Virus record (IMG/VR): IMGVR_UViG_3300025898_000004
Location: 30,452 to 94,451 of that record
Reading direction: 5' to 3' (one strand)
Source: a virus
Lineage: Duplodnaviria; Heunggongvirae; Uroviricota; Caudoviricetes
Length of the DNA: 64,000 nucleotides
Shown here: positions 1-64,000 of the stretch, piece by piece
Numbering within the stretch: position 1 is the first letter of the stretch
Layout of the letters: each line of letters begins with the position of its first letter
Program-made: the position numbers and the translations under genes
The notes under the pieces: generated by a model
Told to the model about the DNA's origin: nothing
Seen by the model: only the letters and a program-made list of their open reading frames with translations
The model's database searches: none

Positions 1-87
1 CATAGCAAAGCCACCCGCATGGTTCCCCCCGGATCCGCGTTCGTCGTCACGGAAATCACCCTCGGCGAGAAGTAGAAAGGCGCTCCA

Positions 88-270
88 ATGAGAGTAGATG
101 ACTTTGACATCGATGATGAGGTTCTGTACATCAACGGCGACCCTGGAATCAAAGGGAACATCGCCAACGTGATCGGATTCCCCGAGAACGGCGAAGAGGT
201 CACCATTCAGTTCCGCGACGGCGAGATCATGGACGTGGAACCCGGCGAGATCACCCACTACGAAGGGTGA
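88..270 (+). CDS. hypothetical small protein (60 aa)
   Basis: ORF track; ATG with upstream purine-rich 'gaaaggcg'; high GC3; small beta-rich-looking protein. Confidence 0.45.
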   Translation: MRVDDFDIDDEVLYINGDPGIKGNIANVIGFPENGEEVTIQFRDGEIMDVEPGEITHYEG

Positions 271-319
271 CCCGCGTGTGTCATCCTCCTTGTGACAGCA
301 ACACAGGGAGGATGACACC

Positions 320-499
320 GTGAACGAGTCGGATACCCCACGCATGTGGGACGTGGTGGCGTTCAACGACGGGGACGTGGAGAGGCGCGGCCGTGTCGTT
401 GGCAAATCGGATGATGGGACGTTGACCGTGATGGGATCAAGCAACCAGGGATTCCGGGTCAGCTCCGACGATGCGACCGTGATTGCCCGGCCAGCATGA
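320..499 (+). CDS. hypothetical small protein (59 aa, GTG start)
   Basis: Manual read. GTG preceded by 'cagggaggatgacacc'; same RBS style as 1914 and 2346 genes; below ORF-track size cutoff; G-D-rich pattern resembles the 88..270 product. Confidence 0.35.
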   Translation: MNESDTPRMWDVVAFNDGDVERRGRVVGKSDDGTLTVMGSSNQGFRVSSDDATVIARPA

Positions 500-580
500 G
501 CTAGGAGGGCCGAACGGTTCAGAGGGTTCGACTCCCTCACGGCCCACGCGGAAAGTCCGCCAAGGAGAAATGAGGCACGC

Positions 581-898
581 ATGTTCCATCCTCGCTGTGT
601 CGCGTGTGCGAGCGCGCGTAATGCCGGCTACGACGGATGCGCCACGCACAACAGGGCGCGGGTGCGCTATGTGCGCCCGACCACGACCGTTGTGGTGACG
701 GACTCACACCGCCATTGCGATTACGACGATCCGGCCGTTGGCGTGGATGTGGCCACGGGTGACGCGGTGCTGAACCTGGGGGGTGGCTTGGGCGTCGACA
801 TGCGCACGGGCGACCTGGAGATGAACGTGGGCGGTGGCGCGTACGTGGATGTGGACCCGTCGCCGTCGGGTGGTGACTGGGGCGATTCATCCTGGTGA
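581..898 (+). CDS. hypothetical protein (105 aa), Gly/Asp-rich C-terminus
   Basis: ORF track; AAGGAG 15 nt upstream of ATG; high GC3. Confidence 0.4.
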   Translation: MFHPRCVACASARNAGYDGCATHNRARVRYVRPTTTVVVTDSHRHCDYDDPAVGVDVATGDAVLNLGGGLGVDMRTGDLEMNVGGGAYVDVDPSPSGGDWGDSSW

Positions 899-1007
899 TC
901 TGATGGGTGGTGGTGTTGTGACCGGCACCGCCACCCAACAGTTTGACGAACCATGATTCCTTGGGTAATGTTATTGACACCAAGGGGAATCGACCGAATG
1001 GGGAAGC

Positions 1008-1184
1008 ATGGCCGATCAACGTTATCCAGCAAAACGGATGTGCTACGTTCGAGGGTGCAAAGGCTACGCCACCACATGGATTGAGCGAAGCGAATTCTAC
1101 CAAGGACAACACCGCTCCGTAGAGGCCAAGGTATGTGATACGCACGCCAAGACCTACACCAAGGCGGCCAATCAGAATGACTAA
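1008..1184 (+). CDS. hypothetical small Cys/His protein (58 aa, possible zinc ribbon: CxxxxC...CxxH)
   Basis: Manual read of frame. Stop overlaps ATG of next gene (ATGACTAA), suggesting translational coupling. Confidence 0.35.
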   Translation: MADQRYPAKRMCYVRGCKGYATTWIERSEFYQGQHRSVEAKVCDTHAKTYTKAANQND

Positions 1185-1410
1185 TTCCAGGGCCAGCGCA
1201 ACCGTCATTGTCCGAAACGGCAACTACATCGTCACCCAAAGGTATGGACGTCGGAAGTCCGTATTCGAGGTGACGCCAGGTGGCGTGATCAGCGACAAGT
1301 CCGGTGAGCCTGTGTTGAGTAGCGACGTCGTTGTGGTCAAGTCCGCGTTCATCCTGAACGGATTGTCTGAGATGGCCGGTCGCGTTCAGCGTTGGTGGGA
1401 TGGTCGCTAA
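1177..1410 (+). CDS. hypothetical protein; C-terminal motif AGRVQRWW shared with the 2608..2883 product
   Basis: ORF track frame 1135..1410; internal ATG at 1177 overlaps the upstream stop; paralogue motif. Confidence 0.45.
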   Translation: MTNSRASATVIVRNGNYIVTQRYGRRKSVFEVTPGGVISDKSGEPVLSSDVVVVKSAFILNGLSEMAGRVQRWWDGR

Positions 1411-1583
1411 TGGCTTTTCCTGATTTGGGGGACACGGTGACTGTGGTCACCGCTGCTGGTCAGAAGATCACGGGCACGATGACGATAATCCGGCTCACAA
1501 CGCAACAGGCGTGGTTGGCCACCAGCCCTAGTGAAGGTCACTGGGTGCCGCTGGAATTGATCCGGAAGAAGTACGGCAAGTGA
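1410..1583 (+). CDS. hypothetical protein
   Basis: ATG overlapping upstream stop (TAATG); ORF track frame 1392..1583. Confidence 0.4.
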   Translation: MAFPDLGDTVTVVTAAGQKITGTMTIIRLTTQQAWLATSPSEGHWVPLELIRKKYGK

Positions 1584-1633
1584 CAAAATACCCCCGGGCA
1601 GTCCGGGGGTATTCTTATACCAAGGGGATTGTG

Positions 1634-1837
1634 ATGACGTTTTTTGATTGTGATGGCACTTTGTTTTCGGTGGGTGACAAGGTGTCCGCCCGCGCGAATC
1701 ATTATGGCATTCCGGTAGGTATTCCGGGTGTGGTGAAGGCGGCGGCAAGTAGAGGTCGCGTGCGTGTGGAGTTCCTAGTGGACAGTGTGCCCTGGGTGCG
1801 TGTGGTGTCGCCGTCGATGTTGCGGAAGCAAGGCTAG
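1634..1837 (+). CDS. hypothetical protein
   Basis: Internal ATG of ORF 1580..1837 with upstream 'caaggggattgtg'. Confidence 0.4.
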   Translation: MTFFDCDGTLFSVGDKVSARANHYGIPVGIPGVVKAAASRGRVRVEFLVDSVPWVRVVSPSMLRKQG

Positions 1838-1845
1838 CAAACGAG

Positions 1846-1874
1846 TTGACATCCCGCGCATGACTGGCTAGAGT
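1846..1874 (+). promoter_or_regulatory. sigma70-like promoter (TTGACA-17-TAGAGT) inside the conserved 'GTTGACATCCCGCG' motif
   Basis: Seen directly: ttgaca at 1846-1851, 17-nt spacer, tagagt at 1869-1874; about 40 nt upstream of gene 1914. Confidence 0.55.
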
Positions 1875-1913
1875 GGTTCCTGTCAGTCAGGCACCAACGC
1901 CAGGGAGCACACC

Positions 1914-2252
1914 ATGACCACCATCACCGGCCGCATCCACCACCACCACGGCGCGTTCATGTCCGAGCTTCGCTCTCTGGGCTTCAAGACGCAGTCCCGC
2001 ACCGTGGCTGGCGGCTACCTCGCTCACGCGGCCGTGCTCAACCAGGGCACCCGACGCACCATCGTGCTCCCGCCGTCCGACGCGCACCCGGGCGCGATTC
2101 TGGACTACTACGGGGACCGCAAGGGCCTTGACGCCAAGTGGGCGATTCCGGCCGGGTGCTTCTCGGACACGGTGCGGGACGTGCTGTCTGGTGTCGAGGT
2201 GATGCGGATGCACGGTCCGGATTGCGTGTGCGTGCATCCGGACGCCTGGTAA
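1914..2252 (+). CDS. hypothetical protein (112 aa)
   Basis: ORF track; RBS 'cagggagcacacc' before ATG; follows promoter 1846..1874. Confidence 0.55.
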   Translation: MTTITGRIHHHHGAFMSELRSLGFKTQSRTVAGGYLAHAAVLNQGTRRTIVLPPSDAHPGAILDYYGDRKGLDAKWAIPAGCFSDTVRDVLSGVEVMRMHGPDCVCVHPDAW

Positions 2253-2260
2253 TGTCACCC

Positions 2261-2296
2261 GATCGGGGGATGTCAAACAGTTGACATCCCCCGATC
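2261..2296. repeat. perfect 16-bp inverted repeat gatcgggggatgtcaa/ttgacatcccccgatc with 4-bp spacer; each arm carries a TTGACA
   Basis: Seen directly; right arm is the -35 of promoter 2281..2309. Confidence 0.7.
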
Positions 2297-2309
2297 AGAA
2301 GGTTATTCT
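2281..2309 (+). promoter_or_regulatory. sigma70-like promoter (TTGACA-17-TATTCT)
   Basis: ttgaca 2281-2286, 17-nt spacer, tattct 2304-2309; 37 nt upstream of GTG 2346. Confidence 0.5.
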
Positions 2310-2345
2310 TTAACCACAACAGCACGACACACCAGGGAGCACGCC

Positions 2346-2627
2346 GTGGACCTCTACACCCGCACCGAAGCCGCCCGCATCCTCGACTCCGTCATCCCGA
2401 ACGACGCCATCGAGATCAACGACCCGACCGATGAGAACCGCCTCATCGGCTACGTCTGGACCGACACCAGCGGCGAGAGCGTCCACCCCATCCGCCTTTA
2501 CACCCCGTACCACCCGGCCACGATCAGCGTCCGCGACAGCGTGGAGGAGGCCACCCGCTACGTGGTCCGCGTGTTCAACACCTTCGGCGGCAACCGGACC
2601 CACCTGGATGACCCGACGCTTCTCTGA
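2346..2627 (+). CDS. hypothetical protein (93 aa)
   Basis: ORF track; RBS 'accagggagcacgcc' then GTG. Confidence 0.55.
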   Translation: MDLYTRTEAARILDSVIPNDAIEINDPTDENRLIGYVWTDTSGESVHPIRLYTPYHPATISVRDSVEEATRYVVRVFNTFGGNRTHLDDPTLL

Positions 2628-2883
2628 CAAGCGCCCGGAAGACGGCCTCTACCCAATCGGGTGGAAGCCGTTCTACGTTGCCGGCATGGCGGATGTGACG
2701 ATTCGGATTCAGGGTCACCGGGCCGGTGTGCTCACCGTGGCCCGGTCAGGTGCGCTTACCCGAGACACCGGGCCGGTGGATGAGCAGGACGTGACGTCCG
2801 CTGTGCGTGCCTTGACCGACACCGGCCGGCACGAGCTTGCTGGGCGCGTTCAAGGCTGGTGGTGGACGTTCGGCGCGGCGTGA
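2608..2883 (+). CDS. hypothetical protein; C-terminus ...AGRVQGWWW is paralogous to the 1177..1410 product
   Basis: In-frame ATG within ORF 2431..2883; shared C-terminal motif; start uncertain (alternative ATG 2686). Confidence 0.4.
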   Translation: MTRRFSDKRPEDGLYPIGWKPFYVAGMADVTIRIQGHRAGVLTVARSGALTRDTGPVDEQDVTSAVRALTDTGRHELAGRVQGWWWTFGAA

Positions 2884-2945
2884 TCGCTGTTTCGGTGCCG
2901 CCGAACAGCGAATGGCCCCCAGGATGATCCTGAGGGCCGTTCTGG

Positions 2946-3122
2946 TCACCGGTCGCGGAGCTGGGCGGCAATGTCCGCCTTGGCCTCGCGCCGTTCGCGA
3001 CGGTGGGTTGTCACCTTCACCTTGTGAACCTTGCCGGCGCGCTGGTAGGGGCACATGATGTGACGCCACTTGCTGTAGGCGTCTTTTTCGTCAGCGGTGA
3101 CGGTACGGCGACGTTCGATCAT
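2946..3122 (-). CDS. hypothetical small basic protein (58 aa)
   Basis: Manual read of minus strand (below ORF-track cutoff); ATG at 3122 preceded by 'aaggac'; downstream of 3223..3411 in the same transcription direction. Confidence 0.35.
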   Translation of the reverse strand: MIERRRTVTADEKDAYSKWRHIMCPYQRAGKVHKVKVTTHRRERREAKADIAAQLRDR

Positions 3123-3222
3123 GGAATTTGTCCTTACCTAGTCCGATGGGGCTAGGTGTGAGGCTTGCGCCCCATTCGCGTCACCCCCATGGGTTCGTTC
3201 GGAGTCGCGGGAAGTGTACTGC

Positions 3223-3411
3223 CTACAGCTTGCGGATGATGTCGGCAATGGGAACGGTGATGGCTCCGACTCCCTTGACTTCGATGACGGCTTTTTGGGA
3301 TTTGAATTGGAAGCCGATGATGTTGCCTTCGAGGGTGGATGGCTTGGTGTTGCCGGGGGCGGTGTAGATGAAGCGGACCTTGTCGTCCTTTTCGATCTTG
3401 GGTGCCGGCAT
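3223..3411 (-). CDS. hypothetical protein (62 aa)
   Basis: ORF track; strong RBS 'caccaaggaggacacaacaca' before ATG; promoter 3448..3476 upstream. Confidence 0.55.
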   Translation of the reverse strand: MPAPKIEKDDKVRFIYTAPGNTKPSTLEGNIIGFQFKSQKAVIEVKGVGAITVPIADIIRKL

Positions 3412-3447
3412 TGTGTTGTGTCCTCCTTGGTGTTCCTGACATGAACT

Positions 3448-3476
3448 ACATTAGTCGGCTAGGCATGGGATGTCAA
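3448..3476 (-). promoter_or_regulatory. sigma70-like promoter (TTGACA-17-TAATGT) within 'gggatgtcaac' motif
   Basis: Reverse complement of 3448-3476 reads ttgaca + 17 nt + taatgt. Confidence 0.5.
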
Positions 3477-3525
3477 CACCTTGAACAAAGTTGAGCCGAG
3501 CGAGATTCACCCGCCCGGCTCAACT

Positions 3526-3717
3526 TCAGTACGGATATCCGTCAATCTGGACGTAAATCCAATCGGAACTCTTACGCCGAATCACGTTCCGCGCCCACGT
3601 CTCCCGCTGCTCTGGCGTCATCCAGTCCCATCCGACCGGCACTGTAATGGTGTAGACGCGCGACACCTCGGAACCAGTGGCTAGGTAGACGATGTCCACC
3701 TTCTCAGCGTCGCTCAC
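3526..3717 (-). CDS. hypothetical protein (63 aa)
   Basis: ORF track; overlaps stop of upstream gene. Confidence 0.45.
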   Translation of the reverse strand: MSDAEKVDIVYLATGSEVSRVYTITVPVGWDWMTPEQRETWARNVIRRKSSDWIYVQIDGYPY

Positions 3718-3905
3718 CCGCGCCCCAGAAGTTTCACCTCAGTTGCCCCGGCGTGGTGCTTGTTCGCCGTGCATGCCAACCACGCGTCCCGCTCGCCCGC
3801 GCCCATCCGGTCCCAGTCCTCCGGCGCGGTCGCCCAGAACTCCGCCGCCTTGCCGTCCTTCTTGGTGAAACCGATCTGGATCTTGACGCCGTTCTTTCCT
3901 GCCAT
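3714..3905 (-). CDS. hypothetical protein (63 aa)
   Basis: ORF 3714..3971; internal ATG at 3905 avoids overlap with 3913..4083; start uncertain. Confidence 0.35.
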   Translation of the reverse strand: MAGKNGVKIQIGFTKKDGKAAEFWATAPEDWDRMGAGERDAWLACTANKHHAGATEVKLLGRG

Positions 3906-3912
3906 TTCAGAC

Positions 3913-4083
3913 TCACTTCTTAGTGTTGGCCGGGTGTTCCTTGACGGTGAGAATGTGCTTTTTGTAGTCAACCGACTTGACCAGGTAGCACACTTTGTTG
4001 CACCATTGCGGCATTCCGACAGTCAGGGTGACGTGATCCGCCTGACCGATTTCCTGGCCGTTGAGAACGATTTTCCACTTCAT
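3913..4083 (-). CDS. hypothetical protein (56 aa)
   Basis: Manual read; ATGA start/stop overlap with the 4080..4289 gene; below ORF-track cutoff. Confidence 0.35.
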   Translation of the reverse strand: MKWKIVLNGQEIGQADHVTLTVGMPQWCNKVCYLVKSVDYKKHILTVKEHPANTKK

Positions 4084-4289
4084 GATGGCAGCCTCACCAG
4101 TGCGATCGAGTCGGACGGATACACCGTCAATTCAACATCCTTTTCCCCGTCGTCCCGGAACGTCTTCACGCGAAAGGCGTTCAAGGTTTCCCCGTCACCT
4201 ACCTTGGTGTACATGACGTTATTCACTCGAAATCGAGTGCCCACCGGCCAGTCCGCGATGGCGCGGGCGGCGCGGCATGAGGTTTTCAT
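4080..4289 (-). CDS. hypothetical protein (69 aa)
   Basis: ORF track; in a minus-strand string of coupled small genes. Confidence 0.45.
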   Translation of the reverse strand: MKTSCRAARAIADWPVGTRFRVNNVMYTKVGDGETLNAFRVKTFRDDGEKDVELTVYPSDSIALVRLPS

Positions 4290-4298
4290 TCGGGCCTC

Positions 4299-4730
4299 CT
4301 ACAGGCAGTAGTCATCGTGGTCGACTTCGATTCCGTCGGACCACACAAGTCGGGCCTGTTCGCTGACCAGCTTCCCGTCATAGACGCTGTACCGTTCCAC
4401 GTCGCCTTGCTCCTCACCGTGCCGCACCAGGTAGCCGGTGAACGTGTGCGTGCCGCTGAGCGCTTCCACGAACGCGGGAACCGCCGTTTCCAGGGTCTCC
4501 ACGAGCCCGTAGGCGTCGCCGTGCGGATGGAGCGCGACGGCGACGAATTCGGGGCCGCCGTGCGCCGGGGGCTTGGGGGCTCCCGGTACCGGAACGGCGC
4601 GTTCCATGCGGAGTGCGACCGGGTACGGGTAGGATCCGTCGCCCCTGTGCAGCGTGGTCGATTTGTATTCGTCCCACGTGACCGGCGGATCGATGAGGAT
4701 TTCTCCACGCAACTTCTGTTCGTAGGACAT
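4299..4730 (-). CDS. hypothetical protein (143 aa)
   Basis: ORF track; ATGA overlap with upstream gene. Confidence 0.5.
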   Translation of the reverse strand: MSYEQKLRGEILIDPPVTWDEYKSTTLHRGDGSYPYPVALRMERAVPVPGAPKPPAHGGPEFVAVALHPHGDAYGLVETLETAVPAFVEALSGTHTFTGYLVRHGEEQGDVERYSVYDGKLVSEQARLVWSDGIEVDHDDYCL

Positions 4731-4933
4731 CAGTTACCGCCTGCCAACAGGAATTCGTCGCGGAGAAGTTCGGGCTTCCACACTCCGCCGTCGGTGGTGA
4801 AGTGGCATTTGTAGTACCGGGTTTCGGGGTTGTATCCCATGACGCGGCCTACGGGTTGGTTGGTGCCGTATTGGCTGCCCTTGAACTTGATCTTGGTCCC
4901 GTCCGGGACGATCGGTTCAGACTTCTTGCCCAT
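4730..4933 (-). CDS. hypothetical protein (about 67 aa)
   Basis: ORF 4730..4975; ATG at 4933 has RBS 'cacggaggcccg' and lies downstream of the predicted transcription start of promoter 4972..5000. Confidence 0.45.
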   Translation of the reverse strand: MGKKSEPIVPDGTKIKFKGSQYGTNQPVGRVMGYNPETRYYKCHFTTDGGVWKPELLRDEFLLAGGN

Positions 4934-4971
4934 CGGGCCTCCGTGGTGTTCGTTCTGTGCTGACAAGGAGA

Positions 4972-5000
4972 ACACTACCCGACCACACCCGGGGTGTCAA
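4972..5000 (-). promoter_or_regulatory. conserved promoter class (TTGACA-CCCCGGGTGTGGTCGGG-TAGTGT)
   Basis: Reverse complement reads ttgaca, 17-nt spacer ccccgggtgtggtcggg, tagtgt; same architecture at 7391, 5906, 56156, 58113. Confidence 0.55.
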
Positions 5001-5066
5001 CTCCTTTGCTCTGCGCTGTTTGGGGCCTCTGTGTACACTCCGAACACCTGATCAAGGAGGGGACAC

Positions 5067-5336
5067 ATGAGCGACCCATTCGAGCCCGCGCCGGAGCACG
5101 ACGACACCACGGCACCGGAAGCCGCGCCCGCGCCCGCCCCGGAGTCGCCGGCACCGGACACCACGTCAGAGCAGCCAGAGGCACCGGACGCTGAGGCCGC
5201 TAACGAGCCGGAAGGCGACTCCGCGCCAGAAGAAGTGACCTACGCGCCTACCGTCGTCAATTCTCAGGCGCATGAGAAGATCCAGGATGGGGAACGGGCG
5301 CAGGTCGGGCAGACCGTGGATGTTTCTCAGCGCTGA
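5067..5336 (+). CDS. acidic low-complexity protein (89 aa; Pro/Glu/Ala-rich)
   Basis: ORF track; RBS 'caaggaggggacac' before ATG; hairpin terminator follows. Confidence 0.55.
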   Translation: MSDPFEPAPEHDDTTAPEAAPAPAPESPAPDTTSEQPEAPDAEAANEPEGDSAPEEVTYAPTVVNSQAHEKIQDGERAQVGQTVDVSQR

Positions 5337-5340
5337 CCGT

Positions 5341-5395
5341 GACGCATACGAACGGCCCCGGAGCATTCCCCGCTCCGGGGCCGTTCGTATGCGTC
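5341..5395. terminator. 24-bp perfect hairpin (bidirectional terminator) between convergent genes
   Basis: gacgcatacgaacggccccggagc / attcccc / gctccggggccgttcgtatgcgtc seen directly. Confidence 0.7.
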
Positions 5396-5660
5396 ACTCC
5401 GGTTGCTGAAAGCCACGGATGATGTCCTCTGGACGCTCCGGGCCGTCCCACAGTTGGCACGTGCACAGAACCCCGGTCTGGTGGAGTCCTGTGCGGCCTT
5501 GACACTTCCCGGTGCCTCCGGCGTGCATTCCCCGGTAGTGGCCGCAGGTGCACGCGCTGGGGTCGCGCTGGGGGGTGCGTTGGATTTTGGACAGGCGGCC
5601 GGCGGTGAATCCAGCGATGAGTCCAGCGAGAGCAAGGATGATGTCGGTTATTGCGATCAT
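5394..5660 (-). CDS. hypothetical membrane-anchored Cys-rich protein (88 aa)
   Basis: ORF track; N-terminal hydrophobic helix; ATGA coupling with upstream gene. Confidence 0.45.
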   Translation of the reverse strand: MIAITDIILALAGLIAGFTAGRLSKIQRTPQRDPSACTCGHYRGMHAGGTGKCQGRTGLHQTGVLCTCQLWDGPERPEDIIRGFQQPE

Positions 5661-5899
5661 CAGTTGAGTTGTCCTTTGTTGTACGAGTTTTGGGCGTGGT
5701 GCGCCATGGTGCTGGCGATTCTTTTCAGCGTGGCGGAATCGCCCGTGATGCTGGTTCCTCCCTCTTTGACTTGATTGGCGAATTGTAGTGCGATGAAATA
5801 GCTAGCACACTTTTTCACGCTGACGCCATCGATAAAGAATTCGATGGTTTTGTTGGGAACGTCTGTTTCGCTGGTGACTGCCATCCGTTTCCGTGCCAC
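5660..5899 (-). CDS. hypothetical protein (79 aa); start may be GTG 5899 (leaderless) or ATG 5884
   Basis: ORF track; promoter 5906..5935 puts the transcription start at or near the start codon. Confidence 0.45.
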   Translation of the reverse strand: MARKRMAVTSETDVPNKTIEFFIDGVSVKKCASYFIALQFANQVKEGGTSITGDSATLKRIASTMAHHAQNSYNKGQLN

Positions 5900-5905
5900 G
5901 GAAGC

Positions 5906-5935
5906 ACCCTACCCCATACAACCCGGGGATGTCAA
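5906..5935 (-). promoter_or_regulatory. conserved promoter class (TTGACA-TCCCCGGGTTGTATGGGG-TAGGGT)
   Basis: Reverse complement reads ttgaca, 18-nt spacer, tagggt. Confidence 0.5.
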
Positions 5936-5997
5936 ACTTTTGTGAATGTGTCAGATGACGCAGACACCCCAACCCCGGCTTTAGCACGATAGACACC

Positions 5998-6423
5998 ATG
6001 AACAACGACCTCGGAACCCTCTACGCGGCCCTGTACGTCTCTCACCAGCTTGCCGATCACTGGGTGCAGACCAGCTGTCAGGCTGTCGGCAAAGGCGCAG
6101 AAGGCTGGCCCGGCCGCATCGCGTGCGCCAAACACGTAGCCGGCCACATGGTCACCTCCGTCGTGTGCCTGACCATGCTGAACCTGATCGGCGTGCACAT
6201 CTCGCCCGGCGCGATGGCCGCCGGCCTGGCCGTGGTCGCCGTGACGCACTACTGGGCTGATCGGCGCGCACCGCTCAAGAAGTTGGCGACCCGGTTGGGC
6301 AAGAAGCGGTTTTACGAACTGGGCGACCCGACCCAGAGTCTCGGAACGGGCGCGTATGCGCTCGACCAGTCGTTTCATTTCTGGTGGCTGTTCGTCGCCG
6401 CGATTGTGATGCTGATGGTGTGA
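5998..6423 (+). CDS. DUF3307-like membrane protein (motif ADHWVQT; several TM helices)
   Basis: ORF track; 'LADHWVQT' motif recalled as characteristic of DUF3307; hydrophobic segments. Confidence 0.55.
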   Translation: MNNDLGTLYAALYVSHQLADHWVQTSCQAVGKGAEGWPGRIACAKHVAGHMVTSVVCLTMLNLIGVHISPGAMAAGLAVVAVTHYWADRRAPLKKLATRLGKKRFYELGDPTQSLGTGAYALDQSFHFWWLFVAAIVMLMV

Positions 6424-6429
6424 CAATGC

Positions 6430-6464
6430 GACAATCCCCCTGGTGGCACGCCAGGGGGATTGTC
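6430..6464. terminator. 14-bp perfect hairpin terminator (gacaatccccctgg/ccagggggattgtc) followed by gtttgg
   Basis: Seen directly; between convergent genes 5998..6423 and 6498..6728. Confidence 0.65.
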
Positions 6465-6497
6465 GTTTGGGTCTCCCGAAACCCGGGGTGGAGTGTA

Positions 6498-6728
6498 TCA
6501 GCGGCGCTTGCGCTTGCCGTGCGGGGGCCATTCGGCGACGATCCGGCTTCGGACACGGCTGAGTGTGTCGTTGATGAGGGTGACGGATACGCATGAGTTG
6601 GATTCGACAAGCTTTTTCCAGTCATGTCGCGCCATTCCTTCGGACGCGTATTCCTGGTGCCTTTTCTTTCTGCCTTTGTCATCGGGTTCACGGAGACGCC
6701 AACTCAGTACCCATGGTCTTGCGCTCAC
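6498..6728 (-). CDS. hypothetical protein (76 aa, basic C-terminus), GTG start
   Basis: ORF track; RBS 'ggagat' 6 nt before GTG; high GC3 on minus strand. Confidence 0.4.
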   Translation of the reverse strand: MSARPWVLSWRLREPDDKGRKKRHQEYASEGMARHDWKKLVESNSCVSVTLINDTLSRVRSRIVAEWPPHGKRKRR

Positions 6729-6939
6729 TTGATTATCTCCAGAATCTCAACATCTTTTCGACAATTCGGGAGACAAATTCCGCACAAGTCGAGCAGAACA
6801 CCGGGAGGGAATTTGACTCGGGCTATTGCCCGGTTTCCACAGTTTTCTACAACACATACGTTATGCGCATTGAATTTACGCGGCAGGGCGCGGACGCCCT
6901 TCTTGGGGATTTTTACCATATCTCCTCATTGAGATGGAA

Positions 6940-6978
6940 AACCGCGCCCGGGGTTAACCGGGCGCGGTTGGGGTTTTT
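6940..6978. terminator. hairpin aaccgcgcccgg/ccgggcgcggtt followed by GGGGTTTTT
   Basis: Seen directly; 12-bp stem plus T-run; located 3' of minus gene 6992..7357 and at the end of an AT-rich noncoding stretch. Confidence 0.6.
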
Positions 6979-6991
6979 CCGGGGCCGGGAA

Positions 6992-7357
6992 TCAGTCACC
7001 CAGCTTCCAGCTCCTGACCTTGGCCGGTGGAACCCATCCTTCGCTCCTGCGCCGGAGCTTGCTCTTCTGGACGAACTTCTCCTGCTCCTCCGGGTGCATG
7101 GACTCCCATTCCTTGCCCATGGCCCGGATGCACGCTGGCTTCTTGCAGGTGATCGCGTCGTCGGCGATCTTGGCGTTGCAGTTGCCGCACCGGTTTTTCT
7201 TGCTGCCGAACTTCGCGCGTACGGCGTCGGCGCTCTTGCCCCGGAGCGTTTGGCTTTCCGAGGTGGTGGTGGCCCGGTTGACCTTGTCCACCACGTTGGC
7301 GACCTTGTCCATGCCATTGTTGATTTTGTTGATGGCTGCCTTGGTCCTGTTGAACAT
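6992..7357 (-). CDS. hypothetical protein with Cys4 cluster (CGNC...CKKPAC), 121 aa
   Basis: ORF track; RBS 'ggaaagg' 5 nt before ATG; promoter 7391..7419 upstream. Confidence 0.55.
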   Translation of the reverse strand: MFNRTKAAINKINNGMDKVANVVDKVNRATTTSESQTLRGKSADAVRAKFGSKKNRCGNCNAKIADDAITCKKPACIRAMGKEWESMHPEEQEKFVQKSKLRRRSEGWVPPAKVRSWKLGD

Positions 7358-7390
7358 GTCAACCTTTCCGGTTAGGGTCTGATGGAGAGG

Positions 7391-7419
7391 ACTCTACCCG
7401 ACCCCGCCCGGGGTGTCAA
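7391..7419 (-). promoter_or_regulatory. conserved promoter class (TTGACA-CCCCGGGCGGGGTCGGG-TAGAGT)
   Basis: Reverse complement reads ttgaca + 17 + tagagt. Confidence 0.55.
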
Positions 7420-7428
7420 CTCCTTGAA

Positions 7429-7650
7429 TCAGGGCACGAACGGCGGGGGGACCTCGCTCAGCTCCCGGCGCAGGCCACGGGGTGGCTCAGTCGACAACAA
7501 CGACCGGTCGAACAGTCCCAGCATGTCCAGGACCATGCCCGCGTCCGGCCCCTTGCCACAGTGCCGGACGACGGACTTGGCCGCCGCGCGCCGTTTGCCG
7601 TGCTCGTGTTCCGCCATGGATCCGACGGGATCGCGAGGGTCGTAGGTCAT
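7429..7650 (-). CDS. hypothetical protein (73 aa)
   Basis: ORF track; RBS 'aaagga' before ATG; promoter 7675..7701 upstream. Confidence 0.4.
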   Translation of the reverse strand: MTYDPRDPVGSMAEHEHGKRRAAAKSVVRHCGKGPDAGMVLDMLGLFDRSLLSTEPPRGLRRELSEVPPPFVP

Positions 7651-7674
7651 GAGTTTCCTTTCGTCGAAAGGGGC

Positions 7675-7701
7675 AGTCTAACCGAAGATGTATGATTGAT
7701 C
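7675..7701 (-). promoter_or_regulatory. leftward promoter (TTGATC-17-TAGACT) of a divergent pair
   Basis: Reverse complement reads ttgatc + 17 + tagact; mirrors the rightward promoter 7729..7757. Confidence 0.5.
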
Positions 7702-7728
7702 AACTCTTGGTTACGGATCGGCTGATAG

Positions 7729-7757
7729 TTGACTAATCAAACCTTGGCGGTTAGACT
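7729..7757 (+). promoter_or_regulatory. rightward promoter (TTGACT-17-TAGACT); predicted transcription start coincides with ATG 7764
   Basis: ttgact 7729-7734, 17-nt spacer, tagact 7752-7757; the two -10 regions (agtctaaccg / cggttagact) are inverted copies. Confidence 0.55.
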
Positions 7758-7763
7758 CCTTCT

Positions 7764-8429
7764 ATGACGATGATCATGGAAGAGAGGGATCGAATGACCG
7801 AACCCACCACACCATCACACTGGACAACCGACGTGGTCGAACGCCTGGACCTCATCCGCGCCGGCCACTACACACTGCCACAAGCCGCCGAGTACATCGG
7901 CCTGTCCGAAGCCACCGTACGGGACCTGCTGTCCCGCCCGGTGATCACCGCCACACACAACATGCTGGCTCCGATCAGCCGCCCGGCCATGCGCCTCGGT
8001 GGCGAACCCATCTACACCCGCCGCCAGCTGGACGAAGTCAACACCCGACGTGCGGCCACCCGGCGCTTGCGCTCCAGTGAGCTGGACAAACTGACGTTCG
8101 AGGAAGCCGAACGGCAACACCTCAGGTCGTACGCGGAGATGGCGGAACTGTTCAAGTTCCATGAGAACACGCTCCGGAAGTGGGGTGGCGCGCACGATGA
8201 CTTCCCCGTGGCCACGGCCAGTCGGGAACATCCGGGCGGCTACCCCGGTACCCCGACAGTCGTGTTTGACGCCGTGGAAGTGCTCCGGTGGCTGATCATT
8301 CACGACAAGGTCAAGGCGGAGGATTTCGAGGTGAACGGCCGGGTGGTCGTGTGCCTCATTCCGGACGACTCCGAAGAGGACGAAGACGGGGAACTCGAAG
8401 AGATCGAACAGGAAACCCTGGTTCCCTGA
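7764..8429 (+). CDS. helix-turn-helix DNA-binding protein (MerR/excisionase-like HTH 'LPQAAEYIGLSEATVRDLLS'), acidic C-terminal tail; possible switch regulator
   Basis: ORF track; HTH pattern; ATG 7764 would be leaderless, alternative ATG 7794 has RBS 'gagaggga'. Confidence 0.6.
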   Translation: MTMIMEERDRMTEPTTPSHWTTDVVERLDLIRAGHYTLPQAAEYIGLSEATVRDLLSRPVITATHNMLAPISRPAMRLGGEPIYTRRQLDEVNTRRAATRRLRSSELDKLTFEEAERQHLRSYAEMAELFKFHENTLRKWGGAHDDFPVATASREHPGGYPGTPTVVFDAVEVLRWLIIHDKVKAEDFEVNGRVVVCLIPDDSEEDEDGELEEIEQETLVP

Positions 8430-8517
8430 TACCCCTTCCCCTTGCGGGACAAGGAGATCACAATTCGGTGTGGACGGTCGCCCAACACGGGGCGGCCCCT
8501 CCACAGTGGAGACGATC

Positions 8518-8694
8518 ATGGAAAACCCCGTCAAGGGAACCGTCACCGAGTACCACCACGCACAGGTGATGATCCAAGGTGTACACATCTACATCGGCGA
8601 AAACATGTCCCTGGTTGGACGTGACCAAATCGACATGCTTTACTTGGATGGTCCACACCAGGGTGAACATGTCACTACCTACCGGGTTCGCTGA
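8518..8694 (+). CDS. hypothetical small protein (58 aa)
   Basis: Internal ATG of ORF 8470..8694 with 'ggagacg' RBS; moderate GC3; weak. Confidence 0.3.
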   Translation: MENPVKGTVTEYHHAQVMIQGVHIYIGENMSLVGRDQIDMLYLDGPHQGEHVTTYRVR

Positions 8695-8706
8695 CCCGAT
8701 ACGAAG

Positions 8707-8735
8707 AAAGCCCCGCGCCAGCAACGCGGGGCTTT
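8707..8735. terminator. hairpin aaagccccgcg/cgcggggcttt + T-rich tail (bidirectional)
   Basis: Seen directly between convergent genes. Confidence 0.7.
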
Positions 8736-8747
8736 CTGCTGTTCACA

Positions 8748-9527
8748 CTACCGCATGAGTGTGAACACAAACGCGCCAGCCACCACCGCCCCTGTGCCCA
8801 GCGACAAGCGACCCAGCACCAATTCCGCGCGGCTGTTCGCCTCCGTGTCGAACCGCAGGAACCTCGGCGTGCCCACCATCCGCCACACCTGGCCCCGGAT
8901 CGGCACCGGGAACCACACCGGGCATCCCTGGGTGGTCATGCAGTCCCCGATCATGTGCGTGACGCACCCGGCGGCCACGGCGACGCCGAACCACCGCGCG
9001 GTCAGCTCCGGCGGGGATCCGGCCCACAGGAACAGCGTGAGCACCCCGGCGCACCAGCCAGCCGTGAACAGTGTCAGGAACGGGTGCCGGTAGGCCCATT
9101 TGCCGGCCAGGGCGCGTACGGCGTAGGTGCCGAACACGAACAGCATGCCGCCGACGGCCCAGAGCCAGAACAGGTGGATCAGCCACCAGGTGAGCACGCC
9201 CGTGCCGGCCGCGAACAGGGCGGTGTGGGTGATGCCCCGGTGGCCGCCGTCGCGGTCGCGGTCCCGTTTCGCACGGGTGAGGGAGTAGAGCGTGCCGGAT
9301 AGGCCGTGAACGGCTTTGGACACGATGGTGGAGGCGCGGCCGAAGCTGTGTGCCACGGTGGCGTCCGGGTGATCGATGTCGGGGAACACGGCCGCGCCGA
9401 TGACGAGTCCGGTGACGGCGACGCCAAGGCTGAGCGGGAGGGGTGCGCCGGTCAGGGGTGCGCCGAAGGCGGCCAGGGTGATTCCGGCGGGTACGCCTTG
9501 GCGCGCGTGGGTTTTGCCCATGCACAT
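8748..9527 (-). CDS. membrane-bound metal-dependent hydrolase, YdjM/DUF457-like (His-rich motifs, several TM helices)
   Basis: ORF 8748..9605; ATG 9527 (MCMGK...) has RBS 'gaagaggag'; motifs 'GITHT', 'HMIGD' and TM segments resemble the LexA-regulon YdjM family (recalled). Confidence 0.55.
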   Translation of the reverse strand: MCMGKTHARQGVPAGITLAAFGAPLTGAPLPLSLGVAVTGLVIGAAVFPDIDHPDATVAHSFGRASTIVSKAVHGLSGTLYSLTRAKRDRDRDGGHRGITHTALFAAGTGVLTWWLIHLFWLWAVGGMLFVFGTYAVRALAGKWAYRHPFLTLFTAGWCAGVLTLFLWAGSPPELTARWFGVAVAAGCVTHMIGDCMTTQGCPVWFPVPIRGQVWRMVGTPRFLRFDTEANSRAELVLGRLSLGTGAVVAGAFVFTLMR

Positions 9528-9558
9528 GGTGTTGACTCCTCTTCGTGGTTGCATGACT

Positions 9559-9588
9559 ACTCTACCAAACAGTTGACCAACCAAGCAA
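9559..9588 (-). promoter_or_regulatory. promoter (TTGCTT-18-TAGAGT) for the hydrolase gene
   Basis: Reverse complement reading. Confidence 0.4.
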
Positions 9589-9601
9589 GTTAGGTTAAGG
9601 T
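9574..9601 (+). promoter_or_regulatory. promoter (TTGACC-16-TAAGGT) giving a leaderless transcript starting at ATG 9608
   Basis: Seen directly; -10 ends 7 nt before the ATG. Confidence 0.45.
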
Positions 9602-9607
9602 TCAACC

Positions 9608-9805
9608 ATGGACACCAAACACAAAGACCTCAAGAAGGGAATGGTCATCCTCACCGAAAAGGGATGGCGCACCGTGAAAGAAGTCCCGGTCGCGTGGCTC
9701 GCCGGCACCTTGCTGGTTACTTTCACCGACGGCACATCATCCATCCAGAGGCCCAGTTACCGGTGGGTTCGTCGCATGAACTTCCCGCCTCCCGTGAGGA
9801 GTTGA
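9608..9805 (+). CDS. hypothetical protein (65 aa), probably leaderless
   Basis: ORF track; no SD; promoter immediately upstream. Confidence 0.45.
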   Translation: MDTKHKDLKKGMVILTEKGWRTVKEVPVAWLAGTLLVTFTDGTSSIQRPSYRWVRRMNFPPPVRS

Positions 9806-9807
9806 GC

Positions 9808-10032
9808 ATGGCCAAGAAAGCCGAGGAGAGACACGACCCCGACCGGTATCGGGTGTTTCCTCGCCCGGCCGTCAAGAACAAGTTCCAGGGAGCCGTGGTC
9901 CGCGACGCGGACGCGGAACACACTCCGATCGTGACGTGCGGCCACGTCACGCACACCACACAGAAGGAAGCGACCGACTGTATACGTACGGTGGTCGCGC
10001 GCCGTTTCCCGTCGTTCAACATCGTCAACTAG
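9808..10032 (+). CDS. hypothetical protein (74 aa)
   Basis: ATG 9808 with RBS 'gaggag' 6 nt upstream inside ORF 9664..10032; overlaps upstream stop. Confidence 0.5.
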   Translation: MAKKAEERHDPDRYRVFPRPAVKNKFQGAVVRDADAEHTPIVTCGHVTHTTQKEATDCIRTVVARRFPSFNIVN

Positions 10033-10038
10033 GCGTGA

Positions 10039-10061
10039 GGGATGCCCGGTTCGGGCATCCC
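10039..10061 (+). terminator. hairpin gggatgcccg/cgggcatccc followed by ttgccgctcgttt
   Basis: Seen directly, 7 nt after stop of 9808..10032. Confidence 0.55.
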
Positions 10062-10097
10062 TTGCCGCTCGTTTCGTCACCACGGAAGGTGGGCAAG

Positions 10098-10472
10098 GTG
10101 AACAGCTCGGACCCGGGACATCTCGACCCGGACAGTGACATCTACGGCCGGCACGCGGCCGGACCGGACCGGCCGGTGGGGCTTCCTGTTCGACTGAACG
10201 GTCCCGCCGTATGGGCTGATCAAACTGTGGTGCTCCCGTGGTCGTTGGTGGCCATGGTCGCCGGATGGAGCACGGGCGGTCGACACGCGGTCCGGCCGGG
10301 GCATCCGGCGGGCATGTACTTCGAGCGGGCTGGGGTTGTGCATCACGAGCCGTTCTCCGCGTTGCAGAGCTACCCGCCAGAGCGTGTGGAGGGGATCCTT
10401 CCGTGGTCGCGGGTGGGCACGTTGCTTCGGCATGGAGAAAAGCCGCTCAAGAAGTTGACATCCCGCGACTGA
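10098..10472 (+). CDS. hypothetical protein (124 aa, GTG start)
   Basis: GTG with RBS 'ggaaggtggg' inside ORF 9936..10472; high GC3; 3' end contains the -35 of the next promoter. Confidence 0.4.
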   Translation: MNSSDPGHLDPDSDIYGRHAAGPDRPVGLPVRLNGPAVWADQTVVLPWSLVAMVAGWSTGGRHAVRPGHPAGMYFERAGVVHHEPFSALQSYPPERVEGILPWSRVGTLLRHGEKPLKKLTSRD

Positions 10473-10483
10473 GCGGTTAGGGT
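10455..10483 (+). promoter_or_regulatory. sigma70-like promoter (TTGACA-17-TAGGGT) in 'AGTTGACATCCCGCGAC' motif
   Basis: Seen directly. Confidence 0.55.
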
Positions 10484-10514
10484 TGTAGACACGGCAACCA
10501 AGGAGGACACCGAC

Positions 10515-10724
10515 ATGAACGGCAAGGACCACTACAACACGGGAATCCGGTGCCTCAACCAGGTCTCCGAACTGGTTGAGAAGGCCGGCGAGACCGGACA
10601 CATCACCGAGGCGGACAAAGGCACCCTGGACGTGCTGGCCACCCTCGGCAACATGCACTTCGCCGCCGCCACCGCCTACGCCCTCAACTTCGACCGCATT
10701 CCTGTCCGGAGCGTGACCGGATGA
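10515..10724 (+). CDS. hypothetical protein (69 aa)
   Basis: ORF track; strong RBS 'aaccaaggaggacaccgac' before ATG. Confidence 0.6.
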   Translation: MNGKDHYNTGIRCLNQVSELVEKAGETGHITEADKGTLDVLATLGNMHFAAATAYALNFDRIPVRSVTG

Positions 10725-11251
10725 CCACGACCATGGACCCGATCGCCGCTCACGTCGACTACGTACAGCGACTCTTGGCGCTCACGTCGAAGCCGGAGAC
10801 CGCCCGCGCCGTCCAGGCCGTGTTCACACACGGTCAGGACACGGCGGCCCCGGCCGCCGGTCGGCTGGCCCTGATCGGCTCCGCCGCCGCCCCGCGCGTC
10901 GCGCTGATCACCAAGGTAACCCCCACTCGCGTGCAGGTGTCCTACCTGACCGAAAGCGGCATCCGGCACGGCCGCACCATGGCCGCCTACAACTCCCACC
11001 CGATCCACCTGGACAGCTGGCCCGAAACCTACCGGGACAACGCCCGCACCGGATGGCACAAGAACCCCGAACGTCAGCTCTGGTCCACTGAAGATGACTA
11101 CGCGAACTACCACTACGAATGGGCGCTCAAGACGCAGGCCGTCTATCGCGCCGTGACACACTGCCCGTGGGTGGCGTTCGCGCCCATTCGCCACGCGTGG
11201 ATCCGCCGTCACCACCTGGCGATGATTCCCGAGAACGGAGAAACCAAGTGA
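10721..11251 (+). CDS. hypothetical protein (176 aa)
   Basis: ORF track; ATGA overlap with upstream gene. Confidence 0.55.
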   Translation: MTTTMDPIAAHVDYVQRLLALTSKPETARAVQAVFTHGQDTAAPAAGRLALIGSAAAPRVALITKVTPTRVQVSYLTESGIRHGRTMAAYNSHPIHLDSWPETYRDNARTGWHKNPERQLWSTEDDYANYHYEWALKTQAVYRAVTHCPWVAFAPIRHAWIRRHHLAMIPENGETK

Positions 11252-11631
11252 AGTTCACCGCGAATTATCAGAACGGCGGCCACGCCGAATTCGAATGGGA
11301 GGGCGACTCGGCCGACCCGGAACAGATGGACGACCTGTTGGAATCCGCGTACCGGGCGGCCCCGGGCGGTCTGTGCCATCAGTGCGCCGGGAAGTACTCC
11401 ATTTCGGAGGACACGGAGGTGTACGAGATCCGGGAAACCGACACCGGAAACAAGGTGTTCAGCGAACCGACCTGGGACGATCAGATTCGTGAATCCGCCA
11501 TTAATGCTACCAAGTTGAACGCCGAATTGGTGGCGAAGCTGGCCACGGTCGAACAGCAACGGTTCATGTTGGCGAACCGCCTTCGCAAGGCCGGGTTCAT
11601 GGTGGACCCGGACACCTGGGCCGTGTCCTGA
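11248..11631 (+). CDS. hypothetical protein (127 aa, GTG start)
   Basis: GTG with RBS 'ggagaaacc' in ORF 11119..11631; GTGA overlap with upstream stop. Confidence 0.5.
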   Translation: MKFTANYQNGGHAEFEWEGDSADPEQMDDLLESAYRAAPGGLCHQCAGKYSISEDTEVYEIRETDTGNKVFSEPTWDDQIRESAINATKLNAELVAKLATVEQQRFMLANRLRKAGFMVDPDTWAVS

Positions 11632-11990
11632 TGTCCCGCTGTCCCGGACGGCCGGGACACGGCGGGACACCGGACATCCCCGGGACACTAGACGTCGCAC
11701 CGGGACACCGTGTCCGGTGTCCCGGTCCTGTCCCGGGACACTCGGCGGGACATGTCCCGGCCGTTGTCCCGGCGAGCCCGGGACAAGGTGTCCCGCTGTC
11801 CCGGGACGTGTCCCGCCCGGCCCGGGACACTCGGCGGGACAACCCGGGACAGTGTCCCGGGACGTGTCCCGCCCGGCCCGGGACACTGTGTCCCGAGTGT
11901 CCCGGGCTCTTCACTGGGACAGTTGTCCCAGCTCGTCCCGCTATCGTGTCCCGCGTGTCCGGTCGCGCGGCCCCGGCGGAGCGCCGTCCA
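11632..11990. repeat. dense array (about 30 copies, both orientations) of the 7-8 bp motif TGTCCCGG/CCGGGACA, with longer direct repeats (e.g. cccgggacgtgtcccgcccggcccgggacact at 11797 and 11857)
   Basis: Seen directly; immediately 3' of the FtsK/TraB-like gene; candidate clt/TRS-like, parS-like or iteron array. Confidence 0.7.
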
Positions 11991-12054
11991 GTTCGGGAAG
12001 AACCCCGCCAGACACAGCACGGCCCCACCGATCCATGCCGGTGGGGCCGTGTCG

Positions 12055-12140
12055 TTTGTCCACTGGACGTGTGATCGTCCAGTGAGGGGGCTGGGGGAGT
12101 GTAACTACAGGTCAGAGCCTTGGAATCGTCCAGTGGACAA
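12055..12140. repeat. 13-bp inverted repeat tgtccactggacg ... cgtccagtggaca plus direct repeats of atcgtccagtg
   Basis: Seen directly between the repeat array and the stop of the translocase gene. Confidence 0.55.
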
Positions 12141-12151
12141 GGAATGGACGA

Positions 12152-14185
12152 TTACCCAGCGTTGACAAGCTCCTCGTTTGGCAACGTCCAGTTACCGCGC
12201 TTGGTGGCCCGTGCTCCCATCTCCGTCAACTTCGCGTACGTCCACGATCGTGCCCGCGTGGCCGATTTCGCCAGGTCCCGGACATGCGCCCCGTCCGGCC
12301 CGGCCGCCCGCAGGGCGGACACCAGCGCCTCAATCGCGTCCGACTCGGACAGCTTCGGCGGATCCAACTCCGCCATCAGCGCGTCCCGGGCCGCCTGCGC
12401 CATGTCCTGCTGTCCCGCCGTCAATGACTCCTGGTGCCGGCGCACCAGCTCCGCCAGCGGGACATCCGGCCCGTCCATCCACGTCGGTTCCGGGACATCC
12501 TGTCCCGCCTGTCCCACGTCATCCTGTCCCACGTTGTCCCGCCCTTGTCCCGCGTTGTCCCGGCTGTCCCGGGACATGTCCCGGGTGTCCGGGACAGTGT
12601 CCTGGTGTCCCGGGACAGGGTTGCCGTCATCGTCGAGCGGGACAACATGCGGCCGGTCCGCGTACAGCTGGGACACCGCTGTGGCCGCCGCCGACGACGT
12701 CTCGTCCAGTTCGCACGTGCGCCCTTGACGCAATTTGACGAGAGTGGACACGGTGGAGTCCGACACGTATTGAATACGAATCGGCATCCGATCGATCGTT
12801 TCGGCGTCCTGGTAGTAGCACGTTCCCGGCCGCGATTGCGGAATGAGGTTCGCGCCCACCTTCCCGTCCCGGCGTGTGCCGAACACGAAGTACTCCCCGT
12901 CTTCGCCTTGCATCCGGAAACAGAACCGCTGATCCAATTGTTCACGAACAAGGTTCGAGCCGTACGCCAACAGCGTCGGATACTGGGTGGCCTCCACGAT
13001 CTCGACACCGAGGGCGCGGCCCTTCTGAATGATCCGCTCCAACATTTCTAGTTGCTTGCGGTTCATCGCGCCGTTGAACGAGTGGCACTCGTCCACGACA
13101 ACCGTCAACACCGGGAATTCCGGTGTCATCGGCCAGCGGCGAACTTTCAGGACTTCCGCACAATACTTCGCGCGGGCGTCCACCACCGCTTCGAGCGCTT
13201 CGAGCATTTCCAGCGATTCGTCAAAGGTGGTGACGCACCAGTCCATGGCGTTGCGCCACGGTCCCAGTTCCATTCCGCCTTTGAGGTCGATTCCCCACAC
13301 CACGGCATTGCGGCAACACACCCGCGTGCCCACGATGATGTTGACCAGACCAGACTTGCCGGAGCCCTTCGCGCCGGCGAGCATCACGGACCGGGAGCCG
13401 TACTCCTTACTGTCTGTGAGGGTCATGGTCTTCAGAACCCCGTCCTCCCGGTAACCGAGAGTGATCGGGTCGCAGGCGTCCAGCTCCCGGACGTACCACT
13501 CCCCGTTGATCTCCTCGGCGGGAATCTCCCAGTTGATCCCTTTCTCATGCGGGTCCGTCACGAACGCCTTGAACGTGACCGAATTCGAGTCCCGGCCGTT
13601 CCTTTCCATGCGGAGCGTGCCAGTCGGCAACGCCAATGCGCCTTCGATACGCTCCCGCTTCTCCAGGATCTCCGCCACTGTGTAGTCCCCGGCGGGCCAC
13701 ACCAGACGGCCCTCGAAATTGCCGCCACCGTGCGCCCGAATAGCGACCGTGCGCACGGTGTCTATGCGCAACTTCCGTGCCAGCGCCGGCCACCGCTCCA
13801 CCGTTTCCGTGAGGGTGACCCGTGTCCGTCGCCGATTGTTCCGCCACCACGGGATACCCATGGCCAGGCCAGCGCCGGCCGTGATTGGCGCGGTCCACGA
13901 AAAGTGCGACCAGCCAAGTTCATGCAACGTGAGCACGACCGAACTGGACGCGGCCAACACGCTGAACAGGTACAGCTTGTTCCGGTCGTCGCCGCCGTAC
14001 GCGGAGATCCACGACCCGGCCGCCGTCGCGGCCCCGGCGACCCCGAGGGCCACCGGGGCAAACGGCGCGTACTGCGAGATCTCACCCAGTGCGACAGTGC
14101 CGGCGGTGACGAACATAGGCGTCAACTCCGACCGGCGACGGCGCATGGTGCCGAACACTGCTCCCGTCACCTTTGTGACGCTCAT
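12152..14185 (-). CDS. FtsK/SpoIIIE/TraB-like membrane DNA translocase (N-terminal TM helices, Walker A GAKGSGKS, Walker B VVVDECH, C-terminal winged-helix-like domain; repetitive RD/GQ-rich linker encoded by the TGTCCCG repeats)
   Basis: ORF track (677 aa); motif inspection; RBS 'aaggaaagggg' before ATG. Confidence 0.75.
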   Translation of the reverse strand: MSVTKVTGAVFGTMRRRRSELTPMFVTAGTVALGEISQYAPFAPVALGVAGAATAAGSWISAYGGDDRNKLYLFSVLAASSSVVLTLHELGWSHFSWTAPITAGAGLAMGIPWWRNNRRRTRVTLTETVERWPALARKLRIDTVRTVAIRAHGGGNFEGRLVWPAGDYTVAEILEKRERIEGALALPTGTLRMERNGRDSNSVTFKAFVTDPHEKGINWEIPAEEINGEWYVRELDACDPITLGYREDGVLKTMTLTDSKEYGSRSVMLAGAKGSGKSGLVNIIVGTRVCCRNAVVWGIDLKGGMELGPWRNAMDWCVTTFDESLEMLEALEAVVDARAKYCAEVLKVRRWPMTPEFPVLTVVVDECHSFNGAMNRKQLEMLERIIQKGRALGVEIVEATQYPTLLAYGSNLVREQLDQRFCFRMQGEDGEYFVFGTRRDGKVGANLIPQSRPGTCYYQDAETIDRMPIRIQYVSDSTVSTLVKLRQGRTCELDETSSAAATAVSQLYADRPHVVPLDDDGNPVPGHQDTVPDTRDMSRDSRDNAGQGRDNVGQDDVGQAGQDVPEPTWMDGPDVPLAELVRRHQESLTAGQQDMAQAARDALMAELDPPKLSESDAIEALVSALRAAGPDGAHVRDLAKSATRARSWTYAKLTEMGARATKRGNWTLPNEELVNAG

Positions 14186-14200
14186 GTCCGTCCCCTTTCC

Positions 14201-15148
14201 TTACGCGTTCGGTACGGCAATTCCGCTGCGGTACAGCGACAGCAACGGCCCATACACGGTTTCGATGGTGTTCACAATCGCGGTCCACTGGGAGGCTTCC
14301 GCGTCGGCCAAATCAACCAACGGCTTCAGCCCGTGAACCACCAGCGGATCCATGTTCAGGCGACCAATCAAGGTCTTCTGAAGCTCGTGCAACGCGTCCG
14401 CCTTGTCGCTGGCCGCCGCCGCCAGTCCGGCGACGAGATCCAGAATTTCCTGCGTGCTTCGGGGGATCGCTTCGCCTACCCCGGTCCATGCTCGTGCGAC
14501 GGCGTGCGCCGTGCTTGTGCTGTCGGACATGACTGCACGTCCCCTTTCTTCGATCCTGCGTCGGTGGCGTTCCACGTAGGTGGATGCCTTGTGGTGCCCG
14601 GCGGTGGTTGGTGTGGCCCGGTGCCGGCCGGCGGGTGCGCCGGGTGTGGGCCGGACCTTCACCTTCCCCCTGTGGCGGGATTTGTAGCTGTGGTGCAACG
14701 TGGCTGGAGTGTGCGGTTTCGGTTCCCGTTTCTCCCCGTTGTGTTTCTCGATGTAATGCAAATTCAGGGCCATGGTGCTGGTGAACGTCTCGCCGCAAAT
14801 GCAGTGAACGGCGTGTTTGACGCGCCATTCGCCGCGTTTACGTTCTATCTTCGGCACCTTGTGGGGTGCCCATTTTGGCGCGCGGCTTTTCTGGACGTGT
14901 CGGCGTACATGGGGTGCGACGGCGCGGGTTCCTTCGATCGCGCCGACGGTGGCCCCGGCCGCCGCGTAGCCGGCGATTTTCACTGCGCCCAACGTGATGT
15001 GCAGCACTGGCCGCAACAGCTTGTGTTTGCGGGGAACACGGTCCGCCAGTCCGGACCGGTACCACTTGGTTTTTCGGACGTGACTGGCGAACCGCTTTCC
15101 CATGGTGGTTGACGTGTCGGTGGTGCGTTGCGCCTTGCCTTTCGACAT
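14201..15148 (-). CDS. basic protein with C2H2-like zinc finger (CICGETFTSTMALNLHYIEKH), 315 aa
   Basis: ORF track; RBS 'ggagaggag' before ATG; operonic with the translocase. Confidence 0.55.
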   Translation of the reverse strand: MSKGKAQRTTDTSTTMGKRFASHVRKTKWYRSGLADRVPRKHKLLRPVLHITLGAVKIAGYAAAGATVGAIEGTRAVAPHVRRHVQKSRAPKWAPHKVPKIERKRGEWRVKHAVHCICGETFTSTMALNLHYIEKHNGEKREPKPHTPATLHHSYKSRHRGKVKVRPTPGAPAGRHRATPTTAGHHKASTYVERHRRRIEERGRAVMSDSTSTAHAVARAWTGVGEAIPRSTQEILDLVAGLAAAASDKADALHELQKTLIGRLNMDPLVVHGLKPLVDLADAEASQWTAIVNTIETVYGPLLSLYRSGIAVPNA

Positions 15149-15151
15149 CGC

Positions 15152-15931
15152 TTACTCCTCTCCGACGGCTCGCTGTTCGAGTCCGGCGCGGATGCGGCCC
15201 AGCGTCTTGCGGGTGGTGTCTTTCTTGGCGTCCAGGTGAACGCCAACGTGGGTGTGCACCGTGGCCGGCGTGGCGTCCGGGTTGTCGTCCAGGTACCGGG
15301 TGATGGCGGCCCGGAGGTCCATGTCCGGGGTGAGCCAGTCCGGCGCGGGCGCGGTCATCTCGGTGACGCTGGCCAACGGTTCCGGGGCGGCCGGCGACTC
15401 TGGTGCCGGCACGGGGGCTGGAATCTGAGCCGGAGTGGCCTTCGGCTTCGGCGCTGGTGTGGCGGTCGCGGTCTTCGTGGCGCGTGCCTTGCGGATGGTG
15501 GTGAGGCCACGGCGCATGACCAGCATGTGAATGACGGCCGCCAGCGTTGCCGGCGGAATCGCGCCGACCAGCAGCACGACACCCCAGACGGGGGCGAGTT
15601 TCTCGACGTTGAGGAACAGGTCCAGTCCGTTGGCTCCCAGGGACAGGCTGATGGCGGTGAGTGCCAGTCGCCGGGAGTAGCGGCGGGTGTCGTTGTCGGT
15701 CGTGCGGGACAGCCAGATTCGGGTAGAGGTGTATGCCACCGCGTCCAAACAGACGGGCCATACCCAGGACAGCCATCCGTTGAATCCGCACATGTCAGCG
15801 AGGTCACGTGAGGAGTTGAACGACAGCACGGCCGCGCCCCCCACGATGAGGCTGGACATGGCGTGAATGTCCAGCTCAGAGAACCAGCGTGAGCCTTTTT
15901 CGGGCAGGCTGGTTCGACCTTCCGCGTTCAC
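15152..15931 (-). CDS. DUF2637-like membrane protein (Spd-like, as found beside TraB in actinomycete conjugative elements), C-terminal Pro/Ala-rich linker
   Basis: ORF track; GTG 15931 with AAGGAG 6 nt upstream; hydrophobic N-terminal half with 'WLSWVWPVCLDAVAY'. Confidence 0.5.
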   Translation of the reverse strand: MNAEGRTSLPEKGSRWFSELDIHAMSSLIVGGAAVLSFNSSRDLADMCGFNGWLSWVWPVCLDAVAYTSTRIWLSRTTDNDTRRYSRRLALTAISLSLGANGLDLFLNVEKLAPVWGVVLLVGAIPPATLAAVIHMLVMRRGLTTIRKARATKTATATPAPKPKATPAQIPAPVPAPESPAAPEPLASVTEMTAPAPDWLTPDMDLRAAITRYLDDNPDATPATVHTHVGVHLDAKKDTTRKTLGRIRAGLEQRAVGEE

Positions 15932-16041
15932 TGTCAACTCCTTTGCTCCGTTTGCGGGTAGACAACCTCCTTGGTTATGGGAGAGGATATGCCCGCGCGG
16001 GGGAGTCCCGCAAGACAGGTTGGATTTACCAGGGAGTGGAA

Positions 16042-16242
16042 ATGAAGGCCGACCAGCTGGCCGCCCTGTTGAAGAGGGCTATTAGCGAAGGCAAATATTC
16101 TTCGGGGGACAAGTTGCCCAGCGAATCCCAGCTCAGCCGCACACATGGGATGTCCGTACACACCGTGCGGGAGGCCCTGTCTCAGCTGGTGGGCCAGAAT
16201 CTCGTGGTGAAGCGCAAGGCGTTCGGCACGTACGTTAAGTGA
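16042..16242 (+). CDS. GntR-family winged-HTH domain protein (67 aa; 'LPSESQLSRTHGMSVHTVREALSQL'), divergent from the translocase operon
   Basis: HTH signature read from ORF 15889..16242; ATG 16042 with 'agggag' RBS. Confidence 0.55.
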   Translation: MKADQLAALLKRAISEGKYSSGDKLPSESQLSRTHGMSVHTVREALSQLVGQNLVVKRKAFGTYVK

Positions 16243-16254
16243 CCGTTGGCGCGA

Positions 16255-16294
16255 CAATACCCCCGACCGGGTGAACTTCGGTCGGGGGTATTGT
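16255..16294. terminator. 15-bp hairpin acaataccccgaccg/cggtcgggggtattgt (bidirectional)
   Basis: Seen directly between convergent genes. Confidence 0.65.
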
Positions 16295-16302
16295 CATCGC
16301 AG

Positions 16303-16506
16303 TCACTCGACGAAGAGGCGACCCTTCTTGGCGTCGTAGCCGACGACCTTCTTTTTGAGAAGGCACGTGTTGATCTTGATCTTCGTTCCCAGGTTGGGCC
16401 GCGCGTGCGGCCACTCGCCCAGCCACTTGCCATTCTCGCCGTTCTGCCACACGCTCCAATATTCGCGTTCGTTGGCGTCGGCTCCGGCGGTCGGGAAGTT
16501 GGACAT
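16303..16506 (-). CDS. hypothetical protein (67 aa)
   Basis: ORF track; 'aaccaaggagg' RBS. Confidence 0.5.
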   Translation of the reverse strand: MSNFPTAGADANEREYWSVWQNGENGKWLGEWPHARPNLGTKIKINTCLLKKKVVGYDAKKGRLFVE

Positions 16507-16543
16507 TCATCCTCCTTGGTTGACGACACCGATACTACAGGAG

Positions 16544-16578
16544 TTGACATCCCGTGGCAAGTCGAGTCCGATACACTT
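16544..16578 (+). promoter_or_regulatory. promoter with TTGACA in 'GGAGTTGACATCCCGTG' motif
   Basis: ttgaca 16544-16549; -10 candidates tccgat or tacact. Confidence 0.4.
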
Positions 16579-16585
16579 AGTGATC

Positions 16586-16765
16586 ATGCGCGGACACTAC
16601 GAAATCACCCTCGAAGAGGGAACCGACGGCCTGTGGCGGGCCTACCGCCTCATTGCCTCACCGCCGTTCACCACCGGAACCGGCACGACGCTCCGTGACG
16701 CCTTGGACGAGTTGGCCATCCAGCTCGAACGGGAACGCCAGGAACACGACAACGCCCCCCACTGA
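16586..16765 (+). CDS. small protein (59 aa), possibly HicB-like antitoxin fold
   Basis: ATG 16586 in ORF 16355..16765; 'YEITLEEGTDGLWRAYRL...TGTTLRDALDEL' pattern; weak. Confidence 0.35.
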   Translation: MRGHYEITLEEGTDGLWRAYRLIASPPFTTGTGTTLRDALDELAIQLERERQEHDNAPH

Positions 16766-16854
16766 CGTGAGGGGCGTTGTCCACCAAGGAGTCCCGTCTA
16801 CCAGAAACCGGAAGGCTGGGAGTACCCACAACTGTAGGTGATCGGTAACCGTTT

Positions 16855-17805
16855 GTGCAACATGCACGGATCGTGATGCGAAACGGTCGCAGAACGGGCA
16901 ATCATCAGTGCAGACTGGCAACTGTGAACACCGTACACCTGTGCGCGGCCGGATGTGGTCGCCAAGCATCCGATGCTGAACTGTGCGGCGCATTCCACGG
17001 TGGTGTCTGGACTGGGTGCCTGGGTGACATCCTCACCGACCTGCGCACCGTGTGTGAACAGGCTGTCGACGAGCATGGAATGCCCGTCCGAAACCTCGCG
17101 GACGAACTGACCGTCACCTTCACCCGCTCGAACCGCACCACGGCCGCCCGTGTCGGCGGCCGTTCCGCCGGCACTCCGTTGCCGTGGCATGAGGCCGCCG
17201 CTGATGCCACGTTCCGTCTGCGTTCAGCGCTAGGAACGTGGGCTTCGCGTCTTCACCTGGCGTATTCGCCGCGCCTTCCGGACCCGACCGACCCGACTGG
17301 TTACTTTCAGCCACCGCCCGATTACACCGCTGATGTGCGGTCGCTGGCCGCGTGGCTTCTGCGCCATCCGCTGTGGATCGCACAACACCCAGAAGCCGGG
17401 GACCTCCACGCCACCGTGACCGGTGCCGTGCGGGACGCGTGGCGTGTTGTCGACCGCGCTCCCGACCGTTGGTACGCCGGCCCGTGCTCCGTGAAGGACT
17501 GCGCCGGACACGTGTTCGGGGATCCCGACGCGCCAGCCGGCTCGTGCACCGTGTGCCGCGCCACATACGACATGGCGGCCCGGCGCGCGTTCCTGTTCGA
17601 ACGCGCCAGGGACTACGTGCTCAGCGCGGCGGAGTTGTCCCGGGCGCTCCCTGTGCTGTTCGGCGTGACCGTGAACCGGAAAACGGTTTCCACGTGGGCG
17701 AACCGGGGCCTGTTGCCGGTGGCGGACGTGGACGACCGGACCGGGACACGCTTGTACCGGCTAGGTGACGTGGAGAACCTTGTCCTGCTGAAGATTGGCG
17801 CGTAG
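16855..17805 (+). CDS. hypothetical protein (316 aa), Cys-rich N-terminus, C-terminal HTH-like segment
   Basis: ORF track; start uncertain. Confidence 0.45.
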   Translation: MQHARIVMRNGRRTGNHQCRLATVNTVHLCAAGCGRQASDAELCGAFHGGVWTGCLGDILTDLRTVCEQAVDEHGMPVRNLADELTVTFTRSNRTTAARVGGRSAGTPLPWHEAAADATFRLRSALGTWASRLHLAYSPRLPDPTDPTGYFQPPPDYTADVRSLAAWLLRHPLWIAQHPEAGDLHATVTGAVRDAWRVVDRAPDRWYAGPCSVKDCAGHVFGDPDAPAGSCTVCRATYDMAARRAFLFERARDYVLSAAELSRALPVLFGVTVNRKTVSTWANRGLLPVADVDDRTGTRLYRLGDVENLVLLKIGA

Positions 17806-17864
17806 TCGCGGTCATATGGTTGAATCCATGTCAGTTGCGGCAGAGCTGTGTCTTGGGGGTGATC

Positions 17865-18212
17865 ATGCCCCCTGAGATCCCGCATCCCAGACACTTTCTC
17901 CCTCCGTCCAAGTGGGACGACTGGGTGGCTGATCGACTCGTGACCGTGTTCGGCTCCACCTGGACCACGGCCGTGTTCGTCGCCGTTCCGCTTCTCGCGC
18001 TTTTGCTGCCGACCGAAACGCAACAGGTCGTGTTCTTCCTCGCGTCCGGCTGGATTCAACTGTGGGCGCTGCCCCTGTTGAACTACGCGCAGAACAAAGC
18101 TGATGTGATGCGGTCCGCGAAAGCCGATGCCGACCACCAGTCGCTTGTCTCGTTGCACACCGCACTTCAGGAACTCAGCACCAAACTCGACGATCTTATT
18201 GCGGGTCGCTAA
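17865..18212 (+). CDS. membrane protein (about 115 aa, two TM helices)
   Basis: ATG 17865 with 'gggggtga' RBS in ORF 17820..18212. Confidence 0.45.
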   Translation: MPPEIPHPRHFLPPSKWDDWVADRLVTVFGSTWTTAVFVAVPLLALLLPTETQQVVFFLASGWIQLWALPLLNYAQNKADVMRSAKADADHQSLVSLHTALQELSTKLDDLIAGR

Positions 18213-18271
18213 CCATTTTCTCCCGTTCGGTTCTCGGCGCAGGATCGGACGGGCCCAAGGAGGAGAACATC

Positions 18272-18850
18272 ATGGCCGGTGAATTGTGCGGCGGTGAACT
18301 CCGGGGCAAAGACGACGACGGTAACCGTCGAATCGGCACTTGCCGCCGGCCCGCCGGATGGGGAACCAATCACGTTGGTGTCGGCCGGTGCAAACTCCAC
18401 TTCGGTAACACCCGCGAATCGAACAACAAGGCCGTTGAGGTCAAGTTTGAACGCGCGGTAAAAACCGCTATCGGCAAACTCGAAATCACGCCGATTATGG
18501 ATCCGCTCACCGAAATGGCAAACCTGGCCGGTGAAGTCGTCGCCTGGAAAGACGCCATCGCCAACCACGTGTCGTTCCTCGAAGACATCCGCTACGACGG
18601 CGAGAAGTCCGGGGAACAGATCCGAGGCGAAATCGTCGTGTTCGAACGCGCCCTTGACCGGTGCAACACGGTGCTAGCCACAATGGCAAAACTGAACATC
18701 GACGAACGCCTTGCCCAGGTGTCGGAAATGCAGGCCACAATGGTGGCGGACGCCCTGTCGGCCGTGCTCCGCGAGATGGGCTTGGACCTGACTCAACAGC
18801 GGGAGGCGAAGACCCGTGTTGCGGAAAAGCTTCGCCTTGTCGCTGGCTGA
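18272..18850 (+). CDS. terminase small subunit candidate (N-terminal Cys cluster, helical C-terminus)
   Basis: Position immediately upstream of and overlapping TerL; RBS 'cccaaggaggagaacatc'. Confidence 0.55.
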   Translation: MAGELCGGELRGKDDDGNRRIGTCRRPAGWGTNHVGVGRCKLHFGNTRESNNKAVEVKFERAVKTAIGKLEITPIMDPLTEMANLAGEVVAWKDAIANHVSFLEDIRYDGEKSGEQIRGEIVVFERALDRCNTVLATMAKLNIDERLAQVSEMQATMVADALSAVLREMGLDLTQQREAKTRVAEKLRLVAG

Positions 18851-20360
18851 AAGGCTTGATCCGCCCGACCCGGAAGTGTTCCAGAAACTCGGATACGTTC
18901 CGACACCGCGACAGCAAGAATTCCACGAGGCAACAGAATTCGCGGTGCTTTACGGCGGGGCAGTCGGTGGGGGAAAAACCAAAGCGCTTGTGGCTGAGGG
19001 GATCAAGCAATGCGTTTTGCATCCCGGTTTGCGCGTGGGCGCTTTCCGACGCTCCTACCCCGAACTCAAGGAATCCATGCTGGCCGAATTGGCGCAAATG
19101 GATTTCGCCAAGGCTGTTGGTGCGTCGTGGAACGGCACGGAATACGACCTGAAGTTTCCCAACGGGTCGATCATCATGTTCCGGTATGCCGAAAACGTGC
19201 AGGACGCCACGAAACGCCAGGGTGGACAGTACCAACTCCTGTTGTTCGATGAGCGCACTCTCACCCCACCCGAAGTGTGCGTGTTCCTGGAATCCCGGCT
19301 CCGGTCCGGTCGCGCCGACGTTCCCGTGATCGGGGTCCGCTCCGGAACGAACCCGGGCGGAGTCGGACACGGCGACGTCAAAATGAAATACATCGACGCC
19401 ACCGACAACGGGAAGAAAATCGTTCTCGACGCCCGTAGGCGCACCGTGCGGTTCATTCCGTCGAAGCTGTCGGACAACCCGCACGTCAACGCCGAGTACG
19501 CCGACGACCTTCGGGGCCTCCCCGAACACCTTCGCCGCGCCTTCCTGGACGGCGACTGGAACATGTTTGCCGGTCAGGTGTTCTCAGAGTGGGGCACCGG
19601 GGAGCGATTCACCGTGCGCCCGATGTCGATCCCGGACACATGGAAGCGCTACACGGGCGTCGACTGGGGCTACACCGCGCCGTGGGCCGTGGTGTGGGGC
19701 GCGGTGGACGAAGACGGCCGTGTGTGGATCTACCGGGAGCTGTACGCCCGCCAGGTTGGCGAAGCCGAACAGGCCCGCCAGATCCTTGCTGCCGAAGCCG
19801 GAGAGCCCATCTGCGAGCGGTTCGCCGACGACGCCATGTGGGCGACGCGGGGCGACGCGAAGCCGATCGCGGACGTGTACGCGGACAACGGTGTGTACCT
19901 GTCCAAGGCCGGCAAGGGCGGGGGGTCCCGCGTCAACGGGTGGCAGCGCATCCACAGCTACCTCACCGACGCCCCAGCGTGCCCGCACCACCGCGCGATG
20001 GGCTGGAAGACCTGCCCGAACCTGCACGTGTTCGACACGTGCGCGAACTTTCTGCGCACTATTCCGGCGCTGCCGCACGCTAAGACCGGTGACCCGGAAG
20101 ATGTCGACACCAACGCGGATGACCACATTGCGGACGCGTTGCGCTACATGCTGGTAAACATGGGTTCCGGACCGGAATTCATGATGGTGGACTCCGCTGT
20201 GAGTGCCGTGGTCGACTCGATCCCGGCCGCTCAACCAATCGGGCCGTTCGCTTACATCCCGCGTGATGATGACAATCCGTACACATACGATGATTACGGC
20301 GGGGAGGTGAACATGCCATGGGGTTTTGGGAGCGGGTTTTCGGCCGGGAATCGATGGTAA
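18816..20360 (+). CDS. terminase large subunit (Walker A 'GGAVGGGKT', nuclease C-terminus)
   Basis: ORF track 514 aa; GTG start with RBS 'gggagg'; TerL motifs. Confidence 0.85.
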   Translation: MLRKSFALSLAERLDPPDPEVFQKLGYVPTPRQQEFHEATEFAVLYGGAVGGGKTKALVAEGIKQCVLHPGLRVGAFRRSYPELKESMLAELAQMDFAKAVGASWNGTEYDLKFPNGSIIMFRYAENVQDATKRQGGQYQLLLFDERTLTPPEVCVFLESRLRSGRADVPVIGVRSGTNPGGVGHGDVKMKYIDATDNGKKIVLDARRRTVRFIPSKLSDNPHVNAEYADDLRGLPEHLRRAFLDGDWNMFAGQVFSEWGTGERFTVRPMSIPDTWKRYTGVDWGYTAPWAVVWGAVDEDGRVWIYRELYARQVGEAEQARQILAAEAGEPICERFADDAMWATRGDAKPIADVYADNGVYLSKAGKGGGSRVNGWQRIHSYLTDAPACPHHRAMGWKTCPNLHVFDTCANFLRTIPALPHAKTGDPEDVDTNADDHIADALRYMLVNMGSGPEFMMVDSAVSAVVDSIPAAQPIGPFAYIPRDDDNPYTYDDYGGEVNMPWGFGSGFSAGNRW

Positions 20361-21916
20361 TCGAGGAAGCGGCCAAGAGTAGCGATAATTTTGATCCCAC
20401 GAAGACGCCAACTCGCGCCGGATACGAATACGGTATTCCGTCCGGTGGTATCAACGAATACACCCAGGGCATCGGATCCGCCACCCAAACTGACCGCCGG
20501 TCCATGCTTCAACAGCTCTATGAGGCGTACCTGGCGTGTCCGTGGAGTTGGGCGTGTGTGAACGCCGTCGCGCGCACCATCACCGCCGGTGGTCTGATGA
20601 CGGACTGGGACACCGACACTGGGGAAGGCGACCAGGAAGCCCCTGACAAGCCGGACAACGTGTTGGCCCTGGAACGGCTGCTCAAGTACTGCAACCCGCA
20701 AGAGGACATGCGTCAGCTGTTGCGGGGCATCATCTGTGACTTGTTGGTGTTCGGTGACGCCTACATTGAAGTCGTGTGGGTCGCCGGGATCCCGGTGTCC
20801 ATGTACAGCCTGGACGCCCCATCCGTGTTTCCCATCGCGAACGAGCATGGTGAAGTCAGCAAGTATATTCAGCTCACCGATTTCGGCCAGCGCGCCGAAT
20901 TCAAGCCAAACGAGATCATTCATATCTCTTTGGACTCGCCGCGTTCCGGCGTGTTCGGCGTGTCTCCGACGCAAGCCGGTTTGTTGCCGATCACGGCGTG
21001 GCTGTTCACGGCCGCCACGCTCAAGGAGACGTTCCGCAAGGGCAATCCGGCGAACATTCATGTGGACATGCCGCAGGGCATGAGCCAGCCGGAAATGAAC
21101 CGGTGGGTCGGGCAATACATGCAACGCAATGTCGGCCCTCGCAACATCGGTTTCCCGCTGACGACCAAGGGTGGCGCGGCGGTCAAGGAGTTGCAGCAGA
21201 ACAAGGTGGAAGAGTATTTGCACACGCTCGACCAGAAGCGTGATGAAATCCTCGCCACCTATGGTGTGCCGCCAGCCGAAGCGGGTGTTATCGAATCGGG
21301 GAACCTGGGTGGCGGTACGGGTGAATCTCAGAGGAAAACGTTCCTTGTCAACACCTGTCAGCCTATCGCGGAACTGGTTCTGGAGAAGCTTAACTTCTAT
21401 ATCGTTCAGCGTGGCTTCGGTATCGAGGGCTGGCACCTGAAGTTCGGCGAAATCGACATGCGTGACTCCAAGACGATCGAGGACATCCGGGACACGCGCC
21501 TCCGGAACGGATCCTGGACGCTGGACCGTTACCGCGCCGACATCGGAGAACCATCCGTGGACGGTGGAGACACCGCCATCCTGGTCGATCGCCAAAACCT
21601 GGTGTTGTGGCGGGACATGGTCGCCTACTCCCGTGCCGGAGTCGCCGCGAAGCTCAAGGGCTCCGCGCTCGAACCGATGGAGCCGGGCGAGGATGACGAG
21701 CCGTTGGCGTTGGAGAAGCCGGAGAAGGAGCCACCGCCGATGCTGCCGCCGATCCCGAACGGGGTCGGAATGCCGGCACCGCCGGGCGCACCACCAGCCG
21801 GCCCGGCCGGGCGCACACCACCTGGTCAACGTCCACCGCGCGAGACGTGGCAACAGCGTTACCGGACGCGGTTGCGGGAAGCGCTGAAAGAACTCCCCGA
21901 TGACTTCGCCGAGTGA
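20318..21916 (+). CDS. portal protein
   Basis: 532-aa ORF directly after TerL; typical size and position. Confidence 0.8.
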   Translation: MGFWERVFGRESMVIEEAAKSSDNFDPTKTPTRAGYEYGIPSGGINEYTQGIGSATQTDRRSMLQQLYEAYLACPWSWACVNAVARTITAGGLMTDWDTDTGEGDQEAPDKPDNVLALERLLKYCNPQEDMRQLLRGIICDLLVFGDAYIEVVWVAGIPVSMYSLDAPSVFPIANEHGEVSKYIQLTDFGQRAEFKPNEIIHISLDSPRSGVFGVSPTQAGLLPITAWLFTAATLKETFRKGNPANIHVDMPQGMSQPEMNRWVGQYMQRNVGPRNIGFPLTTKGGAAVKELQQNKVEEYLHTLDQKRDEILATYGVPPAEAGVIESGNLGGGTGESQRKTFLVNTCQPIAELVLEKLNFYIVQRGFGIEGWHLKFGEIDMRDSKTIEDIRDTRLRNGSWTLDRYRADIGEPSVDGGDTAILVDRQNLVLWRDMVAYSRAGVAAKLKGSALEPMEPGEDDEPLALEKPEKEPPPMLPPIPNGVGMPAPPGAPPAGPAGRTPPGQRPPRETWQQRYRTRLREALKELPDDFAE

Positions 21917-22079
21917 ACCGGAGCCGTCGGAACACCCAGCCTCGGGCGTTCCGACGGCCCCAGAACCTGACGACATCCCCGATGGGCCGCTGACTGCCGA
22001 CAAGGTGAAGGCGCTCATTCCGAAGGTCGTGGACTAGGGGGCTGGTGATCGTGAACAGCACTCAGAACGGATAACCACG

Positions 22080-23501
22080 ATGCCACTTCCCAACGATGTT
22101 CCCTTGGTGACTATCAACGGTGATATCCGCAATCCCGTGACCGGCAACCCGGCCGTGGGAGCCGTGACGTTCTCGAACCCGTCCATGTTGCGTGACTCCG
22201 TGAGCAATGTGTTGCTGGGTACCACCGTGTACCGGGTGCCTTTGGTGAGCGGCCTGTTTACCGTGGCGTTGCCAGCGACCGATTACAGCGGAATCAGCCC
22301 TCAGAACTGGGTGTGGACCGCTGAGGTAGCCACGGACGCCGGAAGCGATCTGTTCCAGTTCAGTTTGCCGTCCACTCCCGCGACGGTGAGTTTCAGCAGT
22401 CTGGTTCCGGTCACCACGCCACCCACGGTGCTTCAGTACATTCCGATCACCCAGAAGGGTGTGGCGAATGGGATTGCCACGCTGGGATCCGACGGGATCC
22501 TGAGCGTGGCTCAGCGGCCGGCGGCCGGAGCGGGAACCGTCACCTCAGTGTCTAATGTGGACGGCACGATCGTTGTCACTGGAACCCCCACGGTCGCCCC
22601 AGTCGTGTCGGTCGGAACCATCGCCGAATCTCAGGTTGCCAACCTGTCAACTGATCTCGCCGCGAAGGTGCCAATCACGCGCACCATCACCGCCGGAACC
22701 GGACTGACCGGCGGTGGAGACCTCACGGCGAACCGTACGCTGACCGTGTCCTACGGCACCACCGCTGGAACCTCCGCACAGGGCAATGATTCCCGCGTCA
22801 CAGGCGCTGTGCAGGCGTCCACCGCAACCGCCAAGGGTGATCTCCTGGTGGCCACGGCCGCATCCACGGTTACCCGGGAAGGAGTCGGCACAGACGGACA
22901 GATCCTGATGGCCGACTCCACGCAAACCACGGGTGTCAAGTGGGGAAGTATCAACGCTGGCACAGTGTTTCCGCTGTCCGGCTACGGTTTGCTTACGGCG
23001 TCCGACGAGCCCGCGTTCTTCCAGAACCCTAGTCCGTTGTCCAACGGCACGGTGTTCGGCGCGCGGTGCTGGGTGCCGGCGAACACCGCCCTGTCCACAC
23101 TCACGGCCGCCGTCCGAACCGGTGGCACGTACTCCGCGTCCGCTGTGCCTAACCAGTTGGGCATCTACGACGACACCGGGGCACAGCTACAGGTCACAGT
23201 CAACGACAACACGTTGTGGACCACCGCCGGATGGGCTTCTCGCTCCATCACCACGGTTGCGGCGCAGACTGCCGGCCGGTTCGTGTACATCCTCTATATT
23301 TTGGGAGGGTTCACGGGGGTTGTGGTGCCGTATGCGTTGGGGGCCAACGATTCCGACGCGCCATGGCTGGCGTTTGGCGTGTCCAACGCGGGCAACAAAC
23401 GGTGTTTTTACCTGAACGGTCAGACCGCGTTGCCGGCGTCGTTCAATCCGGCCACCGTGGGAACGTCAACAGGATTCATTCCCTTGGTGGGCGCGTACTG
23501 A
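22080..23501 (+). CDS. tail-fiber-like / minor-tail-like protein (repeat motif 'ITAGTGLTGGGDLTANRTLTV')
   Basis: ORF track 473 aa; fiber-type repeat motif; unusual position between portal and MuF genes. Confidence 0.5.
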   Translation: MPLPNDVPLVTINGDIRNPVTGNPAVGAVTFSNPSMLRDSVSNVLLGTTVYRVPLVSGLFTVALPATDYSGISPQNWVWTAEVATDAGSDLFQFSLPSTPATVSFSSLVPVTTPPTVLQYIPITQKGVANGIATLGSDGILSVAQRPAAGAGTVTSVSNVDGTIVVTGTPTVAPVVSVGTIAESQVANLSTDLAAKVPITRTITAGTGLTGGGDLTANRTLTVSYGTTAGTSAQGNDSRVTGAVQASTATAKGDLLVATAASTVTREGVGTDGQILMADSTQTTGVKWGSINAGTVFPLSGYGLLTASDEPAFFQNPSPLSNGTVFGARCWVPANTALSTLTAAVRTGGTYSASAVPNQLGIYDDTGAQLQVTVNDNTLWTTAGWASRSITTVAAQTAGRFVYILYILGGFTGVVVPYALGANDSDAPWLAFGVSNAGNKRCFYLNGQTALPASFNPATVGTSTGFIPLVGAY

Positions 23502-23510
23502 GGGGGTCTC

Positions 23511-24515
23511 ATGAACGGGATTGCCGCCGCGTTGCGTGAGACGTTCGCCCACGGGTGGGCGGCCAGCGGTGGCCCGATGACTCCTCGTGTGCGGGAAGCG
23601 TGCCGGGTCGCGGTCGCCATGGGGTGCGAGCATCCCGATGGGGACGTTTTTGAGGTGACCCTGAAACTGGGAAGCCTCGAAGGCACTTGGGCCAAGGTGT
23701 ACGACCGGCGGGAAGTGTTGTACGTCAAGCACATTGAGGCCGTGACGGACGCATGGCGGCCGATCGTCGATGATCTTCCGATCGTTGACGCGGTCACCCG
23801 CTTCCGCCACGCGTCCAGCATCGGCGAGCCATCCGAGTCCATTAAGGACTGGCTGGCCGCCGCCGCCGCACAGGGGCGCTGGCTACTCCACCGCATCACC
23901 GAAAGTTTCACCAACAGCAAAGTGGCGAAACTGGTTGCCGCGTTGGTTGCCGCGCTCAAGGACGGCATGGCCGAAGGTGAAGCCGGGGCAATTGCTCTTG
24001 CCGCACAAGAGATCCACATCCTTGGTATCGACTTCGACATCGCCTTCAAAGACGCGTGGAACGCGCTGGAAAAGCTGGGCGAGTTCGAAGGCGACGCACG
24101 CGGGTGGCTCAGCCGGATCCTGGACGGCATGGCATCAGACGTGGGTCGCACCCTGGCACGACTGGCCGAACAGGGAGCAACCGCGCAAGAGATGGTGTCG
24201 GCAGTCCAGGAACTGTTGACAGACAAGGACATTCGCGCCATCGAAACCCTGGTCGACATGGCTATGGGGCAGAGTTTCGCACGCGGAACGCTCGCCCTGT
24301 ACGCCCGCCAAGGCGTGCGGCAAGTCGACTTTTTCACCGCCGGTGACACCCGCGTGTGCGTCGTCTGCGACACGTTCGAGAAGCACTCGCCGTACGCGTT
24401 GGTGGAAGCACCACACCCAAGCATCCACCCGTTTTGTCGGTGCACTCTTGTTGCCACACAACCACTTCAGGCGTTGGACTTCACGCCCTACCTTCCAAAG
24501 GAGGTCACGCCGTGA
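23511..24515 (+). CDS. MuF-like head morphogenesis / minor capsid protein
   Basis: Position after portal; 334 aa; RBS 'gaggggg'. Confidence 0.6.
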   Translation: MNGIAAALRETFAHGWAASGGPMTPRVREACRVAVAMGCEHPDGDVFEVTLKLGSLEGTWAKVYDRREVLYVKHIEAVTDAWRPIVDDLPIVDAVTRFRHASSIGEPSESIKDWLAAAAAQGRWLLHRITESFTNSKVAKLVAALVAALKDGMAEGEAGAIALAAQEIHILGIDFDIAFKDAWNALEKLGEFEGDARGWLSRILDGMASDVGRTLARLAEQGATAQEMVSAVQELLTDKDIRAIETLVDMAMGQSFARGTLALYARQGVRQVDFFTAGDTRVCVVCDTFEKHSPYALVEAPHPSIHPFCRCTLVATQPLQALDFTPYLPKEVTP

Positions 24516-24940
24516 CGCTCAACCCTGTGATCACACTGGTTGATCAGAACGGATTGCCCACCCAGTCGGCCGCGACCACGTTGCTTGTGGTTCCGTCGGC
24601 CGCGTACACGACAGCGAACACGGGAACAGCGTTCTCCACCAGCAACATCACCTATCTTGCGGTGGACATGAATGTCACCGCGTTGACCGGCGGCACCAGT
24701 CCGGCCGTCAACTTCTTCGTCCAACGGCTGGGAGCCGATGGAGTGTGGTACCTGGTTTCCAGCCTGCCGGCCATCTCGACCGTGTCCACCGTGACGTTCG
24801 ACATGGGACCGGGATTCGCGTCCACCGGGCTCCCCAACGGAACGCAGCACGCGGTGTTCACCACACAGGCGCGGTTCGGGTGGACCTTCACCGGCTCACC
24901 CACGTCGGTCACGTTCTCCGCGTCGGTGGTGGGCCGGTGA
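24513..24940 (+). CDS. hypothetical structural-region protein (142 aa, GTG start)
   Basis: RBS 'aaggagg' before GTG; in frame of ORF 24356..24940. Confidence 0.45.
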
Positions 24941-25120
24941 CCCGCGTCGCCGGACACCCGGCCGATCAACATGCGGACGCGGACGGGTTCGTGGCCGCGT
25001 TGCTCGAAGCGCTCGAAGTGCCAGAGGTGAAGATGGCCGTCTTGCGGATCGTGGGGCGGGCGCAACAGTCCAGCACAACCACACTGGCACGCGGCCAGCG
25101 CGTCAGGAAGTGAGGATGCC

Positions 25121-26977
25121 GTGGCCCGACGTATCGCGACCGTAAGCGGCATCGCGCTCCGCCCTGGCGTCAGCCGCAACGGGCGACTGTACACAAAGGA
25201 CATGATCGCGCGGGCCGTGGCCGAAGCTCAGGCGCGGATCGCGTCCGGTGACGCGAAGTTCCGCAACATGGACGACGACATGGAAGAGTCCGACAACTAC
25301 ATGTCGCAACGCACCCACCACGCGGCTGAAGACGACTCGACCCGCATCGTGGGCCGCGTGACCTCCCTGACCCTGAACCGGGACGGGGAAGCGGAGTTCA
25401 CCGCCGACGTGGCGGACACCCCGCACGCACGAACCATTGACAGTCTCATCCGACCCAAGCAAGACCCCAACGACCCGGACGACGTGGAACCCTTCCTCAA
25501 GGGGGTCTCCATCCGTGGCGCTTGGTCCGGCAAGGTGCAAACCGTTATGCACAATGGGACTCCGGTCGAGAAAGGCGAAGACCTTCACATCTACGGCCTG
25601 GACTACACGGGAACACCCGGTGTGCCCGGAGCCGAGATCACCGGATACCGCCGCGCCGGCAACCAGGCACGAGAAGCGGACGACCGTGTCCTGATCTACG
25701 AATCCATTATGGAGGGACACGTGGAGACTGCGGAAACCACGGAGAACGCCGCCGATCACCGAGTGTCCGGGTGTGACGGCGAGTGCTGCGCTGACTGCGG
25801 AGTCAACGCGGCCAACGAATCGGTGACAGAGAAGGGCGCTCCCGCTCTGAAGTCCGGGAAGCCGGCAGCGGCACCTACCAAGGCCCCGAGTGGTTCGTAC
25901 GCGGACCCGGGATACCAGGACGACAAGGCGAAGCGATACCCGATCGACACGAAGGCGCACGCGAAAGCCGCGTGGGGCTACATCAATCAGGCCAAGCAGG
26001 CGAAGAACTACACCGCCGCACAGCTCAAGCGGATCAAGGGCCGTATCAAGGCCGCCCTGAAGAAGTTCGGGGTTGACGTCACAGACGAATCGTGGCTGAT
26101 CGACCGCTGGCAGCTGACGGAGTCCGTCACCGAGAACATGGCCTACGCCATGTTGGACGGCAACCAGGCCAGTTTTCACGTGAGCCTGGACAACGGCATG
26201 GTGTGCGTCACCGTCTCGTCCTGCTGTGTGGACCCCCATGATCTCGACGCGTTGGGTCACGCCGCGATGGAAGCCGCGTGCGCGGCACTGGAGAAGATCG
26301 ACCCGGACATGGACGGAGACATGGACGTTCCTGGCGCACCCGCCGAAGACCCGGACATGGACACCGAATCCAAGCCGGACGACGACGCCATGGAGTCCAT
26401 TGCGGACCCCAAGGTGAAGGAAACCGAAGCGGCACCGGAACCGGTTGCCGACGACAACAAGGAGGAGGCCGCAGTGAGCGAGCCAACCGCCCCGGCGTCG
26501 GAAAAGCCGGCCGCCGCGACCGAAACAACCGAGAACAGCGGCCTGGACGCCCTGTCCGCGAAGTTCGACAAGCTGACCGATGCCATCGCTGGCCTGGTGA
26601 CCAAGATGGCCGCGCCGGCCCCGGTTGCCGCGACGGAGAGCGTTGTGGAGGCCCCAGCTGCTCCGGTCGTGACGGAGACCGAAGACCAGCGTGTGGCGCG
26701 TCTGGTCGCGGAGCAGGTGGCCGCACAGCGGACCGCCATGATTCAGGAGCTGGTGGAATCGGGCTACGCGCCATCCCGCAAGGGACTGGTTGCCCCGGCC
26801 GTGCAGGAAGCGGCTTTGGGTGCCGGCGCTGGTGACGAGTACCCGGCGAACTGGCCAACCGAGAACGGTCAGCCTGTCGCGCCGCACAAGCTGACGGAGG
26901 AGCAGTTCCGTAGCATCACGCGCCCAATGCTCGAACAGGCCGTGCTGGGCAACCGTTCCATCTTCCGCCAGCAGTGA
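25121..26977 (+). CDS. capsid maturation protease fused to scaffold-like coiled-coil/acidic C-terminus
   Basis: 618 aa, GTG start with RBS 'ggaagtgagga'; N-terminal prohead protease-like region; C-terminal Ala/Glu/Asp-rich repeats; just upstream of capsid gene. Confidence 0.65.
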   Translation: MARRIATVSGIALRPGVSRNGRLYTKDMIARAVAEAQARIASGDAKFRNMDDDMEESDNYMSQRTHHAAEDDSTRIVGRVTSLTLNRDGEAEFTADVADTPHARTIDSLIRPKQDPNDPDDVEPFLKGVSIRGAWSGKVQTVMHNGTPVEKGEDLHIYGLDYTGTPGVPGAEITGYRRAGNQAREADDRVLIYESIMEGHVETAETTENAADHRVSGCDGECCADCGVNAANESVTEKGAPALKSGKPAAAPTKAPSGSYADPGYQDDKAKRYPIDTKAHAKAAWGYINQAKQAKNYTAAQLKRIKGRIKAALKKFGVDVTDESWLIDRWQLTESVTENMAYAMLDGNQASFHVSLDNGMVCVTVSSCCVDPHDLDALGHAAMEAACAALEKIDPDMDGDMDVPGAPAEDPDMDTESKPDDDAMESIADPKVKETEAAPEPVADDNKEEAAVSEPTAPASEKPAAATETTENSGLDALSAKFDKLTDAIAGLVTKMAAPAPVAATESVVEAPAAPVVTETEDQRVARLVAEQVAAQRTAMIQELVESGYAPSRKGLVAPAVQEAALGAGAGDEYPANWPTENGQPVAPHKLTEEQFRSITRPMLEQAVLGNRSIFRQQ

Positions 26978-27150
26978 GACCCACCCGCCCCGGCACTTCC
27001 CCGCCGGGGCGGGCCTTCGGGGGATCGATCCGACCGCCGCGCACGCGGTGCCGTTTCGGCAGTGATGGTCACCAACCAACCGTCCCTTGTGGACGGTTTT
27101 TTCATGCCCCCACCCCGTAATGACCATCAACTATCGAAAGTGAGGCCCCC

Positions 27151-28515
27151 GTGCCTTCTGAGCTTCGGGAGGCGTTGACCGCTGCCGGCGCGTCAGCCCT
27201 TATCCCCAAGATCATCGACCCGATGCTGTTGGAGTACCAGCGGCGCTACTCCCCTCTGGTGCGGTCGATTCCGTCCCAGAAGTGGAACAGCGACACCTAT
27301 TACTTCAACCAGCGCACCGTGAACCCGAACGGCGGGTTCGTTGTCGACGGTGGCGCGCGGGTCGTGTCGAACTCGACCTACGTACAGAACTCGTTTGGCA
27401 TCAAGCACCTTCAGGTAGTCGGCGCAATCACCGGCTACGCCCAGGAAGTGACTCGCCAGGTAATCGGGGACTTGCGAGCACGTGAAATCGAGGGGTCCAT
27501 CCGTGGCCTCTACTGGGACATTGAGACCGCTCTCCTGTGGGGAAACGCGGGCTCCACTCAGTTCGGACCGTACCCACAGTTCGATGGCCTGGACTCGCTG
27601 ATCAACACCTACAGCGGCGGAAACCAGAACGCCCAGGACAAGGCCGGCGCGACGCTGACCCTGGCACATTTGGACGAACTGATCGACATGGTGGAAACCA
27701 ACGCCGCGATGTCGGTGTTCGACTCCACATGGCAGCTGGTCATGAGCAACACCGCCGTGTCGAAGATCGCTCAGCTTCTGACCAACCAGCAGCGGTTCAT
27801 GGACCGTGTTGAGGTCGCGGCCGGTCTGATCGTGCCGACCTACCGTGACATTCCGCTGATCAAGTCGTCGTTCATGAGCACTCGTTCCATTCAGATGGGC
27901 ACGGTGACATCGGCAACGGCGACAACAGGCGGAACGCTCGCGGCGGCCACCTACTCCTACAAGGTGTCGGCGGTTGTCGCCCGCCAGGGTGAAATCGCGG
28001 CCTCGGCGGAGGTTTCCCAGGCCACCACGGGATCCACGTCGACGGTGACGCTGTCGTTCTCCACGCCTACGGGCCTGGACGGGCTTCAGCCAATCCTCTA
28101 CAAGGTGTACCGCTCGACTTCGACGGGCACGGAAACCCTTCTGGGGTACGTGGACGCGAACGTTGGTTTCCAGGCCGACGGCATCACGCCACTCCTCACA
28201 ACGTCCATTGTGGACACTGGGGCAACCCTGATCCCACAGAACGGTTCGACCCAGCCGGCCACGTTCCCAGCGACCTACCAGGGAACGAACACGAACAAGT
28301 TCCCGGCGGCCGTAGGAAACGAGAACGTCTACCTGATGTCTCGCGACTACGACAACATCTGCCGGCCGTACGTTCGCGAGCTGACACCGTTGGACGTCTA
28401 CCCGACGACAACCAGCCCAGACAGCCTGCCCTACGCCATTATTTCGGACACCGTGCTCGCCGTGCGTGGTCCGAAGTTCCTGGGTGGTCTGTACCGCGTC
28501 AACACGGCTGTGTGA
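27151..28515 (+). CDS. major capsid protein (HK97 fold)
   Basis: 454 aa; position after protease/scaffold; GTG start after 'gaaagtgagg'. Confidence 0.8.
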   Translation: MPSELREALTAAGASALIPKIIDPMLLEYQRRYSPLVRSIPSQKWNSDTYYFNQRTVNPNGGFVVDGGARVVSNSTYVQNSFGIKHLQVVGAITGYAQEVTRQVIGDLRAREIEGSIRGLYWDIETALLWGNAGSTQFGPYPQFDGLDSLINTYSGGNQNAQDKAGATLTLAHLDELIDMVETNAAMSVFDSTWQLVMSNTAVSKIAQLLTNQQRFMDRVEVAAGLIVPTYRDIPLIKSSFMSTRSIQMGTVTSATATTGGTLAAATYSYKVSAVVARQGEIAASAEVSQATTGSTSTVTLSFSTPTGLDGLQPILYKVYRSTSTGTETLLGYVDANVGFQADGITPLLTTSIVDTGATLIPQNGSTQPATFPATYQGTNTNKFPAAVGNENVYLMSRDYDNICRPYVRELTPLDVYPTTTSPDSLPYAIISDTVLAVRGPKFLGGLYRVNTAV

Positions 28516-28624
28516 TGACCCGGTGCCGGGTGGCCACCAGCAAGCCGCCCGGCACCGTGCACCCCGCCGACTATGGACTGACCTCCCCGTGTCGGCGGGG
28601 TGCGTCCACAATGGAGGTTCAAAG

Positions 28625-28888
28625 ATGTTGCTACGCAAGGAACATGCCGGTTCCGACACGTTCGGGAACGTGTGGGAGACCGACGGTGCGGTTGTCGACG
28701 TGCCAGAGGAACAGGCCCGTCAGCTGTTGCGGATCCAGGACGCTGGGTTCAGCGAAGTGGCGGAAGTCCCTGTGACGCCAAGGGTTCCGAAGGGACCGGC
28801 GCAGAAGCTGATCAGCGAGTCGCCGAAGCCACTTAAAGCCAAGAGCGTTGCCAACAAGGGAATCGACGTCTCCACCTTCACGGAGTGA
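28625..28888 (+). CDS. hypothetical protein (87 aa)
   Basis: ATG with RBS 'aatggaggttcaaag' in ORF 28466..28888. Confidence 0.45.
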   Translation: MLLRKEHAGSDTFGNVWETDGAVVDVPEEQARQLLRIQDAGFSEVAEVPVTPRVPKGPAQKLISESPKPLKAKSVANKGIDVSTFTE

Positions 28889-28891
28889 GCC

Positions 28892-29563
28892 ATGGCACTG
28901 GATTCGCCCACGCCGCTTGCCACGGCAGCGCAGATGAAACAAGGGGCGTTCGCGGACCTGGTGCGAAGCTTCACCGACGACGCCCTGAACGAGATCATGG
29001 TTGAGGCCACCCGGGCGTGCGAAACCGAGTGTCAGCGCCGCCTGGCCCCGTTCGTTGGTCACTTCGAAACCCATCGGTGCCAAGGGATCGACCCAGATGA
29101 GTACACCGACACGGCGAACTTGCCTCTGGACCTTCAGGGCGCGCTGGGCCGGTCATACGCGTACGCCATGGGCGCGTCCACGCTCGTGCGCCACTTGTGG
29201 CTGAACGAGTACGCGCCTCTCTACCCCGAGTACTGGACCTATTCGGACATCTCCCTGATGATCGTGCGGTCTTACGGCGGGTCAGAAAACCTTGTGGCCA
29301 CACAGTTTCAAGGACCCGAGGTTGACTCAGGTCATGTGTGGTTCAACCTGGGCAAGTTCATTCCTATTGGCTCCCTGGCCCGGGTGACGTACTCCGCCGG
29401 CTACAGCACGGTTCCGGCTGACCTGGTCCGCGCGTGCAAGTACATGGCCGCCTCCGTCGCGTGCCGTGAACTGGACCCGATGTTGCAATCCCAGCACGGA
29501 CACGACCCGGACAAGCTTGAGGCATTGGCCGTGTCGTGGCTGTCGCCGTACATGCGGAGCTGA
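28892..29563 (+). CDS. head-tail connector / adaptor protein
   Basis: 223 aa, position after capsid. Confidence 0.55.
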   Translation: MALDSPTPLATAAQMKQGAFADLVRSFTDDALNEIMVEATRACETECQRRLAPFVGHFETHRCQGIDPDEYTDTANLPLDLQGALGRSYAYAMGASTLVRHLWLNEYAPLYPEYWTYSDISLMIVRSYGGSENLVATQFQGPEVDSGHVWFNLGKFIPIGSLARVTYSAGYSTVPADLVRACKYMAASVACRELDPMLQSQHGHDPDKLEALAVSWLSPYMRS

Positions 29564-29565
29564 CC

Positions 29566-30096
29566 ATGGCGCGCGGTTACCCTATGTCGCCCACTGCCCG
29601 CGCCAAGCTGTCCGCCCGCATGAAAGGCCACGGGTGGGGCGGCAAGCGCCATGTCGGCGGCCACAAGGGGCACCGGATGTCCGCCGCGCAAAAAGCGAAG
29701 ATTTCCAAGGCGCTCAAGGGTAAGAAGCATCCGCACAAGGGGCACTCCCCAACCGCCGCGACCCGCGCGAAGATCGGGGCCGCGCTCCGCAAGCGCGACG
29801 CGGCACGCGGCACCCGCCGTCCGCGCGCCACAACCGGCACCCGACACCTGTCGGCAAAGTCCCTGGGCAACTTGCGCCGTCCGGCCAAGGGAGCGTTTCA
29901 CCGCTATGTCATGGCTCGTGGTCTGCGCACGCACAAGTTCCACAGTGGCACGCACAGGCTGATTTCCTCGACCACCTATCGCAGCCGAAAGTCTTTGCTG
30001 CACACCAAGGTTCGCCGCCGCCGCACGCGCATCATCATCCATCGCTACGTCCGTCATCACCGTGTGTGGCATCGCAAGAAGCGGAAGCGGAGGTGA
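29566..30096 (+). CDS. small basic protein with three NUMOD3-like motifs (xAKxSAxxKG), 176 aa
   Basis: Repeats 'SPTARAKLSARMKGHGWGGK', 'SAAQKAKISKALKGKKH', 'AATRAKIGAALRKR' read directly; NUMOD3 is the DNA-binding module of homing endonucleases (recalled). Confidence 0.5.
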   Translation: MARGYPMSPTARAKLSARMKGHGWGGKRHVGGHKGHRMSAAQKAKISKALKGKKHPHKGHSPTAATRAKIGAALRKRDAARGTRRPRATTGTRHLSAKSLGNLRRPAKGAFHRYVMARGLRTHKFHSGTHRLISSTTYRSRKSLLHTKVRRRRTRIIIHRYVRHHRVWHRKKRKRR

Positions 30097-30102
30097 GGGC
30101 GA

Positions 30103-30603
30103 ATGTCCACATCGGACGCCGTGCAACGTGAAGCGGACTGGCTGTCTTCATTCGGTGACGGACTGCCCGCGTTGCTCAAGACGAACGGCGGCCCATGGGA
30201 CCTGGTTCAGGCGTACTGGCCTCGGACGCCGAACTACAACCTGAACGGCATCTACGTCACGCGGACCAGGATCACCGATATTCGATGGTCCAACCAACGG
30301 AAGCTGCCGCGATACACGTTCCGCCTGAAGCTGTTCTGGCGTATTGGTTCCACCACAACGGGAACGATGATCGCCGAGACGGAGCAGGCCAATTTCGACG
30401 CGGCCGTGGACCTTCTGATCGATCGACTTCGGGGCACGTTGGGCGACAAGACCCACGGTGGACGGTTCCTGTCCGCCACCGAGGCACCCGGCCGGAACCC
30501 CGAGATCAACATCGATTTTGACCCGCCAGAGACCACGATGGACCGTGGTTTCCTGTCCGGCACCGCCAACTATGAGGCGGACGACTTGGAAGTCGTTATC
30601 TAA
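30103..30603 (+). CDS. head-tail joining / tail terminator-like protein
   Basis: 166 aa, position between connector and major tail genes. Confidence 0.45.
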   Translation: MSTSDAVQREADWLSSFGDGLPALLKTNGGPWDLVQAYWPRTPNYNLNGIYVTRTRITDIRWSNQRKLPRYTFRLKLFWRIGSTTTGTMIAETEQANFDAAVDLLIDRLRGTLGDKTHGGRFLSATEAPGRNPEINIDFDPPETTMDRGFLSGTANYEADDLEVVI

Positions 30604-30626
30604 CAAGGAAAAACCGGAGGCACGCG

Positions 30627-30853
30627 TGTTGCAGCGCAACGTGTCGGGCAGTCCTCTCGTCCTGCCAACGCTCGATCCGCCCGCCGAGGTGCTTCCGGGC
30701 GACACGATCGAACATCCCGAACTGTTGGCCGGGTTTGAAGAGGTCACCGACGAACAGTCCACTGAGGACGAACCGGCTCAGCCGGCGCAGGAAGACGAAG
30801 TAGAGCGGGCCGCCCCGTCGGCCACGACCGATGAGGAGGTGGACGACAAGTGA
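30627..30853 (+). CDS. small acidic protein (75 aa)
   Basis: GTG with RBS 'aaggaaaaaccggagg' in ORF 30458..30853; stop overlaps major tail start. Confidence 0.35.
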
Positions 30854-32022
30854 CCCAGCTTTCCCGCCTTGCGATTTTGGGCCTGGCAAAGGAAACCGTA
30901 GCCGGAACGTATGTGGCCCCTACTGTGTACATTCCGTTCACCAAGGCTGATTTCGAGGATGTCTACACCGAGCTTAAGGACGAGTCGTACCGCGCCAACG
31001 ACACCATGCTTCAGGGCATGTACCAAGGTCCGGTGCACGCGACGTGGGATATCTCCGTCCTGGCGTATCCGGACCTGTTGGGCCACTTCCTTCGGGGCAT
31101 CATCGGCCCGGACACGGTGACGGCCGGTGTGTCCACGACGGTCGCCACCGGTGGTTCCGCCATCGGCGCGACCACGCTGCCGTCCACCGCGTCCATTGCC
31201 GCCTTGACCTACATCCAGGTGGGCACGGGCGCGACGCTCGAATACGCGTACGTGACCGCCGTGACCGGCACTGGCCCGTACAACCTGACGGTGACCACGG
31301 TCGTCGGTCAGACAGTGGGCCTGACGAAGGCGCACAGTGCGACGGAACCGATCGTGGCCCAGTCCACGCACACGTTCAACCAGTCGGCCAACCCGTCCAC
31401 GAAGGCCACGTACTCGCTGACCGTGTACGACACGACCCAGACGGTTTCGTACTCGGGCGCGGCAATGTCGGATCTTGCCGTGAAGATCGACCCGAAGGCG
31501 TCGGTCACCCTGGACCTCAAGTACACGACGTTTCCTCAGGTTGTTCAGTCGTCCATGACTCCGACCTACACGGCGCTTCCGCCGATGCTGGGTTGGGAAT
31601 GGAACATGACCAACGCGGGAGGCGCGTCCACCCGGGGTCTTACCTACGATCTGACGGTGAAACGTGCCGTGGAACCCGTTCACTCCTCGGACGGCATCCA
31701 AGCGCCACGCGAAATCTTCCAGGGCGCGTTGGAAGTCGACGGCACGTACAAAGCGATCTTCGAGAACCAGACGGACCTGAACCTGTATCTGAACTACACC
31801 CAGACTGTCACCACCGCGTTGCTTCAGCAGCCGGCGTCCGGCACCGACGGATCGGGCGCGTCGCTCGCGCTGACCATGTCGAAGTCCGGATACTTCAAGG
31901 GAAAGCGTGATTTGGCGTCCAACTACGTCCAGGCTGATTTCAGCCTGTCGGGTATCTACAACTCGACCGACACCGGAGCCGTCGCGGTCGTGCTGAAGAA
32001 CTTCCAGTCCACCGCTTACTGA
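30850..32022 (+). CDS. major tail protein
   Basis: 390 aa Thr/Ala/Gly-rich protein preceding the chaperone pair and tape measure. Confidence 0.7.
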   Translation: MTQLSRLAILGLAKETVAGTYVAPTVYIPFTKADFEDVYTELKDESYRANDTMLQGMYQGPVHATWDISVLAYPDLLGHFLRGIIGPDTVTAGVSTTVATGGSAIGATTLPSTASIAALTYIQVGTGATLEYAYVTAVTGTGPYNLTVTTVVGQTVGLTKAHSATEPIVAQSTHTFNQSANPSTKATYSLTVYDTTQTVSYSGAAMSDLAVKIDPKASVTLDLKYTTFPQVVQSSMTPTYTALPPMLGWEWNMTNAGGASTRGLTYDLTVKRAVEPVHSSDGIQAPREIFQGALEVDGTYKAIFENQTDLNLYLNYTQTVTTALLQQPASGTDGSGASLALTMSKSGYFKGKRDLASNYVQADFSLSGIYNSTDTGAVAVVLKNFQSTAY

Positions 32023-32095
32023 TCAACAACAACCAGCGCGCATGACCGTCCACAATGGATGGTCATGCGCGCTGATGCCTTCAGGAGGTCACATA

Positions 32096-32476
32096 ATGGG
32101 ATACGCAAACCGTCTGGTGCACCTGGACTTCACCGAAGAACTGGCCGAACCCGGCGACCAGGTTTGGATCACCATCCGCAACCCGAAGCTGTTGGCGGCC
32201 GGCGAACTCCGCCCCCGCGACGTCGCCATGATGCCCGACGGGGTCACACCCGTGAACCTTGGCGATGCCGAATCGGCCATGTATGAAATGCTGGCCAAGC
32301 TGATCGTCGGCTGGCACGTGTACGACGCCTCCGATATCGCGTTGGACGAGGCCGGAAACCCTATGGAGCAAGACATTCTGCCACTCCCGGCCACTCCGGA
32401 CACCGTGGCGAAGCTCCCGGCCATCATCGTCAAGAAGATTTCCGAGGAGATCACCAACGCCGTAAACCCCCAGTAG
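32096..32476 (+). CDS. tail assembly chaperone (G)
   Basis: ATG with RBS 'ggaggtcacata'; position; followed by a -1 frame extension. Confidence 0.65.
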   Translation: MGYANRLVHLDFTEELAEPGDQVWITIRNPKLLAAGELRPRDVAMMPDGVTPVNLGDAESAMYEMLAKLIVGWHVYDASDIALDEAGNPMEQDILPLPATPDTVAKLPAIIVKKISEEITNAVNPQ

Positions 32477-32724
32477 GGCCGGGGCATCCCTACACGGAAG
32501 ACGTGCTCTGGCCCGCCGAGTCCATCTATGAGGGCACATGGGGCTCCGGGGCTCCGCCACAGGAAATGGCGGATTTCGAACTCATGTACCACATGCACTG
32601 GTCGTGGCCTGATCTGTGCGCAACCCCGCTGTACGTGAAGCGATACACGTGGGACCTGTTGCAGGCCAGGCTTTCCGCCGAACGGGAAGCCCAGGAACGG
32701 GAGACACGCAAGCATGGCCACTGA
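32096..32724 (+). CDS. tail assembly chaperone G-T fusion via programmed -1 frameshift near 32464-32470 (AAACCCC)
   Basis: Downstream ORF 32503..32724 is in the -1 frame and open back to the slip site; canonical position between major tail and tape measure. Confidence 0.55.
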
Positions 32725-33202
32725 ACTTCGATCCGGCGTGTTCTCCGCCCTGTTCGCTCGCATTGCTGTTGAGGCGCAAGGAAAAGCAGCCGCCGCGCTG
32801 GCCGTGGTCGGCACGGCGGTGGAGCGGCAAGCGAAGATCAACGCCTCCACCGGGTCACACCCGTACGGCACGCCCACACCAGCGTCACCGGGGACCGGTC
32901 CGGCCCGGATCTCCGGGACGCTGGTCCGGTCCATCACGCACACCGATCCGGCTATGGACTTCGCTGGCTGGTCCATGAAAGTCGGAACCGCAACCGGCCT
33001 GTACCCGCGCTATCGCACCATGTACGGCCGCACGTTCACCAGCAAGACACCAGCGAACAAGTACGGGCTGTACCTGGAAAAGGGAATGCTGCGCAACGGT
33101 GCCGCGTACCCGTTCATGGGTCCTGCGGTCACGTTCGCCACGCGGCACATTGCCGCGTTGGCGTACGAGAAGATTTTCGGCGCTCCGTGGAACGTGAGCT
33201 GA
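32714..33202 (+). CDS. hypothetical tail-associated protein (162 aa), possibly HK97 gp10-like
   Basis: ORF track; extra gene between chaperone and tape measure; weak similarity by recall. Confidence 0.4.
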   Translation: MATELRSGVFSALFARIAVEAQGKAAAALAVVGTAVERQAKINASTGSHPYGTPTPASPGTGPARISGTLVRSITHTDPAMDFAGWSMKVGTATGLYPRYRTMYGRTFTSKTPANKYGLYLEKGMLRNGAAYPFMGPAVTFATRHIAALAYEKIFGAPWNVS

Positions 33203-33219
33203 ACTCATAGGGGTGCGCA

Positions 33220-36200
33220 GTGGCCGAACAGATCAGCGATCTCTATGTGCTGCTCCGCGCCGACACCGGACAATTGATCGGCGGCTTCACCGAAGCGTCC
33301 GTATCCGGCGAAGAGATGGCCGCCAAGGTCGCCGCTGTCACCGCCGACGTTGAAGCCGAAATCGCACGCATGAACGCGTCGCTGATCTCGGTTGGCGCGG
33401 CATCCGACGAAATGGCGTTGCAGACCACCGCCGACTTCGAAGCCATGTCGGTCAAGACGAAGACACTGGCCCTGGACTTCGAGGCCATGGCAGCCAAGGC
33501 CGAAGCGTCCACAGTGGCCATCGGCACGGCGACCGCGAAAGCCGAAGAGGACGCCGCGAAAACGGCCGCCTCGAACGCGGCGACCATGGCGAAGGTCAGC
33601 GCGTTGGTCGGCGCGGCCGGCGCGCTGGTCATCGCCGGCACAGCGAAGATGTCAGGCGATTTCGAGTCCGCCACCCAACGCCTGGTCAGCTCCGCCGGAG
33701 AGTCCGCAGACAAGCTCCAGATGGTCCGTGACGGGCTTCTCCAGATGGCCGGACAGGTTGGAGACAGCTCCCTGGACCTCGCGCACGCCGGCTACTTCAT
33801 CGAGTCCATGGGCTACCACGCTCAGGCTGGCCTGGACGCGCTGAAGGCCGCCGCCGAGGGCGCGAAGCTGGAAAACGCGGACTTGAACACCGTGGCTAAA
33901 GGCCTGACAGCCACGATGAACGACTACGGCCCGAAAGTCGGGGACGCGGCCACGGTCATGTCCAAGCTGGTGACGGCCGTCGGTGACGCCGGCACCACGT
34001 TCGAGGACTTCACGGGCGCACTGCACAACGTGCTTCCGCTGGCGTCAGCCATGAATGTCCCGTTCAACGACATTGCAGGCGCGTTGGCGGAGATGACCGC
34101 GCATGGCATGAGTGCCGACCAGGCGTCTCAGAATCTGTCGAACGCGTTGCGGGAGATGCAAAAGCCGTCATCGGACATGACGAGTTACTTGGCGCAGATT
34201 GGAATCACAGCGTCCGATCTGACGGACAAGCTTGCCACGCGAGGGCTCACAGGCACGCTGAACGACATCAGCCAAGCGATCATGAACAAGATGGGGCCGT
34301 CCGGGAAGGTCCTGATCTCCGCGTTCAATGAGTCCAAGCAAGCCTCGCAAGACTTGCAAGTGATGCTGCAAAACATGCCGAAGTCGTTGCAGGCAACGGC
34401 AACAGCGTTCCTCAATGGACAGATCACGGTCAACGACTGGCGGCAGGCGATTAAGGCGTTGCCGACCGACCAGCAAGGCATGGCAACCCAGTTCGCCGCG
34501 CTGGCGAACAAGGCCGACGGCTTCAACAACATTTTGAAGCAAGGTGGCCCAGCCGCCCAGTCCTACAGCCAGGCCATGCAACGCGCCACGGGCAACGCCA
34601 CGTCGCTGAACGTCGCCCTGATGCTGACGGGCCAGAACACGGCGGCCACGAACAAGGCCGTTAACGACATTGCCGCATCCACAAAAGACGCGGATGGAAG
34701 CGTCAAGGGATGGGCTGACATCCAGTCTACGTTCAACCAGAAGCTGGATGAGGCGAAAGCCGCTCTCGGTGCGGTCGCGATTCAGCTGGGCGCGGTGTTC
34801 CTGCCAATTCTGTCGAAGGTTCTCGGAGCGTTGGCGGACTCGGCACATTGGCTGTCGGAGCACCCGACGTTGATCAAGGCCGTGGCTATTGCGATCGGTA
34901 TTCTCACGGTGGCCGCCTTGGCGTTCGCCGCCGCCATGGTGATTGTGAATATCGCCATGTTGCCAGAGATTGGCGTCATGCTGGCGGTCACGGCGGTGAT
35001 TCTCGCTGTTATCGCGGTGATCACCATCCTGACTATCATCGTGGTTGAGATCGTCAATCACTGGCAGCAGATTTCCGATTTCTTCGTGGATTTGTGGAAC
35101 ACGGTCAAGAATGCGTTCGAAACGGCGATCGACTGGATCGGCGACAAGATCGGCGAATTCATTGACTGGGTGAAGCAGATTCCTCAGAAGGTATGGGACG
35201 GAATCAAGGCGCTGGGAAGCAAACTGGCTGACATCGCCAAAAGCGCCTGGGACGGTTTCACCAAGTTCATTTCTGACGGAATCAACAACACTATCACGCT
35301 GCTCACCCATTTTCCCGAAAAGGCCGGATTTGCGATCGGCTACCTGATCGGAACATTGGCGAAAAAGGGCAAAGAAGCGTGGGACGCGTTCACCGGCGCT
35401 ATCGCCAACGCCTGGAACAGCACCGTGCAATGGTTCAACGACCTACCCAACAACGTGTCCAACCTGATGTCCGACGCGAAAAACTGGCTGACCGGCCCCG
35501 GAAAAAACATGGTCCTGGGCTGGCTGGACGCCATTGGCCAAAAAGCCGAGGACGTGTGGACATGGATGAAATCGGTGCCACACAAGGTCGTCAGCTTCTT
35601 TGACGACGCCGGAGATTGGCTTGTCCAAAAGGGCAAGGACATCCTCCACGGCGCGGAAGACGGCATCAACAACGGATGGGAATCCGTCAAAGCGTGGTGG
35701 AGCGCGACGTTCCCCGACGGGATCATGCGATTTTTCCGCAATGCCGGAAACTGGCTGTACCAAACCGGCCGCGACATCCTGACCGGCTTGGTGAATGGTA
35801 TCAGCTCCGCTATCGGCTGGGTCTGGGACACCGTGACCGGGTTCATCTCCAACCTGATTGCCGGCGTCAAAGCGGGATTCGACTCACACTCGCCATCCCG
35901 CGTGTTCCACGCTATCGGTGAAGACCTGATGCACGGACTCGGAAACGGAATCAGCGCCAAAGCCGGAACCGTGATCGACCTCGCCAAGAAGACGACCAGC
36001 CAAATCGTCGGCGCGGCCAACATCGGTGACATGACCATGACCGGTAACTTCACCGGCCCCAGCGGGCTCGCTACCGGAATCAACCGGGGCGGGGCCGGTG
36101 CGCAACAAGTCACCATCATCGGCCCTATCACCGTGCAAGGAAACATCCGCACCACACAGCAGTTCGTTCGCGAACTCCAACAGGAACTGCTCCGATACGG

Positions 36201-36252
36201 AATCCGCAATATCAACAACGCCACCAGTTACACCGGGTTCGGATCGGGGTGA
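33220..36252 (+). CDS. tape measure protein
   Basis: 1010 aa, Ala-rich coiled-coil N-terminus, central TM segments, canonical position. Confidence 0.9.
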   Translation: MAEQISDLYVLLRADTGQLIGGFTEASVSGEEMAAKVAAVTADVEAEIARMNASLISVGAASDEMALQTTADFEAMSVKTKTLALDFEAMAAKAEASTVAIGTATAKAEEDAAKTAASNAATMAKVSALVGAAGALVIAGTAKMSGDFESATQRLVSSAGESADKLQMVRDGLLQMAGQVGDSSLDLAHAGYFIESMGYHAQAGLDALKAAAEGAKLENADLNTVAKGLTATMNDYGPKVGDAATVMSKLVTAVGDAGTTFEDFTGALHNVLPLASAMNVPFNDIAGALAEMTAHGMSADQASQNLSNALREMQKPSSDMTSYLAQIGITASDLTDKLATRGLTGTLNDISQAIMNKMGPSGKVLISAFNESKQASQDLQVMLQNMPKSLQATATAFLNGQITVNDWRQAIKALPTDQQGMATQFAALANKADGFNNILKQGGPAAQSYSQAMQRATGNATSLNVALMLTGQNTAATNKAVNDIAASTKDADGSVKGWADIQSTFNQKLDEAKAALGAVAIQLGAVFLPILSKVLGALADSAHWLSEHPTLIKAVAIAIGILTVAALAFAAAMVIVNIAMLPEIGVMLAVTAVILAVIAVITILTIIVVEIVNHWQQISDFFVDLWNTVKNAFETAIDWIGDKIGEFIDWVKQIPQKVWDGIKALGSKLADIAKSAWDGFTKFISDGINNTITLLTHFPEKAGFAIGYLIGTLAKKGKEAWDAFTGAIANAWNSTVQWFNDLPNNVSNLMSDAKNWLTGPGKNMVLGWLDAIGQKAEDVWTWMKSVPHKVVSFFDDAGDWLVQKGKDILHGAEDGINNGWESVKAWWSATFPDGIMRFFRNAGNWLYQTGRDILTGLVNGISSAIGWVWDTVTGFISNLIAGVKAGFDSHSPSRVFHAIGEDLMHGLGNGISAKAGTVIDLAKKTTSQIVGAANIGDMTMTGNFTGPSGLATGINRGGAGAQQVTIIGPITVQGNIRTTQQFVRELQQELLRYGIRNINNATSYTGFGSG

Positions 36253-36255
36253 GTC

Positions 36256-38706
36256 ATGGCCAACGCGAACAAGAATTTTGCTTTGACCATGTGGGAAGTC
36301 GATTTCACCGGCGGGCCGCCTGGTCTGGCGGCAACTCGGTACAGCATCAACGCCCCGTATCGTCGCCTGGCGGTACGGGGCGCGGACATCGTGCACGGCC
36401 GCCAGTACGAGTTGGACCAGGTGCAGGCTGGTCAGGCCACCGTGTCCATCACGGACCCGTTGGAACTGCTCACCCCGGCCAACACCGGCTCCGTGTTCAA
36501 CACCGGCTCCAACAAGGTATTGCCGTACCGCCGGTTCCGGGCCGCCGCGATGTGGCCCAACCAACCCGGCTCCGGAAACATCAACAACCCCAACGTGAAC
36601 GGCAACTACGATCCGTCATTCGAATTGGAAACCGTCGGATCCACGTTCCCCGGCGTCTGGGCCCCGGCCGGCGGCACCACCACCTGTGTGGTGAGCAACG
36701 CTCAGCACTTCGTGGGGTCGCAGTCCATGCTGGTCACCCAGTCCGCCGCCGGAGCCGGTTTCGGATCGGTCAACGGATTCCGCACCGCGCCCGGCGTGGA
36801 CTACACCATCAGCCTGTACGTGTACCCCACCAACGGGCCCGTGCTGTTCCAGGTCGTTGACGGCAACGGCGTCACGCACAACTCCGCCACCGCGTCCACA
36901 CTGAACACGTGGACACGGTTGTCCGTGTCGTGGACGTGCGTGGAGGCCCTGGAAAACATCACCGTGTACGGCACCACCGCCAGCACGCCCATGTTCTACG
37001 TGGACGCGGTGATGCTGGAATTCGGGCTGGTATCGCCGTCCGCGTTCACCACCACCGGGCCGACGCTGTATATGCTCCACAACGGCTACGTCGAACGCTG
37101 GCCCACCGCGTACGACAACGCTGGCAAGCGCGCGAACCACCCGCTTCAGGCGGTGGATGGGTTGGCCATCATGTCGCGGACCGCCATTGCCCAGTCCTAT
37201 TTGGCGACGATCACCGCCGATAATCCGCAGTTGTACCTTCCGTTGTCGGACACAGCCGCGCCGGGCCGGTTCACCATCGGCGGCAACAACTTCCTGTCCA
37301 CGCCGTCACCGACTCCCACCGGCTCGTTCAACTGGGCGGGGGACCAGTTCCTGGACGGCACCAACGCGCTGGTGATGACCCAAAAGAACCAGTTCACCCC
37401 GCCGACCAATGGCGGTCTTCAGCAGGACACCGAATGGAACATCACGGCTGGAACATTCAGCGTGAACACGGTGGCCGCCACGTTTGAGGTGTGGTTCAAA
37501 TACAATTCGGGTTTGATCGCTCCGCTTCAGGCGGCCGTCATCACCGACGGCAAAACGGTTCTTCCTGATCAGCAGTATGTTCAAACCAACAGCGCGTTTT
37601 CAGGCAGGCTGGCCGCTTCCGTGGCGGACAATCTGACAAGCACGAACGCGGTTGTCGCGTTCCCGACCGGCACGGGATTCGCCGACGGACAATGGCATTA
37701 CCACGCTGTTACGCTATACACGTCCGGCGGCATGGCGTCCACAGTGGACGGAGTTGAACAGGACTTCGTCATCACCGCCCCCACGGCAATCTGGGGGGTG
37801 AACAATATTCACTTCGGCGTCAGCACAGGATTCGGAAACCCGGACGCGCAAATGTCCGTGTGCAACTGGGCCTACTACCCCCGGGATATCGGGTCGACTG
37901 CGCGCCACAATCACTACCTTCGCGGATCCGGATACATCGGCGAATTGTCCGGCGCGCGCGTGCAACGCCTGATCAACCAGTACTGGAATTCAACGAACTC
38001 CATCGCGGGCGGACAACTAGCGCTGGCACCCGATTTCAGTTACAACGGCCGCACTCTCCTGGATGTGATCCAAGAAATCCAGGAGTCAGAGCGCGGGCTG
38101 GCCTACATGAATGCGGCCGGAACATTCGTGTTCGAAGACCGCACAAGCCGGTACCTGAATCAGACGGCGCTGTGGACGTTCGGGGAGAACGCGGCCGGCG
38201 GAGAGTTCCCGTACACCGATATCCAGTTTGACTACGACCCGACGTACACGTTCAGCCAGGCAAATCTGTCGCGACCGGCGAACAGCAATTTCGCGCCGAT
38301 GGTGAACAGCGCGGCGCAGGCGAACTACGGCCAGCGGATCCTGACGCAAACCGTGCAATGCAACACCGATTTTGACCTGACACAGGCCGGGATCTTCTAT
38401 CTCGCACGTTACGCGGCACCCATCACACGTGTCTCCAAACTGACGTTGGATCCGTCGTCAAACCCGGCCCTGTGGCCGGTCGTGCTGTCGCTGGAAATTT
38501 CCCAGCGGGTCACGGTCAAACGCCGGTCGGACTATCTGACAACCAGCGGCGACTACTACATCGAACAAATCGAACACCACATCGACGCCGAACAGGGCAC
38601 GTGGACGACGGATCTTCAATTGTCGCCCGTGTTCGTGGCGCAGGCGTGGGTGTTGGGGGATGCCACATACGGCGTGCTGGGAACGACAACCGTGCCCGTC
38701 TACTGA
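36256..38706 (+). CDS. minor tail protein (816 aa)
   Basis: Large ORF immediately after tape measure. Confidence 0.7.
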   Translation: MANANKNFALTMWEVDFTGGPPGLAATRYSINAPYRRLAVRGADIVHGRQYELDQVQAGQATVSITDPLELLTPANTGSVFNTGSNKVLPYRRFRAAAMWPNQPGSGNINNPNVNGNYDPSFELETVGSTFPGVWAPAGGTTTCVVSNAQHFVGSQSMLVTQSAAGAGFGSVNGFRTAPGVDYTISLYVYPTNGPVLFQVVDGNGVTHNSATASTLNTWTRLSVSWTCVEALENITVYGTTASTPMFYVDAVMLEFGLVSPSAFTTTGPTLYMLHNGYVERWPTAYDNAGKRANHPLQAVDGLAIMSRTAIAQSYLATITADNPQLYLPLSDTAAPGRFTIGGNNFLSTPSPTPTGSFNWAGDQFLDGTNALVMTQKNQFTPPTNGGLQQDTEWNITAGTFSVNTVAATFEVWFKYNSGLIAPLQAAVITDGKTVLPDQQYVQTNSAFSGRLAASVADNLTSTNAVVAFPTGTGFADGQWHYHAVTLYTSGGMASTVDGVEQDFVITAPTAIWGVNNIHFGVSTGFGNPDAQMSVCNWAYYPRDIGSTARHNHYLRGSGYIGELSGARVQRLINQYWNSTNSIAGGQLALAPDFSYNGRTLLDVIQEIQESERGLAYMNAAGTFVFEDRTSRYLNQTALWTFGENAAGGEFPYTDIQFDYDPTYTFSQANLSRPANSNFAPMVNSAAQANYGQRILTQTVQCNTDFDLTQAGIFYLARYAAPITRVSKLTLDPSSNPALWPVVLSLEISQRVTVKRRSDYLTTSGDYYIEQIEHHIDAEQGTWTTDLQLSPVFVAQAWVLGDATYGVLGTTTVPVY

Positions 38707-38716
38707 GGAGGTTTTC

Positions 38717-38989
38717 ATGGCAGTAGCCAATTATCTCGTGCGACCCATCAAGTATTCGGCGGTGGTGTGGGACGGGACGAACGTCACTGACGTGAATACG
38801 GTGTGCCAGTTGTCGCATTGGTCTTTCACCGCAGACAACGGGGGCACCGCGCACACGCCATTTGGGAACTCTTTTACGGTTGCGACTGGAATGTGGGCTG
38901 TCGCCGGAGACGGCACTGTTCAATTCCTGGGCGACACGGATTTCCAAAATCAGTTCATCGCCGGGTCGTCCTGGATCGTTTCCGCCTGA
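38717..38989 (+). CDS. hypothetical tail-region protein (90 aa)
   Basis: ATG with RBS 'gaggagg' in ORF 38660..38989. Confidence 0.45.
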   Translation: MAVANYLVRPIKYSAVVWDGTNVTDVNTVCQLSHWSFTADNGGTAHTPFGNSFTVATGMWAVAGDGTVQFLGDTDFQNQFIAGSSWIVSA

Positions 38990-39023
38990 AGTCGCGTAGC
39001 GCACATAGGGAGGTCGTCGCGCT

Positions 39024-39590
39024 GTGACAATGCCCACTTTCACCGATGGCAACGTGGTTCACCAAGCATCACTGAACGCGCTGTCCACCGGTATCAACAA
39101 TATTAACACCACCGTCACCGGGGCTGCTGCGCCGCGCTCCTATGTACCCACCGTACGGTTGCGGCGAGTAGCCGGACAGAACATCACCAACAATACGAAC
39201 ACCACGATCAGTTGGGACACCATCGACGTCAACAATGACAACATGTTCACGCTGGTGTCGCCCACTCAGATCACTATCCAGACGGCCGGCAGCTACGCGT
39301 TTGACTGCGAATTCGGCTTCACGCTTAACGGCTCCGGTCACCGTGTCATCTGGGGCACGAAAAACGGAACCAGCACAACGGCCAACAGCGTGGCTACAGA
39401 CGAACAAACGGCCATGAGCGGGGCAACCGGCCGGGGCAACACTATGCACATGGCGACCGTAATGCCGAACTGTGTAGTCGGTGATACATTCTTTGTGATT
39501 GTGTTCCAAGATTCCGGCGTCACTCTCACTAGCATCACCAGTGGTTTTCAGCCGGTTTCCAGTTTGTCTATGTGGCGCATCGGCCAGTGA
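39024..39590 (+). CDS. minor tail protein (188 aa)
   Basis: ORF track; Asn/Thr-rich; RBS 'gggagg'. Confidence 0.5.
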   Translation: MTMPTFTDGNVVHQASLNALSTGINNINTTVTGAAAPRSYVPTVRLRRVAGQNITNNTNTTISWDTIDVNNDNMFTLVSPTQITIQTAGSYAFDCEFGFTLNGSGHRVIWGTKNGTSTTANSVATDEQTAMSGATGRGNTMHMATVMPNCVVGDTFFVIVFQDSGVTLTSITSGFQPVSSLSMWRIGQ

Positions 39591-39602
39591 CGGAGGTCCC
39601 CG

Positions 39603-40631
39603 ATGACTGAATATGGAATCGACGTGTCCGGTTGGAACAGCGTGTCCGATTGGGGCGCGGTGCGCGGCAACGGCATCACGTTCGCGTCCATCAAAGTCAC
39701 CGAATCCGCCGGCTACGTGTCCCCAGACGCGTCGGGGCAGACCAACGGGGCACGGAACGCGGGCATCGCACCGGGCGGCTACCACTTCGCGCGTAGCGAC
39801 ACCACCCCGGAGGCGCAGGCCCAGTTCTTCGCGTCGGAATGCCGGGCGCGGGCGCTGTTGCTGAACGGCTCGTTCGTGCCGATGCTCGATCTTGAAGCGG
39901 CGGAGTTGCGGGCGACCGCGAACGACTTCACTCGCCGGTTCATCCACGCGTTCCGCATTTACAGTGGACAGCCGAAAATCGCGGTGTACAGCAACACCGA
40001 CTGGTTCCGCAACGTCCTAGACATGTCGTGGGCCGACGACAACGTGTTTCTGTGGATCGCAGCGTGGAACGGCGACCCCGGCAATCCAGGTTGGTCACAT
40101 CCGCGTCTGGCGTTGCATCAGCACACCGACGCCGGAACCGTGCCAGGTGTGGCCGGGACGGTGGACCGGGACGCCACTGTGGCCCCGTTCACCCTCGCGT
40201 CCATGCTCGTGGGGGACACACAACTCATTTCCGACGGAGTGGCATCAACCCCAGGAGACATCATGTTTCAATTCGTGTGCAATATCGACACCTTCGAGCC
40301 CGCCACCGGCAACCTGAGCGACAAGGCCACCACCAACGCGAATGTGCTGCTGTTGCTGGGTGGCGGATACGCCCAGCCGGCCACGTGGGCTGACGTGCAG
40401 GCCAAGGACAAGACATACAACGGCGACGGGACCGGCTCCGTGCTGGGACTGCCCGGGGCCGCCTACGCCGGCTATGTGGCCCTGGACGCGGCGGTACGCG
40501 CCCGGGATACCGCATTGGCCGGGCTCGGTTCGGCCGGCGCGGCGGGCGCGACCCCAGCGGAGGTGACGTCTATTGTGGACGCCGCGTTTGCCGGCCACAC
40601 TGGGACGCTGACCTACCACGTCAACGGGTGA
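39603..40631 (+). CDS. endolysin, GH25 muramidase domain (motif 'YGIDVSGWN') with C-terminal domain
   Basis: GH25 signature read directly; followed by small membrane proteins. Confidence 0.75.
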   Translation: MTEYGIDVSGWNSVSDWGAVRGNGITFASIKVTESAGYVSPDASGQTNGARNAGIAPGGYHFARSDTTPEAQAQFFASECRARALLLNGSFVPMLDLEAAELRATANDFTRRFIHAFRIYSGQPKIAVYSNTDWFRNVLDMSWADDNVFLWIAAWNGDPGNPGWSHPRLALHQHTDAGTVPGVAGTVDRDATVAPFTLASMLVGDTQLISDGVASTPGDIMFQFVCNIDTFEPATGNLSDKATTNANVLLLLGGGYAQPATWADVQAKDKTYNGDGTGSVLGLPGAAYAGYVALDAAVRARDTALAGLGSAGAAGATPAEVTSIVDAAFAGHTGTLTYHVNG

Positions 40632-41086
40632 CCCGGGTGATCATGGCGCGCGGCGGTGTGCCGGTTCTGGTGCGGTCTGGCCGCAACCCGTTCGAGGTGC
40701 TGATGCTGTGCGCGTGCGCTTTCGCTGGAGCTATCGGTCTTCTCGCGCCGAACGCGTCGGCAAATGCGGTCACCAACACGTTGCCGCATTGGGAAGTGCT
40801 GTGCTGGTATAGCGGTTTACTCGCGGGGGGCGTCATCAGTTTGGTCGGCGTAGCCAGGGGAGGAGTGATGTCACTTCTCGTGGAACGTGTCGGCATCATT
40901 CTTCTTGGCTGCCTCATGCTGGCATACGCTCTTGCGCTTTTTGCGCAAGTCGGTGTCCGGGGGACACTTCCGGCTTTGGTTACAGGATTGTTCGCCGTGG
41001 CGTGCGTCGTTCGTTTCGTGTACATCACGGTGGACCTGAAACGCATGGAGGACGTTGCCACCAAGCAATTGGACGGTGACGAATGA
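40628..41086 (+). CDS. holin-like membrane protein (4 predicted TM helices)
   Basis: Hydrophobic segments; GTGA overlap with lysin stop (alternative ATG 40643). Confidence 0.5.
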   Translation: MTRVIMARGGVPVLVRSGRNPFEVLMLCACAFAGAIGLLAPNASANAVTNTLPHWEVLCWYSGLLAGGVISLVGVARGGVMSLLVERVGIILLGCLMLAYALALFAQVGVRGTLPALVTGLFAVACVVRFVYITVDLKRMEDVATKQLDGDE

Positions 41087-41463
41087 ATTGGGCAGACATC
41101 ACCGCTCTCATCGGCGCTCTTGGAGGTGCCGGTGGTGTGCTCGCCTTTATCGACGGATACAGGAAGCGGAAGCGTATTCCTATCGATCAGTCTACCGCTA
41201 TCGCAAACAACGCGGTCGCTTTGATTGAACGGCTGCAAACACAAGCCGACACCCTGCAACGGCAGTTGTATAATGCGAACAGCCGTGCGGATGACTTGGC
41301 GGAAAAGCTGAAAGCGGCCAACGCGCGGGCGGATGATTTGCAGGACAAGCACGACACGCTATTGCTTCAGTTGTCCGACGCGCAGTTTCAGATGCGGAGT
41401 ATGCGGACCACGATCAACACACTATCCGCGACTCTGAACCGACACGGAATCACTGAAACATAG
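41083..41463 (+). CDS. membrane-anchored coiled-coil protein (lysis cassette)
   Basis: N-terminal TM plus heptad-like repeats. Confidence 0.45.
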   Translation: MNWADITALIGALGGAGGVLAFIDGYRKRKRIPIDQSTAIANNAVALIERLQTQADTLQRQLYNANSRADDLAEKLKAANARADDLQDKHDTLLLQLSDAQFQMRSMRTTINTLSATLNRHGITET

Positions 41464-41473
41464 GAGGTCGCAC

Positions 41474-41890
41474 GTGATTGCCATTGGACGCACAGTCCAT
41501 TACGTGAGCTACGGCACCCGCAACGGCGAATACACGCCGGAGTGCCGGGCCGCGATCATCACGGAAGTGGGCCAGTGGGTGACGGTTTTGCAACAAGAAT
41601 TTCCGGCCGATCCGGAGCCGCTGGGACCTAGCATTACCCAGGCAGACGGGACTGTTATCCATTTTGTTGACGGAAACGGGAACCCGTTGACGTTCCCGGG
41701 AACGGATAAGCGGACCCGCGTCCTTGTCCAGGAATTTCACCCTGAGGCGTGCTCCATGTCGGTGCATAACCCGACCGGCGTGTTCTTCAACTCCGGCGGA
41801 GTGCCGATCGAGCACGACGAGACCAAGAAGCCGGGAACCTGGCACTGGCCGGAGGGATCCCCGGCCGCGCAGGAGGCGATGGCATCGTGA
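41474..41890 (+). CDS. hypothetical protein (138 aa, GTG start)
   Basis: RBS 'taggaggtcgcac' before GTG. Confidence 0.5.
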   Translation: MIAIGRTVHYVSYGTRNGEYTPECRAAIITEVGQWVTVLQQEFPADPEPLGPSITQADGTVIHFVDGNGNPLTFPGTDKRTRVLVQEFHPEACSMSVHNPTGVFFNSGGVPIEHDETKKPGTWHWPEGSPAAQEAMAS

Positions 41891-42036
41891 CCGTGTTGCG
41901 GGCGGTTCTGGTGCCGCTGGCTGGCCTGTTGCTGGCGCTGGCGTTCCTGATCGGCGGCCGGGCCGCCACGGTGCTGGCCGCTGTCTCGGTCGCCCTGTTC
42001 GGTGTGGCGACATTTCTTGGCCTGATGGGAGAGTGA
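41887..42036 (+). CDS. small hydrophobic protein (49 aa, 2 TM)
   Basis: Manual read, GTGA overlap with upstream gene; below ORF-track cutoff. Confidence 0.3.
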   Translation: MTVLRAVLVPLAGLLLALAFLIGGRAATVLAAVSVALFGVATFLGLMGE

Positions 42037-42040
42037 CCCG

Positions 42041-42343
42041 ATGTCGGACAAGGTGATCGCATGGTTGCGCACCGTGGTTCCCGCGTTGTGGGGGCTGGCC
42101 GTGGCGTGGCTGGTGACCCGCATCCCGGCCCTCGCGGCGGTTGCTGACGGCCTCAACGGTATCGGCTTGGCCGTTCTGGTGCCGGCGGCCATCGCACTGT
42201 GGAAGTGGGCGTTCACGGCCGCTGAGGGCGCGTTGCCGCCGTGGCTGACGGCAGTTCTGTTGGGCCACCCGGCCGCGCCGACCTACACACAACCGACACC
42301 ACCCACGCCCGTGGTGCCGACGGTGACACCGATCAGTGAGTGA
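42041..42343 (+). CDS. membrane protein (2 TM) with Pro/Thr-rich tail
   Basis: ORF track; TGATG coupling. Confidence 0.45.
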   Translation: MSDKVIAWLRTVVPALWGLAVAWLVTRIPALAAVADGLNGIGLAVLVPAAIALWKWAFTAAEGALPPWLTAVLLGHPAAPTYTQPTPPTPVVPTVTPISE

Positions 42344-42346
42344 ACG

Positions 42347-42387
42347 AAAAGCCCCCGCCTGGGAACTTCCCGGGCGGGGGCTTTTCT
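42347..42387. terminator. bidirectional hairpin aaagcccccgcc/ggcgggggcttt at the junction of the + and - gene blocks
   Basis: Seen directly; T-run on + side. Confidence 0.7.
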
Positions 42388-42402
42388 GCGTTCTGGGGAA
42401 GT

Positions 42403-42795
42403 TCAGACGGTCGCCAGTTCCGGTTCCGGCGCGTGCGCTTCCTGGAACCGGGCCAGCAGCTCCGCCGGGATCCGGCCACGCTCGCTGACCTTCTCGCCCT
42501 GGCTGCGCGCCCACTCGCGGACGGCCTGGTTCTGCTCCCGGCTGAGGTTCGTGCCGGTTGCGCGCTTCTCGCCGGACCGGGTGGCCCGCGCGGTTCCGGT
42601 GCTCTTTGGAGTCCTCGGGGTCTTCACGCGCTGTGCGCTCTCCACGAACGCTTCCAGCCGTCCGCGCAGTTCGGCTGCGTTGGCCTTCGTCAGGTCGATC
42701 GTGTACTCGATCCCGTCCAGACCGAAGTAAACCGATTCGTCGGCCGGCTCTCCGGTGATGTCGTCGACCAGTTCCACGACTGTCTTGCTCGCCAT
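42403..42795 (-). CDS. lsr2: Lsr2-like nucleoid-associated protein (N-terminal 'TVVELVDDITGEPADESVYFGLDGIEYTIDL', C-terminal 'RGRIPAELLARFQEA' DNA-binding motif)
   Basis: Recalled close similarity to mycobacterial Lsr2 in both domains; ATG 42795 (MASKTV) in ORF 42403..42831. Confidence 0.8.
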   Translation of the reverse strand: MASKTVVELVDDITGEPADESVYFGLDGIEYTIDLTKANAAELRGRLEAFVESAQRVKTPRTPKSTGTARATRSGEKRATGTNLSREQNQAVREWARSQGEKVSERGRIPAELLARFQEAHAPEPELATV

Positions 42796-42834
42796 CTTCC
42801 TTGACCTCCTTGAGTCGTTATTACGGAGCATATC

Positions 42835-43269
42835 CTACGCGGGAATGTTTTGATGCCGGGGGCAGGAACATCCCGGATAGGTCACGTTAACCACGAAGTC
42901 GGTGTGCGGGTCGTTCACGTGGTCCAGGATCTCAATCACGTGATCGAGGCTGGTGAACCAGCCGGTGAGCGCCCCGGCCTTCGCCCATCGTTTCATCGCG
43001 CCGACCTGAACCGGGGTGGGCTTGCCGCCGTCGGGGGCCTTGCACTCCAGCTTCACGGACCGGCCGCGCATCACGGCGTCCACGTCGGGTTCTCCGGCGT
43101 TGCCGAACTGGGAGCCGTGGACCTTCCGGGCGTACCCACATTCAAACGATCGAATGTAGCTGATGGCCACGTTCACGATCTCCTTTTCGGGCACACGCCG
43201 GGGCCGTTCAGCCTTGCGTGCCGCGAGCTTCCGGAGCGGTTCCGGGTCGAACGGCGCGTCCTCGATCAT
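42835..43269 (-). CDS. VRR-NUC domain nuclease (PD-(D/E)XK: 'GEPDVD...LECKAPDGKPTPVQ')
   Basis: Motif pattern read directly. Confidence 0.6.
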   Translation of the reverse strand: MIEDAPFDPEPLRKLAARKAERPRRVPEKEIVNVAISYIRSFECGYARKVHGSQFGNAGEPDVDAVMRGRSVKLECKAPDGGKPTPVQVGAMKRWAKAGALTGWFTSLDHVIEILDHVNDPHTDFVVNVTYPGCSCPRHQNIPA

Positions 43270-43475
43270 CGCTTTACCTCCCTGATGCGGTCGTGGCGTA
43301 CGGTCACCTGGTTGCCCTTGGAGTTGGTGAACACGTACCGCTGAACGTCGTCACCGAACATGTTGACAGCGCCCATCATGCTGCCCTTGTTCACCACGTG
43401 CGTGATACCGTCGTTCATCTCCACGTAAGTGATTTCATCGATTGGGATCCCGTCGATTTTGCGAGTCAGAGTCAC
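43266..43475 (-). CDS. hypothetical protein (69 aa)
   Basis: ORF track, coupled. Confidence 0.45.
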   Translation of the reverse strand: MTLTRKIDGIPIDEITYVEMNDGITHVVNKGSMMGAVNMFGDDVQRYVFTNSKGNQVTVRHDRIREVKR

Positions 43476-45172
43476 AGCGCTTCCAATCGAGTCGGAATCA
43501 ACCCGTTCATGTACATATTGCCGTTTGGGGCGAGCACGCGAAGCGATTCCTTCGCGCGAGTCATGCCCACATAGAACTGGCGGATCACTTCGTCCTTGCT
43601 GTCCCGCTGCTGCTGCATGGACACACGAGTGGCGTTCGAAATATCGGGGGCCAGGTACACGACGTCCGCGCCCGCGCCCTTGACACTGTGAATCGTGCCC
43701 ACCACCACGCGCGGCTGCTCATTCAATGCCGCGTGCCCGCGCTGCCGAGCTACCTCAAGCGGATACGTCGCGTAATCCGCTTTTGCCTTCAACAGGCACG
43801 ACGCCAACCAATCCGGGTCCGGTTGCGTCGCCCAGTCCAACGCCTCCTCCGTCTTGAACAAGGTCACGATGTCCTCATACGGAACCGGATCACGGCCCCA
43901 CGCCGCCGCAATCCGCTTCGCGTTCGACACCAGGCCGGCGTCCTTGATCTTCACCAATTCCATCCACGACTGAACATCCTCACCAGTCCAATCCCGGTCA
44001 GCCAGAACCAAGTAACGGTAGACACGCTCCGCCGTGGACTGCACGTCATCCCGGCCGCCGCCAAACGGGTTCCACCGCATTTCCGCCGGCCGGTACGGAT
44101 TGTGGAACGGCACACCTTCCGCCCGCAAGTTGCTAATCACCGGCTCCAACATGTAATTACACGACGCAACCACCATGACGTCCTTGCCGGCGTCCAGATC
44201 CTGGTTGATTCGAACCACCAGATCCGGGTTCCCCAGGCTTTCCGGCACAGTGAACGCGGTACCGCCGATGATCTCGCCCGTGTCCGTGTCACCGTTCAGC
44301 CGGGTCCGCGCCGTGTACGCCTTGTCCTTCCGGAACGACACGTGACGAATCCAGTCCTCCGCGATCAGCCGCACGTTCTCCGGCACCCGGTGCGACTTCG
44401 TCAGCATGTGGTCGGACACGTTGTCGCCGTGCAACATCAGCATCGGATCCGGGCTGCCGCCACGCCATCCGTTGATCGCTTGGTCGTCGTCGCCGGCCAG
44501 CACGGTTCGAGTCGCGTGTTGGCCCCATGCCAGCACGAGCGCTGTTTCCAGCGGAGTCATGTCCTGCGACTCGTCGGAGATGATGAACTGCGGATTCCCG
44601 GGCGCGTGCTCTCCGTCTCGGGCGCGTTCCAACGCGCTTTCGATCATGTCGGAGAAGTCGACCGCGACGACATCCCGCTTCCATGAATTCCAACGGGTGG
44701 CGAAGTCGAGGATGTTACGCGGCCACTCCTCGATCGGAACCATTTTGGCGCGCAACAGATCCAGGCACCCGAGGTGATCGTCTCCGGTGACAGCCTTCGT
44801 CGGATCGGTGACGAACTTTCCGGTGTCGCCGCCGCCGTCGCGCCGTGAGGCTGTGATCCGTAACGTGGACTGGTTGTTCCAGTCCTCGATCACCTTCGGG
44901 TCCAGGGCCACGCTGCTGTGCCCAGTGGCGCGGTAGGCGTGGCTGTGCAAAGTGCCGACCATCTTCTTGTTGGGCCGATACACCGCGTTGTTTTCGGTGA
45001 ACTTCTGCACGATGGCGTGGGCCGCCGTTGTGGAAAATGAACAGATCAGCGTGGAGTCCGCTCCGTTGTCGCGGATCAGTTTGTAAATCTCCCGGGCGAG
45101 ATAGGTGGTCTTGCCTGTGCCGGGCGGCCCGAACACGCGCAACGCCTCACCGGTGAACGCGGTGCCTTCCAT
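43472..45172 (-). CDS. SF1 UvrD/PcrA/RecD-like DNA helicase (Walker A 'GPPGTGKTT', C-terminal 'TIHSVKGAGADVV')
   Basis: ORF track; ATG 45172 with RBS 'caccaaggagtgcacacc'. Confidence 0.75.
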   Translation of the reverse strand: MEGTAFTGEALRVFGPPGTGKTTYLAREIYKLIRDNGADSTLICSFSTTAAHAIVQKFTENNAVYRPNKKMVGTLHSHAYRATGHSSVALDPKVIEDWNNQSTLRITASRRDGGGDTGKFVTDPTKAVTGDDHLGCLDLLRAKMVPIEEWPRNILDFATRWNSWKRDVVAVDFSDMIESALERARDGEHAPGNPQFIISDESQDMTPLETALVLAWGQHATRTVLAGDDDQAINGWRGGSPDPMLMLHGDNVSDHMLTKSHRVPENVRLIAEDWIRHVSFRKDKAYTARTRLNGDTDTGEIIGGTAFTVPESLGNPDLVVRINQDLDAGKDVMVVASCNYMLEPVISNLRAEGVPFHNPYRPAEMRWNPFGGGRDDVQSTAERVYRYLVLADRDWTGEDVQSWMELVKIKDAGLVSNAKRIAAAWGRDPVPYEDIVTLFKTEEALDWATQPDPDWLASCLLKAKADYATYPLEVARQRGHAALNEQPRVVVGTIHSVKGAGADVVYLAPDISNATRVSMQQQRDSKDEVIRQFYVGMTRAKESLRVLAPNGNMYMNGLIPTRLEAL

Positions 45173-45202
45173 GGTGTGCACTCCTTGGTGTGTAACGGAT
45201 TC

Positions 45203-46096
45203 TCAGCGAAGCAACGCGGCCAGTCGAGCGCGTTCCCCCTTGACGTCGACACCATCTACGACTGGTGACTTCATCCGCTCCGTGACCGGGCAGTAGGACC
45301 GGAACCGACAGCCGCCGCAGTGCTCGCCCTTCGTCGGCTCCACCCACTTGCGTTCGGCCCGCAACCGGGCCGTTTCCGCGTCATAGGCCAGTTCCTTCGC
45401 CGCGTGCTCGATCGAGTCCGAATGCAGTTCCGTGCTGATCTCGCGGCGCTCCCGGATCGAGTACAGGCCGACCGTGATCCGTTTGACCCACGGCCAGCGG
45501 TGCACGGCCGCCGCCGCGTACGTGCACAGTTGCGTGTTGCGCTGTAGCTCCGTCTCGTTCGTCGGCACCGGCCCCAACTTCCAGTCCCGAATGTGAATGG
45601 ACCTCTTGTCCGCCACGCTGGTGTTGAACACCAGGTCCATCACACCGTGCACGGTGGCCGGCGGCATGTCGTCCTGAGGGAGCAAGCGGAGACTGAACCT
45701 CTCCTCCACCCCGAGGATTTCCCAGGCGCGGGGAACGGTCAGCACGTCCAGCAGTTCCAGCAATAGCCGTTCCGCGTCTTCGCGTTCGTACTCGCGAACA
45801 CCGGTCCCGTTGGCGTCCCAGTAGGCGTTGAACGCCGCCAGGGCCGCCAGTCCGTACGTGTCGGCCATGGTGCGCCCGGTCCACGACGTGTTGGCCTTCG
45901 CCGCCCGGTACGCGGCTTCCAGGCCGGCATGGATGGCGGAGCCGATGAGTTGCTTCACCGGGCGCGCCTGTGCCGGCGTCGCGGCGGCCACGTACCGGAA
46001 CCACCAGGCGCGTGGGCATTCCGCCATGGCGTGCGATTGGGACACCGACCACGACCGGGCCGGAACCCGGCCGTGGTCTGCGCTGACATCAGTCAT
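45203..46096 (-). CDS. Cas4/RecB-family PD-(D/E)XK exonuclease with C-terminal Cys cluster (CGGCRFRSYC)
   Basis: Motifs read directly. Confidence 0.65.
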   Translation of the reverse strand: MTDVSADHGRVPARSWSVSQSHAMAECPRAWWFRYVAAATPAQARPVKQLIGSAIHAGLEAAYRAAKANTSWTGRTMADTYGLAALAAFNAYWDANGTGVREYEREDAERLLLELLDVLTVPRAWEILGVEERFSLRLLPQDDMPPATVHGVMDLVFNTSVADKRSIHIRDWKLGPVPTNETELQRNTQLCTYAAAAVHRWPWVKRITVGLYSIRERREISTELHSDSIEHAAKELAYDAETARLRAERKWVEPTKGEHCGGCRFRSYCPVTERMKSPVVDGVDVKGERARLAALLR

Positions 46097-46619
46097 GCTC
46101 GTAGAACTCCACGTTAAATCCGTCGCGGGTCGCGGTGACGATGGCGTGGTCCCCGAAGCTCTCCCGGATTACGGATTCGAAGTGTCCGGAGTTGCGGTTC
46201 AGCTCCCGGAGCGGTTCCGCGCCGGGGTGTGGGTTCGGGAGGTCCACGTACTTGCACGTGGCGTCGTCCCAGGCGCGGGACAGGTTGTTCGCGTCGCGGA
46301 ACCCGTCGCCATATTCGGTGTCGTCGTCGTCGTAGATGTCTTCGTCCGCGTCGTCTTCCGGGTCGTCCGGGTCCGCCGTGGCGTCCGGCAGACTGGCCGG
46401 CTTGAGGTAGAACTCACCCATGGTGAACTCGCACGGGTCACCGTCGTTGAACGACGGGACCCACTGACGCCACCGGACGGCCGCCACGTCGGGCGCGGTG
46501 AGCACGGCGTCCAGCAGTTCCAGGAACCGGGTACGGTCCCACTGTTCCACGGCGGTGTAGTCGCGGTAACTGAGATCCCCGGTGATGGGACGCCCTTCGA
46601 ACGTGTCCGACTTGGTCAC
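46089..46619 (-). CDS. acidic hypothetical protein (176 aa)
   Basis: ORF track, GTG start. Confidence 0.45.
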   Translation of the reverse strand: MTKSDTFEGRPITGDLSYRDYTAVEQWDRTRFLELLDAVLTAPDVAAVRWRQWVPSFNDGDPCEFTMGEFYLKPASLPDATADPDDPEDDADEDIYDDDDTEYGDGFRDANNLSRAWDDATCKYVDLPNPHPGAEPLRELNRNSGHFESVIRESFGDHAIVTATRDGFNVEFYEHD

Positions 46620-47011
46620 TTCTTGCCTTCCTGAATGGTGACGGTGAGGAAGTCCTCACGGCCGACGTAGCGGGACAGTCGGCCGCCCATCCACGGCTGA
46701 ACGTCCATGCGGGTCAGCCAGTCGGACGGGGACGGAATGTAGCCCAGGTCTTCCACGATGTGCCGTTCCGCGATTTCGCGGGTGGGCACTTCGTAGGTTC
46801 CGGTGCCGTTGCGCTTGACGATGGTGATGGTGGGTCCGAAGATCCTTTCCACCAGGAACACGCCGGCCGTGTGATGGTAGAGGGCACGGTGCCGGACGTC
46901 GCCCATCGCGGCTTTGCTGCCGTCGATGAACTCTTCGATTTTCAGATAGTCATGCGGAGTGCCGCCCCACTTGTGTGAGGCGGACACCGCGTGATGCCAG
47001 CTGTTGCTCAC
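46616..47011 (-). CDS. hypothetical protein (131 aa)
   Basis: ORF track; RBS 'aaggaaaacc'. Confidence 0.45.
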   Translation of the reverse strand: MSNSWHHAVSASHKWGGTPHDYLKIEEFIDGSKAAMGDVRHRALYHHTAGVFLVERIFGPTITIVKRNGTGTYEVPTREIAERHIVEDLGYIPSPSDWLTRMDVQPWMGGRLSRYVGREDFLTVTIQEGKK

Positions 47012-47019
47012 GGTTTTCC

Positions 47020-47403
47020 TTACTGGTTGTAGTCCGGCTGTGCTCGAACGAATGTGGCGTATTCGCGGGTGAGTCCGGCTTCAACCACGATGTCGTCGAA
47101 TTCCAGCCGTGCCACTGCCAGATCCCATACTTCATTTGAGGTGACGGGATCCGGGAGAACGGCGGGGCTGATCCGGTTCTCCCTTTCGTAAAGGCGGTTG
47201 AACAGTTCGAGCCGAATTGGGATCATCCGGTGCCCGCGCTGGTGCCATTCTTCCGTGAGGAGTCGGCCCAGGACCTTCACTGCCGGACCCGTCAGGTCGG
47301 TCTCCGCGTAGTCCATGAATTCCGCGTTCAGGATGTCGTCCACCCGGTAACGGAAAACGAACTCGGGGGAGTCGATGACGGTTTCGACGGTGGCGGTCAT
47401 CGG
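47020..47403 (-). CDS. hypothetical protein (127 aa)
   Basis: ATG 47403 with RBS 'caccaaaggaggcacccg'. Confidence 0.5.
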   Translation of the reverse strand, partial: PMTATVETVIDSPEFVFRYRVDDILNAEFMDYAETDLTGPAVKVLGRLLTEEWHQRGHRMIPIRLELFNRLYERENRISPAVLPDPVTSNEVWDLAVARLEFDDIVVEAGLTREYATFVRAQPDYNQ

Positions 47404-47460
47404 GTGCCTCCTTTGGTGCGTTCCTGACAACAAGAAGATTACCCGACTCACTTCGGCTTG

Positions 47461-47712
47461 TCAACCCTTTGAACTGACGAGTTGACGATACCGCGCCACC
47501 ATCACCACCGTACGAATGTCCCGCGCCTGCTCCCGGCCGGCACGCTCCAATGCGTCCAGCCACACCATGAACTCCGCGTGCGTGATCCTGTCCTCAGCGT
47601 GACGACGCTCCCGCACGTACCAACGCACGTACGGGAGCGTCACCAGCATCACGCCCAAGACGGACAGCGTGATGTCCGTCGTCACTTCTCGCCCTTCTCC
47701 TTCGGAGTCCAC
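47461..47712 (-). CDS. small membrane protein (83 aa)
   Basis: ORF track. Confidence 0.35.
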   Translation of the reverse strand: MDSEGEGREVTTDITLSVLGVMLVTLPYVRWYVRERRHAEDRITHAEFMVWLDALERAGREQARDIRTVVMVARYRQLVSSKG

Positions 47713-48657
47713 ACGAAACGCTCACCCTCGCCCGGCTTCTCCAGGAGAATCCGGGGAGACAGCGCGATCACACTGCCGGCCTTGATCGGCGTGCGCGGAA
47801 GCTGAAGCTTCAGGTTCGCCTTGCGCTCCACCCACAGGTTCCACGCGTTCGACACGTGGTACAGCTGATCGTCCGCCTTCTCCCGGATCGATTCCCGCTT
47901 CTGCCGCACGAGCTTGTTGCGCAGCGACAGAATCGGGTTGCCGGCACTCATGTCCTCCCCCGTGCGGAGGTAGAACAGGAACTTGTCTGCCCAGTGCACG
48001 TCAATCCGCGCGGCCCGGAAGTGGACGGCCGCCGCCACCGATGGCTTGACGCCCGACGCGTTGAACACGGCGAACGCCAGGCCGGCGGAACGCTCAATCG
48101 CGTCCTTGTGCGCCCGGCACCAGCGAGTGACCTCCGGGCGGGCCGGGGCGTACAGGTCTGACGCCAGCGCCCACGTCTCCATGTTGGGATCGTCGCTGTA
48201 GCCCCACCGCATGAGCAGACGCGCCGCTGGGGCCGCCGCCACGGCGTGCTTGATATCCGCCATGGCAACCTGCTGGGTGGCCTTGCGGGTGGAGTTGGTG
48301 TCCATCACGTCCTGGGTCTCAGGCTCCAAACCCAGGATGATGTCCACCACAAGCGGCACACCGCACAACTCAACAGCCCTCAGGCGATGCTGGCCGTCCA
48401 GAAGACGGCCGTTCTTGTCGACCCGGATCGGGTCACCGACGTAGGGCCAGCCGCCTTCGGTCTCCATCATGCGGGCATAGGACACGGCCAACGTCTGACT
48501 CAGCCGCCGGTTGTTCTCGTTGGCGTTGAGGAGCCGTGTGGCTGTTTCCGCGTCGATGGTGACGGTGTAGCGCTCCACTCCCGGCGGCAGGGAAGCGAAC
48601 TTGAGCCCGAACTCCCCAAGCATGTCGGTTGCGGTCCGGTTGGCAATCATGGTCACT
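47682..48657 (-). CDS. ParB/Srx-like N-terminal domain protein ('DGQHRLRAV')
   Basis: Motif read directly; start GTG 48657 or ATG 48651 after 'caccaaggag'. Confidence 0.65.
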
Positions 48658-48678
48658 GACGATACTCCTTGGTGTGTT

Positions 48679-49035
48679 TCACTGAACGATATCCAGAATC
48701 CCGTTCTCATTGGTGATCCGTGGATCACCCAACTCGATGGCGCGACGCAGGTTCATCGCGAGTGTGGTCCGTTGGATTCCCAGCGTCTGGGCGATGTCCT
48801 CTTGGCTGATCTGCGGATCCGCTGTGCGTGCGGCCACGAACGCGGCCACGATCTCCTCCCGGTTGTTCTGGAGGAGTGGGTAAATGCCCAGCTCACCCCG
48901 GTTGCGTACGCCGTAGTAGCAGCCGGAGCACAGGCCCCGGGAAACGTGCTTCCGTTCGCCGGCCTCCGCGTTCCTGCTGCCCGTCATGGGCTTCCCGCAG
49001 CGCCGGCACAGCCTTGCGGCCTGGTTGTCGGCCAT
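48679..49035 (-). CDS. zinc-ribbon + HTH DNA-binding protein (118 aa)
   Basis: CxxC...CxxC N-terminus, HTH-like C-terminus. Confidence 0.45.
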   Translation of the reverse strand: MADNQAARLCRRCGKPMTGSRNAEAGERKHVSRGLCSGCYYGVRNRGELGIYPLLQNNREEIVAAFVAARTADPQISQEDIAQTLGIQRTTLAMNLRRAIELGDPRITNENGILDIVQ

Positions 49036-49139
49036 CGCGCTTAACTCCTTTCGTCAGCAACGCTAGTCAGCGTTGCTTGGTTTGTCAAGTGTTGGGCTGG
49101 AAGGTGAGAGAGAAGCCGCCACGCGGGCGGCTTCACACA

Positions 49140-49298
49140 TCACCGACTAGACGGCGACGTCGTCACGCACTGTGGGGCCGTCACCGCTGGGGCGTTCGCG
49201 CCCAGGCCCAACAGGTATGCCACCGCCAGCGCCACGGCGACACCCCCGATCCACCGAAGCGGATGAAACGCGGTTGTGTTGTTAATCATGCTCGGCAC
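49140..49298 (-). CDS. small membrane protein (about 52 aa)
   Basis: GTG after 'ccccaaggag'; hydrophobic. Confidence 0.3.
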   Translation of the reverse strand: MPSMINNTTAFHPLRWIGGVAVALAVAYLLGLGANAPAVTAPQCVTTSPSSR

Positions 49299-50022
49299 GG
49301 CTGAACTCCTTGGGGACTCGTTTCGTACGCCCCTTCGGGACGTCATCCCTCATATCATCAGGGACAAACTCCCCTCCCGGGAAGTCCGGTTCATCCGGCC
49401 ACACCCTTCCATCAGCGTCCCCCACGCACAGCCGACACCTTTTGTCGCTGCTCACCCACCGGCCAGGCCACACATACATCCCACAGCCAGCGCACAAACA
49501 CCACTCCGTCACCTGGTCCAACGTGGTAAACCAGGGCCGCCCGGGCTCCACACCCCACCCCCACGACATCGTCACCATGCCATCTGGGTCGAACAGCGCC
49601 GCGCCAACCGCCCGCGCGCCGGCCGTGGTGATCGGCAACCCCACCGCCGTCAACAACTCCCACCGCCGCACCACTGCTGTACCGTGCCCCGCGTTGCCGC
49701 CACACGGCACCGCCACCTGACCCACATAGGTGTCCGCCAACGCCAACCACGCGTCATGCCGGATGTAGCCTGGGAATCGAGCCGGCACAAACAGCGGGGC
49801 GGTTACCGATCCGCCGGCTCGTCGGGCGTACGCCCCGCGTCGAACCGAGCTAGTTTCCACAACCGCCGGTGCCCGGCCGATCAAGGCCGGGCACCTCTTC
49901 GCCAGGGCGGCCGCGCATTCCGCGTGTACGCACGCGTAGAAATCCGTACCACACCACCATGTGTCTGTACGCAGAGAGCACATGGCGCACGTGCCCGCGT
50001 AACCATTCACAACCGTGATCAC
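49282..50022 (-). CDS. Cys-rich hypothetical protein (246 aa)
   Basis: ORF track. Confidence 0.45.
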   Translation of the reverse strand: MITVVNGYAGTCAMCSLRTDTWWCGTDFYACVHAECAAALAKRCPALIGRAPAVVETSSVRRGAYARRAGGSVTAPLFVPARFPGYIRHDAWLALADTYVGQVAVPCGGNAGHGTAVVRRWELLTAVGLPITTAGARAVGAALFDPDGMVTMSWGWGVEPGRPWFTTLDQVTEWCLCAGCGMYVWPGRWVSSDKRCRLCVGDADGRVWPDEPDFPGGEFVPDDMRDDVPKGRTKRVPKEFSRAEHD

Positions 50023-52172
50023 GCCATGCCTCCCTTGATCGCACGGAGCCGCCGTTCCTCGCTGGACGTCATGCGGTCCTGTGCCGCTTCCAGCACCGCG
50101 CCCCAGTCATCCATCGTGAACTGGGACTCCTCGATTTCGAACCAGTTCGTCCGGCGACGAACCACGCCGTCCGGCCCGGCCAGTCGGGGCCGGACCTCTT
50201 TCATGTGCAAATAGTCGACCAGGTTGCGGGCCGCGCGGCCCGCGTACTGCCGGCCGCCTGGCTGTGCGGACACGTACTCCGCGAACGAGCTGAACAGGAT
50301 CAACACGCGGGGGGTCGCGCCGTTGGCTCCCCAGTTCCCGGTGTCGATCATGTAGGCGCGTTTCAGCTCCACAGCCTCCGCCTCGATCGTGGTCGCCGCG
50401 TGCACGATCAGATAATCTCGAAGCCATTCCTTGACCGCCGTCGCCAAGTCCGATCCGCTGGAATCCCGCTCCCAGTGGCTCGTCAACTCGGAAATAACGG
50501 CTTCCCACTCCTCCTTGTTCTTTCCCACGGTTCGCGATGGAATCATCGCGTCCCGTTCAAGAGTGGTGCGGAATCCCTTTGGAATCTCGAAAATGTCCTT
50601 GCGGTACCATTCGGCTTTCAACGGCTTGCCCGGTCGATACAGCGCCGGACCCGAACCAGCCCAGCGGAAACCGTCCGGAATCTGGAAGATCAGCCGTCCT
50701 TTCTGGTTCTCGCCGTAGTCGCGGTGCTCCATTCCGATCGTGGACACTCCCGCTTCCCGGAACTTCTTGGGAATCAGAAGCTGATTCAGCACGTCCAGCA
50801 CGGGCGAGCCTTGCGCGATAGTCTCAGGTTCCCCCGGCTCCGGCGTGGTGTCGGCGGCCGGGGGCCCTGGCTCCCGGACGACGGTCAACGCGGCTGGTGT
50901 CGCCGGTTCGGGAACGTTCACGGGTGTGGCTGGCTCCGGCGTCGACTCGACCACCACAGGCATGTCCCGGATGGCCTGCATCTTGCCGGCCAGCTCGTTC
51001 CGCTCCGCGTTCGCGGCCTTCGCCATCGCGGTCACGTTCAGCACGGTCCGCACCACGTAGTCAGTCCGCTTGGCCGGGTCCACCTTGTCGGTGTCCCGGT
51101 TGAGCAGCCGCCGGCACATGATCGCTTCGGCCAGCACCTCCGGCGACGCCCCGCCGTCGCACAACAGGCGCGTCAACGCGGCGTCGTACGCGGACTGATC
51201 ACCGCCCAGGTCCGGCCGCCGCCCGTGCCAGGTGTCCTCTACCTTGTCGAACCCCGATTCGATCATCAGCGCGACCAGGGGCGGCATGTAGCCACGTTCC
51301 CGGGACGCGGCCGACGACGCCCGCCGCCACACCGCCGCGAGGTCCACGCCCGCCAGACTGCCGGCGTCCGCACCGCTGACCGCCTTCACGGCCGTGAGCG
51401 TCTTCAGCGCCTCATCGGAGGCCAGGAACTCCCGGAAGTCATCCGGGTCGTAGGCCCATCCGTTCCACTCCAACACGGTGACAGGTCGGTGCCCGTCAGC
51501 CGGGCCGCCGTGCTGGCCGTCTGGTCCCTTGGTGTTGATCGAACCGGGTGCGCGCATGAGGCGGGTCAGGTCGTGCACGGAATCCACGCCCGCGTCCCAG
51601 CCGCCCGTCTCGCGGGCGCGGAGCTTGAGCGTGAGGTTCCAGTCCCGGGCGAGTTGAGCGATGCTCGTTTTCTCGTCCTCGGATTCGAAGATGATCGGTT
51701 CCGAGAACGCCCACCACGCCTGAACGCCGTTGCCGGTGTGCACGATCAGCGTGGGCGGCACGCCGCAGGCTTCAAGAATCCTCTTGGCGGATTCCAGATC
51801 CGGCGGCAAACCGTTCTTCTTGTGACCGTGCCCCGCAATGTCGATATCGGCCCAGAGGCCCGGGATACCAGCAATATCCCGCGCTTCCGCGCGCTGCCCC
51901 TTGTTGGCTTCCTCCTTGCGCTTCGCGATTTCGTTAGGCACGAAACCGAGTCCGATATACACCGCGTGCACGGCGCTTGGTTGGCGGCTAGTCAGCTCGT
52001 AGACAGCTGACGCGATGGCTTCCGGGACCTCCGCCGGAATCCATCGCGTCACCTTGTCAGGAAGAGAGAAGACGGATACCGAGTATCCCGCCAACCGGTC
52101 ATCCCCGGTTCCGTCTCCACCGCCGAGAAGCGCCGAGCAGAACGCGTTAATGTCCTGCCCGGCATTGCTCAC
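50019..52172 (-). CDS. bifunctional primase-polymerase (AEP/PrimPol N-terminal domain: 'GLWADIDIAGHGHK', 'HTGNGVQAWW') with large C-terminal domain
   Basis: Motifs read directly; 717 aa. Confidence 0.75.
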   Translation of the reverse strand: MSNAGQDINAFCSALLGGGDGTGDDRLAGYSVSVFSLPDKVTRWIPAEVPEAIASAVYELTSRQPSAVHAVYIGLGFVPNEIAKRKEEANKGQRAEARDIAGIPGLWADIDIAGHGHKKNGLPPDLESAKRILEACGVPPTLIVHTGNGVQAWWAFSEPIIFESEDEKTSIAQLARDWNLTLKLRARETGGWDAGVDSVHDLTRLMRAPGSINTKGPDGQHGGPADGHRPVTVLEWNGWAYDPDDFREFLASDEALKTLTAVKAVSGADAGSLAGVDLAAVWRRASSAASRERGYMPPLVALMIESGFDKVEDTWHGRRPDLGGDQSAYDAALTRLLCDGGASPEVLAEAIMCRRLLNRDTDKVDPAKRTDYVVRTVLNVTAMAKAANAERNELAGKMQAIRDMPVVVESTPEPATPVNVPEPATPAALTVVREPGPPAADTTPEPGEPETIAQGSPVLDVLNQLLIPKKFREAGVSTIGMEHRDYGENQKGRLIFQIPDGFRWAGSGPALYRPGKPLKAEWYRKDIFEIPKGFRTTLERDAMIPSRTVGKNKEEWEAVISELTSHWERDSSGSDLATAVKEWLRDYLIVHAATTIEAEAVELKRAYMIDTGNWGANGATPRVLILFSSFAEYVSAQPGGRQYAGRAARNLVDYLHMKEVRPRLAGPDGVVRRRTNWFEIEESQFTMDDWGAVLEAAQDRMTSSEERRLRAIKGGMA

Positions 52173-52981
52173 AGGTCCATGTCCTCCAGGCTCACGCCCC
52201 CGCTGTCAGCGGGGCTTTCGACGAACATGGTCGCCGGGGTGGCGGCCACCCATTCCTTGACCATTTCCTTGTACTGCTTGGCCGCTTCGGTCTCCGCGTC
52301 GGACAGAGTGCGGATGACGCGGAGCTTCAATTCCGCGTACGCCTGGCCGTCCTTGGACTTGGCCTCAACCAGGCCCAAGCCGACCTCAACGCCCCAGTAG
52401 CCGACCATATCGGTCATGAGACCCACGGCCCATTCCTTGAACGCCTTGAGCGACGCCGGAGGCACGGTGACCACGACGGGCAGCATCGCGCCTTCGGTGA
52501 GCAGGAACAGCAGCTTCCGTTCCTTGCACGCCTGGCCCGCGCGACCCTTGAGGTCGGATCCCCACTGCGCCATCGGGCAGTTGCGGCACGTGCCGGTGGG
52601 GTTGTCCTCCGCGCGTGCCCCGCCGGGGGCGTACAGGCCTCCGGGAAGCGGCTTCTTGCCGTCCATGCTCATGCACTCAGGCGCGTTGTTCTTCGGCTCC
52701 GGGTCCGTCCAGAACACCCGCTGAGGGTTCTGGAGAACGAGGATGCCGGTCAGCTCGTTGACCAGGGTCTTGTTGCCGCCCTTGGTGACGATCCAGGACG
52801 TTTCGCCGCCGGTCGGGAACTTGATATGAACCAGGTCCCGGATGCCGGGTTCGGCGTCGTCGAAAGTTTCGGCCATCAGCTCGGACATGGTGTCGTCCGG
52901 CACGAGCGCCCGATACTTCTTGCGGAACTCGTCGGAGACGTCCAGCTCTCCGGTGCCCTTCTTCACGATCTCAGTGGCCAT
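52169..52981 (-). CDS. hypothetical protein with CxxC...C zinc motif (270 aa), replication-module associated
   Basis: ORF track. Confidence 0.5.
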   Translation of the reverse strand: MATEIVKKGTGELDVSDEFRKKYRALVPDDTMSELMAETFDDAEPGIRDLVHIKFPTGGETSWIVTKGGNKTLVNELTGILVLQNPQRVFWTDPEPKNNAPECMSMDGKKPLPGGLYAPGGARAEDNPTGTCRNCPMAQWGSDLKGRAGQACKERKLLFLLTEGAMLPVVVTVPPASLKAFKEWAVGLMTDMVGYWGVEVGLGLVEAKSKDGQAYAELKLRVIRTLSDAETEAAKQYKEMVKEWVAATPATMFVESPADSGGVSLEDMDL

Positions 52982-53117
52982 GTGGGTCTTGTTCCTTGTC
53001 TCATGATGGGTGATGGAAATCCCGTTACAGAACGGGATGTTTGAGCGCTGTCCCGCGAGGGTACAGCCGCCCGCCGGGACTGTTGAGCGTTACCGCCGAG
53101 TACCCGGGGAACTGTGA

Positions 53118-53753
53118 TCAGGAGCTGACTGTGATCACCCGTGAGCCGGAGTCGCGGAGCCGGATTTCCGTGCTGGGAACCAGCTTCACGACGGCTGCCA
53201 GGGCGGCCGGTGGTTCGTCTCCGTGTTCGCGCAACTCCTTCAGGTACGCGGTCAGTGACGATCCGGAATAGGTCGGCTTCACCATGTAGTCAAGTCCGGA
53301 GGCTTCCATGGCCGCGCGGATGTCGTCTGTGGTGACGCCGTCCAGCTTCTCGACGTGGTAGACGGGATACAGGTACGCCGTCTTGCCGTCGATGCCGGCG
53401 GAGTTGATGTTGTCTTCCGCCCATTCCAGCCGGATCCGCTCGTCCAGTTCCTTGATCTCCGCCTTGTATGTCTTGATGTCAGCCTCAGCTGTCTTGAGCA
53501 TGGACTTCAGGAAGATTAGACGGCGGAGCATTCCGTTCACGGACTCGTCGTCCGGGGAGGGGATCGAGGACTGTGCGCGGTAGGGCGACGTGAAAGGCGG
53601 TTGCGGGGTTGTCGGGGGCTGCCCTGTCGCTTCCGCGTGCCACTCCTCTTCGTGAGTGGGGTCCATCGTGGCCGCGCTGAGGGTTTTCCAGCCGCTGTCA
53701 GGCCGGTAGCTGTACCGACCGTTGCCTTGGTCAACCCAGCTAGCTTCTCCCAT
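53118..53753 (-). CDS. hypothetical protein with Pro-rich segment and coiled coil (211 aa)
   Basis: ATG 53753 with RBS 'caccaaggaggacaccct'. Confidence 0.5.
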   Translation of the reverse strand: MGEASWVDQGNGRYSYRPDSGWKTLSAATMDPTHEEEWHAEATGQPPTTPQPPFTSPYRAQSSIPSPDDESVNGMLRRLIFLKSMLKTAEADIKTYKAEIKELDERIRLEWAEDNINSAGIDGKTAYLYPVYHVEKLDGVTTDDIRAAMEASGLDYMVKPTYSGSSLTAYLKELREHGDEPPAALAAVVKLVPSTEIRLRDSGSRVITVSS

Positions 53754-53784
53754 AGGGTGTCCTCCTTGGTGATCAACTATGGTC

Positions 53785-53813
53785 AAGACTAGTCGACTCT
53801 TCTCGGGTTGTCA
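53785..53813 (-). promoter_or_regulatory. promoter (TTGACA-17-TAGTCT) flanked by a 10-bp inverted repeat tcaagactag/ctagtcttga (53782-53791 / 53819-53828)
   Basis: Seen directly. Confidence 0.5.
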
Positions 53814-53895
53814 ACTCTTCTAGTCTTGAGTTTTCCTCAGAAACACGCGTGGCCCGTGCCCCTCGGGGTAGGGCACGGGCCACGCAACAGCGACG

Positions 53896-54789
53896 CTACT
53901 TGTTCGAGCCGGACACACTCAAGAGCATGTTCGACCCCGAACCGGTGCACGAAAAGCCCACCGTCTTGATATCCTGCGCCACCTTCAAACAATCCTCAAA
54001 CATGATCCCAGCCGACAACGACGCGTTCAGCGCGTTGTTCGCCGCCGCCAGAGCCTGGTTCTTCGCCAAGGTCTGTTGCGCCACCTGCGTTTCCACCTGG
54101 GCGTTGCGGAGCTTGTCCAGGTTCGCCTGCGCGCTGTCGGACAGGTGAATCTGGCCAGGCGCGACCGACACCACTTCCAGGCCGGACGCGTTGATCTTGG
54201 CCTTCAGCGACGCCGTGATGCCGTCGGTGATGGCCGCCTGCCTGGATCCGTTGATCACGTCCAAGGACGTGAACTCCCCGTACACCTCACGGGCCGCGTT
54301 GTCCGTCAACGGCCGCAACAGGTTGTCCCGGGCGGCATCCAACGAGGTGTAGTTGCGCCACAGCTTCACCGCGTTCTCCGACGACACCCGGTAGGACACC
54401 GTGATGTCGGCACAGGCGGACGCGTTGTCCTTGAAGTTGACCTTCACACAGTCCGCGCCGGGCGTGTCGCCCTTGTCGCCGGCCAGCCGGGACGTGGTCT
54501 GAACCTTCGTGTCGATCACGGACGCGGTCGCCCATGGCGCGGTCCAGTTCCAGCCCGGGCCGGCCGGGTCGCCCACCGGCTTCCCGAACTCCTGAATGAT
54601 GGCCACCGTGTTGGCGTCCACACTGACGTGGGAATCCAGCACGATAGCGGCGGTACCCAGAAGGCCCGCGACCACGGCGACGATGATGCCGCCGCCCAAA
54701 CGGTCTTCGTTCCCGCCACTGGTCGCCGCGACCAAGACACCAATAACAGCGACCAGCCCCAACAGGCAGCCGACAATAAAAACGCCCAT
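53896..54789 (-). CDS. SPFH/band-7 (stomatin/prohibitin-like) membrane protein
   Basis: N-terminal TM helices plus Ala/Gln-rich coiled C-terminus typical of the family; ATG 54789 with RBS 'aaccaaggagtgtggttt'. Confidence 0.55.
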   Translation of the reverse strand: MGVFIVGCLLGLVAVIGVLVAATSGGNEDRLGGGIIVAVVAGLLGTAAIVLDSHVSVDANTVAIIQEFGKPVGDPAGPGWNWTAPWATASVIDTKVQTTSRLAGDKGDTPGADCVKVNFKDNASACADITVSYRVSSENAVKLWRNYTSLDAARDNLLRPLTDNAAREVYGEFTSLDVINGSRQAAITDGITASLKAKINASGLEVVSVAPGQIHLSDSAQANLDKLRNAQVETQVAQQTLAKNQALAAANNALNASLSAGIMFEDCLKVAQDIKTVGFSCTGSGSNMLLSVSGSNK

Positions 54790-54816
54790 AAACCACACTC
54801 CTTGGTGTATTCGATT

Positions 54817-55557
54817 TCACTGCGCCGGGATCATGGGCCAGTTCTTCGCATTGACCTTCAGATTCCCGATCATCCCCAGCACCTTCTCTTCCTCCTCCGC
54901 GCTCAACTCGTGCGCGGATTTAGCAAGGTACGTGGCGAAATTCATGGACCAGTTGTGATACCAGGTCTTTTCGTGCTGGTGAAGCTTGTCCAGTGACGCA
55001 TTACCAATCACCGGATATTTCTTCGCGATCACCCGGAGAACCATCAGGGTCGCCCGCACGTCCGCTTCGGACGCGTGCGCCTCCGTCAAGTCCATTCCGC
55101 AGTAGTGCCGGAACAGGTCCGTCAGCGTGCGCTTGCCGCGCCGGTACCTGTCCACCGCCCGGTCGATTGTCAGGGGGCACAGCACGGGCCCGCGAATCTC
55201 CAGACCCCCGAACCCGTGCCGGGCCAATTCCCTGTCCAACATGGTGAGGTCGAACGGGGCGTTATAGATCACGAGCGGGACGTTCGGCCCCCAGTGCGCC
55301 GCGATCGTGTCCCAGATGTCCCACACGGCCACGGTGGGCCGTTGCCCGTGCTCGCGCACGTGCTCTGTGGTGACGCCGTGGATCCGGGACGCGGATTCGG
55401 GGATCTCGATCCCTGGGTCGATCGTCCAGTTGGACACCCGCAGGTCGAAACCTGGCATGTCCACGATCACGGTTCCGGTCACAATCCGATCGTTTTCGGG
55501 GTCGACACCGGTTGTTTCGACGTCGAAACCAATCAGCGGGCCGTCGGTCCAGCTCAC
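54817..55557 (-). CDS. DnaQ-like DEDDh 3'-5' exonuclease (Exo I motif 'IGFDVETTG')
   Basis: Motif read directly. Confidence 0.8.
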   Translation of the reverse strand: MSWTDGPLIGFDVETTGVDPENDRIVTGTVIVDMPGFDLRVSNWTIDPGIEIPESASRIHGVTTEHVREHGQRPTVAVWDIWDTIAAHWGPNVPLVIYNAPFDLTMLDRELARHGFGGLEIRGPVLCPLTIDRAVDRYRRGKRTLTDLFRHYCGMDLTEAHASEADVRATLMVLRVIAKKYPVIGNASLDKLHQHEKTWYHNWSMNFATYLAKSAHELSAEEEEKVLGMIGNLKVNAKNWPMIPAQ

Positions 55558-55558
55558 A

Positions 55559-56128
55559 TCACACCTCTTCGTACGTCTTCGCCATCACTGCGGCATTGAC
55601 GGGGTAGCTTTCACCCACGGGTCCGATCATGATGTGGTCGCCCACGTAGAACGGAATCCATGCCTTGTGGAGACGATCGTACACGGCAATACCGCCGTAA
55701 AACGGCGCTGCCGACTCCGGCTTTGGCGCGTCACCGAATTGGTTGCCGTTGCCGGTCTCGTCTAGGGCCAACAGGCCCCATACGTTGCCCTGACACCGGG
55801 TCTTGATGAAATTGGTCATATCGAACAGGTTGCGGCCGGTCCACTGGAGTGCTTCCGGCTCGAACTTCTTACGGTACGTCCGGGGCTCCGGGTTCGCCCG
55901 CGCTTCCGGACTCACCCACGGGTGCCGCTTGTCGTGCGGGTCCTTGGCGGACAGGATGTGCGAGAACCGGTCGTAATACTCGGAATCCTGTTCGGTGTCC
56001 CAGTCTCCATCCCAGAGAACACGGGCCACACTGTAGGCGACCACATCCATATCCATCGGATTGTGGATGTGGTCAATGGTTGCGCGAATGACTTCGTCGA
56101 AGATGTCGACCGCGCTGCCCCATCCCAT
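55559..56128 (-). CDS. hypothetical protein (189 aa)
   Basis: ORF track; RBS 'aaccaaggaggtactga'. Confidence 0.5.
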   Translation of the reverse strand: MGWGSAVDIFDEVIRATIDHIHNPMDMDVVAYSVARVLWDGDWDTEQDSEYYDRFSHILSAKDPHDKRHPWVSPEARANPEPRTYRKKFEPEALQWTGRNLFDMTNFIKTRCQGNVWGLLALDETGNGNQFGDAPKPESAAPFYGGIAVYDRLHKAWIPFYVGDHIMIGPVGESYPVNAAVMAKTYEEV

Positions 56129-56155
56129 TCAGTACCTCCTTGGTTCGGTAGGGTA

Positions 56156-56184
56156 ATCCTACCCTACCGAACCCGGGATGTCAA
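56156..56184 (-). promoter_or_regulatory. conserved promoter class (TTGACA-TCCCGGGTTCGGTAGGG-TAGGAT) overlapped by the 10-bp inverted repeat ttcggtaggg/ccctaccgaa (56144..56171)
   Basis: Seen directly. Confidence 0.5.
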
Positions 56185-58085
56185 CTAATTGGATACTTGT
56201 TCCACGGAATATCCAACAAGTGCACGTCCAACACCGACTCATACCGCCGGACACGCGCCAACAAGTCCCAGAACCGGCAGTCCGACACCAGCACCTCACC
56301 CCGATCGTCCTGGGTACGGATCAGACGACCGATGGACTGCACCACCCGCGTGTGCCGCTGCTCCTCCACGAAGCCCCGGTACCGCCGGTTCATCTGCTCC
56401 ATGACGTGATCGGTCATGCCGTAGAACGACCACAGCACGAGCCGGGTCAGCAACTCACCCGGCAAGTCCAGACCAGTTGCGAAACTGGCCGTACCAATTA
56501 GCGTCGCCGGCCGCCCAGCCTCAACGGCCGCACGATACTTATCCGCTTCCTCATTGGCCTTAAGGGATCCCCCTTCCCGGGGTTGTGTAAAAACGTGAGG
56601 ATGGGTCTTCCAAGAAAGGATATTGGCAATCATCTTCACATCCGCGTGCGACGTGCACAGGATCAGCGACGGCCGCCCGGCCGTGAACGCCGCCACCTCC
56701 GCCAGCCGCGCCCGCACGGTGTCAGAGTCGTCCGCGTTGGATTTCACCCCGGAGTGCTGGGAAATCCAGCCCCGAACCTGACGGGCGTACTGGAACGGGT
56801 GGCCCACGTCAGCGACTTTCACCGTCTTGTCGTACACGCCGCACCGCCGGGGAAGCGTGTCCCCAGCCGTGCCGGTCACCAGCGCGCCGGAACCGATCAT
56901 CCGCGCGATGAACCCCTCATGCGCGGTGATGGGAATCAGCCGGATCTCTCCGGAATTCTCCTCCCCGTGCACGGCGGTCCACTTCTGCACCTGGCTTGAC
57001 CCCTCGGCCAGTTCCGCGATGGTCGCCAACGTATTGAGCGTGTCGACGCCCCGCGCTTCGGGGCCACTCGCGATCAGCTTTTCGCTGATCTCGGTCAATA
57101 CCTGCCGGTACTTCCGGAAATAGGCGACCTCCTGAGACGCGCGCGCCGTGTTGATCGGGCGTTCGCTATCCCACTTGCCCCACGGCTTCCGAACCTCCGT
57201 CGCGAACTCCAGGATCTTCGTCGTCGCTTTCATCAGCTTCTCCCCGCGTTCCGGGGTGATGACCGTGGCGACATCGGAATCGGGGTCCGGCAAGAAAATC
57301 TGACTGCCGGTCCCTTCGGTGAGGGTTCGGGTCTGAAGGTCCCGAATGGTGTCGGGAAGGTGATGCGCCTCATCGATCAAAAGGTCAGCCCAGGCGGGCA
57401 ACAGTTCGGTGATTTGCTTTTCCAACAGGTAGTGATGGAAGTAGAGGAAATGAAAGTTCGTCAAGACGATGTGGACCTGGTGAGCGCGTTCGCGGGCACG
57501 CTTCGAGGCGCACCCGCCGTAGGGGTCGTCACTGCGATACGCGCCGGCACAGTCACAGTAGTCGTCACAGCCTTCGGGGCAGATCCACGGCCGCATCCCG
57601 CCGATGCACGCGCCCGTGCCGGGGCACCGGTATGACTCGTCCAGCCCCTCGGCCCTCAGTTCGCCCTGGGTGGCCCAGTTCGCGGAGTTGCTGTGTTGGG
57701 CCAGCCACGCCTCACGCTGCGCCGGGTCGCGCTGATCGAACCCGGCGAACTGGGCGGCTTTCGAGTCGGCACAAGCATAGTTGTTACTGCCCAGGACACG
57801 GACGAACGTGATACCGGTGGCTTCCGCGATGCGCGGGAGGTCCTTGTTCACGTACTGGTCCAACAGGCTGTTGGTGACCGATGCGATGACGGCCGGGCGG
57901 CCGGGAGTGCCGACGTCGGCCGCGCGGGAGCCCAGCGCGAACGACTTGCCGACGCCGGTTCCGGCCTGGACGAAGATGGGGTTCGCGCGGTCGGCGCACA
58001 GGGCGGAGATCAGGGCGTCCTGTTGGGGTCGCCGGCTGAAACCGGTGTAGGCCAACAGCTTTTCGAACGATGGTGAGGTGTACAC
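56181..58085 (-). CDS. DinG/Rad3-family Fe-S DNA helicase (Walker A 'AGTGVGKS', DEAH box 'LIDEAHHLPD', Cys cluster 'CPGTGACIGG...CPEGC')
   Basis: Motifs read directly; GTG start with RBS 'aaaggagg'. Confidence 0.8.
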   Translation of the reverse strand: MYTSPSFEKLLAYTGFSRRPQQDALISALCADRANPIFVQAGTGVGKSFALGSRAADVGTPGRPAVIASVTNSLLDQYVNKDLPRIAEATGITFVRVLGSNNYACADSKAAQFAGFDQRDPAQREAWLAQHSNSANWATQGELRAEGLDESYRCPGTGACIGGMRPWICPEGCDDYCDCAGAYRSDDPYGGCASKRARERAHQVHIVLTNFHFLYFHHYLLEKQITELLPAWADLLIDEAHHLPDTIRDLQTRTLTEGTGSQIFLPDPDSDVATVITPERGEKLMKATTKILEFATEVRKPWGKWDSERPINTARASQEVAYFRKYRQVLTEISEKLIASGPEARGVDTLNTLATIAELAEGSSQVQKWTAVHGEENSGEIRLIPITAHEGFIARMIGSGALVTGTAGDTLPRRCGVYDKTVKVADVGHPFQYARQVRGWISQHSGVKSNADDSDTVRARLAEVAAFTAGRPSLILCTSHADVKMIANILSWKTHPHVFTQPREGGSLKANEEADKYRAAVEAGRPATLIGTASFATGLDLPGELLTRLVLWSFYGMTDHVMEQMNRRYRGFVEEQRHTRVVQSIGRLIRTQDDRGEVLVSDCRFWDLLARVRRYESVLDVHLLDIPWNKYPIS

Positions 58086-58112
58086 CTCCGGGCCTCCTTT
58101 GGTCTGGCATTG

Positions 58113-58141
58113 ACCCTACCCGACCAGTGTCGGGGTGTCAA
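58113..58141 (-). promoter_or_regulatory. conserved promoter class (TTGACA-CCCCGACACTGGTCGGG-TAGGGT)
   Basis: Seen directly; spacer holds the inverted repeat cccgac/gtcggg. Confidence 0.55.
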
Positions 58142-58196
58142 CTCTTTGGGCGGTGATACAAGAAAGGGGGCAGTGAACTGCCCCCTTTCTTGCGAG

Positions 58197-58724
58197 CTAA
58201 CACTTCCATGAATGATCGTTTACTACCCTTGAAACAGTTGTACGATCAACTCCGTATAGTACGGCGATGTCTTTAACTTTCATTCCCGACTGACGCTTGG
58301 ATTTTATATCCTGAACTATTTCGTTTGAAAGTTTAGATCGTCCGTTTCCTTCTCCGCGAAGCTTAGAGGAATCTTGCCGCATGAAATGTTGATCCCCATA
58401 AGCGTGGCGATTACGCTCAATAGAATCTCTCTTGTTATCTTTGGAACTACCCCACTCCAGATGGTCAGGATTCATACAAGGAGGGGTGTCACGCTTGTGT
58501 CGCGCGTTAGATCCTAGCCTGCCTGTAACGGCCTTCAGTACAGCCCGATTGCCGCGCCAGTTTTTGCCGTCAATGAACAGCTTCGGATACCCGTCCTTAT
58601 CTTTACCTTTTTGCCAAATCCAACAGCCTGTAGACGGATCAATGGAGCACTCTTGTCGAACATCATCGACAAGAGTGCTCCATTGCCACCTAGGCGGTCG
58701 CGGTCTCCCACGGCCAAACGCCAC
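58197..58724 (-). CDS. HNH homing endonuclease (motifs 'DGYPKL', 'CMNPDHLEWG') with C-terminal HTH; lies in a low-GC islet
   Basis: Motifs read directly; local GC clearly lower (58200-58450). Confidence 0.75.
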   Translation of the reverse strand: MAFGRGRPRPPRWQWSTLVDDVRQECSIDPSTGCWIWQKGKDKDGYPKLFIDGKNWRGNRAVLKAVTGRLGSNARHKRDTPPCMNPDHLEWGSSKDNKRDSIERNRHAYGDQHFMRQDSSKLRGEGNGRSKLSNEIVQDIKSKRQSGMKVKDIAVLYGVDRTTVSRVVNDHSWKC

Positions 58725-60456
58725 GCTGCCCCATTTCGATCAACGGAACCAACTTGAAAGTAGAATCTCCCAATCCGCCCAGCTCGTGACGGTTCGTGCC
58801 GGCCGTCATCGCACCCGCGTACCCAGCCAGGTTGAACGAGTACACCGGCACCTCCGCCGGAACGTAGCGGTTCACCGCGTCCGTCCCGCCGTTCCAGCCG
58901 TTCCCCATCAGTTGCATGTCGGAGAACACGAACACCCGCGTGTGCTCCCCGCGCCGGAACGTCTTGGCCAGAGCCTGCGCCAAATCCGTCCCGTGCCCCA
59001 CCGAACCGGCCCGGTTCGTGAACCGCGCAACCTGTTCGATCAGCGCCGCACCGGTCTTGATCTCGTGCGTGAATGTGCCCGTAGCCCACCCGGCCAGGTC
59101 CACGCGACCCCGGTTCCGGAACGCCAACGCCACACCGAACAGAGCCGCCGCGTCCACACACGACACCTGGGACTTCCCAGACATCGGCGCGGACATCGAC
59201 GCCGACGTGTCGACCAGGATCAGCGTGCGCCCGTCCAGCTCCGGAATGTTCTGCGTCGACAGGGTCAGCGCCGTGTTCAGCGCCGAACCCCACCGCAACG
59301 ACCCGGCCGCCATGCGGTACGCGGACAGGAACCGGAACGGGAACTGCTTGCACCGGGCAACCTGGTCCGGGTCCGCCAGCTTTGCCGCGATCACGGCCGC
59401 AACCTTGTCTGACACGCCGGCCTTGTCGAAGTTCGCCAAGTTCCGCAGAAGCGCCATGTAGCCCATGGACGGGATCACGGCCTCCCACGCCTGCGCCGTC
59501 ATGCCCTGGCCGTCCGACAGCCACCCGGACAGCCACTCCCACGTCGCGCCGGCCGCGTCCAAGCGGGGCGTGAGCACGCCAGCCGACAAGGCGTTACGCA
59601 GCCAGGTGCGCCGCTCTGGCACCGGAACAGCCTCCAGCGACGCGCGGTAGCGCACCATCGGGAGGGGAGCGCCCTGTCCGTCGTTCGGCACCGCGTCCGC
59701 CCGGCCGTGCCGGCGGTCCAACAGCCACCGGTAGAGCGCGTTACGGTTGCCCGTGTTCGCGTCGTCCGGGTGGACGATGTCAACGACGTCCCCGAACCGG
59801 ACGCCGTACGCGTTGGTGTCGTACTTCAGGGCGGAGAACTCCGTGTACAGGCGCGGTAGGGTGTCCCCGATGGCGCGCTTCATGCACATGGGGAGCGCCC
59901 GGCCGAACCGCGACCGCCAGTAGGCGATCATCTCGCCCGGTTCGTCGGCGCGCAGCAGCGCCGCCCGCAACAGGTCCCGGTTGCCGCCCTCGATGCCGGC
60001 CTTCAGGCGCGCGTGCACGGCCTCGCAGGCGATGACGATCGGCGCGGTACGCATGTTGCCCTTGCGCCGCAACCAGTCCACGAACGGCAACAGCCACTCC
60101 AAACCGGTGTCCGGATTCGCGGCGTGCTCGCGGCTGGCCACGGTGTGCGCCGCCGTCGCCATGAACGCCGTCGCCACGGCCTTGGACAGGGTCCGGCTTG
60201 CGCTGTCGGTCGCGATGGCGGCCGCCAGGTCCCGCACACGCTGTACGGTCGCGTCGCCAGTCTCGTAGAACTTGTTCTCCGCGATGAACCCGGCCGTGGC
60301 TGTCAGGAACAGCTGGCCCTGGTCCGTGCGGGCAAACGACGGCGCACCCTCGAACGTGCGCGCTGACGCGCGCCGGTCCACGACAATCGGCGACAATCCG
60401 CCTGCGCCGACACCGACACGACCGAACGTGTCCGGCAACTTGTTGAACTTGGACAT
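58690..60456 (-). CDS. rsr: Ro60 orthologue (Rsr): TROVE domain plus vWA domain with MIDAS motif 'DTSASM'
   Basis: Domain pattern read from ORF 58690..60594; ATG 60456 (MSKFNKLPDTFG) has RBS 'aaccaaggagtgtggagt'. Confidence 0.75.
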   Translation of the reverse strand: MSKFNKLPDTFGRVGVGAGGLSPIVVDRRASARTFEGAPSFARTDQGQLFLTATAGFIAENKFYETGDATVQRVRDLAAAIATDSASRTLSKAVATAFMATAAHTVASREHAANPDTGLEWLLPFVDWLRRKGNMRTAPIVIACEAVHARLKAGIEGGNRDLLRAALLRADEPGEMIAYWRSRFGRALPMCMKRAIGDTLPRLYTEFSALKYDTNAYGVRFGDVVDIVHPDDANTGNRNALYRWLLDRRHGRADAVPNDGQGAPLPMVRYRASLEAVPVPERRTWLRNALSAGVLTPRLDAAGATWEWLSGWLSDGQGMTAQAWEAVIPSMGYMALLRNLANFDKAGVSDKVAAVIAAKLADPDQVARCKQFPFRFLSAYRMAAGSLRWGSALNTALTLSTQNIPELDGRTLILVDTSASMSAPMSGKSQVSCVDAAALFGVALAFRNRGRVDLAGWATGTFTHEIKTGAALIEQVARFTNRAGSVGHGTDLAQALAKTFRRGEHTRVFVFSDMQLMGNGWNGGTDAVNRYVPAEVPVYSFNLAGYAGAMTAGTNRHELGGLGDSTFKLVPLIEMGQRGVWPWETATA

Positions 60457-60480
60457 ACTCCACACTCCTTGGTTTGAGCA

Positions 60481-60525
60481 ACAAAAAAGGAGATGCCCAC
60501 ATGCCGGCTGATACTCGGCATGTGA
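60481..60525 (-). terminator. hairpin cacatgccg/cggcatgtg followed on the minus strand by CTCCTTTTTTGTTG, immediately upstream of the rsr RBS
   Basis: Seen directly. Confidence 0.55.
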
Positions 60526-60700
60526 ACACCTCCCGTGTGTGAACGTTTCCCCCGCAGGGGACCGACGCGCCGGGTGCGGACATCTTCCGGACAACGTAGC
60601 TCACTCGGTTACGCGCGCCGCGCCCAGGAATCGAACCTGATCTAGTGGGTTTGGAATCCACTGTCCGCACACAGCGGCCGCGACTTAAGTTGGCTCCCAC
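60481..60700 (-). ncRNA. candidate Y RNA (YrlA-like): tRNA-like domain (60616..60684; canonical T-arm tcagg-TTCGATT-cctgg, Trp-like anticodon loop TTCCAAA, imperfect acceptor and D arm) followed by about 90 nt and a terminator
   Basis: Element does not fold as a canonical tRNA; adjacent to Ro60 gene; bacterial Y RNAs with tRNA-like modules beside rsr are established (recalled). Confidence 0.45.
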
Positions 60701-60830
60701 TTCGTTGGTGTCCTTACGCACGAACCGGCAGGAAGCCTACATCCATCCGCGTGCGTAAAGTGACGGCTTCGGGGACTTGATCCCGTCACGTGCTACTAGA
60801 GGCGATGCCCCGGAGTCCCAGCACCTTCCG

Positions 60831-60901
60831 AAGCGGACACGGGATTCGAACCCGTATGGACAGCTTTGCAGGCTGCTACCTAGCCATTCGGTCAGTCCGC
60901 C
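60831..60901 (-). tRNA. tRNA-Cys (GCA)
   Basis: Manual cloverleaf fold: acceptor ggcggac/gtccgct, anticodon arm gcagc-ctGCAaa-gctgt, T-arm acggg-TTCGAAT-cccgt; 71 nt, no CCA. Confidence 0.75.
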
Positions 60902-61019
60902 ATGACGGCCGTGCCCTATGCTGCGGGACACGGACGCCAACTCCCTCACCGTGGATGGTGAGAATGGAGAGCACAACTTTTCAGGAACCTGCACCGGTGT
61001 CCGTAGGTGCTGTGCTCAG

Positions 61020-61094
61020 TAGTCCTACCCGGATTCGAACCGGGAACCTCCACCACCTCAAGGTGACGCCTCTGCCATGTTGGGCTATAGGACC
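61020..61094 (-). tRNA. tRNA-Leu (GAG), atypical class-I-like form with 5-nt variable loop, A73
   Basis: Manual fold: ggtccta|ta|gccc-aacatggcag-aggc|g|tcacc-ttGAGgt-ggtgg|aggtt|cccgg-TTCGAAT-ccggg|taggact|a. Confidence 0.65.
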
Positions 61095-61104
61095 AGGGGA
61101 CCGC

Positions 61105-61344
61105 TCACGCGGCCGTGTCGACTGTGGCGCGGGTACGCCACCGCCGGTAGTTCAGTACTCCCACCGCGACCATACCGAGGTTCATCACAAATCCCCAGTA
61201 TCCGGTTGCGATGCCGAACGCCACCATGCCCAGTTGCACGGCGACCAGCACAACCCACCCGCTGATCTTCCCGCGCCCCACGAGCCACGCGGACAAGATG
61301 TTGAACGGGCCGAACAAGAACGTGGACGCTAACGCTACGTTCAT
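61105..61344 (-). CDS. small hydrophobic protein (79 aa, 2 TM) embedded in the tRNA array
   Basis: ORF track; strong RBS 'caccaaggagatggt' before ATG. Confidence 0.5.
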   Translation of the reverse strand: MNVALASTFLFGPFNILSAWLVGRGKISGWVVLVAVQLGMVAFGIATGYWGFVMNLGMVAVGVLNYRRWRTRATVDTAA

Positions 61345-61364
61345 ACCATCTCCTTGGTGAGGAG

Positions 61365-61440
61365 TAGTCCTACTGGGATTCGAACCCAGAACCTCCCGGA
61401 CCTGAACCGGACGCCTCTGCCAAAGTTGGGCTATAGGACC
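61365..61440 (-). tRNA. tRNA-Leu (CAG), atypical class-I-like form with 5-nt variable loop, A73
   Basis: Manual fold: same architecture as 61020..61094; anticodon arm tccgg-ttCAGgt-ccggg. Confidence 0.65.
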
Positions 61441-61540
61441 GTGACGTGAGCGCTACCACAACGCTCACGTTTCATACACAACACCGTTCCGTGCTGTCAT
61501 CGCGAACCGTCAGAGGCACCCTGATTAACCCCGACAGTCG

Positions 61541-61611
61541 TACCGCACGAGGGATTCGAACCCCCACGGGAGTGGTTTACAGCCACGCCGGCACAACCAA
61601 CGCTGTACGGT
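61541..61611 (-). tRNA. tRNA-Tyr (GTA) candidate with short D loop and 5-nt variable loop
   Basis: T-arm ggggg-TTCGAAT-ccctc, acceptor accgtac/gtgcggt, anticodon arm cgtgg-ctGTAaa-ccact; D arm fold poor. Confidence 0.5.
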
Positions 61612-61746
61612 ATGAAAGCGGCCTCATCCCTAGCCGCCACGGTGGACCCACAACAGCAGATTCACGAATGAACCCACTTTCCTCGCTTCCCACTTCCGGT
61701 CTGCCGCAACACCTCGGAAAGGCTCGGCCTTTTACAACGACAAACG

Positions 61747-61820
61747 TAGCCCCTACGGGATTCGAACCCGCGATATCCTGGATGAAAGCCAGGCGGCTTA
61801 GGCCACTTGCCTAAGGGGCT
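61747..61820 (-). tRNA. tRNA-Glu (TTC)
   Basis: Manual fold: agcccct|ta|ggca-agtggccta-agcc|g|cctgg-ctTTCat-ccagg|atatc|gcggg-TTCGAAT-cccgt|aggggct|a. Confidence 0.75.
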
Positions 61821-61832
61821 TTAATTACTGCG

Positions 61833-61906
61833 TAGCCGCGCCGGGATTCGAACCCGGAACCTTCCCCTTTTGAGGGGGACGCCTCTGCCTATTGGGCTAA
61901 GCGGCC
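61833..61906 (-). tRNA. tRNA-Leu (CAA), atypical class-I-like form with 5-nt variable loop, A73
   Basis: Manual fold: ggccgct|ta|gccc-aataggcag-aggc|g|tcccc-ctCAAaa-gggga|aggtt|ccggg-TTCGAAT-cccgg|cgcggct|a (7:66 mismatch). Confidence 0.65.
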
Positions 61907-62046
61907 CAGATGGTGACTTTCTGTCGTAGGGGTTTCACAGCACTCGGACGGTTACGACAGTAAACCGCTACCCTTGCGTTGCCTGCGTCCCTTTGCGTCT
62001 AGCGTCCAGGCGATCAAGCTGGACGGTCACCCACTAGCCGATAACG

Positions 62047-62119
62047 TAGCGCATACGGGGCTCGAACCCGTGACCTCCCGGCTGAGAACCGGGTGTTCCG
62101 CCAATTGAACTAATGCGCC
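62047..62119 (-). tRNA. tRNA-Glu (CTC)
   Basis: Manual fold: ggcgcat|ta|gttc-aattggcg-gaac|a|cccgg-ttCTCag-ccggg|aggtc|acggg-TTCGAGC-cccgt|atgcgct|a. Confidence 0.7.
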
Positions 62120-62120
62120 A

Positions 62121-62197
62121 TGGCACCCTTAGAGAGATTCGAACTCCCGACAACCCGGATCCGTAATCCGGTGCTCTATCCACTGAGCTATAAGGGC
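62121..62197 (-). tRNA. tRNA-Arg (ACG) with encoded CCA
   Basis: Manual fold: gccctta|ta|gctc-agtggata-gagc|a|ccgga-ttACGga-tccgg|gttgtc|gggag-TTCGAAT-ctctc|taagggt|g|cca. Confidence 0.7.
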
Positions 62198-62198
62198 T

Positions 62199-62275
62199 TG
62201 GGTTGACCGACGGGACTCGAACCCGCATAAACCACACTCACAATGTGGGGCCTTGTCCATTAGGCTACAGTCAAC
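62199..62275 (-). tRNA. tRNA-His (GTG) with encoded G-1, C73 and CCA
   Basis: Manual fold: g|ttgactg|ta|gcct-aatggaca-aggc|c|ccaca-ttGTGag-tgtgg|tttat|gcggg-TTCGAGT-cccgt|cggtcaa|c|cca; 1-nt spacers to both neighbouring tRNAs. Confidence 0.75.
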
Positions 62276-62276
62276 G

Positions 62277-62350
62277 TCCCACCCCCGGGAATCGAACCCG
62301 GAACCTTCGGTTTCGGAAACCGATGCTCTGTCCTGTTGAGCTAAAGCGGG
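62277..62350 (-). tRNA. tRNA-Arg (CCG)
   Basis: Manual fold: cccgctt|ta|gctc-aacaggaca-gagc|a|tcggt-ttCCGaa-accga|aggtt|ccggg-TTCGATT-cccgg|gggtggg|a; three G-U pairs in acceptor. Confidence 0.6.
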
Positions 62351-62528
62351 TTACCGCTCATTGCGGTAATGTTCCTCGAACACAGGCTGCGATACCCGGG
62401 CAAGCTTCAAATACAACTCCCTGTGACCCGGATTCGCATTATCCCAATTCAAATCCACGTGATATCCGTGGATAATGCTAAACATTGCTCTCGCGGCTTC
62501 GATGATCAAAGGAGAATCTTCGGTCACG
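62351..62528. other. low-GC spacer inside the tRNA array carrying two perfect hairpins (ttaccgc/gcggtaa 62351-62369; atccacg/cgtggat 62451-62471); no tRNA fold
   Basis: Seen directly; minus-strand 44-codon ORF has low GC3 and no SD, so probably noncoding. Confidence 0.4.
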
Positions 62529-62600
62529 TCCCCCTCCGGGGAGTCGAACCCCGACCCTACCGTTTAGGAAACGGTCGCTCCTCCGTTGCGCTTGAGGGGG
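62529..62600 (-). tRNA. tRNA-Arg (CCT)
   Basis: Manual fold: ccccctc|aa|gcgc-aacggag-gagc|g|accgt-ttCCTaa-acggt|agggt|cgggg-TTCGACT-ccccg|gaggggg|a. Confidence 0.7.
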
Positions 62601-62682
62601 ATTAGGTGCCCCGTCCGGTGCGGCAAACACCGAAACGGGGCGATGTTCACGAATCCCTAGCCAGGGCTCTTTGATGTGAACG

Positions 62683-62767
62683 CGGAAGCTAAGGGATTCG
62701 AACCCTTGGGACACGAGGCCCACGTCATTAGCAGTGACGCCCAATCGGCCAGCTCTGGCAAGCTTCC
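62683..62767 (-). tRNA. tRNA-Ser (GCT), class II with 15-nt variable arm
   Basis: Manual fold: ggaagct|tg|cca-gagctggccgat-tgg|g|cgtca-ctGCTaa-tgacg|tgggcctcgtgtccc|aaggg-TTCGAAT-ccctt|agcttcc|g. Confidence 0.75.
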
Positions 62768-63056
62768 TCATCGCGTGTGGAGCCCGGGCGACCGGTTACT
62801 TTCCCGCCAGGCGCAGCGATAGCCACCGCCGCACCATTCCGCAAGTGTTGTATCCCCCTCTTTTGGGGACCCGGAACTCATTCACACGAAGCAAGATCGG
62901 GGCAGGCCCGTACGCGACCCGTTTCAGCTATCCCGTGGCCGTCTAGAACAGCCTTGGGAATCAACGCCTATCCGTGCTTATCATCCAGCCACATCGAAAC
63001 GGTCCCTTGGGTATCGCGGGACACTGGGCCTTGACGATTTATGACGGTCCCCAACG
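62768..63056 (-). other. 289-nt tRNA-free gap inside the tRNA array with internal repeats (gggaccgt x2) and stem-loops; candidate ncRNA or degenerate tRNA
   Basis: No TTCGA T-loop anywhere in the interval; no convincing ORF (ORF-track hits overlap tRNAs). Confidence 0.3.
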
Positions 63057-63137
63057 CAGAGGGTAAAGGAATCGAACCCTTAGGTGTCACCCTAGCCCGG
63101 ACTTCGAAACCGGTTTGCCGCCACGGCGCTACCCTCC
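63057..63137 (-). tRNA. tRNA-Ser (CGA), class II with 15-nt variable arm
   Basis: Manual fold: ggagggt|ag|...|ccggt-ttCGAag-tccgg|gctagggtgacacct|aaggg-TTCGATT-ccttt|accctct|g; D arm short. Confidence 0.65.
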
Positions 63138-63207
63138 GAGACGCGCCCCCTCTAGGTCGCCACCGAAGAGAGGGGACGCTCACCCGCCGACACGGCAACG
63201 GGTGTAG

Positions 63208-63278
63208 AGCGGATGACGGGAATCGAACCCGCGTCTTTAGTTTGGAAGACTATGACTCTGCCATTGAGCTACATCCGC
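63208..63278 (-). tRNA. tRNA-Gly (TCC), U73
   Basis: Manual fold: gcggatg|ta|gctc-aatggca-gagt|c|atagt-ctTCCaa-actaa|agac|gcggg-TTCGATT-cccgt|catccgc|t. Confidence 0.75.
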
Positions 63279-63284
63279 ATTGCG

Positions 63285-63527
63285 TTACTCTGGATATTCA
63301 ACAGCTCCCGGAATGAGACTGCCCAACAGGCGAAACTGATCTGGGTAGGCCCGCGCCGCCGCCTGCGACATGATCATTCGTTGGAGCACGTGAATGTGAT
63401 GACAGGACTCGGTCAGGTCATCCATTCGCGTCGGACCGTCCGCCACGATCCGGCACATGTTCATGTGCACCTGACCAAGCATCACGGCCGTTTCTTTTTC
63501 GAGTTGCGTCAACAGTTCCGAGTCCAC
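63285..63527 (-). CDS. hypothetical protein (80 aa, GTG start) embedded in the tRNA array
   Basis: ORF track; moderately high GC3; weak RBS. Confidence 0.3.
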   Translation of the reverse strand: MDSELLTQLEKETAVMLGQVHMNMCRIVADGPTRMDDLTESCHHIHVLQRMIMSQAAARAYPDQFRLLGSLIPGAVEYPE

Positions 63528-63573
63528 GCCACCCCGAATGCTAGTAGCAATATTGTCTTGCGGCGAAACAACG

Positions 63574-63646
63574 CTGACCTAACTGGACTCGAACCAGCAT
63601 CCCCCAACTTAACAGGATGGTGCTCTGCCAATTGAGCTATAGGTCA
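63574..63646 (-). tRNA. tRNA-Asn (GTT), G73
   Basis: Manual fold: tgaccta|ta|gctc-aattggca-gagc|a|ccatc-ctGTTaa-gttgg|gggat|gctgg-TTCGAGT-ccagt|taggtca|g (one T-T mismatch in anticodon stem). Confidence 0.65.
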
Positions 63647-63886
63647 TTAGGCCCGTCCCCCAGGTCTTTCACCCGGAATGCCACAGTCGCGAACCATGAG
63701 CATTGCTTTAATATGCTGGGACGGATGGAAGCCCGATAGGTGGATCTCCGCCACAGCCTCACCAGTGGTGAGCGGTATCGTGTTTCATCACCATTGTGGG
63801 TACCGCACTTGGGGTTGAACTCCGGCACTCGGGCCAACATGCCGGATGGTATAAACCCGGAACGCGAGGAACCGGGCGGGAAAACG

Positions 63887-63962
63887 TGGCAGCGGTGGGA
63901 TTTGAACCCACGATCTCCGACTTATGAGGACGGCGAGGACGACCGAACTCCTCTACGCTGCT
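63887..63962 (-). tRNA. tRNA with CAT anticodon (Met, or Ile2 if lysidinylated); 1:72 A-C mismatch
   Basis: Manual fold: agcagcg|ta|gagg-agttcggtcgt-cctc|g|ccgtc-ctCATaa-gtcgg|agatc|gtggg-TTCAAAT-cccac|cgctgcc|a. Confidence 0.6.
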
Positions 63963-64000
63963 CTAGATGGCACACGGGCAGTGGTGCTTGCGCCCCTAAA

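What the first reader, a model, noticed from the sequence alone, without database searches (positions are those of the whole stretch)
58690..60700. Ro60 (Rsr) gene with an adjacent tRNA-like element that is probably a Y RNA (YrlA-type)
ORF 58690..60456 encodes a TROVE plus vWA(MIDAS) protein, the architecture of Ro60. Directly upstream on the same strand, the first element of the tRNA cluster (60616..60684) has a perfect T-arm and a Trp-like anticodon loop (TTCCAAA). It cannot form a canonical acceptor or D arm, so it is tRNA-like rather than a tRNA. It is followed by about 90 nt and a hairpin plus U-run terminator (60481..60525) placed only 25 nt before the rsr RBS. Bacterial and mycobacteriophage Y RNAs (YrlA) with tRNA-mimicking domains encoded beside rsr are established. 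This locus fits that pattern, and the terminator-before-RBS arrangement suggests read-through or attenuation control of rsr.
Basis: partly seen in the sequence, partly recalled or inferred. Interest (0 to 1): 0.7.

Follow-up and report, generated by a model that had tools for sequence, protein, structure and literature searches.

The report
Phage Ro60 gene beside compact tRNA-Trp
A soil phage carries a real Ro60 (Rsr) gene, but the tRNA-like element beside it is most likely the phage's own unusually compact tryptophan tRNA; the Y RNAs that probably partner Ro60 lie further up the same tRNA array, just outside the window.

Summary
The ORF 58690..60456(-) is a genuine Ro60/Rsr. It has a TROVE domain, an intact MIDAS motif in a vWA domain, and a predicted fold that matches every solved Ro60.

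The element 60616..60684(-) is real and conserved in 12 related metagenomic phages, but it is not a YrlA-type Y RNA.
- It folds as a normal-topology cloverleaf: a 6-bp acceptor stem plus a G.G, a 4-bp D stem with a 3-5 nt loop, an anticodon arm with invariant CCA, and a canonical T arm.
- Each of the four helices carries a compensatory change.
- The discriminator G73 is invariant, and the 3' trailer matches that of the neighbouring tRNAs.
- It is the only Trp decoder in a 31-gene tRNA array that covers the other 19 amino acids, in four complete clusters.
- Rfam YrlA and my own actinophage YrlA model match only its T arm.

Two textbook YrlA-type genes do exist, 3.7 and 4.5 kb upstream on the same strand, beyond window position 64000.

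The terminator (60483..60534) is real and conserved. It is the tRNA operon's terminator, and rsr probably depends on read-through.

A previously undescribed, covariation-supported pseudoknotted RNA (60692..60824) lies just 5' of the tRNA.

The parts
58690..60456 (-). rsr: phage Ro60 orthologue (588 aa; TROVE HEAT-repeat ring plus vWA/MIDAS)
   Evidence: Pfam TROVE E=1.1e-16. phmmer to phiLo Ro60 9KOP, E=8e-23. The AF2 model (pLDDT 79.7) matches all solved Ro60 structures over full length, TM up to 0.74. MIDAS residues are invariant. There are 5672 homologues at E<=1e-30; the best named ones are TROVE or Ro-like RNA-binding proteins.
60465..60470 (-). Shine-Dalgarno AAGGAG of rsr, 8 nt before ATG 60456
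   Evidence: Read from the sequence. The same AACCAAGGAG follows the terminator in relatives.
60483..60534 (-). Intrinsic terminator of the tRNA operon: a roughly 20-bp hairpin (60489-60534) plus U6 (60483-60488)
   Evidence: MFE -36.1 kcal/mol, z = -5.9, 0 of 200 shuffles fold as well. Conserved at 79-87% in relatives, with the core GGUGUUCAC...GUGGGCACC plus a U-run retained.
60535..60615 (-). Variable filler between the tRNA and the terminator (small hairpins); not conserved
   Evidence: Shared only with L009/L010 (91%). Absent in L008/L022 and replaced by unrelated hairpins in L006 and L013-L015. This removes the 3' partner of the long stem predicted.
60616..60684 (-). Compact tRNA-Trp(CCA). 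Acceptor 60679-60684 pairs with 60617-60622 (G7 60678 and G66 60623 are mismatched). D stem 60674-60677 pairs with 60665-60668, with a 5-nt loop. Anticodon stem 60658-60662 pairs with 60644-60648. Anticodon CCA is at 60652-60654. T arm is 60624-60640. Discriminator G is at 60616.
   Evidence: RNAalifold predicts the cloverleaf. 91% of cells are paired against 37-47% in slid controls, and each helix has a compensatory pair. Orthologues in L015 and L018 are called tRNA-Trp by ARAGORN. It is the only Trp decoder in four complete clusters. The 3' trailer G73-C-G is the same as in about 20 of 29 neighbouring tRNAs. It is conserved at 75-99%, like tRNA-Cys and tRNA-Leu.
60692..60824 (-). Conserved structured RNA of unknown function in the tRNA-Cys/tRNA-Trp spacer. 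P1 pairs 60820-60824 with 60790-60794. The P2 hairpin is 60760-60789. The long hairpin A is 60713-60759. Its loop (60731-60737) pairs with 60692-60698 to form an H-type pseudoknot.
   Evidence: 95.5% of cells are paired, and 16 of 31 pairs show changes on both sides, including 3 of 7 pseudoknot pairs; slid controls give 31-59%. My model R1 finds it only at this position (104 bits) and not in distant Ro60 phages. There is no Rfam match. It is absent in L016 and L011.
60830..60901 (-). tRNA-Cys(GCA), the canonical tRNA preceding the spacer (context)
   Evidence: ARAGORN; Rfam tRNA 55.2 bits.

Best explanation
The interval is the junction between a phage tRNA operon and a phage Ro60 gene.

60616..60684(-) is the last gene of a 31-gene tRNA array. 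It is a structurally reduced tRNA-Trp(CCA) with no 8-9 linker, a 4-bp D stem with a 3-5 nt loop, and a G7.G66 mismatch.

Inferred mechanism for the tRNA:
- It is cut out of the polycistronic precursor like its neighbours.
- It receives CCA after the encoded G73-C74.
- Host TrpRS charges it through C34, C35, A36 and G73.
- It supplies UGG decoding during infection.

The hairpin plus U6 at 60483..60534 terminates the tRNA operon. In this genome no promoter fits in the 26 nt before the rsr ATG, so rsr is probably expressed from transcripts that read through this terminator (inferred).

Rsr is a bona fide Ro60 ring protein. Its likely RNA partners are two YrlA-type Y RNAs encoded 3.7 and 4.5 kb upstream in the same array and on the same strand, outside the window. 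By analogy with Deinococcus, Salmonella and phage phiLo, these would tether it to an exoribonuclease such as PNPase (inferred from homology, not shown).
For: Ro60:
- TROVE domain, MIDAS motif and full-length fold match.

tRNA:
- Cloverleaf predicted by RNAalifold and by the single-sequence centroid fold.
- Compensatory changes in all four helices; 91% of cells paired against 37-47% when partners are slid.
- Invariant CCA anticodon and 7-nt loop, invariant G73 and C74.
- ARAGORN calls the orthologues in L015 and L018 tRNA-Trp, and L011 at a relaxed threshold.
- The complete clusters of L019 (the same genome as the window, 2 mismatches in 13274 nt), L022, L023 and L024 encode tRNAs for 19 amino acids and never a canonical Trp.
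- The trailer signature N73-C-G is shared with about 20 of 29 cluster tRNAs.
- Conservation equals that of the flanking tRNAs.
- Unrelated IMG/VR phage tRNA clusters carry tRNA-Trp genes with the same GG-AUUCCAAAC-CC anticodon arm and shortened D arms. Some have an encoded G73-CCA end.

Not YrlA:
- No RF02553 hit at E<=10.
- My model R2, built from 16 actinophage YrlA cores, matches only the T arm (12.3 bits, 60625-60639). It scores 79.6 and 70.4 bits on the two true modules, though these were training sequences.

Real YrlA genes:
- RF02553 local hits of 39.2 and 34.4 bits in tRNA-free gaps.
- Conserved in L022-L024, with covarying closed acceptor-like hairpins.
- The MFE fold shows a long 5'/3' stem and a GCGAA motif.

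Terminator.
Against: - The window copy fails every standard tRNA detector. ARAGORN misses it even at an 80% threshold, RF00005 is below threshold, and the best score is 21.2 bits to tRNA-Sec.
- G7.G66 is mismatched in 12 of 13 sequences and A31.C39 in 11 of 13.
- There is no U8/N9 linker and the D loop is only 3-5 nt. Canonical D/T-loop tertiary contacts are therefore doubtful, and function with bacterial EF-Tu and the ribosome is unproven.
- Most compensatory changes trace to one deep split between two clades, so there are few independent events.
- There are no expression, processing or aminoacylation data.
- Read-through of the terminator is an inference. In some relatives a promoter-like TTGACA-17-TAGTCT follows the terminator, so the coupling is not universal.
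Confidence: 0.72

Rival explanations
1. One reading: the element is a Y RNA (YrlA-type, or a Deinococcus Yrn1-like tRNA mimic that is not permuted) bound by the adjacent Ro60.
For: - It lies 160 nt upstream of rsr on the same strand and escapes the tRNA detectors.
- Bacterial Y RNAs are tRNA mimics encoded next to rsr (PMC4201824).
- Yrn1 is modelled with a native-order T arm and anticodon-like arm (PMC4201824).
- A CGAA motif lies 17 nt upstream, at 60701-60704, in 6 of 11 relatives.
Against: - There is no YrlA hit with Rfam or with an actinophage-tuned model; only the T arm matches.
- The topology is a closed cloverleaf with its ends in the acceptor stem, and nothing extends the stem beyond G73.
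- The long stem seen in the single-sequence fold is not conserved.
- The CGAA is replaced by GUAAA or CAAA in 5 of 11 relatives.
- Two genuine YrlA-type genes already exist in the same array.
- The element fills the single missing amino-acid specificity of the tRNA set.
Confidence: 0.07
2. It is a tRNA-Trp mimic that does not work in translation. It could be a decoy for a host tRNA-targeting defence nuclease, or for TrpRS or tRNA-modifying enzymes.
For: - The reduced D arm and the two conserved mismatches could impair use by the ribosome while keeping the anticodon loop and G73 intact.
- From my own knowledge of the literature: phage tRNA arrays are thought to counter host anticodon nucleases.
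Against: - The exact complementarity to the 19 other specificities in four genomes argues for a decoding role.
- Other phage clusters carry similarly compact tRNA-Trp genes, and other compact tRNAs, as their only Trp gene, with encoded CCA.
Confidence: 0.12
3. It is a decaying tRNA-Trp pseudogene with no function.
For: It fails the tRNA detectors and has a truncated D arm and mismatches in two stems.
Against: - It is retained in all 13 lineages, whose Ro60 proteins are only 57-83% identical to the window's.
- Base pairs are kept through compensatory changes.
- It is as conserved as the functional tRNAs next to it.
- The anticodon loop, T loop and G73 are invariant.
Confidence: 0.04

Closest known systems
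YrlA Y RNAs of Salmonella, Mycobacterium smegmatis and mycobacteriophages (Rfam RF02553; Chen et al. 2014, PMC4201824)
   Same: They are encoded on the same strand within about 4 kb of rsr and contain a tRNA-type T arm. The two upstream modules of this phage (L019 5453-5524 and 6220-6292) have the full permuted T / closed acceptor-like hairpin / D core, a YUAC motif, a GCGAA motif and a long 5'/3' stem.
   Different: The flagged element has native tRNA order, a real anticodon arm with CCA and free ends at the acceptor stem. It has no long Ro-binding stem. Only its T arm matches the YrlA models.
Thermus phage phiLo Ro60 with Yrl1/Yrl2 (PMC12135203; PDB 9KOP, 9L5Y)
   Same: It is a phage-encoded Ro60 with the same fold (best Foldseek and phmmer hit) and Y RNA-like genes upstream of the gene. 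It forms a RYPER-like complex with host PNPase.
   Different: Sequence identity is only about 20%. Here rsr is embedded in a 31-gene tRNA operon, and the Y RNA candidates are of the tRNA-mimicking YrlA type.
Compact or irregular tRNAs: the 8/4 tRNAs of phage clusters (PMC5389517), D-arm-reduced mitochondrial tRNAs, and the compact tRNA-Trp genes found here in IMG/VR contigs (L032, L034, L036-L039)
   Same: These are non-canonical cloverleaves inside phage tRNA clusters. The IMG/VR tRNA-Trp genes share the GG-AUUCCAAAC-CC anticodon arm (A31.C39), G73 and a shortened D region.
   Different: The window's version has no 8-9 linker, a G7.G66 mismatch and no encoded CCA. It is more reduced than those ARAGORN accepts. 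Mitochondrial reduced tRNAs work with specialised factors that are not known here.
Deinococcus radiodurans Yrn1
   Same: It is a Ro-bound RNA modelled with a T arm and an anticodon-like arm in native order.
   Different: In Yrn1 the 5'/3' stem is long and carries the Ro-binding site, and its 'anticodon loop' has 6 nt. Here the stem is a 6-7 bp acceptor stem ending in G73, and the loop is a standard 7-nt Trp anticodon loop.

Membership tests
Ro60/Rsr (TROVE plus vWA) | TROVE domain above the curated profile threshold | tested here: met
   PF05731 scores 61.5 bits against a cut-off of 23, E=1.1e-16.
Ro60/Rsr (TROVE plus vWA) | C-terminal vWA domain with MIDAS motif DxSxS...T...D | tested here: met
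   D416, S418, S420, T490 and D513 are invariant in 40 homologues. vWA structures follow the Ro60 hits in the fold search. Pfam VWA_2 alone is below its cut-off (23.6 against 27).
Ro60/Rsr (TROVE plus vWA) | Full-length fold equals the HEAT-repeat ring closed by vWA, as in solved Ro60 structures | tested here: met
   The top 13 Foldseek PDB hits are all Ro60 (9kop, 9l5y, 1yvp, 2i91, 2nvo, 9nen), aligned over 500-606 columns with target-normalised TM 0.59-0.74. The model has pLDDT 79.7.
Ro60/Rsr (TROVE plus vWA) | Binds Y RNA or misfolded RNA | not testable with these tools
   Needs RIP or EMSA.
YrlA-type Y RNA (the flagged element 60616-60684) | Match to Rfam RF02553 (gathering score 69 bits) | tested here: not met
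   No YrlA hit at E<=10 in a 401-nt or a 6-kb scan.
YrlA-type Y RNA (the flagged element 60616-60684) | Permuted tRNA-like core: T arm, then a closed acceptor-like hairpin, then a D arm | tested here: not met
   The order is acceptor-D-anticodon-T-acceptor. Model R2 matches only the T arm, at 12.3 bits.
YrlA-type Y RNA (the flagged element 60616-60684) | Long 5'/3' stem with a GNCGAA/CGAA motif enclosing the core | tested here: not met
   The stem seen in the single-sequence MFE fold loses its 3' strand in L006, L008 and L022. Nothing pairs beyond G73.
YrlA-type Y RNA (the flagged element 60616-60684) | Encoded near rsr on the same strand | tested here: met
   It lies 160 nt upstream on the minus strand.
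tRNA (tRNA-Trp) | Cloverleaf of four helices kept by compensatory substitutions | tested here: met
   Five pairs change on both sides, at least one per helix. 91.3% of cells are paired. 0 of 500 shuffles reach the covariation score.
tRNA (tRNA-Trp) | Recognised by general tRNA models (RF00005 at 29 bits or more; ARAGORN) | tested here: not met
   The window copy is not called. Orthologues in L015 and L018 are called tRNA-Trp by ARAGORN.
tRNA (tRNA-Trp) | Canonical T loop, and a 7-nt anticodon loop with U33 and a purine at position 37 | tested here: met
   UUCGAUU/UUCAAUU and (U/C)UCCAAA; the anticodon CCA and A37 are invariant.
tRNA (tRNA-Trp) | U8/N9 linker and an 8-11 nt D loop with G18G19 | tested here: not met
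   The linker is 0 nt. The D loop is UGUGU, UGGCU or UGG, and GG is present in only 7 of 13 sequences.
tRNA (tRNA-Trp) | Bacterial Trp identity set: C34, C35, A36 and discriminator G73 (established knowledge) | tested here: met
   All four are invariant in 13 sequences. Canonical actinophage tRNA-Trp genes also have G73.
tRNA (tRNA-Trp) | Fills a decoding need: the only Trp gene in the array | tested here: met
   Each of the four complete clusters holds 27-30 other ARAGORN-called tRNA genes (one call in L019 and one in L023 is the V+T arm of YrlA-A) covering 19 amino acids, with no other Trp gene.
tRNA (tRNA-Trp) | Aminoacylation and use in translation | not testable with these tools
   Needs a charging assay or tRNA-seq.
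Intrinsic (factor-independent) terminator | Stable GC-rich hairpin immediately followed by a U-run, conserved in position | tested here: met
   -36.1 kcal/mol, z = -5.9, followed by U6. Present in all relatives after the tRNA-Trp gene. The simple scanner missed it. Termination efficiency was not tested.

The most novel reading that the evidence does not exclude
The compact tRNA-Trp-like RNA, alone or together with the conserved pseudoknotted RNA immediately 5' of it (60692-60824), is not only, or not at all, a translational tRNA. It would instead be a further RNA ligand or substrate of the phage Ro60: a tRNA mimic in native order, made from the same transcript that reads through into rsr. That would define a new Y RNA class and a new RNA motif tied to phage Ro60.
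Probability: 0.1. Interest if true: 0.7.

Novelty: new variant of a known kind. Interest (0 to 1): 0.4.

Why it matters
Phage Ro60 with YrlA-type Y RNAs is established biology, so that part is ordinary. It is another, quite divergent member: about 38% identical to cultured actinophage proteins.

Three things are worth keeping.
1. An entire family of soil actinophage-like genomes relies on a strongly reduced tRNA (no 8-9 linker, a 3-5 nt D loop, a conserved G7.G66) as its only Trp decoder. Standard tRNA finders miss this gene, so such genomes would be annotated as lacking tRNA-Trp. If it is functional, it shows that bacterial translation tolerates mitochondria-like D-arm reduction.
2. In this family rsr, two YrlA genes and about 30 tRNAs form one co-oriented array, with rsr downstream of the array's terminator. 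That arrangement suggests they are expressed together.
3. A new, well-supported pseudoknotted RNA sits inside that array.

The case is also a caution. A T arm next to rsr is not enough to call a Y RNA. Conversely, YrlA V+T arms are mis-called as odd tRNAs, for example 'tRNA-Asn(att)'.

Tried and rejected
- **DNA searches for close relatives.** Megablast of the locus against 50,697 phage records gave no match. IMG/VR searches with the Ro60 protein and with exact DNA patterns found only distant relatives or none. Close relatives came only from metagenome protein look-ups.
- **Single-sequence MFE of the whole 374-nt spacer.** It suggested a long stem (GUGCGGAC.../...GUCCGCAC) closing three hairpins, which looks like a Y RNA. 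I rejected it because the 3' strand is missing in L006, L008 and L022 and the region is replaced in others.
- **Extended acceptor stem (Yrn1-like).** I looked for one and found no pairing or conservation beyond G73-C74.
- **The spacer RNA as a known family.** I considered hammerhead, HDV-like, T-box, tmRNA and manA. There is no Rfam hit at E<=10 and the helix order does not fit HDV-like. Model R1 finds the RNA nowhere else in the window or in distant Ro60 phage loci.
- **The simple terminator scanner.** It missed the terminator. The hairpin is longer than the scanner's limits, so I relied on folding instead.
- **YrlA-like hits of model R2 and Rfam inside the window** (for example 62166-62234 and 62244-62312). 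These are junctions of adjacent tRNAs, the known 'dimeric tRNA' false positive (PMC4201824).
- **Genome contigs pattern scan.** It gave only chance matches in coding or other DNA.
Full report
**What is at the coordinates.** On the minus strand the window reads, 5' to 3':
- tRNA-Cys (60830-60901)
- a 145-nt spacer
- the flagged element (60616-60684)
- about 80 nt of small hairpins
- a long hairpin plus U6 (60483-60534)
- AAGGAG (60465-60470)
- the ATG of a 588-aa ORF (60456) that ends at 58690

ARAGORN finds 16 tRNAs between 60830 and 63962, all on the minus strand, but does not call the flagged element.

**The protein is Ro60.**
- Pfam TROVE is well above its threshold (E=1.1e-16). VWA_2 is just below its cut-off.
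- In a 40-sequence alignment the MIDAS residues D416, S418, S420, T490 and D513 are invariant, and the N-terminus MSKFN is shared, which fixes the start codon.
- The only PDB sequence hits are the Ro60 of Thermus phage phiLo (9KOP/9L5Y, E=8e-23).
- An AlphaFold model (pLDDT 79.7) hits every solved Ro60 before anything else: phiLo, Xenopus, human and Deinococcus Rsr, over 500-606 aligned columns with target-normalised TM up to 0.74.
- The closest cultured-phage proteins are 'Ro-like RNA binding proteins' of Streptomyces, Arthrobacter and Gordonia phages at 35-39% identity. Cellular TROVE proteins of Actinomadura, Microbispora and Streptosporangium are about 49% identical.
- The genome is therefore a novel soil phage of an actinobacterial host, and this part of the finding stands.

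**Relatives.** No DNA match exists in the phage record collection, and IMG/VR holds only distant relatives. The protein database holds Ro60 proteins 51-83% identical. I fetched their contigs. I also fetched the window's own genome with 10 kb more upstream: L019 has 2 mismatches in 13274 nt against the window, and window coordinate = 70457 minus L019 coordinate. All relatives share the order tRNA-Cys, spacer, element, terminator, (small ORF), rsr, (variable ORF), DinG-like helicase.

**The flagged element is a cloverleaf with its ends in the acceptor stem.**
- It is 75-99% identical across 12 relatives, the same range as the neighbouring tRNA-Cys and tRNA-Leu genes.
- In a 13-sequence alignment RNAalifold predicts an acceptor stem of 6 bp, a 4-bp D stem with a 5-nt loop (3 nt in two sequences), a 5-bp anticodon stem and a 5-bp T stem.
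- Counting pairs on that structure gives 91.3% standard pairs, against 37-47% when partners are slid by 1-3 columns.
- Five pairs change on both sides, at least one in every helix: 18-77 CG/GC/UG, 22-32 CG/UA, 23-31 GC/AU, 38-52 UA/CG and 59-73 CG/AU.
- The changes come mainly from one deep clade split plus L009, so independent events are few. Every helix is still supported.
- Two positions are conserved non-pairs: G7.G66 in 12 of 13 sequences (C-G in L012) and A31.C39 in 11 of 13 (U-A in L015 and L018).
- The anticodon CCA, the 7-nt loop, the T loop, the discriminator G and the next base C are invariant.
What is true is that the D region is strongly reduced, with no 8-9 linker and a 3-5 nt loop.

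**Why I read it as the phage's tRNA-Trp.**
1. ARAGORN calls the orthologues in L015 and L018 tRNA-Trp(cca) of 68 nt, and L011 at a relaxed threshold. The window copy is never called, and Rfam gives it only 21.2 bits against tRNA-Sec.
2. The full array of this very genome (L019 3683-9627) has 30 ARAGORN-called tRNA genes. One of them, 'tRNA-Asn(att)', is really the V+T arm of YrlA-A (see below). The set covers 19 amino acids, and only Trp is missing. The same holds for the complete arrays of L022, L023 and L024. The element supplies exactly the missing specificity.
3. G73 with C34, C35 and A36 is the bacterial Trp identity set (established knowledge). Canonical tRNA-Trp genes of phages BRock, Atuin and L005 also end in G73.
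4. The trailer G73-C-G is the signature of about 20 of the 29 other tRNAs in the array, so the same 3' processing and CCA completion is expected.
5. A pattern search of IMG/VR for the anticodon arm found nine phage contigs with tRNA-Trp genes carrying the same GG-AUUCCAAAC-CC arm. Seven have shortened D regions and several an encoded G73-CCA end. In the contigs where a fuller tRNA array is held (L032, L037), this gene is the only Trp gene, and no Ro60 lies in the stretches held. Compact tRNA-Trp genes are thus a recurrent phage feature, independent of rsr.

**Why it is not a YrlA-type Y RNA.** By Chen et al. 2014 (PMC4201824), YrlA has:
- a 5' GNCGAA motif
- a long 5'/3' stem
- an optional V hairpin
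- then a T arm, a closed acceptor-like hairpin and a D arm

Tests against that definition:
- Rfam RF02553 gives no hit on the element at E<=10, even in a 401-nt scan.
- I built a model from 16 actinophage YrlA cores. With filters off it matches only the T arm of the element (12.3 bits, 60625-60639). All full-length hits in 56000-64000 are junctions between adjacent tRNAs, the known dimeric-tRNA artefact.
- The Y RNA-like long stem in the single-sequence fold is not conserved. Its 3' strand lies in the variable filler, which is missing in L008 and L022 and replaced in other relatives.

**Where the Y RNAs are.**
- Relatives of this Ro60 in cultured phages have sub-threshold YrlA hits beside rsr (VanLee 47 bits, BRock 32-33, Atuin 32).
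- In this genome Rfam finds two local YrlA hits in tRNA-free gaps of the array: L019 5457-5521 (39.2 bits) and 6224-6290 (34.4 bits). The alignments show T arm, closed hairpin and GUAGCUCA..GG.AGAGC D arm.
- Both are conserved in L022-L024, with covarying closed hairpins.
- Both carry GAUGCGAAG, GGGUUACUUC (the YUAY motif) and a long terminal stem (GGAAAGAGGUGACC/GGCCACCUCUUUCC; GACACCGA/UCGGUGUC).
- They lie 4.5 and 3.7 kb upstream of rsr on the same strand. In window coordinates that is about 64892-65053 and 64122-64275, just past the window end at 64000.

**Terminator and rsr expression.**
- The hairpin 60489-60534 (-36 kcal/mol, z = -5.9) plus U6 is a strong intrinsic terminator. It is conserved after the tRNA-Trp gene in all relatives, with an invariant core GGUGUUCAC...GUGGGCACC.
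- It is the terminator of the tRNA operon.
- What follows it varies:
  - in the window and in L015, the rsr RBS comes directly
  - in L008, L009 and L006, a 70-91 aa ORF
  - in L013, L014, L016, L017, L011, L012 and L022, a 50-aa ORF with a Pfam T7 gp5.9 hit
  - in L016, L011, L017 and L012, between the terminator and that small-ORF RBS, and in L018, where no intervening ORF was called, between the terminator and the rsr RBS: a TTGACA-17-TAGTCT-like promoter
- In the window there is no room for a promoter in the 26 nt before the ATG, so read-through is the likeliest source of rsr mRNA. This is an inference, and nothing suggests a specific attenuation mechanism.

**An unexpected extra.**
- The spacer between tRNA-Cys and tRNA-Trp (60692-60824) is a conserved structured RNA in 11 of 13 relatives. 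It consists of a P1 stem, a P2 hairpin, and a long hairpin whose loop (GGCUUCC) pairs with GGGAGCC just before the tRNA, forming an H-type pseudoknot.
- 95.5% of cells are paired, and 16 of 31 pairs change on both sides, including three in the pseudoknot helix. Slid controls give 31-59%.
- It has no Rfam match, and my model finds it nowhere else in the window or in distant Ro60 phages.
- L016 and L011 lack it but keep the tRNA-Trp gene and rsr, so neither depends on it.
- Its function is unknown. A CGAA in its 3' linker (60701-60704) is present in only 6 of 11 sequences, so I do not read it as a Ro-binding motif.

**Verdict.** The Ro60 gene is confirmed as a new, divergent member of a known family. 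The terminator is confirmed. The tRNA-like element is most likely a compact tRNA-Trp (confidence about 0.7), not a Y RNA (about 0.07). A non-translational tRNA mimic or decoy cannot be excluded (about 0.12). Overall interest is moderate. The Ro60/Y RNA aspect is known biology. The reduced tRNA-Trp that standard tools miss and the new pseudoknotted RNA are the points worth following up.

Noticed in passing
window 60692-60824 (-): A conserved RNA of about 130 nt with an H-type pseudoknot lies between tRNA-Cys and the compact tRNA-Trp. Covariation is strong (16 of 31 pairs). It has no Rfam family and occurs only in this phage family. It is absent in L016 and L011. Its function is unknown.
   Followed up: partly
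L019 about 5404-5565 and 6182-6335 (window-equivalent about 64892-65053 and 64122-64275, outside the window): Two YrlA-type Y RNA genes sit inside the tRNA array on the same strand as rsr. They have the permuted T / closed hairpin / D core, a GCGAA motif and a long terminal stem. Both are conserved in L022-L024.
   Followed up: yes
L019 6195-6250 compared with window 60624-60660: The 5' half of YrlA-B (GGAAUCCAAACC ... CAGGUUCGAUUCCUGG) is nearly identical to the anticodon-loop and T-arm half of the compact tRNA-Trp (GGAUUCCAAACC ... CAGGUUCGAUUCCUGG). This hints that this Y RNA arose from a tRNA-Trp copy fused to the D arm of a following tRNA.
   Followed up: no
L019 5417-5487; L023 2317-2390; L003 (phage VanLee) 2695-2766: ARAGORN's 'tRNA-Asn(att)' and 'tRNA-Asn(gtt)', and VanLee's annotated tRNA-Arg(tct) (Rfam tRNA only 26.9 bits), overlap YrlA-like modules. 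The V+T arms of Y RNAs are being annotated as odd tRNAs.
   Followed up: partly
Between the terminator and rsr: window 60457-60482; L008 2769-2981; L013 2845-2997 and others: This is a variable slot. Relatives carry either a 50-aa ORF with a Pfam Phage_T7_Gp5_9 hit or an unrelated 70-91 aa ORF. The window and L015 carry none. Some relatives also have a TTGACA-17-TAGTCT promoter here.
   Followed up: partly
window 58641-58684 (-): A perfect 19-bp hairpin with a 6-nt loop starts 6 nt after the rsr stop codon and has no U-run. It could be a terminator or stability element, or the edge of an inserted gene.
   Followed up: no
window 58197-58724 (-), and the same slot in relatives: A 175-aa ORF with a C-terminal HTH (weak Pfam hits only) overlaps the rsr 3' end. 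To my eye its N-terminal half looks like a phage homing-endonuclease type. In relatives the rsr-helicase gap instead holds Bro-N, ANT-like or IS605 OrfB/TnpB genes, so this appears to be a hot spot for mobile genes.
   Followed up: no
IMG/VR loci L032, L033, L034, L036-L039: Unrelated phage contigs carry compact tRNA-Trp genes with the same anticodon arm (A31.C39) and shortened D arms, several with an encoded G73-CCA. In L032, L036, L037 and L038 they sit in tRNA clusters alongside other short tRNAs (Ala, Cys, Tyr). ARAGORN does not call the ones in L033, L034 and L039.
   Followed up: partly
window 61105-61344 (-) and 62351-62527 (-): Small ORFs are embedded in the tRNA array. One is 79 aa, hydrophobic, with a weak PnuC/NMN-transporter-like hit. 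The other is 58 aa. Both were called as genes in the contigs of the same genome (L019, L021).
   Followed up: no
L001 (Streptomyces phage BRock) 5079-5242: A near-threshold manA RNA hit (49.7 bits, gathering score 55.2, E=3.7e-10) lies between two tRNA-Lys genes, 500 nt downstream of that phage's rsr. This is another structured RNA inside an rsr-linked tRNA array.
   Followed up: no

What the first reader, a model, noticed from the sequence alone, without database searches (positions are those of the whole stretch)
61020..61906. Three leucine tRNAs (GAG, CAG, CAA) that lack the long variable arm
The tRNAs at 61020..61094, 61365..61440 and 61833..61906 share an identical architecture. It has a 7-bp acceptor, a D arm gccc-(9-11 nt)-aggc, a 5-bp anticodon stem, a 5-nt variable loop (aggtt), a canonical T-arm and discriminator A73. 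Their anticodons are all leucine. Known bacterial tRNA-Leu are class II with a long variable arm used as a structural and identity element. A set of class-I-shaped Leu isoacceptors covering CUC, CUG and UUG is unusual. It may indicate recoding, altered synthetase recognition, or a non-decoding role such as decoys or primers.
Basis: seen in the sequence. Interest (0 to 1): 0.65.

Follow-up and report, generated by a model that had tools for sequence, protein, structure and literature searches.

The report
Short-armed leucine tRNAs in a phage
A soil phage carries three real leucine tRNAs that lack the usual long extra arm; this looks odd against the textbook, but the same kind of tRNA is already documented in Streptomyces and turns out to be common in phages and actinobacteria, so it is an ordinary member of an under-appreciated family.

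Summary
Three 74-76 nt tRNAs on the minus strand (61094..61020 GAG, 61440..61365 CAG, 61906..61833 CAA) have a class-I cloverleaf with a 5-nt variable loop (AGGTT), and no long-arm fold is possible.

They are the only Leu tRNAs in a 30-tRNA array of an uncultured soil siphovirus-like phage. Three diverged relatives keep the same trio, with compensatory stem changes.

The kind is not new. Type-I tRNALeu(CAA) is chromosomal in Streptomyces coelicolor and is leucylated by its single LeuRS (Fan et al. 2019). An anticodon-free pattern found at least 119 viral and at least 120 bacterial stretches. Of the 247 tRNAs that carry it, 245 have Leu anticodons. Bxz1-like mycobacteriophages carry the same CAG/GAG/CAA trio.

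The window tRNAs keep the bacterial Leu identity set (A73, U8-A14, A15-U48, a Leu-type D loop) and the expected G37/A37. Together they read 98.7% of the phage's Leu codons.

Best reading: ordinary leucine-accepting elongator tRNAs of the type-I lineage. Recoding, decoy and primer roles are not supported. I found no paper on the phage-borne members, and the reason for the shape is open. Verdict: new member of a known kind, modest interest.

The parts
61020..61094 (-). tRNA-Leu(GAG), type I. 75 nt to A73, variable loop AGGTT, G37. Reads CUC and CUU.
   Evidence: ARAGORN; Rfam RF00005 at 51.8 bits; parse; orthologues in L252, L253 and L254 with compensatory changes at pairs 2:71 and 3:70.
61365..61440 (-). 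tRNA-Leu(CAG), type I. 76 nt to A73, variable loop AGGTT, G37. Reads CUG, the commonest Leu codon. Its acceptor and D arms are identical to those of the GAG copy.
   Evidence: ARAGORN; Rfam at 50.8 bits; parse; orthologues whose T stem changes CTGGG/CCCAG to GAGAG/CTCTC.
61833..61906 (-). tRNA-Leu(CAA), type I. 74 nt to A73, variable loop AGGTT, A36-A37-A38. Reads UUG.
   Evidence: ARAGORN; Rfam at 53.3 bits with alignment shown; parse; orthologues.
60830..63962 (-). Context: the window's share (16 genes) of a 30-tRNA array. The array continues past the window end. It contains no class-II tRNA-Leu, while its two Ser tRNAs (62682-62767 and 63056-63137) keep long variable arms.
   Evidence: ARAGORN on the window and on source contigs L246 and L247.

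Best explanation
The three genes are functional leucine-accepting elongator tRNAs of the 'type I tRNALeu' lineage. This is a distinct, old branch of bacterial and phage tRNALeu in which the long variable arm is replaced by a 5-nt loop and the core is re-tuned: A9 instead of G9, C13.A22 instead of G13.A22, and the 12:23 pair flipped.

Inferred mechanism:
1. The genes are transcribed as part of the phage's 30-tRNA array and processed.
2. The host enzyme adds CCA, since none is encoded.
3. The host LeuRS charges them with leucine. Bacterial LeuRS reads A73, U8-A14, the A15-U48 Levitt pair and the elbow, not the anticodon, and in Streptomyces it accepts a 5-nt variable loop.
4. They then decode CUC/CUU, CUG and UUG, which together are 98.7% of the phage's Leu codons. 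This supplements or replaces the host Leu tRNAs during infection.

Shown here: gene structure, conservation, family membership, identity elements and codon coverage. Inferred: expression, charging, and the benefit to the phage.
For: - Structure: a full-length tRNA model match and a 5-nt variable loop.
- Selection: helicase homologues 88%, 68% and 67% identical to the window's are encoded on the related contigs L252, L253 and L254. These contigs hold the same syntenic CAA/CAG/GAG trio at 74-77 nt, with compensatory double changes in acceptor and T stems.
- Family coherence: an anticodon-free pattern (D-arm 3' half, class-I spacing, T arm) retrieved 129 viral tRNAs, 128 with Leu anticodons, and 118 bacterial tRNAs, 117 with Leu anticodons. 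All six Leu anticodons are represented.
- Covariation: across 308 unique members, 20 stem pairs are 91-100% canonical with 3-6 pair types each. C13.A22 is a 95%-conserved mismatch.
- Leu identity: across the 393 short Leu tRNAs, A73 is 98-100%, A14-A15 about 98%, U48 about 99%, and the variable loop is 5 nt in about 93%.
- D loop: the signature AA..GG(C/U)AGA is shared with class-II tRNALeu in the same loci (17/41 strict, 30/41 relaxed). Only 10 of the roughly 1,270 unique tRNAs of other isotypes carry it.
- Decoding signatures in the window: G37 in the two CUN readers and A36A37A38 in the UUG reader. From established knowledge these are the contexts for m1G37 and i6A37.
- Codon coverage: CTG 331, TTG 161, CTC 112, CTT 60, against CTA 8 and TTA 1.
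- Codon meaning: in the TROVE protein these codons align with Leu (59/96) or Ile/Val/Met (20/96) in 39-41%-identical homologues.
- No alternative decoder: the full array has no class-II tRNALeu.
- Biochemical precedent: S. coelicolor type-I tRNALeu(CAA) is leucylated by ScoLeuRS. It is the sole tRNALeu(CAA) isoacceptor, UUG is frequent (6706 codons), and attempts to knock the gene out failed. The 5-nt loop length and U8-A14 matter for charging (PMC6614811).
Against: - No expression or aminoacylation data exist for these or any phage-borne type-I tRNALeu that I could find.
- The host is unknown. An actinobacterial host is only inferred, from 62% GC, soil origin, and Ro-like and terminase similarity to actinophages.
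- Fan et al. report that E. coli LeuRS and one other Streptomyces LeuRS could not charge the type-I tRNA, so charging depends on the host enzyme.
- Family members occur in phages whose hosts may lack type-I tRNALeu. Examples are Pectobacterium phage POP15 and Bxz1-like phages of M. smegmatis. The tRNA-Leu(CAA) that phage Gaia carries to stand in for the M. smegmatis host gene it disrupts is class II, at 83 nt (PMC10865867).
- The viral and bacterial sets were selected with a pattern taken from the window tRNAs, so conservation figures for the D arm and T loop are inflated by construction.
Confidence: 0.8

Rival explanations
1. The tRNAs are leucine decoders, but the armless shape is itself the adaptation. 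It would let the phage's Leu tRNAs escape a host tRNA-targeting defence or toxin, or a phage-directed destruction of host tRNAs, that recognises class-II tRNALeu. This is an added layer on the best explanation, not an alternative to decoding.
For: - All Leu tRNAs of this phage lineage are type I, while the Ser tRNAs keep the arm.
- The same all-type-I trio is found in Bxz1-like mycobacteriophages.
- The M. smegmatis tRNA-Leu(CAA) function can be supplied by an 83-nt class-II gene (PMC10865867), which suggests host and phage shapes differ there.
- There is precedent that phage tRNAs carry changes evading host tRNA nucleases, shown for cluster C1 mycobacteriophages (PMC10264068).
- A TROVE/Ro60-like protein and an RNase T-like exonuclease gene lie immediately beside the tRNA array in the window. 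RNA-repair genes lie next to such arrays in other phages (an RtcB-like RNA ligase in L001 and an RNA ligase in L002).
Against: - The same architecture is a lone chromosomal gene in many bacteria: 69 of the bacterial loci have it as the only tRNA in 8 kb. In Streptomyces it is an ordinary tRNA that could not be deleted. The shape therefore does not need a phage-specific rationale.
- None of the papers I read describes a nuclease that reads the tRNALeu variable arm.
- The paper on evasion discusses anticodon loops only; 'variable' does not occur in its main text.
Confidence: 0.15
2. Recoding or deliberate mistranslation: the tRNAs carry Leu anticodons but are charged with another amino acid because they lack the class-II body.
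For: Only the general precedent that anticodon and identity can be uncoupled. LeuRS does not read the anticodon, and Ser-identity 'allo-tRNAs' with Leu anticodons exist (from my own knowledge of the literature, not checked here).
Against: - They retain A73, U8-A14, A15-U48 and the Leu-type D loop.
- They lack G3:U70 (Ala), lack G73 plus a long arm (Ser), and lack the anticodons that the other A73 synthetases need (sequence).
- They would recode 98.7% of Leu codons, leaving the proteome almost without Leu.
- Standard translation gives strong family matches (for example major head protein at 3.6e-43).
- These codons align with Leu, Ile, Val or Met in distant homologues.
Confidence: 0.02
3. A non-decoding role: decoys for a host factor, ligands of the neighbouring Ro60-like protein, primers, or decaying pseudogenes.
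For: A TROVE/Ro60-like gene lies directly next to the array. Ro proteins bind tRNA-like Y RNAs (from my own knowledge).
Against: - The cloverleaves are perfect and maintained by compensatory changes.
- The anticodon-loop signatures suit decoding.
- The anticodon set matches codon usage.
- They sit inside a 30-tRNA array covering 19 amino acids.
- There is no Y RNA match at these genes.
- No reverse transcriptase was seen among the proteins scanned.
Confidence: 0.03

Closest known systems
Type I tRNALeu(CAA) of Streptomyces coelicolor (Fan, Huang, Ji and Wang 2019, NAR 47:6369; PMC6614811)
   Same: Both have a Leu anticodon on a class-I cloverleaf with a 5-nt variable loop, U8-A14 and A73. The D arm TAGCCCAA..GGCAGAGGCG and T loop TTCGAAT of the window tRNAs recur in the chromosomal Streptomyces copies retrieved here (L148, L199).
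   Different: The window genes are phage-borne. There are three isoacceptors (GAG, CAG, CAA), not one, and they are the phage's whole Leu set. They have G1.U72 and variable loop AGGTT, against G1-C72 and ACAGT/ACAGC. Overall identity to the Streptomyces copies is only 57-65%. Charging has not been tested.
Annotated short tRNA-Leu genes of cultured phages: Bxz1-like mycobacteriophages (for example Gizmo), Streptomyces phages Alone3 and Percastrophe, Rhodococcus phage Francesca, Microbacterium phage Magritte, M. abscessus prophage prophi86-1, Pectobacterium phage POP15
   Same: These are 74-77 nt tRNA-Leu genes inside phage tRNA arrays. Gizmo has the same CAG/GAG/CAA trio. The six parsed copies in L001-L004, L256 and L257 also share A73, A14-A15 and U48.
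   Different: There is no detectable DNA similarity outside the tRNAs, and the window phage has no close cultured relative. Francesca and Magritte mix type-I with class-II Leu tRNAs, whereas the window lineage has only type I. The Gizmo copies have more diverged D arms.
Canonical bacterial class-II tRNALeu
   Same: A73, A14, the A15-U48 Levitt pair, a purine-rich D loop (AA..GG(C/U)AGA), a mismatch at 13:22, and G37 or A37 according to codon family.
   Different: The window tRNAs have no variable stem-loop. They have A9 instead of G9, C13 instead of G13, and D stem GCC/GGC instead of GCG/CGC.
Animal mitochondrial tRNALeu (class-I shaped)
   Same: A short variable loop with A73 (as summarised in PMC6614811).
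   Different: The mitochondrial tRNAs are a different lineage with a different recognition mode. ScoLeuRS does not charge human mt-tRNALeu(UUR). The window tRNAs have a fully canonical bacterial elbow and T loop.

Membership tests
Type I (short-variable-loop) bacterial/phage tRNALeu | Leucine anticodon on a tRNA that passes a general tRNA model | tested here: met
   ARAGORN gives GAG, CAG and CAA. RF00005 scores 50.8-53.3 bits against a gathering score of 29.
Type I (short-variable-loop) bacterial/phage tRNALeu | Variable region of 4-5 nt with no stem. A 5-nt length is reported as important for charging. | tested here: met
   AGGTT in all three. The 5-nt requirement comes from PMC6614811.
Type I (short-variable-loop) bacterial/phage tRNALeu | U8-A14 tertiary pair (identity element in S. 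coelicolor) and a Leu-type D arm | tested here: met
   T8 and A14 are invariant in the 12-sequence alignment. D arm GCCC-AA..GGCAG-AGGC is as in the Streptomyces chromosomal copies L148 and L199.
Type I (short-variable-loop) bacterial/phage tRNALeu | The body predicts a Leu anticodon, i.e. a coherent family and not a chance short tRNA | tested here: met
   The anticodon-free pattern gave 128/129 viral and 117/118 bacterial tRNAs with Leu anticodons.
Type I (short-variable-loop) bacterial/phage tRNALeu | Leucylation by the cognate (host) LeuRS | not testable with these tools
   Shown only for S. coelicolor tRNALeu(CAA) with ScoLeuRS, SazLeuRS and human mitochondrial LeuRS; E. coli LeuRS was negative. 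The host of this phage is unknown.
Canonical bacterial class-II tRNALeu | Long variable arm (10 nt or more, with stem) | tested here: not met
   The genes are 74-76 nt in total with a 5-nt loop. Class-II copies in the comparison loci are 82-90 nt.
Canonical bacterial class-II tRNALeu | E. coli-type Leu identity set: A73, A14, A15-U48, G18G19 in a Leu-type D loop | tested here: met
   All are present in the three genes and in 98-100% of family members. The identity set is as listed in PMC6614811.
Mischarging tRNAs with Leu anticodons (Ala identity, or Ser identity of the allo-tRNA type) | G3:U70 (Ala); or G73 plus a long variable arm (Ser) | tested here: not met
   The 3:70 pair is U-A, U-A and C-G; the discriminator is A73; there is no long arm.
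Bacterial Y RNA (YrlA, RF02553) | Match to the Rfam model; tRNA-like module joined to a Ro-binding stem | tested here: not met
   The only hit is a sub-threshold 21.7-bit match (gathering score 69) over other tRNAs at 62166-62234. There is none at the Leu genes.

The most novel reading that the evidence does not exclude
Phage-borne type-I tRNALeu may be an adaptive, host-orthogonal design. By shedding the variable arm, whole Leu isoacceptor sets (as here and in Bxz1-like phages) would stay chargeable by certain host LeuRS enzymes while becoming invisible to a host factor that acts on class-II tRNALeu, such as a nuclease, toxin or modification-dependent control. It could equally protect them from the phage's own attack on host tRNAs. 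LeuRS compatibility, through the leucine-specific domain, would then be a hidden host-range determinant. The short tRNA-Tyr in the same array would be part of the same strategy.
Probability: 0.12. Interest if true: 0.6.

Novelty: new member of a known kind. Interest (0 to 1): 0.3.

Why it matters
As a single finding it matters little: these are tRNA-Leu genes doing what tRNA-Leu genes do.

The wider point is that the textbook rule 'bacterial tRNALeu is class II' has a large, little-discussed exception.
- The family covers all six Leu anticodons.
- It occurs as lone chromosomal genes in many Actinomycetota.
- It also occurs in other phyla and in hundreds of phage genomes.
- Only one biochemical study of it turned up in my searches, and that study found that charging depends on the LeuRS.

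This bears on three practical matters: host prediction for phages with tRNA arrays, annotation pipelines that use isotype models, and the design of orthogonal LeuRS/tRNA pairs.

Tried and rejected
- Close relatives among cultured phages. Megablast of the tRNA region found nothing. The major head protein matched only Leptospira and Bacillus phages at about 28%. The host therefore stays inferred.
- An exact-sequence scan of IMG/VR for the window's own tRNA found nothing. The source contigs were found instead through the small ORF 61105-61344.
- A recoding test against solved structures: the UvrD-like helicase matched only E. coli Rep, too weakly to use. I replaced it with the TROVE alignment.
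- In vivo evidence from tRNA-dependent lysogeny: phage Gaia supplies its own tRNA-Leu(CAA) after destroying the host gene (PMC10865867), but that gene is 83 nt and class II. It says nothing about type I.
- Literature on phage type-I tRNALeu: full-text searches and three in-paper look-ups found only Fan et al. 2019 for bacteria. Pope et al. 2014 on cluster M tRNAs is not held.
- Host inference from the nearest tRNA neighbours: the best matches are only 77-85% identical and come from uncultured contigs.
- MFE folding of single sequences does not reproduce the cloverleaf D arm. I relied on the covariance model and on covariation instead.
- I did not build my own covariance model, because the pattern scan and pair statistics already answered the question.

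Full report
**Observation**

ARAGORN finds 16 tRNA genes on the minus strand between 60830 and 63962. Three have leucine anticodons: GAG at 61019-61094, CAG at 61364-61440 and CAA at 61832-61906.

Read on the minus strand and parsed, each has this layout:
- a 7-bp acceptor stem beginning G1.U72
- U8 A9
- a D arm GCCC / 9-11 nt / AGGC, in which only three pairs form and C13.A22 is a mismatch
- G26
- a 5-bp anticodon stem and a 7-nt loop
- the 5-nt variable loop AGGTT
- a T arm with TTCGAAT
- discriminator A73, with no encoded CCA

At 74-76 nt a long variable arm cannot be accommodated.

**Genomic setting**

The window is part of a tailed phage. It encodes:
- terminase, 18816-20360
- portal, 20318-21916
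- major head protein, 27151-28515
- tape measure protein, 33220-36252
- helicases and a primase-polymerase-like protein

G+C is about 62%.

The phage has no close cultured relative. Its Ro-like protein is most similar to those of Streptomyces, Arthrobacter and Gordonia phages. Its terminase resembles those of Arthrobacter phages, although a Pelagibacter phage is the single best hit. An actinobacterial host is therefore likely but not shown.

The 79-aa ORF that lies between two of the Leu tRNAs (61105-61344) occurs identically on five soil-metagenome contigs. Those contigs show the complete array: 30 tRNAs for 19 amino acids. Its only Leu tRNAs are these three, and there is no class-II tRNALeu. 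The two Ser tRNAs keep their long arms, at 82 and 86 nt.

**Are the genes under selection?**

Homologues of the neighbouring helicase led to three related contigs:
- L252, helicase 88% identical
- L253, 68% identical
- L254, 67% identical

All three carry a syntenic array with the same CAA, CAG and GAG genes, each 74-77 nt.

The 12-sequence alignment shows classic compensatory change:
- In the GAG gene, acceptor positions 2-3 change GT to CA while 70-71 change AC to TG.
- In the CAG gene, the T stem changes CTGGG/CCCAG to GAGAG/CTCTC.
- In L254 the CAA gene has a different T stem and variable loop (ACAGT).

Meanwhile T8, A9, GCCC, A14, A15, the AGGC 3' strand of the D stem, the T loop and A73 stay fixed. 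These are maintained tRNAs, not decaying copies.

**Is the shape singular?**

It is not. A weak-similarity search already hit short annotated tRNA-Leu genes in several cultured phages:
- M. abscessus prophage prophi86-1
- Rhodococcus phage Francesca
- Microbacterium phage Magritte
- Pectobacterium phage POP15

I then scanned IMG/VR with a pattern that says nothing about the anticodon: GGCAGAGGCG, 25-26 nt, GGTTCGAAT. That is the 3' half of the D arm, class-I spacing, and the T arm. Of the 129 tRNAs carrying the pattern, 128 have Leu anticodons, namely CAA 51, UAG 39, UAA 14, GAG 12, CAG 11 and AAG 1.

There, 117 of 118 tRNAs have Leu anticodons.

In 69 of the bacterial loci the gene is the only tRNA within 8 kb, which marks it as an ordinary chromosomal gene. 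The genera include Cellulomonas, Cellulosimicrobium, Sanguibacter, Nocardioides, Streptomyces, Plantactinospora, Thermobifida and Nonomuraea. In other loci the gene sits in arrays of 10-34 tRNAs. Members of the Planctomycetota, Acidobacteriota, Verrucomicrobiota and Chloroflexota also appear.

In GenBank phages, a consensus type-I query gives 319 records with a match covering at least 80% of its length. In the sampled rows, every annotated feature under a match of at least 85% coverage is tRNA-Leu. These include Streptomyces phages and the Bxz1-like cluster C1 mycobacteriophages. Phage Gizmo has three adjacent short Leu genes, CAG (77 nt), GAG (75 nt) and CAA (74 nt), the same trio as the window.

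**Family anatomy**

Over 308 unique short Leu tRNAs, 20 stem pairs are canonical in 91-100% of sequences, with three to six pair types each. The C13.A22 mismatch is present in 95%.

Across the 393 short Leu tRNAs the conserved positions are:
- A73: 98-100%
- A14-A15: about 98%
- U48: about 99%
- variable loop of 5 nt: about 93%

One caveat applies. The sets were selected with a pattern that fixes part of the D arm and T loop, so conservation there is partly by construction. The acceptor, anticodon stem, variable loop, discriminator and anticodon were free to vary.

Class-II Leu tRNAs from the same loci were not selected by the pattern. They read U8 G9 GCGG AA..GG(C/U)AGA CGC. The type-I genes share the Leu-type D loop but differ at positions 9, 12:23 and 13.

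The D-loop signature separates the isotypes as follows:

| tRNA group | Strict signature | Relaxed signature |
|---|---|---|
| Class-II Leu | 17/41 | 30/41 |
| Other isotypes (about 1,270 unique) | 10 | not totalled |

The body is therefore leucine-like, with a core re-tuned for the missing arm. It is not some other tRNA that acquired a Leu anticodon.

**What is known**

Fan et al. (2019; PMC6614811) describe this kind of tRNA in Streptomyces coelicolor. Their main findings are:
- The CAA isoacceptor is type I, with a 5-nt variable loop, alongside four class-II isoacceptors.
- The single LeuRS charges both, the type I at roughly half the velocity.
- U8-A14 and the 5-nt loop length matter for charging, while A73 is dispensable for that enzyme.
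- The type-I gene could not be deleted.
- E. coli LeuRS does not charge it, and neither does one other Streptomyces LeuRS.
- The leucine-specific domain of ScoLeuRS confers the ability to charge type I.

They call bacterial tRNALeu 'almost all' type II and do not mention phages.

The Streptomyces chromosomal copies my scan retrieved (L148, L199) share the D arm and T loop with the window genes, at 57-65% overall identity. I found no paper that discusses phage-borne type-I tRNALeu. Two reviews on tRNA identity and non-canonical tRNAs do not mention it, and neither does the eLife study of cluster C1 phage tRNAs.

**Function**

The three anticodons read CUC/CUU, CUG and UUG. In 16 confidently assigned phage genes these four codons account for 664 of 673 Leu codons, with CTA at 8 and TTA at 1.

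The two CUN readers have G37. The UUG reader has A36-A37-A38. From established knowledge these are the normal contexts for m1G37 and i6A37.

In the TROVE protein, CTG, TTG and CTC codons align with Leu in 59 of 96 cases and with Ile, Val or Met in 20. The comparison used 39-41%-identical homologues on contigs whose fetched stretches hold no Leu tRNA.

Recoding would leave the proteome nearly free of leucine, and it conflicts with the retained Leu identity set. There is no G3:U70, and no G73 with a long arm. Nothing suggests a decoy or primer role.

The best-supported account is therefore plain: these are leucine-accepting elongator tRNAs of the type-I lineage, charged by a compatible host LeuRS, that supply the phage's leucine decoding. 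Expression, charging and the benefit to the phage are inferred, not shown.

**What remains open**

It is unknown why whole Leu sets in some phages are type I. This includes phages of hosts that may use class-II tRNALeu. The tRNA-Leu(CAA) that phage Gaia carries to replace the M. smegmatis gene it disrupts is 83 nt. E. coli LeuRS rejected the Streptomyces type-I tRNA, yet an enterobacterial phage (POP15) carries a textbook family member.

An evasion role for the shape is possible but untested. I give it about 0.12-0.15.

**Verdict**

This is a new member of a known, under-documented kind. Interest is 0.3.

Noticed in passing
window 60617-60684 (-): A conserved tRNA-like element lies between tRNA-Cys and the Ro60/TROVE gene: GUCGCGGCCGCUGUGUGCGGACAGUGGAUUCCAAACCCACUAGAUCAGGUUCGAUUCCUGGGCGCGGC.
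- Default ARAGORN misses it.
- Rfam gives only tRNA-Sec at 21 bits (E = 0.08).
- Relaxed ARAGORN draws an 8-bp acceptor stem, a short D arm and a loop containing CCA.
- It is nearly invariant in L252 and L253, and shows compensatory changes in L254.
- The 30-tRNA array has no tRNA-Trp.
It could be a non-canonical tRNA-Trp(CCA), or the tRNA-like module of a Y RNA serving the adjacent Ro protein.
   Followed up: partly
window 61540-61612 (-): tRNA-Tyr(GUA) is only 72-73 nt with a 5-nt variable loop, although bacterial tRNATyr is normally class II. It has A8 and an odd D arm, and it scores poorly with Rfam. It is conserved with compensatory acceptor and T-stem changes in L252 and L253, and absent from L254.
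   Followed up: partly
window 58690-60594 (-); the gene call begins at 60456: A TROVE/Ro60-like RNA-binding protein with a VWA domain sits directly next to the tRNA array. The same adjacency is seen in relatives L252-L254 and in Streptomyces phage Alone3.
   Followed up: partly
L246 6056-6128 and 6305-6375 (same contig, beyond the window end): tRNA-His with anticodon AUG and tRNA-Asn with anticodon AUU (A34) sit beside the normal GUG and GUU copies. Both are conserved in L253, and the His(AUG) copy also in L254.
   Followed up: no
window 61105-61344 (-): A 79-aa hydrophobic ORF with a good ribosome-binding site is embedded between two Leu tRNAs. The identical protein occurs on five soil-metagenome contigs. 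It has no PHROG match.
   Followed up: partly
L257 2820-2893 (Streptomyces phage Alone3): An annotated tRNA-Ser(GCU) is only 74 nt, which makes it a short-armed Ser tRNA. That would be more surprising than a short Leu tRNA, because SerRS uses the long arm.
   Followed up: no
L220 (bacterial locus) and one of the IMG/VR loci: Two tRNAs have the type-I Leu body but non-Leu anticodons, Gly(GCC) and Phe(AAA). They are possible anticodon-shifted derivatives.
   Followed up: no
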